Assembly: GCA_937138605.1 (NCBI GenBank)
Contig: CAKZPH010000147.1
Location: forward strand, 1 to 41,603
DNA: 41,603 nucleotides
Direction: 5' to 3'
Source of the DNA: an uncultured Ignavibacteriales bacterium
GTDB taxonomy: Bacteria; Bacteroidota; Ignavibacteria; Ch128b
How positions within the stretch are numbered: position 1 is the first letter of the stretch; every line of letters begins with the position of its first letter. Made by a program: the position numbers and the translations under genes. This document shows positions 1 to 41,603 of the stretch, in pieces. Under the pieces are notes generated by a model that worked only from the letters and a program-made list of their open reading frames with translations, had not been told where the DNA came from and ran no database searches.

Positions 1-360
1 CGAATTTGCATTTAAATCGGACATCTTTAATAAAGCTATCTCTTTAATTTGTTCTTTAGTTACCTTACCAACTTTAACTTTATTAGGCTCTGAAGAACCT
101 TTTTCTAATTTAGCTGCTTTTAATAATAAAGTTGATGCTGGAGGAGTTTTTGTAACAAATGTAAAGGACTTGTCAGAGTAAACAGTAATAACAACTGGAA
201 TTATATAACCTATCTTATCTTGAGTTCTTGCATTGAATTGTTTGCAAAACTCCATGATGTTTACCCCTCTTTGTCCTAATGCCGGACCAACTGGAGGAGA
301 AGGATTTGCTTGTCCAGCGGGTATTTGTAGCTTGATATAACCAACTACTTTTTTAGCCAT
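1..360 (-). CDS. rplK: 50S ribosomal protein L11 (3'-truncated by window edge; absent from ORF track)
   Basis: Manual translation from ATG at 360: [46 protein letters not shown]; directly downstream of nusG. Confidence 0.98.
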
Positions 361-374
361 ATTATTCTCTCAAT

Positions 375-908
375 TTATTTTTCCAATTCTGCTTGAGTAA
401 AATCGATTTCTATAGGAGTTTTTCGACCAAAAATACTTACTTCGACTTTTAATTTTAGTTTTTCATTATTCACTTCTTTTACCGTTCCTTTAAAGTTGTT
501 AAATGGACCAGAAATTATTTTCACTGGATCACCAACTCTAAAAGGATTTTCAAGTCTCTCACCACTTTGTTCTTCTTGAATTTTTCCAAAAATTCTTTTG
601 ACCTCTTGGGGTTGCAGAGGTTGAGGTTTGTTTTTTGACCCTAAAAACCCCATTACAGATGGTACACTCAAGATAATATCAATAACTTTCTTATCAAGTT
701 CAGCTTCTATTAAAATGTACCCAGGGAAAAAACTTTTACTTTTAGATTTTTTCTTACCCTCTTTTACTTCAATAACCTTTTCTATTGGTAAAACGATTTG
801 TTTGATGTATGGTTGAAGATTTTGACGATCTATTTCCTTCTCAATAGCAATTTTAACCTTATTCTCATGCCCAGAAAATGTTCTCAAAACATACCATTGA
901 TAAACCAT
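375..908 (-). CDS. nusG: Transcription termination/antitermination factor NusG
   Basis: WYVLRTFSGHE, FFPGYILIE, KOW motif ISGPFNNFKG, VSIFGRKTP; secE-nusG-rplK synteny. Confidence 0.98.
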   Translation of the reverse strand: MVYQWYVLRTFSGHENKVKIAIEKEIDRQNLQPYIKQIVLPIEKVIEVKEGKKKSKSKSFFPGYILIEAELDKKVIDIILSVPSVMGFLGSKNKPQPLQPQEVKRIFGKIQEEQSGERLENPFRVGDPVKIISGPFNNFKGTVKEVNNEKLKLKVEVSIFGRKTPIEIDFTQAELEK

Positions 909-909
909 T

Positions 910-1092
910 CTAAAAAATCCCCTTAAAGATATTTGTTAAGATTTGATCAATTATATAAACAAACACTGCGAGAATAAGACAAGTTATTATAATAAGTGAA
1001 GTTGACCCTTTTAACTCTTCTTGAGTTGGCCAACTAACCTTTTTCATTTCTTTAACGACATCGGAAAAATAGTTGATAATTTTTTCTTTCAT
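910..1092 (-). CDS. secE: Preprotein translocase subunit SecE
   Basis: EMKKVSWPT motif plus one TM helix; between tRNA-Trp and nusG. Confidence 0.97.
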   Translation of the reverse strand: MKEKIINYFSDVVKEMKKVSWPTQEELKGSTSLIIITCLILAVFVYIIDQILTNIFKGIF

Positions 1093-1111
1093 AGTAAAAG
1101 TCCTCTATTAG

Positions 1112-1184
1112 CACGTCTGGAGGGACTCGAACCCCCAACCTGCGGTTTTGGAGACCGCTGCTCTACCAATTGAGCTACAGACGT
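1112..1184 (-). tRNA. tRNA-Trp (CCA)
   Basis: Acceptor ACGTCTG/CAGACGT, anticodon loop CTCCAAA, T-loop TTCGAGT; no encoded 3' CCA. Confidence 0.97.
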
Positions 1185-1188
1185 ATGC

Positions 1189-1338
1189 CTATTTCGTTTC
1201 TTTATGAATTGTATGTTTATTGCACCACTTGCAGTATTTCTTGAACTCTACTCTTCCTGAATGGAGTTTTTTGTTTTTTGTAGTGGTGTAATTTCTTCTT
1301 TTACATTCGGTACATTCTAAAGTAATAATTTCTCTCAT
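1189..1338 (-). CDS. rpmG: 50S ribosomal protein L33, zinc-ribbon form, 49 aa (below ORF-track cutoff)
   Basis: Manual translation [49 protein letters not shown]; two CxxC motifs. Confidence 0.97.
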
Positions 1339-1357
1339 TTCAACTTCTCAAATTTAG

Positions 1358-1430
<73 letters not shown>

Positions 1431-1499
1431 AATTATTTCTACAAAAGATTTTCCGATCATTTGAAAACTTACGTTCACATTTAAATTTAATTTAGCTTG

Positions 1500-1572
1500 A
1501 GCGGGAGACGGGACTCGAACCCGCGACCAACAGCTTGGAAGGCTGTGACTCTGCCAACTGAGTTACTCCCGC
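1500..1572 (-). tRNA. tRNA-Gly (TCC)
   Basis: Acceptor GCGGGAG/CTCCCGC, U73, anticodon TCC, T-loop TTCGAGT. Confidence 0.97.
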
Positions 1573-1650
1573 ATTACTATAAAATCAAAACACTTCTGAA
1601 ATAATATTAACAAGTTTTAAGACTCGACTAAAAATTTAAAAGAACTAATG

Positions 1651-1735
1651 TGGGTAGCGAGGGATTCGAACCCCCTAAGGCGTTAAGCCAACGGATTTAC
1701 AGTCCGCCCCGGCTCTCCAACTCCGGCGTCTACCC
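1651..1735 (-). tRNA. tRNA-Tyr (GTA), long variable arm, non-canonical core (C8, A7-G66)
   Basis: GGGTAGACGCCGGAGTTGGAGAGCCGGGGCGGACTGTAAATCCGTTGGCTTAACGCCTTAGGGGGTTCGAATCCCTCGCTACCCA; anticodon loop CTGTAAA, A73. Confidence 0.93.
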
Positions 1736-1761
1736 ATTATTATTCCACATCTTAGCTTGCA

Positions 1762-1798
1762 ATTATAGTTATTTTAATCAATATGTGCAAGAAGTCAA
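1762..1798 (-). promoter_or_regulatory. Putative promoter(s) of the tRNA/rpmG/secE/nusG/rplK operon
   Basis: Minus strand TTGCAC-17nt-TATAAT (1790-1762) and overlapping TTGACT-16nt-TAAAAT (1798-1771), ending 26 nt upstream of tRNA-Tyr. Confidence 0.6.
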
Positions 1799-2621
1799 TA
1801 TTCGATATCAAATTTTCTAGTTTTTTAATTATTAATAGTAATTTTAAAGCGAAAAAGTGATAAGCACAACAGAAAAACTTGTAAAGAAAAACACTAACTT
1901 AATATTGAACCTTAAATTAATAATGAAAAATACTATATAGTATTCAACAGCTTGCAATTAAGAATCCTCTAATCATTTAAAGATTAATATTAAATCAAAA
2001 ATTAGTTTTTTAATCGAGTAAAAGTTTATGCGAATTAAATTCTGGAAAATTTTATTTAACGAGTTACTTATATTTTATAGAAGACAATTTTAATAAAGTA
2101 TAGATCACGTGCTTTAAGCAGTCAAACATTAAAATCAATAAATAATTTAAGTTTTATAATTTATTTGAAGAGAAGTAGTTATTTTCAAGTTAAATTCTGT
2201 TTTAATTTACTTTATTCCAAAAGGATTAAGAAAATTTTTAGCTAAAAAAACTTTCAAAGATCTAAGTGAATCAACTGTATAGGACTATAAATATAAAGAT
2301 TCTTCATTATCCCAAATGAATTCTTGAAAAATAATCACGTTTTATTTTTTATTACATTCATGTGATCTGATTAATAAAAAAGTCAGTTCTCCAAAACCAT
2401 TGTAAAATAGTACTTGTTTAGCGTGTGCTATTTAATGTATTAATAGTTTATAATAAGTTAGGTGATAATAATTTGCTCGTTATGGAAACGTAAAGTTTTT
2501 GGAAACATTAAATTGATCAAAGAGATAATCTCACTTACAATAAATTAAATTTAGTAGTTAATAAAACTAATTGATACTAAGTTAACTAATAACGAGATTC
2601 ATATTACAATTTTTATAAATA

Positions 2622-4163
2622 TTAGAGTAATCCCCAATGGCTCCGATCAAGACTTCTATATTGAATTGCTTCACTTAAATGATGGGGCAATATTCTCTCA
2701 CTTCCATCAAGATCAGCAATGGTCCTTGAAACCTTTAGAATTCGATCATAAGCTCTAGCTGAAAGCCCAAGTTTTGTAATTGCATTTTTAAGAAGTTCTT
2801 CTCCAATAGAGTCGATAACACAAAATCTTTTTACAAGCTTTGAATTCATACTCGCATTAGAATAAATACCGGGATGTTCCTTAAATCTTCTTAATTGAAT
2901 TTCTCTTGCACGAGTCACTCTTTCACGAATTGTTTTTGAACTTTCGCCCTGAGATGATGAGAGTAATTCTTTAAACTTCACGGCAGGAACCTCCACATGA
3001 ATATCTATTCTATCTAATAATGGCCCAGAAATTTTTGCAACATACTTTTGAATCTGTTGAAGAGTACATGTACATTCTTTGGTTGGATCGGTATAATAAC
3101 CGCATGGACATGGATTCAATGCCGCTAACAACATGAAGTTTGCAGGAAATTCTAAAGTCAATTTTGACCGACTAATTGTAACCTTTCTATCTTCTAATGG
3201 TTGACGTAAAACTTCTAAAACGTTTTTCTTAAATTCAGGTAGCTCATCAAGAAAAAGAACTCCATTATGGGCAAGTGACACTTCACCTGGTCTAGGATAA
3301 GTACCACCCCCTATTAAAGCTACATCTGATGAAGTATGATGGGGATTTCGAAATGGCCTATTAGTAACAATCGGACTATCATGTTTTAATAGGCCAGCGA
3401 CTGAATGTATTTTTGTAGTCTCTAAAGCTTCTTCAAAAGTAAGAGTTGGAAGGATAGTAGGTAGCCTTCGAGCTAACATTGTTTTGCCTGAGCCAGGTGG
3501 ACCAATCATTAAAATATTGTGAGCACCCGCTGCTGCAACTTCTAAAGCTCGTTTAACATTTTCTTGACCTTTAACCTCAGAAAAATCAACAGGATACTCA
3601 CTTGAACTTTCAAAAATCTTTTTAATATCAGTCTTAACGGGATTGTAGTTACTTATATTGTTTATAATTTCGATACAATGTGTCAAACTCGTTGCTGAAT
3701 AAATATCTAAACCATGCACAATACTGGCTTCAATAGCATTCTTCTCAGGTAGAATAACACCTTTGAAACCAGCACTTTTAGCTTTTATACATATTGGAAG
3801 AACTCCATGGATTGGTCTTAAGTAACCATCAAGAGAAAGTTCCCCTAGAATTAAATAGTCAGAGAGATTATTAAACTCAAAATTTTGGTTAGCTTGAAGA
3901 ATACTTAGAGCAATAGGTAAATCAAATGCACTCCCTTCTTTCTTTACATCTGCAGGAGCAAGATTGATTGTAATTTTTTTACTTGGAAAGGTAAAACCTG
4001 AATTTTTAATTGCTGCTATGACTCTTTCCCTGCTTTCCTTCACAGTATTATCAGGTAAACCTACTATAATAAAATTGGGTAGTTGATTCTCAATGTGTAT
4101 TTCAACTTCCACTATTAAAGCATCGATTCCAAAAGTTGCAGCAGAGTATACCTTGCCAAACAT
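2622..4163 (-). CDS. comM: YifB/ComM family Mg-chelatase-like AAA+ ATPase
   Basis: INLAPADVKKEGSAFDLPIA, Walker A GPPGSGKT, PGEVSLAHNGVLFLDELPEF, NPCPCG, SGPLLDRID, LSARAYDRILKVSRTIADL. Confidence 0.93.
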   Translation of the reverse strand: MFGKVYSAATFGIDALIVEVEIHIENQLPNFIIVGLPDNTVKESRERVIAAIKNSGFTFPSKKITINLAPADVKKEGSAFDLPIALSILQANQNFEFNNLSDYLILGELSLDGYLRPIHGVLPICIKAKSAGFKGVILPEKNAIEASIVHGLDIYSATSLTHCIEIINNISNYNPVKTDIKKIFESSSEYPVDFSEVKGQENVKRALEVAAAGAHNILMIGPPGSGKTMLARRLPTILPTLTFEEALETTKIHSVAGLLKHDSPIVTNRPFRNPHHTSSDVALIGGGTYPRPGEVSLAHNGVLFLDELPEFKKNVLEVLRQPLEDRKVTISRSKLTLEFPANFMLLAALNPCPCGYYTDPTKECTCTLQQIQKYVAKISGPLLDRIDIHVEVPAVKFKELLSSSQGESSKTIRERVTRAREIQLRRFKEHPGIYSNASMNSKLVKRFCVIDSIGEELLKNAITKLGLSARAYDRILKVSRTIADLDGSERILPHHLSEAIQYRSLDRSHWGLL

Positions 4164-4262
4164 TAATAATGCCTTTTTTATAAAATTAACTATTCAGTAT
4201 TCTAATTACAATAATTAAAGAAGGTTAGCGAACGTGTACTCATTTATGAAAAATACAATTAC

Positions 4263-4859
4263 TTAAGAACTCAATTTATTCTTGGAGATTAAATATTCTT
4301 TCAACTTTTCTAATGCATTATATCTATGACTTATCTTGTTTTTAACCTCAATTGGAAGTTCAGCAAAAGTTAAATCGTATCCATCTGGTTTAAATAAAGG
4401 ATCATAGCCAAAACCATTTTTACCACGTGGTTCATCAACAATTTCACCTTTACATTCACCAAAAAAGATTTCATCATCGTCTTCTGATTTTAAATTAATT
4501 ACGCAAACAAATCTAGCCCTATGGGGTTTGGGTTTTCTTATTAATTCTTCTAAAAGTTTTGCGTTGTTTTTGTCATAATTATGTTCTTCTCCAGAATAAT
4601 TTGAAGAGTTAATACCTGGTTTTCCCTCCAATATTTCAACCTCAAGTCCGGAGTCATCTGCAATGGTTGGAATTTTAGTTAATTCAAAAATTGTGGTAGC
4701 TTTTTTTCTTGCATTAGCCTCAAAAGTACTACCATCTTCAATAATTTTAACATCAATATTAATATCTTGAAGGGTAATTAAATCTATTGGTAAGTCTCGC
4801 AGAATTTCTTTGACTTCGCTGATTTTATCAGGATTATTTGAAGCAAAAAGAAGTTTCAT
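4263..4859 (-). CDS. rdgB: RdgB/HAM1 non-canonical purine NTP pyrophosphatase
   Basis: ASNNPDK, ADDSGLEV, GFGYDPLF, KNKISHR motifs. Confidence 0.95.
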   Translation of the reverse strand: MKLLFASNNPDKISEVKEILRDLPIDLITLQDINIDVKIIEDGSTFEANARKKATTIFELTKIPTIADDSGLEVEILEGKPGINSSNYSGEEHNYDKNNAKLLEELIRKPKPHRARFVCVINLKSEDDDEIFFGECKGEIVDEPRGKNGFGYDPLFKPDGYDLTFAELPIEVKNKISHRYNALEKLKEYLISKNKLSS

Positions 4860-4867
4860 AAATATTA

Positions 4868-6211
4868 TCAGTTTACACGATTTAATAATTTTTTTAATTC
4901 TTCTCTGGCTCTTTCCTTTACGAGCTCTACATCAAGAGTTGTATATTCTCTATTTAGATAAACCCATCTGCCGTCAATCATTACGCTGTTAACATTAGTA
5001 TGGTCGCAAGTATAAACTATTGTCGAATAGATTTTATCCTCATCAAAAATTAGAGCGTTATGAATATTATTAACTTCAAGTAAGACCAAATCAGCTTTTT
5101 TACCAACTTCAATGCTGCCAATTTCTTTTTCTAAATGCAAAGCCTTTGCACCACCATACGTGGATAGTTCAAAAACTTGTTTTGCGTTCATAACCTCTTG
5201 CCCATAAAAGGGTTTTTGAATAAGAGATGCCATCCTCATCTCGATAAAAATGTCTAGAAAATTATTGCAAGGTGCACCATCAGCACCCAAGGATACTGAA
5301 ATTCCTTCATTAAGATATCTTGGAATCTTAGCAATACCAGAGGCGAGCTTTAAATTCGACGATGGACAATGAAGAACTCTAGCCTCCCTATGTTTCATTA
5401 GGTTTATTTCTTTATCATTTAACCAGATACAGTGGGCAATACAACTTTTATCATCTAAAATTTCAAGTTCTTCAAAGACTTCAATGTTATCTTTACCAAA
5501 ACGATTTCTAACATTTTCCAGTTCAATACGATTTTCGCTTGCGTGAGTGTGAAATAAAGTCCCCGGAAATTCATTCATAAGCTCTTTGGTAGTTTTCATT
5601 AACTCATCTGAACAAGACAGAATAAATCTTGGAGAAAAAGCATACTTAATTCTTTCATCAGCTTTGTTATGAAATTCTTTGGCAAGTTCTTCTGTAGTTC
5701 GGATAGCATCTTTTGTTGGTTCAGAAAGTTTAGAATAAAGTGTGTTTATATCCATCATTGCTTTGCCATGAAATGCACGCATTCCAGTAATTTGTAATTG
5801 TTCAAAGATTACATCTGAATGATTCAGGCTACCTATATCAAGGATTGTAGTTGTTCCACATCTAATCAATTCAGATATTCCAAGGAGGGCTGAATATTTC
5901 ATTGACTCTTTATTATGAGCGAATTCATATGGCATAATTTTTAATTGCAGCCAGTCGAGTAGTTCTAAATCATCTGCTAACCCACGGAAGAGAGTTTGAC
6001 AAAGATGAATATGCGTTTGGACGAAACCAGGTATTAATATTAAATCAGGAAATTGGAATAGTTCCCAACCAAATTCTTTTGCTTTTGATTCTAAAGCACT
6101 TGTTTTTTCGATTGAAACAATTCTGTTTTTAGAAATTAACAATGAATGATCTCGAAGTATCTCATACTTAGCATTCATTGTAACGATTATTGCAGGTGAT
6201 ATAACTTTCAT
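4868..6211 (-). CDS. Amidohydrolase-family deaminase (5'-deoxyadenosine/MTA/SAH deaminase-like)
   Basis: HxH (QTHIHLCQTLFRG), HTHASE, AHCIW, HCPSSNLKLASG, GADGAPCNN, GSIEVGKKADLV; substrate is inferred. Confidence 0.85.
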   Translation of the reverse strand: MKVISPAIIVTMNAKYEILRDHSLLISKNRIVSIEKTSALESKAKEFGWELFQFPDLILIPGFVQTHIHLCQTLFRGLADDLELLDWLQLKIMPYEFAHNKESMKYSALLGISELIRCGTTTILDIGSLNHSDVIFEQLQITGMRAFHGKAMMDINTLYSKLSEPTKDAIRTTEELAKEFHNKADERIKYAFSPRFILSCSDELMKTTKELMNEFPGTLFHTHASENRIELENVRNRFGKDNIEVFEELEILDDKSCIAHCIWLNDKEINLMKHREARVLHCPSSNLKLASGIAKIPRYLNEGISVSLGADGAPCNNFLDIFIEMRMASLIQKPFYGQEVMNAKQVFELSTYGGAKALHLEKEIGSIEVGKKADLVLLEVNNIHNALIFDEDKIYSTIVYTCDHTNVNSVMIDGRWVYLNREYTTLDVELVKERAREELKKLLNRVN

Positions 6212-6555
6212 TTCACTCGCTCATAAATTTCATCAATAATTGAAAAAGCATATCTAAGATGAGGTATTACTATAGATCCTCCAATTATTAGAGCAATGTT
6301 TAGCGATTCTAATAATTCCTCTTTAGTTGCACCAGCCTTTATACTTTCTTCAATGTGATAGAAAATACAATCATTGCACCTCAATACCATTGACCCAACA
6401 AGCCCCATTAATTCCTTATATTTTTTTGGTATAGCTCCTTCGTGATATGCTTTTGAATCAAGAGCAAAAAATTTTTTAAAGTCAGAAAATCCAGATTCAA
6501 GAATTTTCTGATTCATCTTATTTCGAAATTCATGAAAATCATCATATCTACTCAT
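6208..6555 (-). CDS. Carboxymuconolactone decarboxylase / AhpD-like protein
   Basis: KYKELMGLVGSMVLRCNDCIFYH (CxxC...H), GATKEEL. Confidence 0.88.
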   Translation of the reverse strand: MSRYDDFHEFRNKMNQKILESGFSDFKKFFALDSKAYHEGAIPKKYKELMGLVGSMVLRCNDCIFYHIEESIKAGATKEELLESLNIALIIGGSIVIPHLRYAFSIIDEIYERVK

Positions 6556-6596
6556 TGAAATTCTCTTTTTTATAATTTGAATAGAATGACTTTACT

Positions 6597-7100
6597 TTAC
6601 CAAATATAACCTAAATTAACTCCTGCGATTAATGATGCGCCACCAAAATTCAAATTCGAAATATGTCCCAAATAATATCTCAAACCTCCAAACAATTCTA
6701 CACCAAATTGGTTGAAGTTCCATTTATAACCTACCTCACCACCTAATCCTAAAAATAAACTTTGATGAGTTTCAGGTAAAGTTTTATTTTTTTCCTCAGC
6801 TGTCCAAATTAGTAAGTCGACTGAAGGGCCATAAAATAAACCAATTATTGGCTTTTTATCATGATACCATCTATAAGAAGCTCCAGCTCCAAGTGCATTA
6901 TTCGAAAAAGAACCAATACTATAACCGACAAAATTACCTCTTATGGCTATGGAATTATCTTTATCATAATGAAATTCATATTGAATATTCAATACACCCC
7001 AAAATAAACCTAAGGGATTTACACCAATAAATTTTTTAGATTGAGCAGAAATAAAATTTGGCAATAGTATCAGAAGAGAAAATAAAATGATTTTCTTCAT
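6597..7100 (-). CDS. Small outer-membrane beta-barrel protein (DUF3575-like)
   Basis: Signal peptide, NPLGL, alternating aromatic beta strands, GYKW, C-terminal NLGYIW. Confidence 0.65.
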   Translation of the reverse strand: MKKIILFSLLILLPNFISAQSKKFIGVNPLGLFWGVLNIQYEFHYDKDNSIAIRGNFVGYSIGSFSNNALGAGASYRWYHDKKPIIGLFYGPSVDLLIWTAEEKNKTLPETHQSLFLGLGGEVGYKWNFNQFGVELFGGLRYYLGHISNLNFGGASLIAGVNLGYIW

Positions 7101-7111
7101 ATTTCCCCCTT

Positions 7112-9943
7112 TTAACTTGTTATAACTAGTTTATTTTTAAGAAATTGTCCAGTATAACTGGCTTTTATTTTAGTTAACTCTAATGGAGTACCTTCAGCAA
7201 CAATGTATCCGCCAAGATCACCTCCTTCAGGACCAAGATCAATTATCCAGTCTGCCGATTTAATAACATCCAGGTTGTGTTCAATAACTATTACTGTATT
7301 TCCTTTATCAACCAAATTATTTAAAACTTTCAAGAGAATCCTAATATCTTCGAAATGAAGACCTGTTGTAGGTTCATCAAAAACATAAAGTGTTTTCCCG
7401 GTTTGAACTTTTGAAAGCTCAGCAGCAAGTTTTACTCGTTGAGCTTCACCTCCAGAAAGAGTAGTGGCTTGTTGCCCCAGTTTAATATAACCAAGTCCAA
7501 CATCACAAAGAGCTTGCAATTTTCTTTTTATGCGTGGAAGGTCTTCGAAGAAATGAAAAGCTTCTTCAACCGTCATATCGAGAACATCTGCAATAGATTT
7601 TCCTTTGTAAGTAACTTCAAGGGTTTCTTTATTGTATCTTTTACCTTTACAAACTTCACAGAGTACATAAACATTTGGTAAAAAATTCATTTCTATTTTT
7701 CTAAGACCATCACCTTCGCATTTTTCGCATCTACCACCTTTGACATTAAAACTGAATCTCCCTGCTTTAAATCCACGAATTTTTGATTCAGGTAATTCGG
7801 CAAACAAATCACGAATCAGGTTGAAAAGTGTGGTATAGGTCGCAGGATTAGACCTGGGTGTTCTTCCTATGGGTGTTTGATCAATTTGTATCACTTTATC
7901 AATTTCTGAAAGACCTTCAATTGAGTCATAAGAAAGAGGTACAAGTTTTGAGTTATAAAATTTTTTGAAAAGAATTTTAGCTAAAGTGTCAATTATTAAA
8001 GTAGATTTTCCAGAACCACTAACACCTGTCACACAGATAAATTTTCCAAGTGGAAATTTGACCGTAATATTTTTAAGGTTATTACCACGAGCACCTTTAA
8101 GAATAAGATACTTACCATTACCAATTCTTGGAGTAATATTAAATCCAATTTCCCTTTTATTAAAAAGATAATCTAAAGTAATCGAATTTAATTCATGATT
8201 ATCATTACGCATTAAATCTTCAAGATATCCTTGAACTACAACTTTCCCACCATTTTGCGCAGCTCCAGGTCCAAGGTCAATCAAATAATCTGCATTAATA
8301 ATTGTTTCCTCATCATGTTCAACAACTATAATTGTATTGCCTAAGTCCCTTAACTTTTTCAAACTGTTAATCAGTTTAATGTTATCCCGTTGATGTAATC
8401 CGATGCTCGGTTCATCTAAAACGTAAAGTACACCTGTAAGTTGAGAACCTATTTGTGTTGCTAATCTAATTCTTTGTAGTTCTCCACCTGAAAGAGTTGC
8501 TGCATTTCTATTTAATGAAAGATAATCAAGTCCCACATTCATCAAAAAATCAAGACGCATTTTAATTTCACGTAAAATGGGCCGAGCTATCTCTGCATTT
8601 CTACCTTCAAATCTTAACTCGTTGAAAAATTCTGTTAAGTCTTTAATTGATAATTCAGCAAGTTGACCAATATGTTTGTTATTGATTTTTATACTTAAAG
8701 ATTCCTTTTTCAATCGATAACCATTACAATCGGGGCACTCTTCAACTGTCATATATGCTTCAACCCATTGACGAATATTCCTGGAGGCTGTTGTTCTATA
8801 AACTCTTTGTAAAAATGGAATGACTCCAACGAACGAATGAGGCGATGTTAGATAATCCCCACTTGCCAATTTATACTTAAACTCAAATTTCTTATTCCCT
8901 GAACCAAAAAGTATAACTTGACGAATATTGCTTGCGATATCCTTCAATGGTGTATTAAAATCAAAATTGCAAGTTTCAGCCAGTGAACTCAAATTATAGA
9001 AAAACCACATTTCTCTTGGTTTACCGAAGGGCGCAATGGCTCCTTGATTGATAGATAAATTTAAGTCTGGTATTACTAATTCTGGATTTACTGTTTTTGT
9101 AACTCCAAGACCTTCACAGGAAGGACAGGCCCCATATGGAGAATTAAATGAAAAAGAATTGGGTGCAGGCTCAGATAGGCTTATTCCACAACGAAGGCAA
9201 GCGAGAGTTTTATTATAAATTTTTTCATTTTCATCATCTGAAATTATTACTACTCCATTTCCATAAAGCAAGGCATATTCCAGTGATTCCCGGATTCTTC
9301 TTTCTGATTTTCTTAAAATCTCAACACGATCGATTAAAATTTCAATATTATGAATTTTGTATCTCTCAACTTGCATTCCTTTGGTTATTTCATAAATTTC
9401 ACCATCCACTCTAGCCTTTATAAATCCATCTTTTAATATATCTTCGAACAATTCACGATAATGTCCTTTTCTTCCTCGCACAACTGGGGCTAAGATGTTA
9501 ACCTTTTTACCAAAAAAGTCTCTCAACACTGATTCATATATTTGATCACCGCTCATTTTTTCAACGGGATTAAAACACTGAGGACAATAGGGCGTACCCA
9601 CTCTAGCAAATAACAAACGTAGAAAATCATATATTTCAGTGATTGTTCCAACAGTTGAACGTGGATTGGCTGAAGTAGATTTTTGTTCGATGGAAATCGA
9701 AGGGCTTAAACCTTCGATGAAATCTACATCTGGTTTTTCCAAATCTCCTAAAAATTGTCGAGCGTATGCAGAAAGTGATTCTATAAATCTTCTCTGTCCT
9801 TCCGCGTAGATCGTATCAAAAGCAAGAGAAGACTTACCAGATCCAGAAAGACCCGTAATTACGATAAATTTATCACGAGGAATCTCTATGTCCAAATTTT
9901 TCAAATTATGTTCACGTGCACCTCGAATGATAATCTTGTCCAT
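7112..9943 (-). CDS. uvrA: Excinuclease ABC subunit A
   Basis: GAREHNLKN, two Walker A motifs ([16 protein letters not shown]), two LSGGE signatures, CxxC zinc fingers. Confidence 0.99.
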
Positions 9944-10163
9944 CGTATTTTTCTATTTGAAATATTTATCTACTCATTTTAATTAATAATTATGTCTTTT
10001 TCAAATGACTAAATCGGGAAGCTTTAGCGTTAAAGATGTTAATTTTTAATAAGGAACATTCAATGATACGATTACAACATTGATTTCTTTGGTCTCTAAG
10101 ATTTTATTATAAGAATTAAATCAATTGATTGAACCAGTTAATTTAGAAGGTGATATCTTTTGA

Positions 10164-10595
10164 TTAATGAGATCTTTTTCGTGCATTGAGAAACAGTTTT
10201 AATTCTGTAAAGTCTTCAATTAATGAAAGAAGTTTTCCGAAAGATGCGTGATGCATTTCAAAGTATCTAGTTTCAAAAGAAAGTTTTTCCATTTCCTCAA
10301 AATTGTGTATAACTTCTTTCAATTTTGTTTTAAAAGTTTCAATAGATTCAGAAAAATTTTGAGTTAGATCTTTCCAGTATTCTTCTTTTACTTCGAGATT
10401 ACGATCTTGAAGTAAATTATAAATCCCTGAACAATATTTGGAAATAAACGCAATATCCTCCAATAATTGAAATCTATCCATCTTGAAAATTGTTTCTATT
10501 ATCCTGGATATATCCAACTCATTATGAAGTTGTTTGTTTGAAAAGCTCTTGAATTCATTAATAAAAATTTCCGCTTTCGTACATGAACTTAACAT
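10164..10595 (-). CDS. Hypothetical helical protein
   Basis: 143 aa ORF, ATG start 7 nt after the S8 protease stop; no motif recognised. Confidence 0.7.
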   Translation of the reverse strand: MLSSCTKAEIFINEFKSFSNKQLHNELDISRIIETIFKMDRFQLLEDIAFISKYCSGIYNLLQDRNLEVKEEYWKDLTQNFSESIETFKTKLKEVIHNFEEMEKLSFETRYFEMHHASFGKLLSLIEDFTELKLFLNARKRSH

Positions 10596-10602
10596 GGCTA
10601 TT

Positions 10603-12591
10603 TTATCTTAGAATGGTTAATTTTTTGGTAACGTTGTAGTCTTGCGATAAAAATCGATAAAAATAAACTCCACTAGAAAGCACCCGTCCAGTGTCATCCG
10701 TTCCATCCCAAACAAACTCGTGGTTATTCCCTCTACTTACACCCACATCTTTCAATAGTGTCTTCACTTTTCTTCCAAGGACATCATAAATTTCGAGTGT
10801 AATCCATTGCTGAGTAGGTAAATCAAATCTAAACCTGGTTATACCATTAAATGGATTCGGGTAATTCTGATACAATACAAAATCTCTAACAACGTTTAAA
10901 CTCTTTCTAGGTGCAAAAACTTTTTTAGATAATAAATGGAATGAATAGTTTAACTCACTTTTTTCAGGAATTCTCACCGTACGCGTTGGTGTATGATAAG
11001 TAAAATAAAACTTGTATACATCATCTTCATTTAGTTCATTTGGTAGTTTTACTTCAAACTTAAAATTATTACCTAAATCTAACAGTTCAATTTCTTTATA
11101 GATACTATTATCCTCAGAAAAAATAACAACGTTTAATTTGTTTATTGTCTGATTTTCGAAGATCGTTTTAAGCAAATAGTAACCATCATTTCGTTTCACA
11201 ATTAAAGGAAAAGACAACGCTTCTTTTGCACGAGCTATTCCCCAACCATAAACAGTATCAGGTTTATCAGATTGACTTGCTGTTAATCGAATCGCATCCC
11301 TTACTTGATATTGATTGATTTCTGAATAATGAGAAATTAAAAGTCCTACAATTCCAGCTACTATTGGTGTTGAAGCAGAAGTACCCGATGCATAACTATA
11401 AGATGCAAAACCATTAGTTGTTGCCGTGTAAACAGACATTCCCATAGCACAAACATCAGGTTTAATTCTTCCATCACTAGTGGGACCACGCGAAGAAAAA
11501 GGCGCTATAATTGACGAAGACGAAACTGCCCCAACAGCTAGCACATAACGAGCATCCGCAGGAGAAACAATATATTTCCAAGGACTCATAAATTCATTTC
11601 CAGCTGCTGTTACTGTAACAACACCACGAACAAATGCTGAATCAACTGCCCTGGCAACAATTGTAGTTGAACCGTTCATGTCTTGATATGTGTAGCTTTC
11701 ATTTGGATCATCAAACTCACTATAGCCTAGTGAGCTACTTGTCACATCAACTCCTTGTTGTTCCATCCAAATTAATGCTCTAGCATAATTATCCTCTTCA
11801 ACACGCCTTTCACTTCTGATATCTTCGGTTTTTGCAAGAATATAATTTGCGTCATAAGCAACACCAATAAGACGACCATCTTTTTTCCCTGCAACTATAC
11901 TCATAATCTGAGTTCCATGAGCATCCTGTCCTGCTACATCACCTGGTTGATTAGCTGTAATGGAATCACCAAATATAAAATCATATTCAGCGATAACTTT
12001 GGTACTCATTAAAGCTTCATGAGTTTTCCAGCGAAAACCTGTATCAAGTAATCCAATCAAAACATTTTCGCCTCTTATTCCCCGTGAGTGAACCTCAGGA
12101 ATTTGAGAAAGATTATTTTGATCAAAAGATGGTCCATAATTATTCGTTAATTTGTTTAATTCAAATAATGGAGCAATTGATTCGTCTCTATATGATGACT
12201 TAAAAACTTTTACTTTTTCCACTTTTTCCACAAAAGGCAGACTTGAAATTAATTGTTTTTGATTTTCATCCAAATAAGCAGATACTGCATTAAACCATGT
12301 TAATTCGTGAACGATTTGCACATTTAACTCTTTTAAGTTATCGATGTAAGGTTTGTAAATAAAATAATCGCCGTAAGAAAAAATTTCATTACCTAAAGCT
12401 TTCTTTCTTCTTTCAATTGCCTTATTAGAAAAAGTTTTTAAGAGTTCAGCTTCAATGATTTCTTTTTTGAAATATTTTTTATCACTTTCGCCTTTGTCTT
12501 TGAAATAAATAAGATACTTTGTTTGGGTAAAAGCAACTACAGGCAATAATAAAAAGAGGACATTAAAAATAATTTTCAAGTAAAATTTCAT
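10603..12591 (-). CDS. S8 (subtilisin-like) serine peptidase with T9SS-type C-terminal sorting domain
   Basis: Signal peptide; triad LLDTGF / HGTQ / GTSASTP; AAGNE; C-terminal LYQNYPNPFN...IYDVLGRKV...WDG...SGVYFY...KKLTILR. Confidence 0.92.
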   Translation of the reverse strand: MKFYLKIIFNVLFLLLPVVAFTQTKYLIYFKDKGESDKKYFKKEIIEAELLKTFSNKAIERRKKALGNEIFSYGDYFIYKPYIDNLKELNVQIVHELTWFNAVSAYLDENQKQLISSLPFVEKVEKVKVFKSSYRDESIAPLFELNKLTNNYGPSFDQNNLSQIPEVHSRGIRGENVLIGLLDTGFRWKTHEALMSTKVIAEYDFIFGDSITANQPGDVAGQDAHGTQIMSIVAGKKDGRLIGVAYDANYILAKTEDIRSERRVEEDNYARALIWMEQQGVDVTSSSLGYSEFDDPNESYTYQDMNGSTTIVARAVDSAFVRGVVTVTAAGNEFMSPWKYIVSPADARYVLAVGAVSSSSIIAPFSSRGPTSDGRIKPDVCAMGMSVYTATTNGFASYSYASGTSASTPIVAGIVGLLISHYSEINQYQVRDAIRLTASQSDKPDTVYGWGIARAKEALSFPLIVKRNDGYYLLKTIFENQTINKLNVVIFSEDNSIYKEIELLDLGNNFKFEVKLPNELNEDDVYKFYFTYHTPTRTVRIPEKSELNYSFHLLSKKVFAPRKSLNVVRDFVLYQNYPNPFNGITRFRFDLPTQQWITLEIYDVLGRKVKTLLKDVGVSRGNNHEFVWDGTDDTGRVLSSGVYFYRFLSQDYNVTKKLTILR

Positions 12592-12600
12592 AGTTAAACT

Positions 12601-13545
12601 TCAGTTTGTTATGATTTTTGCTATTCTTTCTAATCGGATAGAAGATAATTTTCTAATTACATCTGGTAACAAAGGTAAATCTCGATTCCATGACCAATAA
12701 ATTATTAAAGGTTCACCAATTATAAGGTCATCTGGAACATATCCCCAAAATCTGCTATCTGCACTGTCATCACGATTATCACCTAACATAAAATAGTAAT
12801 CTTTTTTAATCACGTATTTATCCGTTGGTTTACCATCGATAAGTATTGTATTACCTGAAATGCTTACAGCTCTTCTTCCTTGTTCACGGTCTATTAAAGT
12901 ACGATATTGTTCGATATTATTAATCGATAGAGTAATTGTATCACCTTTTTTAGGGACGTAAAGAGGTCCATAGTTATCCTCATTGAAATTAGAAAATCTT
13001 GGAAATATATAAGGATTTCCTATTCGATTAGGTGTAGGAATAGGATTGAGAAATTTCATTTTAGGTGGAGGCGGGAACAATTCTCCGTTTACATATAAAA
13101 CTTTATCAACAATTGTTATAGTATCACCAGGCAAACCAACACATCTTTTAACATAATTCATCACAACATCACTTTTGAGTTTATCTCTATCACCCGGATA
13201 TTCAAAGACAATTACATCACCGCGTTTAATTTCTCTTAATCTTGGAAATCGATAATATGGAAGAGCAATACTGGTAAACGGAATATAGCGAGGGGTCGTT
13301 GAGCCTAAAGTAAACTTTGTAACCAATAAAAAGTCACCCGGTAGAAGTGAATCTTCCATTGAACCTGTTGGAATTGTATAAGCTTCGATCACGAAAATTT
13401 TTAAAATCATTGCAACAACGAATGCCCACAAAAGACTCTTTAAATTATCAATAAATTTTTCCTTTATAGTTCTTTGTGCTTTATATTCTTCCTTTAATCT
13501 TTTTCTTTCCCTTATTCTTTCGACTAGTTTTTTAAGCCATTCCAT
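12601..13545 (-). CDS. lepB: Signal peptidase I
   Basis: IPTGSMEDSL (Ser), YVKRCVGLPGD (Lys), GDNRDDSADSRFWG; follows lepA. Confidence 0.97.
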   Translation of the reverse strand: MEWLKKLVERIRERKRLKEEYKAQRTIKEKFIDNLKSLLWAFVVAMILKIFVIEAYTIPTGSMEDSLLPGDFLLVTKFTLGSTTPRYIPFTSIALPYYRFPRLREIKRGDVIVFEYPGDRDKLKSDVVMNYVKRCVGLPGDTITIVDKVLYVNGELFPPPPKMKFLNPIPTPNRIGNPYIFPRFSNFNEDNYGPLYVPKKGDTITLSINNIEQYRTLIDREQGRRAVSISGNTILIDGKPTDKYVIKKDYYFMLGDNRDDSADSRFWGYVPDDLIIGEPLIIYWSWNRDLPLLPDVIRKLSSIRLERIAKIITN

Positions 13546-13564
13546 AATTTATCCCTGTTATATT

Positions 13565-15361
13565 CTACTGATCTTCCATTGATAAAATTGCAAGGAAAGC
13601 TTCTTGCGGAATTTCAACATTACCTACTTGTTTCATTCGCTTCTTCCCTTCTTTTTGTTTTTCAAGTAACTTTCTTTTTCGAGTCACATCACCACCGTAA
13701 CATTTAGCAAGAACATTTTTTCTTAAAGGTTTAATCACATCACGAGCAATGACTTTACTTCCTATTGCTGCTTGAATCACAACTTCAAAAAGTTGTCTTG
13801 GTATTAATTCTTTCAACTTTGAACAAAGTTTTCTTCCCCATTCATATGCTTTTAATCGATGAACAATAAAAGAAAAGGCATCTATAGGATCTCCATTGAG
13901 CAAAATTTCTACTTTGACTAAATCAGACTCACGGTAGCCAGTGTATTCATAGTCGAAAGATGCATAGCCTCGTGAGATGGATTTCAATTTATCATAAAAA
14001 TCAAATATTATTTCTGAAAGCGGAAGTTCGTATTGCATATCAACTCGATTTGTACTAATGTAGGTGGTACTTTTGTGAATTCCTCTTCTATCCATGCAAA
14101 GTTTCATTATGCCACCTATGTAATCAGCAGGAGTTACTATCTGTGCTTTAACAAATGGTTCTTCTATAAAGTCAATTTCTCCAAGCTGAGGCATCAAAGC
14201 AGGATTTTCAACAATTACTTTTTCACCGTTTCGTTTTGTAACGTGATATTCTACATTTGGAATTGTTGTTATAATATCCTGATCAAATTCTCTTGCAAGT
14301 CGTTCCTGAACAATTTCCATGTGAAGTAAGCCAAGAAAACCGCAACGGAAACCAAAACCCAGTGCTGCTGAAGTCTCTGGTTGGTAAGTTAATGCAGCAT
14401 CATTTAGCACATATTTATCCAGAGCATCACGTAATTCTTGATAATTATCACTGTTTGTGGGATATAATCCACTAAAAACCATAGGCTTTACTTCTTTGTA
14501 ACCAGGAAGTGGTTCAGATGCAGGATTGTCGTAAGTAGTGATAGTATCACCAACTTTAGTATCATGAACATCCTTAACTCCTGCTATCAAATAACCAACG
14601 TTTCCTGATTCAAGATAACCACGACGGATTCTCTTGAGTCCAAGAACTCCAACTTCTTCAGCCAAAAATGTCTTTGCTGTTCGGAAGAATTTAATTTTCT
14701 GACCTTCTTTTAATTCACCATCAAAAACTCTGATGTAAGTGACAACTCCTCTATAAGGATCATACTTTGAATCAAATATTAAAGCACGTAATGGTTCATT
14801 ACTCCTCTCATCTGATGGAGGAATTCTTTCAACAATTGCTTCCAAAATTTCATCAATGCCAATTTTTTGTTTAGCTGATGCAAGAATTATTTCCTCTCTT
14901 TTACAACCAATTAAGTCCATTATTTGCTGAGCAACCGATTCAATATCAGCACTGGGTAAATCTATCTTGTTTATAACTGGAATAATCTCAAGTCCTGCAT
15001 CAATTGCCATATAAAGGTTACTTATTGTTTGAGCTTCTACTCCTTGAGAAGCATCCACAACCAATATTGCTCCCTCACACGCTGCAAGAGAACGTGAAAC
15101 TTCATAAGTAAAATCAACATGACCGGGCGTATCAATTAGATTAAGAATGTATTCCTTTCCATCCTTATGAATATACTTCATTTGAACAGCGTGAGATTTT
15201 ATTGTTATTCCTCTTTCACGCTCAAGGTCCATATCATCGAGAACTTGATCGACAAGTTCTCTTTCAGAAATTGTACCTGTTTTCTCCAATAATCGATCAG
15301 CTAAGGTCGACTTACCGTGGTCTATGTGGGCTATGATGCAAAAGTTCCTGAAATTTGGCAT
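13565..15361 (-). CDS. lepA: Elongation factor 4 (LepA)
   Basis: [55 protein letters not shown]. Confidence 0.99.
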
Positions 15362-15531
15362 AGTAACTTCATCACTTTACTAAGTAAAATTTTTCATGAA
15401 ATGCTTTCTTCATAAAAAAATAAAAAATCAAATTCAATATAACGATTGAATTTATGTTTTTTCAATGATTGAAAATACTCATTTTTCGAAGCAGATTTAC
15501 ATTTCATATTTTTGAAAAAATGCTTTTAAAT

Positions 15532-17361
15532 ATGAAAATTAAAACTTCTTTTAGATTAACTTTTTCAATTTTACTTTTTATTCCCTGCTATCTGTTCCCA
15601 CAATTAAAATTTGCTTGGATTACTGATACACATATTGGTTCACCAAATGCTACAGATGATGTGATTGAAATTATCCAGGATTTAAATAAACGTGACGTTA
15701 AATTTACCATACTAACAGGTGACATCACAGAAAAAGGAAAAAATTCCGAACTGATTGAAGCAAAAAGAATTTTAACAGAATTAACTAAACCATATTTCAT
15801 AATTCCAGGAAACCACGATACTAAATGGAGCGAATCGGGTTGCACTTTGTTTAAAAATTTATTTGGTGAAAACAGATTTTATTTTATTTATGAAGATTAT
15901 GTTTTTATTGGACTTAACAGTGGAATTCCACTCCGTGGTGGTGGCGGACACATTCCAATTGAAGAACTTATCTGGTTAAATGCTAAACTTGAAAAACTTC
16001 CGAAGAATTCAAAAATCATTTTAGCAGTTCATCATCCACTTGATAATGATATTGATAATTCGTTTGAAATCATTAATAGACTAAAAAAGTTTGACTATGC
16101 TTTCATCTTAGTTGGACATGGTCATGCAAATCGTGAATACAATTTTTACGGTATAAATGGTGCAATGGGGAGGTCAGCATTAAGAGGAAACAAAACGCCC
16201 GGGTACAACCTTGTTACATTGAAAGAAGATAGCATTTTTATTGAAGAAGTTAATTTGATTGAAAGAAAACCTTGGTATAAAAATTCGATCATGATAACAA
16301 ATAAAACTAAGCATGTTTACTTAACCAAGAAAATTTTTAGGCACCGTAACGCGGATGTTCACAAAATTTTTGATACAAAATCAACTTTGGTAAAAACCGG
16401 CGTTATTCAAGATGGTTTGATTTATTTTGCCGATTTAGATGGAAATGTTTATGCAATTAATCAAAAAGGTAAATTGATCTGGAAAAGAACTTTTCACACT
16501 TCTTTTTTTGCCAATCCATCTATTCATAAAAATCAAGTCATAGTTTGCGGCACGAATGGTTTTATCTATTTTCTTCATAGAAAAAATGGAAACATCTTAA
16601 AGAAGATAGATGTTAATTCTACAATCATCGCTTCACCCGTAATAAACAAAGGAAAAAATCTTCTAATAGTGTTTTCAAATGATGGTTATGTTAATTACAT
16701 AAATCCTGAAAATTTTGAAATAAAGCGAAAGAAAGTTTCTGACCTCAATTTTGAGGCAATTCCGCTATACATTGATAATAAAATTATTTTAGGATCATGG
16801 GATAACTATCTCTACTCAATACCGGATTATTTTATCGAGACATTACAATACTATTGGAGATGGACCGAATATAAAAATTTCTACTATTCACCAGCTGCAT
16901 GCTCTCCCGTAATTGATAAACAAAATAGAATTTTTATTTCCACGCCCGATAAATTCATCTCAGCAATTGATATTCATACAGGAAAAACAATTTGGCGAAG
17001 TAATGAATATAACGCATGGGAATCCATTGGAATTAACCAGGAAAAAAATGTAATATTTATTAAATCAGTAATTGATACAATCTTCGCTTTATCATTAATT
17101 GATTCAATCCCAAAACTTCTTTGGAAAAATGGAATTGGCTATGGTGTGGACACTAATCCAGTTAATTTATTTGAAGCACAAAATAAACTATTTATTCCCG
17201 CAAAGAATGGAACTCTTTACATCCTCGATTCAAAAGATGGTCACTTGATTACTAAATTTAATTTAGGTTACTCTAGATTAAACAACATTGTACCAGTATC
17301 TAAAAACGTTTTTATAATTTCAAACATGGATGGAGATATTTTTAGAATTAAACTTAAATGA
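15532..17361 (+). CDS. Secreted calcineurin-like metallophosphoesterase fused to PQQ/BamB-like beta-propeller
   Basis: TDTH, TGD, GNHD, HHP, GHGH motifs followed by repeats such as DGNVYAINQKGKLIW; ATG 15532 preferred over TTG 15469 because it begins a signal peptide. Confidence 0.85.
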   Translation: MKIKTSFRLTFSILLFIPCYLFPQLKFAWITDTHIGSPNATDDVIEIIQDLNKRDVKFTILTGDITEKGKNSELIEAKRILTELTKPYFIIPGNHDTKWSESGCTLFKNLFGENRFYFIYEDYVFIGLNSGIPLRGGGGHIPIEELIWLNAKLEKLPKNSKIILAVHHPLDNDIDNSFEIINRLKKFDYAFILVGHGHANREYNFYGINGAMGRSALRGNKTPGYNLVTLKEDSIFIEEVNLIERKPWYKNSIMITNKTKHVYLTKKIFRHRNADVHKIFDTKSTLVKTGVIQDGLIYFADLDGNVYAINQKGKLIWKRTFHTSFFANPSIHKNQVIVCGTNGFIYFLHRKNGNILKKIDVNSTIIASPVINKGKNLLIVFSNDGYVNYINPENFEIKRKKVSDLNFEAIPLYIDNKIILGSWDNYLYSIPDYFIETLQYYWRWTEYKNFYYSPAACSPVIDKQNRIFISTPDKFISAIDIHTGKTIWRSNEYNAWESIGINQEKNVIFIKSVIDTIFALSLIDSIPKLLWKNGIGYGVDTNPVNLFEAQNKLFIPAKNGTLYILDSKDGHLITKFNLGYSRLNNIVPVSKNVFIISNMDGDIFRIKLK

Positions 17362-17364
17362 ATT

Positions 17365-18015
17365 ATGGAAAGAAAATTCAAAGGAATTATTTTCGACATT
17401 GATGGTACATTAACTTCGACTAACCAACTTATCTTTGCAACATTTAATCATATTGCACAAAAATATGAGAATAAAACTTATTCTGATGAAGAGATAATTG
17501 CAATGTTTGGTCCACCTGAAGATGTAATATTGAAAGAGAAATATAATGGAGAAAACTTTGAGAGAGTTTATCATGATTATTACAAGTTCTATAGAGATAA
17601 TCATCCAAGAATGGCTGATTTATATCCTGGCATTGTAGATATTCTTGAAACTCTAAAGTCAAAAAAAATTATCACTGCAATTTTTACTGGCAAAGGAAGA
17701 AATACCACTCAAATAACATTAGAAGTTCTGGGTATAATGCATTACTTTGATATGATAATTACAGGAGATGATGTGATAGAACACAAGCCCTCCCCTGAGG
17801 GAATTCTACGATTTTTAGAAAAATTTAAGTTTGAAAAAAAAGAAGTATTGATGGTGGGTGACTCAATTGCCGATATTCTTGCGGCGCGTGAAGCCGGTGT
17901 AGAAATAGCTTCAGTTGTGTGGGATTCTTATGCAAAATATCAAGTTATTAAAATGAATCCACTTCATTTTGAACAAGTACATTCTTTTCGTGATTGGTTG
18001 GAAAAATATATTTGA
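17365..18015 (+). CDS. HAD-superfamily hydrolase (PpaX/Gph-like)
   Basis: FDIDGTL, FTGK, KPSPEG, VGDSIADI. Confidence 0.9.
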   Translation: MERKFKGIIFDIDGTLTSTNQLIFATFNHIAQKYENKTYSDEEIIAMFGPPEDVILKEKYNGENFERVYHDYYKFYRDNHPRMADLYPGIVDILETLKSKKIITAIFTGKGRNTTQITLEVLGIMHYFDMIITGDDVIEHKPSPEGILRFLEKFKFEKKEVLMVGDSIADILAAREAGVEIASVVWDSYAKYQVIKMNPLHFEQVHSFRDWLEKYI

Positions 18016-18049
18016 TAAATCGATTATATATTCAAATTAAAATCTTTAT

Positions 18050-18490
18050 ATGAAGAATATCAAATGCTCTGATATTTTTATACCAGTAACATTTTTAATC
18101 TTACTTTCGCTTGCAACTACTTACTTTTTAATTCCATCAAATGCAATAAAAATCAGTCTAATTAATTCTTTTTCTTATGTGTGTCATCAAAATCCTGATC
18201 GAAGTTACAAGTTATTAGAGAATCAAATGTTAATATGTTCAAGATGTACAGGAATTTACACTGGAATCGTAATTACAAACATAATTGTTTTGATAAGCAA
18301 AAGGCTGAAGAAAATATTTTCTCAAATTGATGTAAAGACTTCAGTTATATTTCTAGTTCCAATAACAATTGACTGGTTTATAAATTTTTTATTCAATGTA
18401 GATTCCGGTAATTTTGTACGGTTTATAACCGGATTTTTATCTGGATTTGCTTTATTAATAGTGTTAGCAAACTTTGAATCAAAGGATTAA
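18050..18490 (+). CDS. DUF2085-family membrane protein
   Basis: VCHQNPDRS...CSRCTGIYTG, PITIDW, RFITG signature; several TM helices. Confidence 0.8.
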   Translation: MKNIKCSDIFIPVTFLILLSLATTYFLIPSNAIKISLINSFSYVCHQNPDRSYKLLENQMLICSRCTGIYTGIVITNIIVLISKRLKKIFSQIDVKTSVIFLVPITIDWFINFLFNVDSGNFVRFITGFLSGFALLIVLANFESKD

Positions 18491-18495
18491 GTTTT

Positions 18496-18987
18496 ATGTT
18501 CAAGAAAAAATTCTTGCCTGCCCTTGTGACAGGCTTTTCTTTAGCGGTTATATCAATAATTCCTTTACTTCAAATTGGAACTTGTTGTCTATTTGCTCCA
18601 ATTGCAGGAATTGTAGCAATAACTCTTTTTCATATGCAAATTAAAAACCTTGCAGAGTTTCAATTAAAGAGATCAGATGGAATATCAATTGGAATAATGG
18701 TTGGGATTATTGCTGGATTTTTCGAATCCATTTTTCAATCACTTCTAATTTTTGTATCAAAAACTAATCCCGTTAATGATGCAATTATATTTATCCAACA
18801 AAATTTTAATAATCTACCAATTCCTGATATACTAAATGAAATTTCAAAAGAGATAGATGAAAAACGTTTTAGTTTATTGTTAAGTCTATCCATATTTTTT
18901 AATGCTTCTATTATTTATTCCATCTTTGCCTCAATTGGAGGAGTTATAGGAGTTTCAGGAATTAAAAGAAAAAATCAAATTATTTGA
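18496..18987 (+). CDS. Hypothetical membrane protein with CC motif
   Basis: About four hydrophobic helices, IGTCCLFAP, glycine-rich GISIGIMVGIIAG. Confidence 0.7.
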   Translation: MFKKKFLPALVTGFSLAVISIIPLLQIGTCCLFAPIAGIVAITLFHMQIKNLAEFQLKRSDGISIGIMVGIIAGFFESIFQSLLIFVSKTNPVNDAIIFIQQNFNNLPIPDILNEISKEIDEKRFSLLLSLSIFFNASIIYSIFASIGGVIGVSGIKRKNQII

Positions 18988-19005
18988 AATAAACGTAGAA
19001 TTTTT

Positions 19006-19305
19006 ATGATAGCAGTATTTTTGTTCTACATTCATTTGATTTTTGGTTTATATGTATTTACAAAAAGATGGCAGGAAGAAGGTCTAAGTGCAGCTTTTCT
19101 AATACTAATATTTGTGGGAATTATTTTTTCAGTTGGATGGACACTTTCTTACTTGATTGCGTCATTAATTTTTCCGACCGAAGGTTTAGGAAAATTTTAT
19201 AATCGTGATACAATTTCACTTACAATAGTCACCATTTTTGAATATTTCTTTTACAATAATTACTTCAGGGGAAAATTAAAAAAAGAAAAAGCGCCTCTAT
19301 TATAA
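19006..19305 (+). CDS. Small hypothetical membrane protein
   Basis: 99 aa, about three TM segments, 18 nt after the previous gene. Confidence 0.7.
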   Translation: MIAVFLFYIHLIFGLYVFTKRWQEEGLSAAFLILIFVGIIFSVGWTLSYLIASLIFPTEGLGKFYNRDTISLTIVTIFEYFFYNNYFRGKLKKEKAPLL

Positions 19306-19306
19306 A

Positions 19307-19984
19307 TTACTCAAGCCTGTATGGTATAGTGATAATAACCTGCTGTTCAAATTGAATTTGGTTTGGTCTTAAAGACTCAAATTTCCATGTCTTAAGTGCT
19401 TGAATAGCAGCATCTTCAAGTTGAGTGTCCGCTTTAATTAAAGGAATGGGTGAAACTACTGAACCATCAGGTAAAATTGTAAATTTAATTTTGATGTCTA
19501 TTTCTTTCTGAACACCCGGAGGAAATTTGGGTTTCTCCCATCTTAAAATTTTTCTCGTTCCACGACCACCCCAATCAAAGCTATATCCACTGGAACCAAT
19601 GGGCGATTCACCTGCTGGATTTTTTGAAATGTTATTACTCAAATTTTCTGATTGATTTACTCGTTCGAATTTCTCCTTTTTCTTTTCCTGCTGTTCTTTT
19701 TTCTTTAAGATTTCATCAAATTCTTGTTTTACTCTGGGTTTTTCAATGTTATCCTCTTTTTTCTCAATAGATTCATTTTTATCATCTATGGCTTTTTCCT
19801 TTTGAGCAATAAGAGGATCTGAACCCGGCTTACCACTTCCCGGTGCTCCAAAATCAATTGTGACGTATTCGGGTACTACCGGTAATGTTCCAAGTGTAAT
19901 AAAAGAAAATATTATCAATAGAATTACATGAAGAAAAGAAGAAGCAATATATGTGAATCTAAGATCTGTAAAAAATCTTTTCAT
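19307..19984 (-). CDS. TonB-family energy transducer
   Basis: N-terminal TM with SxxxH (SSFLH), charged linker, C-terminal KFTILPDGSV...LEDAAIQALKTWKF...ITIPYRL. Confidence 0.88.
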   Translation of the reverse strand: MKRFFTDLRFTYIASSFLHVILLIIFSFITLGTLPVVPEYVTIDFGAPGSGKPGSDPLIAQKEKAIDDKNESIEKKEDNIEKPRVKQEFDEILKKKEQQEKKKEKFERVNQSENLSNNISKNPAGESPIGSSGYSFDWGGRGTRKILRWEKPKFPPGVQKEIDIKIKFTILPDGSVVSPIPLIKADTQLEDAAIQALKTWKFESLRPNQIQFEQQVIITIPYRLE

Positions 19985-20382
19985 AGCGTTTCTTTTTCGG
20001 TCGCAATTGTAAACTTATTAACCCCCGTTCCTTTTGCAATATCTATTACTTTTATCAATATATCTATTGATACTTCTTTATCAGCTTTAATGACTAAATT
20101 TTTATCAAGCTGATTTTTTTGCTGTAAAATTTTTTCACCAAGTTCAGCAAGACTTATCTTATCACTACCGAAATAAATATCATTTGTTTTAGTAATTGTT
20201 ACAATAAACTGATTTTCATTTACAGTATCTGAAGTTTCAGATTTTGGAAGTTTAACCTGTACACCCGTTGTAATTACAAATTGAGAAGTCAGCAAGAAGA
20301 AGATGAGCAAAAGCATCACTATATCTGTTAATGAAGAATAATTAAAAGCGGTGAGCAATTTTCTCTCTGATTCAAACTTCAT
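19981..20382 (-). CDS. exbD: ExbD/TolR biopolymer transport protein
   Basis: SLTDIVMLLLIFFLLT, VKLPKS, IKADKEV; ATG 20382 preferred over 20421 to limit overlap with exbB. Confidence 0.9.
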   Translation of the reverse strand: MKFESERKLLTAFNYSSLTDIVMLLLIFFLLTSQFVITTGVQVKLPKSETSDTVNENQFIVTITKTNDIYFGSDKISLAELGEKILQQKNQLDKNLVIKADKEVSIDILIKVIDIAKGTGVNKFTIATEKETL

Positions 20383-21010
20383 GTTTAACTCTACCAAATT
20401 CTTTTTCGTAAAGTACATCAATGAAATCTGTAGAAGTAATTTCCATTTCAGATATAAGTTTATTTATGCGTGTTACAAAATAATTATAGAATAGATAGGC
20501 AATTATTCCTACTGACAAACCAAAAGCAGTAGTAATTAACGCTTCCCAAATTCCACCGGCAAGATCACTAGGCGAAGCATTTCCACCGAGGGTTTCTATT
20601 TTGATAAAAGCGGAGATCATTCCCGTTACCGTTCCGAGAAATCCTAAAAGCGGAGCTACACCTGAGATGGTTGCGAGAATTGAAAGACCCTTTTCCAATT
20701 TATAAATTTCCTGTTTACCAGCACTTTCAATCGATTCTTTAATTCTTTCCATTCCAAAGTGATACTTTGTGAGTCCTTTACGAACAATATTGGCAATTGG
20801 TGAGTTAAATTCAGAACAGTAGTTGATCGCTTCGACAATGTCACCTTTCTTCATGTGTTGACGAATCTGAATCATAAATCGTGGAACGTTTACAGATGCT
20901 TGTCTTAATATAAAGTATCTTTCGATAACAATTGCGAAAGTTATTACCGAACATAAAAGAATGGGCCACATAAGCAGCCCTCCTTTCAAGAAACCAGAAA
21001 GTAAATCCAT
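20372..21010 (-). CDS. exbB: MotA/TolQ/ExbB proton channel
   Basis: GGLLMWPI, APLLGFLGTVTGMI, GGIWEALITTAFGL. Confidence 0.93.
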   Translation of the reverse strand: MDLLSGFLKGGLLMWPILLCSVITFAIVIERYFILRQASVNVPRFMIQIRQHMKKGDIVEAINYCSEFNSPIANIVRKGLTKYHFGMERIKESIESAGKQEIYKLEKGLSILATISGVAPLLGFLGTVTGMISAFIKIETLGGNASPSDLAGGIWEALITTAFGLSVGIIAYLFYNYFVTRINKLISEMEITSTDFIDVLYEKEFGRVKHEV

Positions 21011-21025
21011 ATATATTTCCTATTT

Positions 21026-22417
21026 CTATTTCCTGTTTACGTAAATATCTTCTCGTTTTAGTAACAATCTTAAATTGTGGTAATCTTTCTCCAAGTCAGT
21101 TTCATTTAAGTAATAGCCAACTTTAACACGATACATCAAACCAAATTCTGGGACGTTTGCCGATTCAACGAATGATCGATATCCTTTGTTCCTCAAATTT
21201 CTTGCAAATGAAAGGGCAAACTTTTCATCTTTTGTGGAACTTACCTGTATGTAAAAGTCGCCTTGAGCTTGTGCTTTCCTAGTAGAAGCAACTCTTTCTT
21301 TTACGACTTTACGCTTAATAGGCGTTTTTTTAGGTTCAACTGTTGAAATTAATTTAGACGTAGTTGTGGTTTCTTTTTTAGTCAAATCCTGGCTCTTAGT
21401 TGCTTTCTCTTCAACTTTTTCAGTTTCCGGTTGTTCTATAATCATACCTCGCTTTTCTTTTAACTCGCTTTCAGATGGTGTTTGGGCAAATTCATCAGGA
21501 GCAATTATAATCTTTTTTTGATCTGGACTTACTGGACGTTTTTCAACTACTACTGGTGGTGCAGTTTCTTTTTTTCTTTCAATCACCGGTTCTTTTTTTA
21601 TTTGTGTTACATCAGTGCTTAATGCCCAATATATTCCAACGCCAATAATTCCAAGAAACAGTAAAACTAAAGTGATCCACAAAGCTGGTGATCCTTCTCG
21701 TCTAATTAAATCTGAACTTGTCATCGAAGATAAATTCGGTGGAGGTGTATAAGACCCAGATCCAACTGATCCGGATGTTAAATCTTCCCCAAATGTAAAT
21801 TTAGGTTTTTCAGTGCCTTTATCTGGCATTTTTGTTACCTCCTCGTTTTTAGTTGTAAAATCTTTTTCAGAAATTTTTAATTCTTCTAATAACCCCTTTT
21901 CAGCATCTTTTTCAGTTGAATCTATGGATGACAAAATCTCCTCACCTATGCTCAACTCGTCTGATACTTCCCCCTCGAAATCGAAAAGTCCAACTTTTTC
22001 TTCTTCCAGGGAAATTTCCTCAGGACCCATCTCTGCTTCGGTAACTCTCTCTTTTTCCATCTCAGGTGAGATAATAGAAATTTTCTTTTCTATTTCTCTT
22101 TCTGAGCCTGGTTTCAAAATCTTAGGTTCTTCAGCAGCGTATTTAATATTTATTTCTTTAGCTAATTTTGATGAAGGTGAAAATCTTACAGTAAATTTCT
22201 CTGGTATTTCAATCTCTTTACCAAGAAGGGCACTATATCTCTTTGTAGCTTTAGTAATTTTGGGTAGAAAGGTTCCAAAATTCGATAAAAATACTTTTTC
22301 ACCATCTCTAAGTGCAACAATAATATGCTCAATAAGTTTTTGAAAAACTAATTCTACCTCTTTAATACTGGCACCTGTTTTTGTACTTACTTTTTCAATG
22401 AATTCAATCTTGTTCAT
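21026..22417 (-). CDS. HU-domain / acidic linker / TM / SPOR-domain protein
   Basis: N-terminal HU fold (MNKIEFIEKVS...GEKVFLSNFGTF...VRFSPSSKL), single TM (LWITLVLLFLGIIGVGIYW), C-terminal SPOR (FYIQVSS...LRNKGY...YRVKVG). Confidence 0.85.
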   Translation of the reverse strand: MNKIEFIEKVSTKTGASIKEVELVFQKLIEHIIVALRDGEKVFLSNFGTFLPKITKATKRYSALLGKEIEIPEKFTVRFSPSSKLAKEINIKYAAEEPKILKPGSEREIEKKISIISPEMEKERVTEAEMGPEEISLEEEKVGLFDFEGEVSDELSIGEEILSSIDSTEKDAEKGLLEELKISEKDFTTKNEEVTKMPDKGTEKPKFTFGEDLTSGSVGSGSYTPPPNLSSMTSSDLIRREGSPALWITLVLLFLGIIGVGIYWALSTDVTQIKKEPVIERKKETAPPVVVEKRPVSPDQKKIIIAPDEFAQTPSESELKEKRGMIIEQPETEKVEEKATKSQDLTKKETTTTSKLISTVEPKKTPIKRKVVKERVASTRKAQAQGDFYIQVSSTKDEKFALSFARNLRNKGYRSFVESANVPEFGLMYRVKVGYYLNETDLEKDYHNLRLLLKREDIYVNRK

Positions 22418-22686
22418 TCTTCAGTCTTAAAAATATTTTTAGATGGTTTGAAAATAAAAACCTCCTTAGGAGGTAATAACACTAAGTCACCAGTTTGAGG
22501 ATTAATGCCACGCTTCTCTTTTTTAAATTTTCTTTCAAACTTACCAAAATTATTAAATGTAATTGAACCATCTACTTTAACAACTTCGATTATCGTATCG
22601 AGTATACATTCAATTATTTCCTCAACTTTCTTCTGAGTAAGGTTGGTCTCGCTAGAAATAATTTTTTTTAAATCATCTTTTGTCAT
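22414..22686 (-). CDS. HU/IHF-family DNA-binding protein
   Basis: MTKDDL, NFGKF, GINPQTG, FKPSK; 90 aa. Confidence 0.92.
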   Translation of the reverse strand: MTKDDLKKIISSETNLTQKKVEEIIECILDTIIEVVKVDGSITFNNFGKFERKFKKEKRGINPQTGDLVLLPPKEVFIFKPSKNIFKTEE

Positions 22687-24293
22687 TAAAACCTCAACTT
22701 TAAAATTAACTCAAAATCAAAAGGTCTTTGTAAATAATTAAACCATCGTTCGTTATTTTTGTTCAATATATTGTTTAGTCCAAGTTCCAAATCAATTAAA
22801 TCAGAAATCATATAATTAAAACCAATGCTCAAATTCAGTGTCGGGTCAATACTAATTTGATTGTTTATATCTGCATAACTACGTGAATAATACAAAAAAC
22901 TTAATCTTAAATAAAGTGGAAATTCAAATTTATACGTATAAGTTAAGTTTAGATTTAGGTTTGGTGTGTGAGGTGTATTTTTCGTGTTATCCTTGAGTTT
23001 TGAAGAGATATAATTAATATTCAAAATGAAATTACCTGACTTGTTTAAATCAATAAAGAGACTTGTATTCAAGTCTAATACTTCAACATTACGTTTTACT
23101 ATATTAAAAAATCCCTGCACAGAATTTTTGGGAATAAAAATATTTTTACCCGCCACATCATAACGAGCAAATTCCAATTTTATGTTACTTAAATGGGTAA
23201 AATATATTATTGTGCTAAACCCAAATTTATTTTTTATTCTTTCAATTGAATAATTGTAATTAACTGTATCTAAATAAGGATTTATTTTCCAAAGTTGTGA
23301 AGGTGTGTAGTTTAACAATTTGTTTGAATAAAACAGTGAAAGTGACCAGTAATCACTTAATCCAATACCAAGACTTGCACTTGGAGCTAAAAATTGCTTA
23401 CCATCATCTCTTTCAGATTGATAATCCAGGCCAATAATAATGTTTATAATTTTAAGTAACCGTCTTAAATACATTTCTCCATTGGCATTTAAAATTAAGG
23501 TATTGAATGTTTTCCAAGTTGACCTTTTATAGAGATATGGATTTACGTTTGCAGTTATTTCAAAATGTTCAAATGTCGATTTTAACTTTCCATAAGGTGA
23601 AAAAGTAAAGAATGAAAATCCACTTCTACTTAAACTTTGATATTCAATTTGCCCACCCAAAGATAAGTTGAATTCTCTCCAAAAAAGATTCTCAAATTCA
23701 GATTTAATTTGAAATTTAGAATTAACTTCTTTTCCAACTGAATCAGGATTCAATGCCTTGAAGTTATAATAACTGAATCGAGTAAAATCAGTTCGTAACT
23801 TTAAACGGGCTGGTGGTTCTCCTTCTTTTTCAATTATTAACGAACCTAATGCATTTAAATTTAATAACGAATGCCTTGAATACTTTACATAATCACGAAT
23901 GTTTTCAAAATCTCCACCAAAATTAATATCAACCGAACTTATCTTTCCAGAATAGAAAACTTCGGTTTTTGGTAATGAATACAAACCAGCAACCAATTTA
24001 GCCCTAGCATAATATTTTTTTGAAGTATCTAATATTGATGGTTGTAATTTTGTTGGGTCTGTTAAACCTTCAAGTTTTAAATCCTCTACTCCTATTCGAG
24101 ATAAAATAAATTCTGGAGATAATGGAGTAATTAATTCTGGAGTTGCCTTTTCTTGAACAGGCACATCAACTTGAGCTTGACCTGTTATAACAAAATCAGG
24201 AAGCTCTATTTCTGGAATTCTGGATCTAACGGTATCTTGTTGTGTGAATAATACTGAAAATAAAACTAAGTGTAAGACTAAAACCTTTTTCAT
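22686..24293 (-). CDS. Outer-membrane beta-barrel, TonB-dependent-receptor-like
   Basis: Signal peptide, TonB-box-like ELPDFVITG, amphipathic strands, C-terminal LNNILNK...LILKLRF. Confidence 0.72.
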   Translation of the reverse strand: MKKVLVLHLVLFSVLFTQQDTVRSRIPEIELPDFVITGQAQVDVPVQEKATPELITPLSPEFILSRIGVEDLKLEGLTDPTKLQPSILDTSKKYYARAKLVAGLYSLPKTEVFYSGKISSVDINFGGDFENIRDYVKYSRHSLLNLNALGSLIIEKEGEPPARLKLRTDFTRFSYYNFKALNPDSVGKEVNSKFQIKSEFENLFWREFNLSLGGQIEYQSLSRSGFSFFTFSPYGKLKSTFEHFEITANVNPYLYKRSTWKTFNTLILNANGEMYLRRLLKIINIIIGLDYQSERDDGKQFLAPSASLGIGLSDYWSLSLFYSNKLLNYTPSQLWKINPYLDTVNYNYSIERIKNKFGFSTIIYFTHLSNIKLEFARYDVAGKNIFIPKNSVQGFFNIVKRNVEVLDLNTSLFIDLNKSGNFILNINYISSKLKDNTKNTPHTPNLNLNLTYTYKFEFPLYLRLSFLYYSRSYADINNQISIDPTLNLSIGFNYMISDLIDLELGLNNILNKNNERWFNYLQRPFDFELILKLRF

Positions 24294-27262
24294 CTTAAAC
24301 GCCTCAGCCTATTTTTTGCTTCTTTACCAAGTTGACCACTCGAATCCAACTTAATAACTTCATTATAGAATTCTCTCGCTTTCACCTTGTTTTTCAAAGC
24401 TTCATAACTTTCAGCAATTTTGAAAAAGCCCTTTATTAACCAATCAGTGTGTCCAGCAAAAGCATATCTTAATTTCAAAAATTCTGAAATAGCGTCGTTA
24501 TATTTTTTTTGTCTAAAATAAATTTCACCGATAAGATATTGACCTTCTGCACCAAATTCATCATTACGTAGTTCAACCACCTTCTTAAAATAATTAATTG
24601 CTGAATCAGGTCTAACTTCCCTTTCCAATTTTCCAATTTCAAATAAAGCTCGGGAATAAAAACCCGACTCTTGATATGTTTTAATTATTTTATCGAATAT
24701 AATTTTTGCTTGAGCTACTTCACCTTGTTCTAAATGACTTTTTGCTAACCAATAATTTGCTTCCGCCACTAAATTTGATTGTGAATAATTGTTTATGAGC
24801 GATTGATAACTCTTAATAGCAGCATCTAAATCCCCTTTCAAACGAAAAATATTTCCCGTTTCCAGAATGGCATCGTCTGTTAACTCATCTCCAGAATAAT
24901 TTCGAATAACTATTGAAAGATTATAAAGTGCATCATCATACGATTTAAGTTGAATGAATGCTTTGGCAATTGAATAATATGCAATGGTTACTAATGAACT
25001 TGTCGGGAAGAAAGAGATAAACTCACGATAACTTGCAATAGCTTCTTGAAATCTTCTCTGAGATAAATACAGATCTCCTTTTTTAATTAAAAGCCTGTCC
25101 AGGTTTTTAACATTTGGATTGGAGTATACAAATTTTGTAATAGCATCAGCAGCCTCTTCAATCTTACCTTGAGAAACATACGCATATTGAATACCATTTA
25201 TTGCATCAATTACAAAATCTGAATTAGGATAATCCCTTAAAACAATATTATAGTTTTCAATTGCTTTATCATATTTACCTTGATTAAAATATGCATCACC
25301 AATTGAATAATAGACTAAGGGTATAATCGGGGACATAGAATGATTTACTATGACTTTTTGATAATCTTCTATACTTGAATCGTACTTACCTAATTTAAAT
25401 TTAATCCAACCAATTAAGTATTGAACTTCATCAGCGTATTTTGAGAAAGGATACTTTCTTAAGAGCTCCATTAATTCGTGGATTGCTCCATCTAAATTTC
25501 CAGCACGATATAATGCCTGAGCTAATTGATACGAAACATAATCACTTGACTTTGCTTCTGGATCCGAAAAATAACTCCTATAAATCTCAATAGCCATTTT
25601 AAAGTTTTTCAACCCGTAATAAGCATCAGCAAGACGCAACTTTACCTCATTTAATAAAGGAGAATAAGTAAATTTCTCTAAAAACTGTTGAGCATATTTT
25701 ACTACGTTCGAATAGTCTTTTCTATTAAAATTCGAATATATAATTCCATACAAAGATAATTCTTTAAGGTCGTCATCCTGAGTTGTCTTTATAACCTGCT
25801 CATAGTTTTTTATGGCCTCACTATACTTGTTTTGAGCAAATAAACATTCGGCAAGATAAAATCTTACTTTGTCTATTTCTCCCGGATTTTTAAGCGTTAA
25901 AATTCTATTCAAAACTGAAGTAGCTACTACGAAGTTGTTCAAGTAATAATTTGCAGTTGCAAGTCCAAGAAGAGCTAAGGTATAATGATTGTTATTTTCA
26001 TTAAGGAGACTAATAGCAATTTCATAGTGAGTTTTCGCCAAGGCAAAATTTTTTCTTTCAAGAGCAATTGCACCAAGAACAATGTTTGAATTCGATTTAA
26101 TCGTGTCATCCGTAGAATCTTCTAATAAGCTCAATAAATAACTTTCAGCAACTTGAAATCTCTTTAATTCAAAATAAATGATTCCAATTTGATATTTTGC
26201 ATGAGTAGAATATATGTGATCAGGATATTTTTCAATATATGATTTGAATTCTTCAATGGCTTGGATATTTTGACTCATATTTCTACTGATGTAACCAAGC
26301 CAATAGCTTGATCTTTCAGCTAATGAATCATTGCCTAAACTTAAATCCTTTAATATTCGATGAGTTTGTTCGAACCTATTTTGTTGATAAAATGACCATG
26401 CTAAACCATATTTAGATGGTCTCACCATTTTTGAATTAGGAAATCTATTAATAACATTTTGAAATTCAACTTGAGCGTCGTAAAATCTCCCCAATTTATA
26501 ATAACTATTAGCAAGAATATAGTAAGCCTCTGCAAGGTCTAGATTTGAGAGTTGTTTGATTTTTGGATCTGTTAATCTTTGAACTGCTCTTTGGTAATTA
26601 CCTAGATTATAATATGTGAACGCTACTCGTACCAACGCCATTGGAGTAATTTGAGATTCAGGAAATTCATTTAAAAGCTTATCATAGTAAATTTCGGCTC
26701 TGTCGTAAAGTTTTTTTTGTTCATAAACGAAACCTAAAGAAAAAAGAGTATGATCAATTTTTGAATTTGTTTTGGAATTATTTAATGCTTCCAGATAACA
26801 TCTTTCTGCAGCAACAATATCGTTTAATGCCATATAAACTTCACCAAGCCAATAGTAAGCAAGTCCATAATATTTACTGAAAGTCAGCTCATTGATAAAT
26901 TTTTGTAAGTAATTTTTAGCGACATTATAGTTCCCAGCTTTATGATTAATTTGACCTAAACGAAGAAGAGCTAAATCATAATTTCTATCATGTGGAAATT
27001 TGATTCGATAATTTTCAAATTCAAGATTTGCCTCGAAAAATTCATTCTGTCTAAACTTAATTTCACCTAGAAGAAAATGTATTTGTGCCCGATTCTCTAT
27101 AGAGAAGGATTCATCATTTTTTAACTCTTCCAAAATTTTATATGCTTCACTAAGATGACCTCGAGTATAAAGGTTTATCGCTCTTTCGTATAGGTCAAAT
27201 CTAACTTGAGAGTATGATGGTAAAAAAATTAACAGAAGTAATAATACAATTAGGCGTTTCAT
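24290..27262 (-). CDS. Large exported tetratricopeptide-repeat protein (BamD/CpoB-like repeats)
   Basis: Signal peptide; many A-x-Y-x-L-G/A...A...Y/F...YP-x-S repeats over 990 aa. Confidence 0.9.
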   Translation of the reverse strand: MKRLIVLLLLLIFLPSYSQVRFDLYERAINLYTRGHLSEAYKILEELKNDESFSIENRAQIHFLLGEIKFRQNEFFEANLEFENYRIKFPHDRNYDLALLRLGQINHKAGNYNVAKNYLQKFINELTFSKYYGLAYYWLGEVYMALNDIVAAERCYLEALNNSKTNSKIDHTLFSLGFVYEQKKLYDRAEIYYDKLLNEFPESQITPMALVRVAFTYYNLGNYQRAVQRLTDPKIKQLSNLDLAEAYYILANSYYKLGRFYDAQVEFQNVINRFPNSKMVRPSKYGLAWSFYQQNRFEQTHRILKDLSLGNDSLAERSSYWLGYISRNMSQNIQAIEEFKSYIEKYPDHIYSTHAKYQIGIIYFELKRFQVAESYLLSLLEDSTDDTIKSNSNIVLGAIALERKNFALAKTHYEIAISLLNENNNHYTLALLGLATANYYLNNFVVATSVLNRILTLKNPGEIDKVRFYLAECLFAQNKYSEAIKNYEQVIKTTQDDDLKELSLYGIIYSNFNRKDYSNVVKYAQQFLEKFTYSPLLNEVKLRLADAYYGLKNFKMAIEIYRSYFSDPEAKSSDYVSYQLAQALYRAGNLDGAIHELMELLRKYPFSKYADEVQYLIGWIKFKLGKYDSSIEDYQKVIVNHSMSPIIPLVYYSIGDAYFNQGKYDKAIENYNIVLRDYPNSDFVIDAINGIQYAYVSQGKIEEAADAITKFVYSNPNVKNLDRLLIKKGDLYLSQRRFQEAIASYREFISFFPTSSLVTIAYYSIAKAFIQLKSYDDALYNLSIVIRNYSGDELTDDAILETGNIFRLKGDLDAAIKSYQSLINNYSQSNLVAEANYWLAKSHLEQGEVAQAKIIFDKIIKTYQESGFYSRALFEIGKLEREVRPDSAINYFKKVVELRNDEFGAEGQYLIGEIYFRQKKYNDAISEFLKLRYAFAGHTDWLIKGFFKIAESYEALKNKVKAREFYNEVIKLDSSGQLGKEAKNRLRRLR

Positions 27263-28737
27263 AAAATCAAAAATAGAAAATAGATTTTACTAAGTAAAAG
27301 AACTGATGAGAAGTTCACAAAATCGTTATTAATAAACGTCAATCCTTTATAATATTCAGTTGAAGAGTCACAATGAATTAATTTCTCCGTCATTTTCCAG
27401 CATTTTTTACAGCGATAAGTCACCTGAAGTGTTGCACCAAGAAAACTATCGAACAAATTTCCTAAAGTTGCAAAGATGTTGATAATAATAAGATCACTTA
27501 TAAGAAACTGATGAAAAAGCATTGCACAAAAAGTAATGGTAATTGATCCCAGCAACCCACCCAAAGTACCAACTAACGAAATTCCACCAGAAATACCTGC
27601 CTCAACCCGAGCGAAATTTGTGATTAAAAAGATGTTCTTAGCGAAAAGAGTTCCAATTTCTGTTGACCATGTGTCAGCCATTGCGATAGCAATGGAGAGG
27701 ATATAAATGAAATACCAGTTTGTTAAATCAGGAAAAAGATAATTCAATAAGCTAATCATCAAAGGAACGCCACCATTAGCAAGAACTTGAAACATATCAC
27801 GCTTACTTCCTTTATTAAAAACGTCATTTAATTCTTTACTTCGATAAAACTCGCTGAATTTAGAAAGAACAGAAGATAAAATAAAAAATGTTAAAATCGG
27901 TATTGTCCACGTCCAGCTTCCCAAACCAAAAATGAACAAGGCAAGAATAAAGGTTACAAACGATCCACTTAAAGAAAGCAATTTATATTTCAATGATATC
28001 AATGAAATTAAAAAGGCAAGAAAAGAAGCTAATAAGAAATTAGGGAGATCAATTCCTTTATGAAAAAATATAAACCCTATGAAGGCTAAAACTACAGGTA
28101 AGTAAAGATTATCTGTGCCTTTTGAACTTAATGCCTCGACTATTCCTGCAATAATTGAAGTCATAAGAGCAAGAAATAAAAAACTTAAAAAATCATACTT
28201 AATAAAATTCAAATAATCATAGAACGTATACCTCAGGAAAATCAGTACTAGTAAACTCGAAATAATTGTGGCAAATAAACCATTAAAAGTTTTAGGTTCA
28301 CCGTGTATTTTAAGATAACGTTTAATTTTTGCACCTGTACCAACTAATCCAGCGGCAGCATCGCTAATCGAAAAAATAAAAAAGCTAAAGGCAAGAATAT
28401 ATTTGTTTACATTCCAGAAAATCAGAACAATAATCAAAAAAGCAAGAGGATAATAAAAAATTCCCAAATGAGTTGTCAGATTACCGTCAATTTGTTTTAA
28501 TATTTTTCTTTTGATTAAAATGTAATTTAATAATGAAAAAACAAGTCCAATAAAAACCATAATTCCGAAAGAATTGATCAAAAAAGTTGCAAGTATAACA
28601 ACAAACCCGGTTGTTATATGAAGAGTTTTTCTAGCTACTATTTTAGAAATAACCTCTTTTCTAGCTAAGAATTCCAACAAAACAATTAGAAGAATAGTAA
28701 TACCAGAGAGAATTAATAAATTAGTATATTCCTTCAT
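27259..28737 (-). CDS. Phytol/dolichol-kinase-like domain fused to DUF92 (TMEM19/VTE6-like) membrane domain
   Basis: N-half RKTLH, SISDAAAGLVG, KTFNG, GTDNLYLP; C-half QVLANGG, ADTWSTEIG, GISGGIS, DSFLGATLQ, NNDFVNF. Confidence 0.85.
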   Translation of the reverse strand: MKEYTNLLILSGITILLIVLLEFLARKEVISKIVARKTLHITTGFVVILATFLINSFGIMVFIGLVFSLLNYILIKRKILKQIDGNLTTHLGIFYYPLAFLIIVLIFWNVNKYILAFSFFIFSISDAAAGLVGTGAKIKRYLKIHGEPKTFNGLFATIISSLLVLIFLRYTFYDYLNFIKYDFLSFLFLALMTSIIAGIVEALSSKGTDNLYLPVVLAFIGFIFFHKGIDLPNFLLASFLAFLISLISLKYKLLSLSGSFVTFILALFIFGLGSWTWTIPILTFFILSSVLSKFSEFYRSKELNDVFNKGSKRDMFQVLANGGVPLMISLLNYLFPDLTNWYFIYILSIAIAMADTWSTEIGTLFAKNIFLITNFARVEAGISGGISLVGTLGGLLGSITITFCAMLFHQFLISDLIIINIFATLGNLFDSFLGATLQVTYRCKKCWKMTEKLIHCDSSTEYYKGLTFINNDFVNFSSVLLLSKIYFLFLIL

Positions 28738-28789
28738 AAATTTTTAGAAAATAACTTGCCTTATTGATAATAACAAATAAAAGCATCTA

Positions 28790-28817
28790 AAACTGAAACC
28801 GCCTCTTTTCGAGGCGG
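28790..28817 (-). terminator. Probable intrinsic terminator after the small TPR gene
   Basis: Minus strand CCGCCTC-GAAAA-GAGGCGG (28817-28799) followed by TTTCAGTTTT. Confidence 0.75.
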
Positions 28818-28827
28818 CTAGAGGATT

Positions 28828-29589
28828 TTATTGTTTAGGGAGGTTCTTCAACTCGTAATCACAAACTTGTCTATAGGTAGGATCCTTCTTACCTTCTTCA
28901 AAGGCAACTTTTGCTTCGCTAAATTTACCTAAAAATTTTAACGCTAAACCTTTATAGTAATATATCCCACCTTTTGGAATAGAACTTCTGTATTTAAGGG
29001 CATTATCAGCTGCAGAAATCGCATCATCGTATTTCCCTTTTTCTATGTATGAACGGGCAAGAGCAAGATAAGCCGCATCATTTTTAGGCTGGTATTTTAA
29101 AGCCTTGTTTAGATTTTCAATTGCTTTATCGTACTCAAAATTTTTAAGATTAATATCAGCAAGTTTTGTGTAAGAGAGCGATATATTTTTCTCAACTTGA
29201 GATTTTAATTGTGCATTTTTTGTCAGTTCAAGAGTTTTAGAAAAGTGATTAATTGCTTCATCATAATTTCCTCGAGTAAATTCAAGTGTACCAAGTGCAT
29301 TGTAAGCCAAATCAAAATCCGGTTTTAATTCAATTACTTGTTTTAAGTCAGAATATGCTTCACTTAATTTATTTTGTTTTCTTAAAGCAATACCTTTTTG
29401 ATAAAGAATACGATAATCTTTTTGTATCTCAAGTGCTTTGTTATATGCTAAAATAGCTGCAGCGATATTTCCTTCTTTTAATTTTTGATTTCCTTCATTA
29501 TAAAACTTTGCTGCATCCGGGTTCATATCTTGAGCAAAAATTACTGTTACAAATAAAAACAATAAAAGATGAGCCTTTATGTATTTCAT
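28828..29589 (-). CDS. Exported TPR protein
   Basis: Signal peptide (VIFAQ), about six TPR motifs, AAGGAG ribosome-binding site upstream. Confidence 0.88.
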   Translation of the reverse strand: MKYIKAHLLLFLFVTVIFAQDMNPDAAKFYNEGNQKLKEGNIAAAILAYNKALEIQKDYRILYQKGIALRKQNKLSEAYSDLKQVIELKPDFDLAYNALGTLEFTRGNYDEAINHFSKTLELTKNAQLKSQVEKNISLSYTKLADINLKNFEYDKAIENLNKALKYQPKNDAAYLALARSYIEKGKYDDAISAADNALKYRSSIPKGGIYYYKGLALKFLGKFSEAKVAFEEGKKDPTYRQVCDYELKNLPKQ

Positions 29590-29644
29590 AACTATCTCCT
29601 TTTTATAAATTTAACGGGAAAACTTAACTCTACAATAAAATTAG

Positions 29645-29727
29645 TGCGGAAGGCGGGACTTGAACCCGCACGCCTACGCGGCGCCACCCCCTCAAGATGG
29701 TGTGTCTACCAATTCCACCACTTCCGC
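29645..29727 (-). tRNA. tRNA-Leu (GAG)
   Basis: Acceptor GCGGAAG/CTTCCGC, A73, anticodon loop TTGAGGG, long variable arm, T-loop TTCAAGT. Confidence 0.96.
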
Positions 29728-29739
29728 AAAGAACTGCTG

Positions 29740-29770
29740 CAAAATTATAATATCGTGAATATTTTTACAA
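29740..29770 (-). promoter_or_regulatory. Putative tRNA-Leu promoter
   Basis: Minus strand TTG-20nt-TAATTTTG (overlapping a TATAAT), ending 12 nt before the tRNA. Confidence 0.5.
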
Positions 29771-30022
29771 GAGCATTTTTACTGTTGTTCCATAACTTCC
29801 AGCGATTAAACAAAATAAAAATTTATTCCAATTTAATTAGTAAACCACCAAAAGGACATTTCATATAGCACTAAAAAAGTTAACATCAAACTAAAACATT
29901 TTTAATCAGATAGGTACTTGATATATCTTTAAATCAAAATAATTTTCAGAAGATCAACCTTGTATTGTAAAAATGATATCAAAAACTTCCAATTGATCAA
30001 ATACATCATTCATCCTAACTTT

Positions 30023-30050
30023 TTGATTAAGTAACATTTACTTAAGTTTG
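30023..30050 (+). promoter_or_regulatory. Putative yicC-gmk promoter containing a perfect inverted repeat
   Basis: TTG-17nt-TAAGTTTG; TTAAGTAA-cat-TTACTTAA at 30027-30045. Confidence 0.45.
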
Positions 30051-30073
30051 CTAATTAAGTATCGGCAAATCAA

Positions 30074-30949
30074 ATGATAGTAAGTATGACAGGTTTTGGA
30101 AATGCTGAATTTGTAATGAATGGCATTTCCTATTCTTGTGAAGTTAAAACGCTAAATAGTAAGTTCCTTGAGTTTTCAATCAGGATTCCACGTGTCCATT
30201 TACAAAAGGAAAATGAAATCAGGGAACTTATAAGAAGGTACATTTCCCGTGGTCGTGTTATGGTTTCTGCTACGATTCAAAAATTTGATGGGATTAATTT
30301 ACCCATTGAAATAAATCAAGAAGTAATAAGGTACTTGAATAAACTACTTAAGCAAATCAAAAAAATAACCAAATCAAAGGAACAAATAAAACTCGAACAT
30401 TACCTGAAATTCTCTGAAATCTTTCAGTACAAAGAGGAAGAACTTTCTGATGAAGAATTCCAAAATCTTTACGATTGTCTCGAAATAGCTTTGCAAAAGA
30501 CAAAGGAAATGAAATTAAATGAAGGTAGAGAACTTGAAAAAGATTTATTAAACCGGATCAAGATAATTGAAATTAAAGTTAATGAAATTGAATCGATTTG
30601 GTCGGAAAAAGAAAAAGAAGAACTCGAAAGATTATTAGAAAAAGCAAAGAAATTACTACAAGATGTTGAAGTTAATAAAGAACGACTAGAATTAGAGCTT
30701 GTGCTATTATTAGATAAGATGGATATTACGGAAGAATGTGTAAGATTAAAAAGTCATATCAAATTCTTTATTGAATCAATAAACAGTCCAGAGCCAAGTG
30801 GCAGGAAATTAGGATTCATTGCTCAAGAAATTTTAAGAGAAGCCAACACGATTTCTTCGAAATCCGCAAGTGCTGAAATATCCAAGTGTGTTGTTATAAT
30901 TAAAGAAGAAGTTGAAAAAATAAAAGAGCAAGTTCAGAACATTGAGTAA
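30074..30949 (+). CDS. yicC: YicC/YloC family endoribonuclease
   Basis: SMTGFG, DITEECVRLKSH, GRKLGFIAQEILREANTISSK, KEQVQNIE; precedes gmk. Confidence 0.95.
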   Translation: MIVSMTGFGNAEFVMNGISYSCEVKTLNSKFLEFSIRIPRVHLQKENEIRELIRRYISRGRVMVSATIQKFDGINLPIEINQEVIRYLNKLLKQIKKITKSKEQIKLEHYLKFSEIFQYKEEELSDEEFQNLYDCLEIALQKTKEMKLNEGRELEKDLLNRIKIIEIKVNEIESIWSEKEKEELERLLEKAKKLLQDVEVNKERLELELVLLLDKMDITEECVRLKSHIKFFIESINSPEPSGRKLGFIAQEILREANTISSKSASAEISKCVVIIKEEVEKIKEQVQNIE

Positions 30950-31514
30950 CGAAAAAAAATTAATCGCAATCTCAGCCCCAAGCGGCACAGGTAAGACAAG
31001 CATTATCCAAGAAATTCTAAAATTAAATCAGAATAAATTAATTTTTTCCATATCTGCTACGACAAGAGAAAAAAGATTGAATGAGATTGACGGAGTTGAT
31101 TATTTTTTCCTGACACGTGAAGAGTTTGAGCACAAAATTCAAAATGACAAATTTATTGAATGGGAAGAAATATATGGCGATTATTATGGAACTTTGAAAT
31201 CAGAAATTGAGAGAGCAAAAAAACTTAATAAACATATTCTTTTTGAACTTGATGTAAATGGTAGTCTTAAACTTAAAAAACTATATCCTCAAACAATTAC
31301 TATTTTTATTGCTCCTCCAAGCATTGAAGAACTCGAGAATAGATTAAAAACTAGGAAAACCGAAACTTCAGAAAGTTTGCATAAAAGAATTGAAAGAGCA
31401 AAGATAGAGATGGAGAAGGCTAAACTTTTCGATTTTCTAGTAATGAATGATAATTTGAATAATGCTATAAGTGAGGTGAATCAAATAATTCAAAAAACAA
31501 TTGAAGATTGTTAA
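30942..31514 (+). CDS. gmk: Guanylate kinase
   Basis: SAPSGTGKT, SATTR, DGVDYFF, YYGT, FIAPPS; TTG start. Confidence 0.97.
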   Translation: MSNEKKLIAISAPSGTGKTSIIQEILKLNQNKLIFSISATTREKRLNEIDGVDYFFLTREEFEHKIQNDKFIEWEEIYGDYYGTLKSEIERAKKLNKHILFELDVNGSLKLKKLYPQTITIFIAPPSIEELENRLKTRKTETSESLHKRIERAKIEMEKAKLFDFLVMNDNLNNAISEVNQIIQKTIEDC

Positions 31515-31600
31515 ATATCAATTAGCAAATAAAAAGTTAAGATTTTTTTATATTTGTATTTTAAGTAGAGATTAAAGAATATTAATAATTTGAGGGTACT

Positions 31601-31891
31601 ATGCCGTTAAAACCGCTTGAGATTAAAGAAATAGAAAAACATGCTGAGAGTATCTACGAAGCGATAATTGTAACTGCAAAAAAAGCTCGTCAGATTTCGG
31701 CTGAACAAAAAATCGAATTTAACAAGCGACTTTCGGAGCTTCCACCTCAGGTACAGTTGGATGACCATGAGGAAGTAGAAAATCCTGATTTGATTCGAAT
31801 CAGTAAAGAATTTGAATTAAGAGGCAAAGCAACAGAACAAGCTCTTGAAAAACTACTTCTAGGCGAAATTGTATATAGATATACTAAGTAA
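31601..31891 (+). CDS. rpoZ: RNA polymerase omega subunit
   Basis: SIYEAIIVTAKKARQI; gmk-rpoZ-coaBC synteny. Confidence 0.85.
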   Translation: MPLKPLEIKEIEKHAESIYEAIIVTAKKARQISAEQKIEFNKRLSELPPQVQLDDHEEVENPDLIRISKEFELRGKATEQALEKLLLGEIVYRYTK

Positions 31892-31896
31892 TTTGA

Positions 31897-33105
31897 TTGG
31901 AAATACTTAAAAATAAAAAAATAATTTTAGGGGTATGCGGCGGGATTGCCGCTTATAAGTCCTGTTTCCTAGTTCGTGAACTAATAAAACACGGTGCAGA
32001 AGTTCGCGTTATTATGACACCTGCTGCCTGTGAATTTGTAAGCCCACTTACATTTTCTACTTTATCTCGTAACGAGGTTATAGTTAACATTTTTCCTGAA
32101 AAAAAATCTAATACAGCTACATCAACATGGCATATTGACCTAGCACTCTGGGCTGACTTGTTTGTAATTGCACCAGCTACTGTTAACACGATTTCAAAAA
32201 TTAATTACGGAATTGCTGACAATGCTCTTACAACACTTGTTTCTGCCAGACGCTCACCATTGCTTATCGCTCCAGCTGCCGATGAAGACATGTATAACAG
32301 CTTTGAAAATCAAAAAAACATAAATGATTTAAAGTTAAAAGGTGTATTTTTCACAGAAGCAGAATACGGCGAATTAGCAAGCGGTTTAACCGGATTTGGT
32401 AGAATGGCTGAAGTTGATGAGATATTGAATCACATTAAAAAAATTTTATCAGGGTATCATAAAGACTTGTTAAAAAGAAAAATCCTAATTACTTCAGGTC
32501 CCACATATGAACCCATAGATGTCGTCAGGTTTATCGGAAATAGATCCAGTGGGAAAATGGGACATGCACTTGCTTGCGCAGCATTCTATCGTGGAGCAAA
32601 TGTTACAGTTATAACTGGTCCAACACAGTTAAAATATCCCAATGGAATTAAAGTAATTCACGTTGTAACAGCAGAGGAAATGTATAAGGCGGTTATTCAA
32701 GAATTTAAAAGAAATGAAATTTTTATATCTGCTGCAGCTGTTTCGGATTTTAAACCAAAAATTGTTTCAAAATCAAAAATCAAAAAAAATAGTGAAAAGT
32801 TTTTCATTGAATTAATACAAAATAAAGACATTTTGCTTGAAGTATCGAAATTTAAAAAGAAAAATCAAAAGTTGATTGGTTTTTCTGTCGAGACGGAAAA
32901 CGAAATTGAAAATTCTTTTGAAAAGATGAAAAAGAAAAAATTGCACTTGATTATTGTAAATAATCCTTTGGAAAAAGGCGCTGGTTTTGAAGTTGATACA
33001 AATAAAATAACAATTTTGAGAAAAGATGGAACAGTAAAATCATTTCCATTAAAATTTAAATTTGACATTGCAAACGACATTTTAAATGAAATAAAAGATT
33101 TATAA
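31897..33105 (+). CDS. coaBC: Bifunctional phosphopantothenoylcysteine decarboxylase/synthetase
   Basis: GGIAAYK, HIDLA, APAT, GPTYEPIDVVRFIGNRSSGKMG, AAAVSDF. Confidence 0.96.
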   Translation: MEILKNKKIILGVCGGIAAYKSCFLVRELIKHGAEVRVIMTPAACEFVSPLTFSTLSRNEVIVNIFPEKKSNTATSTWHIDLALWADLFVIAPATVNTISKINYGIADNALTTLVSARRSPLLIAPAADEDMYNSFENQKNINDLKLKGVFFTEAEYGELASGLTGFGRMAEVDEILNHIKKILSGYHKDLLKRKILITSGPTYEPIDVVRFIGNRSSGKMGHALACAAFYRGANVTVITGPTQLKYPNGIKVIHVVTAEEMYKAVIQEFKRNEIFISAAAVSDFKPKIVSKSKIKKNSEKFFIELIQNKDILLEVSKFKKKNQKLIGFSVETENEIENSFEKMKKKKLHLIIVNNPLEKGAGFEVDTNKITILRKDGTVKSFPLKFKFDIANDILNEIKDL

Positions 33106-33116
33106 ATCAACATAGA

Positions 33117-33869
33117 ATGGAAGTTAATCTGGAAAATATTCTCAAAAAAATAGAAGATTTTTTTCAGTATCAGTCAGAATTGAACGTTCCGATTTATCTT
33201 CCTGAAAAATTCTTAGAAATAATCAATCAACAAATAAAACTTAATACTCAATTCATTGATTCTTTTCTATCAAAAATTAGTGAACCATTTGTAGGAGCAA
33301 AATCTCTTTCAGAACTAGATTCATTAATTAATAAGTGTGTTAAATGCTCATTAGGCAATTTGAGAAAGAATTTTGTTTTTGGAGTGGGCAATCCAAATGC
33401 TGATATAGTCTTTGTGGGCGAAGCACCAGGTGCAGATGAAGATGAACAAGGCGAACCTTTCGTTGGGAAAGCTGGAAAGCTTTTAACTGAAACTTTATCG
33501 ACTCTAGGTTTTCGTAGAGACGAAGTTTACATATGTAATATTTTAAAATGTCGACCGCCTAATAATAGAGACCCCCTACCAGCCGAAGTTGAAAAATGCG
33601 AACCGTATTTGCTTAAGCAACTGAGTCTTATCAAACCAAAAATAATTGTAGCACTTGGTAGAATTGCTGGAAACACGTTATTGAAGAAGAATGAGACACT
33701 ATCAAATCTTCGAAAGAATATTTTTAATTACTATGATATTCCCTTTTTTGTAACTTTTCATCCTGCTGCAATTTTACGTAATCCCAATTGGAAAAGAGAT
33801 TTTGAGAAGGATCTTGAAATAATGAAAGAGTTTTATTTAAGTTTAGCAGAGAAGAAAAAAGTTTTATAG
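33117..33869 (+). CDS. Uracil-DNA glycosylase family 4 (4Fe-4S)
   Basis: CVKC, VGEAPG, PFVG, KCRPPNNR, EKC, FHPAA. Confidence 0.94.
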   Translation: MEVNLENILKKIEDFFQYQSELNVPIYLPEKFLEIINQQIKLNTQFIDSFLSKISEPFVGAKSLSELDSLINKCVKCSLGNLRKNFVFGVGNPNADIVFVGEAPGADEDEQGEPFVGKAGKLLTETLSTLGFRRDEVYICNILKCRPPNNRDPLPAEVEKCEPYLLKQLSLIKPKIIVALGRIAGNTLLKKNETLSNLRKNIFNYYDIPFFVTFHPAAILRNPNWKRDFEKDLEIMKEFYLSLAEKKKVL

Positions 33870-33879
33870 TTAAGCTTTT

Positions 33880-35325
33880 ATGGCTAAGTCAAAACAAAAT
33901 AAAATTCAAACAAAAATCACCTTAGATACTCATCAAACTCAATTACCCCATGCCTTTGATATTGAACAAAGTGTATTAGGAGCCGCCCTCTCTGATTCTC
34001 ATTCACTAAGTAAAGTCATTGAATTTATTCAAAATGAAGAAGTGTTTTATTACGAAGCGCATCAAAAAATATTCAGAATAATAAAGGCATTATACAACTT
34101 TGGAACGCAAGTCGATACTTTAGTTGTAGTAGAAGAACTTCGCAGACGAAACGACTTAGAAGAAGTAGGTGGTGCTGCATATATTGCAAGCCTATCAAAC
34201 AATATTTTAAGTCAGGCCTACGTCGATCAGCACTGCAAAATTTTAATAGAGAAATATATGTTGCGTCAATTAATCAATCATTCACTTAGAATTGCGCAAC
34301 TTTGTTATGAGAATCAAAAAGATACATTTGAAATTCTAGATGAAGCTGAAAGTGGAATATTTGAAATTTCTGAGAACAAATACAAAAAAACTTACTTCTC
34401 AATAAAAAGCATTTTACCCTCAACAGTTGAAATCATAAACAAAGCAAGAGATAAACAAATATCAGGTATTGCCACAGGATTTTATAAATTTGATGAACTA
34501 ACCGACGGCCTGCACAATTCGGACTTAATAATTTTAGCAGCAAGACCGGGCGTTGGTAAAACCGCCCTGGCTCTCTCCATAGCAAGAAACATTACTAAAA
34601 ATTTGGAACTTCCGGTAGGATTTTTCAGTCTTGAAATGTCCCTTCAGCAAATCATTTTGCGTTTGCTTTCGATGGAAAGTGGCATAAGTATGCTAAAACT
34701 TCGTTCGAAGAGATTAAATAACGATGAAGAGTTAAATTTAATGAAAGCGATTCGTGCTCTTTCTAATTACAATATTTTCATTGACGATACTCCCGCCTTA
34801 AGTTTACTTGAATTGCGTGCAAAAGCCAGAAGAATGATTGTTGAAGAAGGTGTTAAAATAATTTTTGTTGACTATTTGCAGTTAATGCAAGGACCTGCAA
34901 ACTCAGAGACTCGTGAACGGGAAATTTCTTTTATATCGCGTGGTCTAAAAAGCTTGGCAAAAGAGTTAGATATTCCAGTGGTAGCATTAGCACAGTTAAA
35001 TCGACAGGTGGAAGCAAGAAGAGACAGAAGACCAATTCTATCAGATTTACGTGAGTCTGGTGCAATTGAACAAGATGCTGATATAGTTACATTTATTCAT
35101 CGCCCCGAAACTTCTGTCGAAGAAGATGAAATCAATACTCGTAACCTGGTTGAAATCATCATAGCCAAGCAAAGAAATGGTCCAACAGCAGAATTCCCAC
35201 TCGTTTTCATTCCAAACGCAGCAAGATTCGAAAATCCAGAATTGGATTTTGCATTGAATTACAAAGTCTCGAATCTGGCTGGTCAAAACCAATTCCCCGA
35301 TATAGATAGAGAACCGAACTTTTAG
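33880..35325 (+). CDS. dnaB: Replicative DNA helicase
   Basis: AARPGVGKT, FSLEM, VDYLQLM, QLNR, DLRESGAIEQDAD, KQRNGPT; no intein. Confidence 0.98.
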   Translation: MAKSKQNKIQTKITLDTHQTQLPHAFDIEQSVLGAALSDSHSLSKVIEFIQNEEVFYYEAHQKIFRIIKALYNFGTQVDTLVVVEELRRRNDLEEVGGAAYIASLSNNILSQAYVDQHCKILIEKYMLRQLINHSLRIAQLCYENQKDTFEILDEAESGIFEISENKYKKTYFSIKSILPSTVEIINKARDKQISGIATGFYKFDELTDGLHNSDLIILAARPGVGKTALALSIARNITKNLELPVGFFSLEMSLQQIILRLLSMESGISMLKLRSKRLNNDEELNLMKAIRALSNYNIFIDDTPALSLLELRAKARRMIVEEGVKIIFVDYLQLMQGPANSETREREISFISRGLKSLAKELDIPVVALAQLNRQVEARRDRRPILSDLRESGAIEQDADIVTFIHRPETSVEEDEINTRNLVEIIIAKQRNGPTAEFPLVFIPNAARFENPELDFALNYKVSNLAGQNQFPDIDREPNF

Positions 35326-35453
35326 ATTTTGTTAATCTGATTTTTTGTCAACTCCTCTACATTAATAAAAATTTATAAATAGCTTTGTAAAGTACATACC
35401 TTAATTCTTAAGCTTTTTAATTATTTTTGCATGACATTTAAGCGAGTTAGTGA

Positions 35454-36422
35454 ATGAAAAGCAAAGCAACTATACTTGGAATTGATGTCGGGGGAACCAC
35501 AATAAAATTTGGTGTGGTAAAAAATAATAAGATAATCTTTGAATATATGTTACCAACGTTAGCTTACGAAAATCCAGGTAAAGTTCTTTCACAACTCAAT
35601 ATAGGTGTAAAAAAAATTTTTGAAGTTTATAAAAAGTCTGATTTTATTGGTATTGGCATCGGATTCCCGGGAAAAGTTGATATTGAAACAGGAATAGTAA
35701 CATCAGCACCAAACTTTAGAAATTGGAAGAAAATTCAAGTTAGAAAATCATTGGAGTCGTATAAACTACCAATTTTTATTGATAACGATGCAAACTGTGC
35801 CGCTCTCGGAGAACTTTATTTTGGTTCTGGCAATAATCTTGAAAATTTCATAATGGTAACACTTGGAACAGGCGTTGGTGGTGGAATTATAATCAACAAG
35901 AAACTATTCCGTGGTGAAAGTGGTGGAGCAGGAGAAATTGGGCACATCACAATTGATTACTCTGGACCAAAATGTAAGTGTGGAAAGCACGGCTGTGTTG
36001 AAGCTTACGCAGGTAATAACTACATCAAACAACGAACTATTCAAAAACTAAATGAATATCCTGATTCACTTATATTAAAATTAGTTGATCATAATTTAGA
36101 GGCTATCGAGCCTAAAATAATTAATGAGGCAGCTAAAAAAGGTGATGAACTTGCCATAAAAATTTTAAAGGAAACTGGTTATTACATTGGTATTGGATTA
36201 GCAAATATTGCAAATACTCTCGATATTAAAACATTTATAATTGGTGGTGGAACATCAGGTGCAGGAAAAACTTTACTAGATGCAATAAAACAATCAATTA
36301 AAAATCATGGCATTCATGATATCGTTAGAGACGTGAGAGTTATCCAGGCACGATTAAAAAACAAATCTGGAATCTTTGGCGCTGCATCGTTAGTATTAAG
36401 TTCACAATTATATCAAAAATGA
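35454..36422 (+). CDS. ROK-family sugar kinase (glucokinase-like, no HTH)
   Basis: DVGGT, DNDAN, TLGTGVGGG, GEIGH, CKCGKHGCVE. Confidence 0.93.
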   Translation: MKSKATILGIDVGGTTIKFGVVKNNKIIFEYMLPTLAYENPGKVLSQLNIGVKKIFEVYKKSDFIGIGIGFPGKVDIETGIVTSAPNFRNWKKIQVRKSLESYKLPIFIDNDANCAALGELYFGSGNNLENFIMVTLGTGVGGGIIINKKLFRGESGGAGEIGHITIDYSGPKCKCGKHGCVEAYAGNNYIKQRTIQKLNEYPDSLILKLVDHNLEAIEPKIINEAAKKGDELAIKILKETGYYIGIGLANIANTLDIKTFIIGGGTSGAGKTLLDAIKQSIKNHGIHDIVRDVRVIQARLKNKSGIFGAASLVLSSQLYQK

Positions 36423-38944
36423 AAATTAAAAATTTCCTTATTTTACTTTTTCTCTCATCACTTCACAGTTTTATATATTCTCAATCCGATACAACTGCTA
36501 CAATAGATACAGTCAAAAAAAGATCATCTGTTGATGATATAATTTATTATTCCTCCTATGATTCAATCATCTATGATATTACAAACAAAAAAATGTTCCT
36601 TTATGGTAGATCAGAGATAAAGTATAAAACAATGGAGTTGAATTCTGAAAATATTGATATTGATTGGAACATAAGTTTACTTAAAGCTAAAGGAATAATT
36701 GGTAGAGATTCAATTGATACTGCAAAGACAATCTTGATAAATCCACCAATTCTTAAAGATGCAGGTGAAGAATATCGTGGTACCGAAATTCGTTATAACT
36801 TTCAAACTCAACAAGGTTCAATATCCTATGCTGAATCGGAAAGTGATGGACAAAAATATTATGGTAAAAAAATCAAAAAGATTGAAAGTAAAACTTATTT
36901 AGTATGTGATGGTCAATATACGTCTTGTGATGCCTCTGAGCCACATTATTATTTTTATAGCCCGCAGATGAAAGTTATTCATCAAGAGCAAATCATAGCA
37001 AAATGGATTTGGTTTTACGTAGCAGATATTCCCTTTCCATTTCCTTTACCCTTTGCTGTTTTTCCAAATCAATCAGGAAGGCGAAGTGGGATAATTTCGC
37101 CAGCGTTTGGATATCGTAAGGATTTAGGAAGATATCTTTCCCATCTCGGTTATTTTTGGGCTATAAATGATTACGTCGATTTAGCATTGATTGGTGATCT
37201 TTATTCGAAAGGAGGTTACTCTATTAATTCACGTTTTAGATATGTGAAAAGATATAATTACAATGGGCAGTTAGAATTATCATACGTCGATAACGATTAT
37301 GGAGAACCAACTGATCCAGATTATTCTAGACGGCAGGAATACCGAATTTTTTATTATCACAATCAAGAAATAAGTCCAACCACTCGTCTTAATATCAATT
37401 TAAACTTTTTATCAAATAATTACTTTCAAAACAAAAGCTCATCCATTTCTGAAATTTTAAATGATCAGGTAAATTCCTCTGCAAGTTTCACAAAAAATTT
37501 TGAGGAAAAAGGGATTAATCTTTCAGTTTATTACAGCAGAAATCAAAATCTAAGAAGTGGGAATATATCTGAAGTTTTACCAAGCATTCAGTTATCATTT
37601 CAACCAATATATCCATTTAAAAAAGACATAAAGAAAAAAATCAAAGAAGGTGGATTGCTTGAAGAGGCTTGGTATGAAAAAATAGGAATAAACTACGGCA
37701 CCCAGCTTCTAAATAAACGTGATATAGTCAATCGAAATATCAACATCCGTGGTGGAATAAGTCACAATGCATCCGCCTTCATCTCAAGCAAATTAAAGTA
37801 TTTCAATATTACAAACTCGTTGAGTTATTCCGAATTATGGTATAACAAAAAAATTGAAAAGCTCGCATATATTAACTATCGAGGTGAAGATTCAATTGTT
37901 ACAAGAGATGTCAGAAGAATTAGTGCTGTGAGAACCTTTCGATACAGTACATCAATAAACACCAAACTTTACGGAATTCTTAGACCTGATGCGTTAGGAG
38001 TAACGGCTTTTCGTCACACACTCACTCCCTCTATAAGCTACCACTATCAACCTGATTTTTCAAAACCCTTCTGGGGATACTACGGAACTTACGTTAACTC
38101 AAAAGGAAACATTGTAAAATATTCTTACTATGAACGAGAAATTTTTGGTGGTCCCGGTATTGGAGAAGTTCAAAGCATTGGACTTAATATAGGTAATAAC
38201 TTTGAAATGAAACTGAAACCCTCAAAAAGAGATACAGCACAACAAGAAAGGAAAATTCAACTTCTCAATTTAAGTGGAAACATATCTTATAATTTTGCAG
38301 CAAGTGAATTTAAACTTTCAAACTTGAACATAAACTTTTACACTAATGTGGCAAATTTACTATCAATAAATGGTGGAATGAGTTATGACCCTTATGTATA
38401 TGATCGTGAAAAGAAACAACGGGTAAATAAATTGCTGCTCTCTGAAGGAATCGGCTTTCTTAGACTTTCTGACTTTAATTTAAGCTTTAGCATGTCATTA
38501 TCAGGTGAACAGCTCAAATCAAAAAAACAGACAGAGAAGGACACAATTGAAGGGACTTCTGTAGCAAATCCAGTATTTCAGCAGACGATGAGCCAAAACG
38601 ACATCCCTGATTATACAATACCATGGAATTTATCACTCGGTCTCTCTTATTACTTGAGTAAACCAACACCGGATTTTGTTACTAAAAATATAAATTTGAA
38701 CTACTCTTTAAGTTTCAACCTAACTGATCATTGGAAGTTTTCTATAAATGGTGGATATGATTTTTCAGATAAGGAACTTACTGCTACAGTAGTGAGAATT
38801 TCCCGTGATTTACACTGCTGGAACCTGAATTTTGATTGGACTCCAATGGGGTATTATCGTGGATACAGGCTTGAGATAAAAGTTAAGGCACCACAACTGC
38901 AAGATTTAAAGATTACAAAGCAAGGTGGAATTTACGCAAGGTAA
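36419..38944 (+). CDS. lptD: Putative LPS assembly protein LptD (Bacteroidota-type)
   Basis: Signal peptide, YTSCD..EPHYYF, GRRSGII.P, RHTLTPSISY, C-terminal RDLHCW...KAPQLQDLK. Confidence 0.8.
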   Translation: MKIKNFLILLFLSSLHSFIYSQSDTTATIDTVKKRSSVDDIIYYSSYDSIIYDITNKKMFLYGRSEIKYKTMELNSENIDIDWNISLLKAKGIIGRDSIDTAKTILINPPILKDAGEEYRGTEIRYNFQTQQGSISYAESESDGQKYYGKKIKKIESKTYLVCDGQYTSCDASEPHYYFYSPQMKVIHQEQIIAKWIWFYVADIPFPFPLPFAVFPNQSGRRSGIISPAFGYRKDLGRYLSHLGYFWAINDYVDLALIGDLYSKGGYSINSRFRYVKRYNYNGQLELSYVDNDYGEPTDPDYSRRQEYRIFYYHNQEISPTTRLNINLNFLSNNYFQNKSSSISEILNDQVNSSASFTKNFEEKGINLSVYYSRNQNLRSGNISEVLPSIQLSFQPIYPFKKDIKKKIKEGGLLEEAWYEKIGINYGTQLLNKRDIVNRNINIRGGISHNASAFISSKLKYFNITNSLSYSELWYNKKIEKLAYINYRGEDSIVTRDVRRISAVRTFRYSTSINTKLYGILRPDALGVTAFRHTLTPSISYHYQPDFSKPFWGYYGTYVNSKGNIVKYSYYEREIFGGPGIGEVQSIGLNIGNNFEMKLKPSKRDTAQQERKIQLLNLSGNISYNFAASEFKLSNLNINFYTNVANLLSINGGMSYDPYVYDREKKQRVNKLLLSEGIGFLRLSDFNLSFSMSLSGEQLKSKKQTEKDTIEGTSVANPVFQQTMSQNDIPDYTIPWNLSLGLSYYLSKPTPDFVTKNINLNYSLSFNLTDHWKFSINGGYDFSDKELTATVVRISRDLHCWNLNFDWTPMGYYRGYRLEIKVKAPQLQDLKITKQGGIYAR

Positions 38945-38946
38945 GC

Positions 38947-39423
38947 ATGAGGAAATATTTAATTGATGGAAATAACATTATTCACGCAGATAAGAACCTG
39001 AAAAGCTTATTTGAGAAAGACAAACTTCTTGCTCGAGATACTTTAATTTCATTAGTAAATGATTTCATGCTTAATTCAAAGAACGAAGCGATTATTTTTT
39101 TTGATGGATTTGAGTATGTAAAATCATATTCCCGTGTGGGCAAAAACGTTTTCGTAAAATTTGCAAAGAATCATCCAGCTGATAAAGCAATCCGAATTAC
39201 GATAGACAATGAAAAGAATAAAAAAATTTTAATTGTTGTCTCATCCGATTATGAAATTCAGAATTATGCGAGAATAAATTTAGCTCAGGTTCAATCTGCA
39301 GAAATTTTTCTAAAATCGATTAGCAAATCAAAGAAAACAAACAATCCTAAGTTTGATGGTAAAATTCCCAACAGTGAAATAAGAGAATGGATAGAAATTT
39401 TTGAGAAAGGAAAAGAGAATTAG
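38947..39423 (+). CDS. NYN/PIN-domain protein (YacP/Rae1-like RNase)
   Basis: LIDGNNII, FFDG, ADKAI, VSSDYEI acidic motifs. Confidence 0.82.
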   Translation: MRKYLIDGNNIIHADKNLKSLFEKDKLLARDTLISLVNDFMLNSKNEAIIFFDGFEYVKSYSRVGKNVFVKFAKNHPADKAIRITIDNEKNKKILIVVSSDYEIQNYARINLAQVQSAEIFLKSISKSKKTNNPKFDGKIPNSEIREWIEIFEKGKEN

Positions 39424-39432
39424 TAGTAAATT

Positions 39433-40143
39433 TTATTCTTCTGTTTCTAATTGATTTTTTGATTGTTCCTTCTCAGCCCACTTCATCAATTTGTGTTTGT
39501 GAGAGACAATTTCAGCACTAATCATAAAAATCACATCTTCTGCAATGTTTGTTGAATGATCTGCAAGTCTTTCCACATGTCTTGATAAAATCATAAGATG
39601 AGAAGCTGGTTCAATTAGTTCATGTTTTTCTTTCATCTTATCAATTAAGTAGTAGAAAATATTTTTGTTGTAACCATCAACCACATTATCTTCACCGCAT
39701 ACTTTATTTGCTAATTCAAGATCACGATTAATAAATGAATCGATGGCTTCTTTAAACATTTGTTTGGAGAATTTAACCATATCAATAATTTTTGATTCCA
39801 CTACAAGGTCATAATGATTAATGAGTGGCTTTACTCTTTGAGTTATATTAACAGCAATATCTCCACATCTTTCAAGCTGATTGTTCACCATAAGTGATGT
39901 AAGAATAAATCTTAAATCAACAGCGAATGGCTGAAAGAGAGCTAAAATATTTTCGCATTGAGTTTTAATAAGATTATCATAAGCATCTATTTCTCGATCC
40001 TTTGCTTTGATTTTTTTGCAAAGTTCTAAGTCAGATGTTTCCAATGCTGTTAGAGCATTTTCGACCATTTCATCGACAATACTAGCCATTTTAACAATAT
40101 TAGTTTTAAGTGACTCTAATTCTTGTTCGAAATGTTTTTGCAT
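39433..40143 (-). CDS. phoU: Phosphate signalling complex protein PhoU
   Basis: QPFAVDLR, LERCGD, VERLADHSTNIAE; follows pstB; GGAGG ribosome-binding site. Confidence 0.97.
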   Translation of the reverse strand: MQKHFEQELESLKTNIVKMASIVDEMVENALTALETSDLELCKKIKAKDREIDAYDNLIKTQCENILALFQPFAVDLRFILTSLMVNNQLERCGDIAVNITQRVKPLINHYDLVVESKIIDMVKFSKQMFKEAIDSFINRDLELANKVCGEDNVVDGYNKNIFYYLIDKMKEKHELIEPASHLMILSRHVERLADHSTNIAEDVIFMISAEIVSHKHKLMKWAEKEQSKNQLETEE

Positions 40144-40151
40144 AAATCCTC

Positions 40152-40910
40152 CTATCCAAACCGACCTGTAATATAATCTTCAGTTTGTTTTTCTTTTGGA
40201 GAAGTGAACATAATTCTCGTCTCATCAAATTCAATTAGTTTTCCCATATAAAAAAATCCAGTGTAGTCACTTACTCGTGCTGCCTGTTGCATATTGTGGG
40301 TTACGATTACAATAGTGTAATTCATTTTTAGTTCAAAAATTAAATCTTCAATCTTGGTTGTTGAAATTGGATCGAGTGCACTAGCTGGTTCATCCATAAG
40401 TAAAATTTCTGGATCTATCGCAAGCGCTCTGGCAATACATAATCTCTGCTGCTGTCCCCCTGAAAGCATAAGAGCACTTTTCTTGAGTTCATCTTTAACT
40501 TCATCCCACAAAGCGGAACGACGTAAACTTCGTTCAACAATTTCATCAAGTGTGGTTTTATCTTTTATACCTTGAATTCGCGGACCATACGCCACATTAT
40601 CATAAATAGATTTTGGAAATGGATTAGACTTTTGAAAAATCATTCCAACTCTTTTTCGCAACTCAACTACATCAATATTGTCTTTATAAATATTAACTCC
40701 ATCAATAAAAATATCCCCTTCAACTTTTATATCTTCAATTAAATCATTCATACGATTTAAAGTTCTCAAAAAAGTTGATTTTCCACATCCTGATGGGCCA
40801 ATTAGTGCAGTAACTTTCTTTTCCGGAATATCCATGGAAATATCAAACAGAGCTTGCTTTTTGTTGTAATAAAAATTCAGATTGCGAGTTTTTATCTTTA
40901 TGTTTTCCAT
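40152..40910 (-). CDS. pstB: Phosphate ABC transporter ATP-binding protein
   Basis: [48 protein letters not shown]. Confidence 0.98.
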
Positions 40911-41603
40911 TTAACGTCCAGTTCTCAATTTTTCTCTAACTTTGTATCGCAAAAATATAGCAGTGAAGTTCAATGTGAAAGTCAAGAGCAAAAGAACTAA
41001 AGTTGTTGCGTATTGTATTCCAATAGTTTCTTCAACATTTGGAGATTGTGTGCTCATTATATAGATATGATAACCCAAATTCATAAATTGGTCAGAAAGT
41101 GAAGAAGGTAAGTAAGGCAAAAAGTATGCAGCTCCTGTAAAAAGAATTGGTGCGACTTCTCCTGCCCCACGACTTACTGCAAGTATGGTTCCAGTTAAAA
41201 TTCCTGTAAGTGAATTTGGGATTACGATCTTTTTTATAGTCTGCCACTTTGTTGCACCGAGAGACAGACTGGCTTCTCGTAAATCTCGCGGAACTGCTCT
41301 TATTGCTTCTTCAACCGAAACTACAACAACGGGCAAAGTTAAAAGTGCTAAAGTTGTTCCAGCCCAGAGGACATTTGGTTGCCCCCACTTCAGAATAGCA
41401 TTTCCATAGAGAACTGAATCTAATCCTTTCCCAACAAATTGAATGAAGAATCCCAAACCAAACAATCCAAAAACAATTGAAGGTACGCCAGCTAGAGTGT
41501 TTATAGCAAATCGTATCAATTTAACAAAAATAGATCCACTCGACGCATATTCACTTAAATAAATTGCAGAGATAATACCAATTGGAACACTCAAGATTGA
41601 CAT
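40911..41603 (-). CDS. pstA: Phosphate ABC transporter permease PstA (probably 5'-truncated by window edge)
   Basis: AIYLSEY, LAGVPSIVFGLFG, EASLSLGATKWQT, RGAGEVAP. Confidence 0.94.
   Translation of the reverse strand: MSILSVPIGIISAIYLSEYASSGSIFVKLIRFAINTLAGVPSIVFGLFGLGFFIQFVGKGLDSVLYGNAILKWGQPNVLWAGTTLALLTLPVVVVSVEEAIRAVPRDLREASLSLGATKWQTIKKIVIPNSLTGILTGTILAVSRGAGEVAPILFTGAAYFLPYLPSSLSDQFMNLGYHIYIMSTQSPNVEETIGIQYATTLVLLLLTFTLNFTAIFLRYKVREKLRTGR

Follow-up and report, generated by a model that had tools for sequence, protein, structure and literature searches.

A conserved gene cluster of Bacteroidota joining a Ton-type motor, a plug-less barrel and a SPOR protein: a candidate stand-in for Tol-Pal

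The gene cluster and its boundaries

Positions 19307-27262 of the window, by which we mean the whole 41.6-kb stretch of DNA analysed, hold seven minus-strand ORFs whose junctions, computed from the coordinates, measure -4, -1, -4, +15, -11 and -4 nt. The first-pass annotation had described just such a run of co-oriented, overlapping or near-abutting genes, and coordinates, strand and junction values all agree with it, as does Pfam with its domain calls for the TPR protein, both HU domains, SPOR, ExbB, ExbD and TonB_C. Its gene count needs one amendment: all seven genes are there, but an eighth, encoding a DUF92 membrane protein and overlapping the TPR gene by 4 nt, had been overlooked.

28828..29589, minus strand: exported TPR protein, 253 aa; conserved neighbour just upstream of the hairpin
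28797..28819, minus strand: terminator-like hairpin (pattern scan; 9-bp stem with 6 GC pairs, T-rich tail)
27259..28737, minus strand: DUF92 membrane protein, 492 aa (PF01940, 202 bits); probable operon gene 1
24290..27262, minus strand: TPR protein, 990 aa (many Pfam TPR families; TPR_6 253 bits)
22686..24293, minus strand: barrel protein, 535 aa (no Pfam or NCBIfam family match; AlphaFold models and fold searches)
24180..24215, minus strand: TonB-box-like motif PEIELPDFVITG, barrel residues 27-38 (pattern and alignment)
22414..22686, minus strand: stand-alone HU/IHF-family protein, 90 aa (PF00216, 82.8 bits)
21026..22417, minus strand: HU-TM-SPOR protein, 463 aa (Bac_DNA_binding 64 bits, SPOR 30 bits)
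20372..21010, minus strand: ExbB/TolQ-family subunit, 212 aa (PF01618, MotA_ExbB, 120 bits)
19981..20382, minus strand: ExbD/TolR-family subunit, 133 aa from the ATG at 20382 (PF02472, 101 bits)
19307..19984, minus strand: TonB-like transducer, 225 aa (TonB_C 26.0 bits, cut-off 24.6)

The operon probably starts at the hairpin, which sits between DUF92 and the upstream 253-aa TPR gene and was called by a pattern scan alone (9 sites found, 4.3 expected). That TPR gene, present upstream of the module in 6/9 related loci, is probably a separate transcript. The neighbours across the window are housekeeping genes, and the earlier remark that no tolB, pal or nutrient-use gene is adjacent holds for the full 41.6 kb.

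The DUF92 protein is polytopic, with many hydrophobic segments; its DUF92 domain covers residues 240-481, and the N-terminal half (~230 residues) is hydrophobic and carries no annotation. It has a full-length match in 8/9 related loci and fragments in locus L020, and its tie to the module is confined to Ignavibacteria relatives, no DUF92 gene having been found upstream of the module in the loci examined from other classes. The 990-aa TPR protein appears exported: it begins with a signal-like segment and has no lipobox Cys. NCBIfam models class its repeats as YbgF/CpoB and BamD type: TIGR02795 (tol_pal_ybgF), with a cut-off of 90.1, reaches 313 bits over 11 stretches, a match that is not specific to the CpoB type because the BamD model, at 208 bits, passes its cut-off too.

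Barrel, motor and HU-SPOR proteins

The barrel protein consists of a signal peptide, a flexible N-terminal extension of ~70 residues and a 22-strand barrel at residues 93-535 that ends in a C-terminal Phe. Two AlphaFold models and fold searches show a barrel of the TonB-dependent-transporter type. In the AF2 model built on a deep alignment, pLDDT is 90 and pTM 0.81, with only 43-65 for N-terminal residues 20-92; VIA-align superposes residues 93-535 onto residues 135-594 of BtuB (1nqe_A) with Z 24.1 and an rmsd of 2.9 Å over 388 residues, its first 33 rows are all TonB-dependent transporters, and Foldseek agrees. No plug domain was detected in the protein, nor any match to PF07715, and the stretch from motif to barrel amounts to only ~54 residues modelled at low confidence. 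A plug-less barrel of 22 strands should form an open pore unless filled, and the models show no filler.

The most conserved stretch of this protein is not in the barrel itself; it is the N-terminal ELPDFVITG. The TonB-box-like pattern recurs in 128/130 full-length cluster representatives, and in an alignment of 142 sequences the sole invariant column is P32, with E30, L31, F34, V35, I36 and G38 at least 90% conserved. The same pattern stands in the TonB boxes that precede the plug in this genome's transporters (LEEVVVTG and LPPVVVQG, for example). Conservation and match together bear out the TonB-box-like motif that had been claimed for the barrel. Homology to distant barrels extends over the full length (hhalign: probability 100, E 3e-42, 521 columns), and these barrels retain a beta-strand-like motif close to the N-terminus of the mature protein. 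Databases often label relatives 'TonB-dependent receptor'.

The ExbB subunit belongs to the proton-channel family, has three hydrophobic segments and is ~90% identical in close relatives. Is it a TolQ or an ExbB? The NCBIfam scores (111.6 bits for the TolQ model and 73.2 bits for the ExbB model, neither reaching its cut-off) do not discriminate, because all three paralogues in the genome score higher on the TolQ model. In a tree with a midpoint root and long branches, the module's ExbB stands beside ExbB-type paralogues and apart from the TolQ of f22, the TolB-bearing family of the phylum; it lies outside that TolQ group and so would not share common descent with Tol. Judged from its sequences, the module is a Ton-derived system and not a member of Tol-Pal. 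The longest ORF for ExbD spans 19981-20421; alignments with relatives begin at residues 5-14, mostly at 12-14, and the probable start is the ATG at 20382, giving 133 aa with one TM segment that contains an Asp. The TonB-like protein has an N-terminal TM helix with Ser15-x3-His19, a K/E-rich linker without a Pro-rich tract, and a C-terminal domain of TonB type whose TonB_C score is marginal. In profile comparisons its C-terminus matches the E. coli TonB CTD (2gsk_B) at E 9e-7, whereas N-terminus and linker match TolA at E 0.06 only. Two lineages keep TPR, barrel, SPOR and TonB-like genes in a module that lacks ExbB and ExbD, and these are exactly the two in which the TM His is missing (2/13 TonB-like proteins); a tether without a motor would thus appear to exist as well.

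Could this be an ordinary, general-purpose Ton motor that merely happens to lie beside unrelated envelope genes? ExbB, ExbD and TonB_C are indeed generic families, and the marginal TonB_C score would fit such a view. The synteny contradicts it: the genes overlap tightly, barrel and ExbB are linked in 107/107 genomes (those found in both top-150 match lists), and the TonB-like protein is co-conserved with the module. Moreover, the genome carries a canonical Pro-rich TonB on another contig (C243) and, also outside the module with its single ExbD, an ExbB-ExbD-ExbD set; these can serve the 19 plug-bearing transporters of the genome separately. A motor working only for ordinary TonB-dependent receptors, the outcome that the first-pass annotation had named as fatal to its proposal, is therefore not what the genome suggests, and we consider this explanation highly improbable.

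The stand-alone HU, one of 4 HU-family genes in the genome, is a cytoplasmic protein that scores 51-55 bits against the IHF alpha/beta models, under their cut-offs. It retains the classical arm motif RGINPQTG, which we take to be a mark of DNA binding and which the fused HU has not kept. The HU-TM-SPOR protein is bitopic: a cytoplasmic HU domain (residues 1-90; 22148-22417) is followed by an acidic linker, one TM helix (residues 245-266; 21620-21685), a periplasmic linker rich in K/E/T/P and the SPOR domain (residues 384-450; 21068-21268). Against the ftsN model it scores 37 bits (cut-off 108). The HU-CCDC81 models match neither HU of the window and have 0 matches in the whole genome.

Proteins of HU-TM-SPOR type are known from computational prediction, and the available part of that study describes the same order of N-terminal HU, disordered segment, TM helix and periplasmic SPOR (Burroughs, Kaur, Zhang and Aravind 2017; PMC5499826). 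There, the single-HU form adjoins a stand-alone classical HU gene, with which it was predicted to form a heterodimer and a nucleoid-envelope tether; SPOR forms always have two HU domains and single-HU forms go with LysM, whereas in the window a single HU is joined to SPOR. TonB, ExbB, TPR and an outer-membrane partner, all part of the module here, have 0 occurrences in the main text as available. It is thus conceivable that the cluster is primarily a tether of this kind for chromosome segregation, the HU pair holding DNA, SPOR holding the wall, and motor and barrel being secondary. Two HU genes in one cluster, one of them fused to a TM helix and SPOR, and the arm motif found in the stand-alone partner only, speak for it, as does the published proposal of exactly such a tether with an operon-encoded heterodimer partner. 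On the other hand, an HU-type domain was detected in only 12/31 distant loci examined, against 22/31 for SPOR, several class-mates have SPOR proteins without a detectable HU, and the stand-alone HU gene is limited to close relatives among the loci examined; barrel, barrel motif and motor would also be left unexplained. We hold this reading to be distinctly improbable. The link to the nucleoid, which the first pass had included in its proposal, does not stand as a constant part of the module, and is best read as a lineage-variable add-on.

Conservation across the phylum and the distribution of Tol-Pal

The recurring order is barrel, (HU-)TM-SPOR, ExbB, ExbD and TonB-like, usually preceded by the ~1000-aa TPR gene. 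As far as the contigs reach, it is retained in 9/9 related loci, and it is found also in distant families, so that the arrangement is not due to chance; co-occurrence beyond close relatives, on which the first-pass proposal had been made to depend, is thereby established. Relatives carry the names Ignavibacteria, Balneola/Gracilimonas and Hymenobacter. In each of the 107 genomes barrel and ExbB share contig and strand, with the barrel 694-2589 nt upstream. The gap between them is filled by a SPOR gene in 22 of the 31 distant loci examined, and by another gene or one without a family in the remaining 9/31. The large TPR gene is directly upstream of the barrel in most, though not all, distant loci (families in which the two are not neighbours are L072, L094, L095, L097, L099 and L103). 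In a phylum sample of 401 genomes from 180 genera, the barrel profile matches 324 genomes in 165 genera, mostly once per genome.

In the same sample, canonical TolB (E<=1e-50) occurs in 86/87 genomes of family f22 and in 0/314 genomes from the remaining families. At the single f22 locus inspected the order is TolR-TolA-TolB-Pal, and the barrel matches examined in this family are partial, the best two being ordinary plug-bearing transporters. Neither TolB nor Pal exceeds its cut-off in five complete class-mate genomes or in this genome, which answers the first-pass call to look for a separate tol-pal locus. Module and canonical TolB-Pal are thus mutually exclusive in the phylum sample; since the TolB-bearing side is one clade of three genera, this amounts to a single evolutionary contrast. 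According to the accessible portion of a recent MBE study (2025; PMC12204202), Bacteroidetes have no identifiable tol-pal loci or pal genes, and PorE, a CpoB-TolB-CPD-Pal-like fusion lipoprotein, is proposed as their compact stand-in for Tol-Pal, a proposal that counts against the module in this role.

The same distribution bears on specialised TonB-dependent transport, in which the plug-less barrel would be a gated or energised solute or polymer channel with its own ExbBD-TonB, TPR and SPOR would be accessories, and the cargo might be, for example, small sugars, pieces of the wall or something that is exported. Much in the individual proteins fits: the barrel combines a transporter fold with a TonB-box pattern, the motor is of Ton lineage, the C-terminal domain of its transducer is of TonB type, and the database names are those of receptors. 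As far as the consulted text of a recent preprint goes, short Bacteroides barrels with reduced or absent plugs import sugars, and cells with hollow barrels are viable (bioRxiv 10.1101/2025.11.13.688124). Yet nutrient receptors tied to a niche differ from a mostly single-copy barrel that is conserved in 165/180 genera with fixed synteny; genes for a CAZyme, SusD, an ABC importer or catabolism are absent from the window and from the loci examined; and two lineages keep the module without ExbBD. Transport would furthermore leave the SPOR/TPR partnership and the complementarity with Tol-Pal unexplained, and we regard it as unlikely. Nothing in the analysis points to the route for DNA or macromolecule uptake that had been suggested at the outset.

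A proposed tether and its relation to known systems

What, then, is the cluster for? The phylum across which it is conserved lacks the usual Tol-Pal system, so the cluster may do that system's job. We give an even chance to a PMF-coupled, Ton-derived tether, aimed at the septum, that joins the outer membrane to the inner membrane and wall and stands in for Tol-Pal; if so, the module would, as Tol-Pal does in other Gram-negative bacteria, hold the outer membrane to the layers beneath it, chiefly where the cell divides. The Tol-Pal analogue first suggested gains support from the complementary distribution with TolB-Pal; the Ton rather than Tol ancestry of the motor goes against it. The analysis shows the domain identities, the barrel fold, the conserved motif, the synteny across the phylum and the complementary distribution; the contacts, septal localisation and physiological role that we infer run as follows. 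ExbB and the single ExbD would form an inner-membrane proton channel that drives the 225-aa TonB-like protein by way of its Ser-x3-His TM helix. The TonB-type C-terminal domain would grip the near-invariant ELPDFVITG strand at the N-terminus of the plug-less barrel, and force, or plain tethering, would therefore act on the barrel and hence on the outer membrane, not on a plug. The bitopic SPOR protein would bind septal (denuded) peptidoglycan and position the complex at constriction sites, with the 990-aa CpoB/BamD-type TPR protein as the scaffold of the periplasmic part. In this lineage, the cytoplasmic HU domain, probably paired with the 90-aa HU, may add a tie to DNA.

Among known systems, the 'Type S' lidless barrels of Bacteroides are likewise short, of transporter type and from the same phylum; their plugs are small or absent, and Pfam barrel and plug models mostly miss them. 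Compared with the module by description only, and in the part of the source at hand, they differ in lying in CAZyme clusters (glycan loci), in importing small sugars and in having no dedicated motor, SPOR or TPR partner reported, all of which the module has (bioRxiv 10.1101/2025.11.13.688124). PorE, as far as the available text describes it, would fill the same gap left by the missing Tol-Pal, but consists of one lipoprotein with a link to type IX secretion and brings no motor, barrel or SPOR protein with it (PMC12204202).

FtsN, DamX and DedD of E. coli resemble the HU-TM-SPOR protein in that one N-in TM helix leads through a long linker in the periplasm to a SPOR domain at the C-terminus; here, by contrast, the cytoplasmic part is an HU domain, the gene lies inside a motor operon and the ftsN model stays below its cut-off. 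With the Ton system (BtuB; PDB 1nqe, 2gsk) the module shares ExbB, ExbD and TonB_C, a barrel that superposes on BtuB and a TonB-box pattern equal to that of the genome's own transporters. It departs from that system in having no plug, a mostly single-copy barrel, fixed synteny, no nearby uptake genes, one ExbD instead of two and a K/E-rich instead of a Pro-rich linker.

The Tol-Pal system (TolQ-TolR-TolA-TolB-Pal-CpoB) of Proteobacteria and many other Gracilicutes, in which TolB binds TolA through a short N-terminal strand, follows the plan proposed here for the module: an inner-membrane proton motor, a TonB/TolA-type transducer reaching an outer-membrane partner via such a strand, a TPR partner of CpoB type and a connection with the septal wall. 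Its outer-membrane partner is a soluble propeller plus a lipoprotein, whereas here it would be an integral 22-strand barrel; the module has neither TolB nor Pal, its ExbB falls outside the TolQ clade, and its TonB-like protein ends in TonB_C where the TolA of f22 ends in a TonB_2-type domain. Unlike Tol-Pal, finally, the module has SPOR and HU proteins built into its own operon.

Extent and neighbourhood of the probable operon

The first-pass annotation described seven co-oriented genes encoding, in order, a TPR protein, an outer-membrane barrel, an HU protein, a second HU joined through a transmembrane (TM) helix to SPOR, ExbB, ExbD and a TonB-like protein. Both the genes, all on the minus strand, and their junctions (-4, -1, -4, +15, -11 and -4 nt) were confirmed; the -11 junction presumes that ExbD starts at the ATG at 20382, a choice based on where the alignment of relatives starts and on the codon itself. 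Its domain assignments (TPR, HU, HU plus SPOR, MotA_ExbB, ExbD and TonB_C) were all recovered with Pfam, TonB_C marginally. An eighth gene had been overlooked, which encodes a 492-aa DUF92 membrane protein and overlaps the TPR gene by 4 nt. Since a terminator-like hairpin separates it from an upstream gene for a 253-aa TPR protein, the operon probably runs from 28737 to 19307. The features discussed are the following:

19307-27262 (-), the seven genes TPR, barrel, HU, HU-TM-SPOR, ExbB, ExbD and TonB-like (the module)
22686-24293 (-), the 535-aa outer-membrane barrel
27259-28737 (-), the DUF92 membrane protein
28797-28819, the terminator-like hairpin
29644-29727 (-), tRNA-Leu(GAG)
19006-19305 (+), a 99-aa hydrophobic ORF without a family
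21813-22343 (+), a low-complexity antisense ORF inside the HU-SPOR gene
10603-12591 (-), an S8 subtilase
2622-4163 (-), a ComM/YifB-type Mg-chelatase-like ATPase

At roughly double the length of the usual domain, the DUF92 protein has an extra polytopic membrane half (residues 1-230) with no Pfam match. Directly upstream of the 253-aa TPR gene, and on the cluster strand, lies tRNA-Leu(GAG). At the opposite end the 99-aa ORF converges on the operon and comes to within 2 nt of the TonB-like stop codon, and no terminator-like hairpin was found between the two. The antisense ORF was treated as spurious. The remaining genes of the window are housekeeping genes (NusG, tRNAs, UvrA, LepA, signal peptidase, DnaB, LptD, Pst and PhoU). 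The S8 subtilase carries a type IX secretion C-terminal sorting domain, and the organism therefore probably has a type IX secretion system. The genome is an assembly of 302 contigs, 98.4% complete.

The conserved core and its lineage-specific additions

Nine loci from genomes named as Ignavibacteria share the order DUF92, TPR, barrel, HU, HU-SPOR, ExbB, ExbD and TonB-like up to their contig ends. The DUF92 protein matches over its full length in eight of them and in fragments in the ninth (L020); ExbB is present in 8/9, and ExbD and the TonB-like gene in 7/9, the rest stopping at a contig edge. How far does the arrangement extend beyond this class? A first, narrow barrel profile reached only 124 genomes of a 401-genome sample of the phylum and was set aside as an undercount, as became evident from a broader profile, built partly on 12 of the genomes that it matched, which found 324/401 genomes and 165/180 genera at E ≤ 1e-8, mostly with one match per genome. 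In 107/107 genomes belonging both to the best 150 barrel places and to the best 150 ExbB places, an interrelated and top-scoring subset, the barrel precedes ExbB and shares its contig and strand, with a gap of 694-2589 nt (median 1966 nt) between them. The co-occurrence beyond close relatives, on which the first-pass annotation had made its reading depend, is thus borne out in the cross-tabulated genomes, with the counts running over related genomes that are not independent.

The gene occupying this gap was inspected with Pfam in 31 distant loci (11 + 20), where it carries SPOR in 22 and an HU-type domain (PF00216, HU-CCDC81 or HU-HIG) in 12; in the other nine it belongs to another family or to none, or the locus is not the module. 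A TPR gene of about 1000 aa directly precedes the barrel in most loci and is absent from that place in L072, L094, L095, L097, L099 and L103. Close relatives of two distant barrels bear the organism names Balneola/Gracilimonas and Hymenobacter and are annotated as 'hypothetical protein', 'TonB-dependent receptor' or 'porin family protein'. No linkage of DUF92 to the module was seen in the loci examined from other classes. The conserved core is therefore made up of the barrel, the TM-SPOR protein, ExbB, ExbD and the TonB-like protein, usually together with the TPR protein; to this core, individual lineages have added HU domains and DUF92.

Several related loci carry further features. The ComM/YifB-type ATPase family represented in the window, about 15 kb from the cluster, recurs directly downstream of ExbD in L071, L075 and L104 (convergently in the first two), with no TonB-like gene there. 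In L076, L105 and L106 the immediate upstream neighbour of the module, or of its SPOR-ExbB portion, is holA, the gene for DNA polymerase III delta; L105 consists of holA-SPOR-ExbB-TonB-like with no barrel nearby. Two envelope-related genes were also encountered: a lysyl-phosphatidylglycerol-synthase-type membrane gene before the barrel in L072 and near ExbB in L106, and an S41 (Ctp-type) peptidase gene after the TonB-like gene in L072 (13759-15135). In L089 the gap gene (3633-4651, minus strand) is split into a 257-aa ORF and an 83-aa ORF with SPOR, possibly through a frameshift, possibly as a genuine split. Some loci fall outside the module or contain just a piece of it: L073 (in genome G016) was a weak match without the module, L100 (in G167) has ExbB-ExbD-TonB behind an ABC gene and its barrel elsewhere, and L077 and L078 contain TPR-barrel without an adjoining motor.

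A barrel without a plug and its motor

The 535-aa protein matches no Pfam or NCBIfam family, PF00593 included; the latter weakly matches two of its distant homologues. An AlphaFold model built from 14 relatives (pLDDT 75.6) and a second one built from 142 sequences (pLDDT 90.0, pTM 0.81) give agreeing pictures, in which residues 93-535 form a confident beta-barrel and residues 20-92, at block pLDDT 43-65, adopt no plug-like fold. Foldseek returned 273 matches to the model at E ≤ 0.001, all of them, among the matches listed, TonB-dependent transporters. The Foldseek-independent VIA-align placed Escherichia coli BtuB first (1nqe_A; Z 24.1, rmsd 2.9 Å over 388 residues) and transporters throughout the next 32 rows, with residues 93-535 of the model aligned onto 135-594 of the 1nqe_A chain, i.e. 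onto its 22-strand barrel and not its plug. The C-terminal residue is Phe, and the neighbours of the barrel in the ESM Atlas, with which it has no Pfam family in common, are automatically named 'TonB-dependent receptor family protein'. The plug domain PF07715 has no match in the protein, and the structural matches begin only at residue 93. As modelled, then, the protein is a transporter-type barrel in which one of the two family-defining domains, the plug, is missing, and the models show nothing that fills the lumen of the 22-strand barrel.

At E ≤ 0.001 the barrel family has 780 cluster representatives (1.84 billion searched), nearly all of about 530 aa, and 128 of the 130 full-length representatives bear an LPxFxIxG-type pattern within their first 70 residues, represented here by ELPDFVITG. 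In the 142-sequence alignment, whose members share about 20% identity with the query, only column P32 is invariant, and E30, L31, F34, V35, I36 and G38 are at least 90% conserved. By this count and these conserved columns, the short N-terminal ELPDFVITG strand is the most constrained part of a fast-evolving protein. Between it and the barrel fold lie only residues 39-92, which take up no fold in the model despite the 142-sequence alignment. Because the 19 plug-bearing transporters of this genome carry similarly patterned boxes immediately ahead of their plugs (e.g. LEEVVVTG, LKEIVVTS, LETIVVEA and LPPVVVQG), the label 'TonB-box-like' is based on data; ELPDFVITG corresponds to the TonB box of TonB-dependent transporters, and would putatively bind TonB. 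The barrels of other classes are homologous to this one end to end (hhalign probability 100, E 3e-42, 521 columns) and have an alternating beta-type motif near the mature N-terminus, e.g. EIEIRG or AEIVIRK.

On the inner-membrane side, ExbB (PF01618, 120 bits) has three hydrophobic segments, and ExbD (PF02472, 101 bits) has one, containing an Asp that we take to be a defining feature of its family. The 225-aa TonB-like protein has one hydrophobic segment with Ser15-x3-His19, a motif found in 11 of the 13 aligned homologues; both the Ser-x3-His and the ExbD Asp are presumably important for coupling. Its linker is K/E-rich, without a Pro-rich tract, and its TonB_C match is marginal (26.0 bits against a cut-off of 24.6). 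By profile comparison its C-terminal part matches the C-terminal domain of E. coli TonB (2gsk_B, E 9e-7); for the N-terminal part, the match to TolA is no better than E 0.06.

Does this motor also serve ordinary transporters? Three MotA/ExbB genes and two TonB_C genes were counted genome-wide. Since the other TonB, on contig C243, is canonical (Pro-rich, 72 bits) and contig C190 encodes ExbB-ExbD-ExbD, the 19 ordinary transporters have a motor of their own, and that of the module, with a single ExbD, looks dedicated to it. A third motor set, on contig C240 (1-3866), is neither of these two and comprises an ExbB-family protein (truncated where the contig begins, its C-terminus drawn out into a long charged tail), ExbD and proteins of 438 and 498 aa. 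The NCBIfam TolQ and ExbB scores were set aside as a means of classification: each of the three paralogues favours the TolQ model, and each stays below the cut-off.

A plug-less barrel with a motor could, of course, be engaged in energised transport. This explanation draws its main support from a 2025 preprint (bioRxiv 10.1101/2025.11.13.688124), the accessible part of which shows that some transporter-type barrels of Bacteroides sugar loci have a small plug or none at all, and that hollow barrels are tolerated. In the available text of the bioRxiv version of a survey of TonB proteins in B. thetaiotaomicron (PMC10662123), neither a locus like the present module nor SPOR or TolA is mentioned. 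No uptake or catabolic locus lies within the 41.6-kb window. Two families of the same class (L080 in G157 and L081 in G237) keep TPR-barrel-SPOR-TonB-like with no ExbB or ExbD in between, and their ExbB matches to the module type are weak (about 1e-18 to 1e-24). Their TonB-like proteins are the only two of the 13 aligned that have no TM His, and their barrels retain the motif. These loci look like a motor-less, purely tethering form, which fits a tether with a dispensable motor more readily than it fits energised transport.

Relation to Tol-Pal, Ton and HU-SPOR systems

The first-pass annotation had called for a check for a separate tol-pal locus, and none emerged. All 27 matches to TolB (TIGR02800) in the genome fall short of the 343-bit cut-off, the best reaching 79.4 bits. 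Only one gene with an OmpA domain was found, truncated at the end of its contig and away from the cluster. In five complete genomes of the same class, neither TolB nor Pal (TIGR02802) passed its cut-off (0/5 each; best Pal 104.6 bits against 125.35). When the 401-genome sample was searched for TolB at E ≤ 1e-50, it turned up in 86/87 genomes of one family, f22, and in 0/314 genomes of the other families. The single f22 locus examined reads TolR-TolA-TolB-Pal, with TolB (429 bits) and Pal (148 bits) over their cut-offs. The barrel profile yields only weak matches in f22 (38/87 genomes, E 1e-9 to 1e-20), which in five complete genomes are partial, C-terminal and located in ORFs of 594-892 aa; they were rejected as members of the module, the two best being ordinary plug-bearing transporters. 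The best f22 match to the module ExbB lies at about 1e-20 to 1e-34. In this sample the module and canonical Tol-Pal thus exclude each other, with f22, one clade of three genera, providing a single evolutionary contrast.

Is the module then a divergent Tol-Pal? The 990-aa TPR protein, of generic TPR type, scores 313 bits with TIGR02795 in 11 stretches (cut-off 90.1), and the BamD model also passes, at 208 bits. A maximum-likelihood tree was computed for 38 ExbB/TolQ sequences: 19 module ExbBs, three module-like ones, two paralogues from the window genome, and five TolQ and nine other ExbB-family sequences from f22. The five TolQs stand apart in a clade of their own, with full support and a long branch, and the module ExbBs group with ExbB-type paralogues and not with TolQ, so that in this tree (midpoint-rooted, with two long-branch rows and one window-genome paralogue unresolved among the module sequences) the motor subunits are not TolQ orthologues. 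The tree, the TonB_C-type C-terminal domain and the transporter-type barrel together argue that the module is a descendant of a Ton system and not a member of the Tol-Pal family. It may nevertheless work like Tol-Pal.

The 463-aa protein consists of HU (1-90), an acidic linker, a TM helix (245-266), a K/E/T/P-rich linker and SPOR (384-450). Because it has no signal peptide, the HU part should be cytoplasmic and the SPOR part periplasmic, as in FtsN-type proteins; the FtsN model TIGR02223 itself matches only the SPOR end (37.1 bits against a cut-off of 107.65). The 90-aa HU has the arm motif RGINPQTG, presumably a significant HU feature, which the fused HU does not have. The idea that the cluster might be a route for uptake of DNA or other macromolecules, raised in the first-pass annotation, fares badly here: DNA uptake or secretion was rejected, the HU domains having no signal peptide and lying on the cytoplasmic side, and the operon having no competence-type genes.

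How might such a machine operate? The ExbB-ExbD channel would power the TonB-like protein, whose C-terminal domain would join the N-terminal strand of the barrel through strand addition; since the barrel has no plug that could be drawn out, it would itself bear the load and pass it to the outer membrane. The SPOR protein would gather the complex where amidases have stripped septal glycan, and the TPR protein would scaffold the periplasmic part, perhaps, like CpoB, connecting it with wall synthases. The HU pair of this lineage would provide a further link, to the chromosome. All of these contacts and locations are inferred. In its broadest form, the proposal is that almost the whole phylum, spanning Ignavibacteria, Balneolaceae and Hymenobacter-type Bacteroidia, does without Tol-Pal and uses a machine derived from Ton uptake, in which a former transporter barrel has lost its plug to become a pure outer-membrane handle. 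A dedicated ExbBD-TonB set would pull or hold this handle by its TonB box, and the set would in turn be stationed at the septum by SPOR and coupled in some lineages to the chromosome by HU; we put this forward tentatively, as conceivable but somewhat short of probable. If true, it would be a second, independent solution to outer-membrane constriction, and the first natural case of a TonB box passing force to the membrane itself and not to a plug.

The cluster bears on how Bacteroidota and their relatives hold their outer membrane and draw it in at division. According to the accessible text of a 2025 survey (PMC12204202), neither tol-pal loci nor pal genes were found in Bacteroidetes, and PorE is the sole candidate offered; the term SPOR does not occur in that text. 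A full-text literature search, with most subscription journals outside its scope, returned no description of the whole unit. The cluster is a concrete, genetically testable candidate, near-universal in the sampled phylum and absent from the sole family with canonical Tol-Pal, and it hints at a possible use for a TonB-dependent barrel that has a conserved TonB box but no plug. The phylum spans gut and oral commensals as well as environmental polymer degraders, and an envelope-integrity system peculiar to it would matter for studies of vesicle formation, antibiotic permeability and cell division.

Set beside known systems, the module has the components of a Ton system, namely ExbB, ExbD and a TonB with a TM Ser-x3-His, a linker and TonB_C. 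Its other close likeness is to the HU-TM-SPOR proteins of Burroughs et al. 2017 (PMC5499826), the accessible text of which describes this architecture and its pairing with a neighbouring gene for a separate HU; the two products are considered likely to form a heterodimer, and a tether between nucleoid and envelope is proposed. The 463-aa protein shows the same succession of HU, disordered linker, TM helix and periplasmic SPOR/LysM position, but joins a single HU to SPOR, whereas the SPOR forms in that text all have two HU domains. Furthermore, the HU of the 463-aa protein matches only PF00216 and HU-HIG and not the models of the HU-CCDC81 clade (PF18174/PF18175), neither of which has a match anywhere in the genome; module homologues in other classes do match these two families. 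B. thetaiotaomicron, too, possesses an HU-CCDC81 gene. The treatment in PMC5499826, as far as its accessible text extends, covers the HU-SPOR pair only, and the present cluster places these predicted tethers inside a larger machine.
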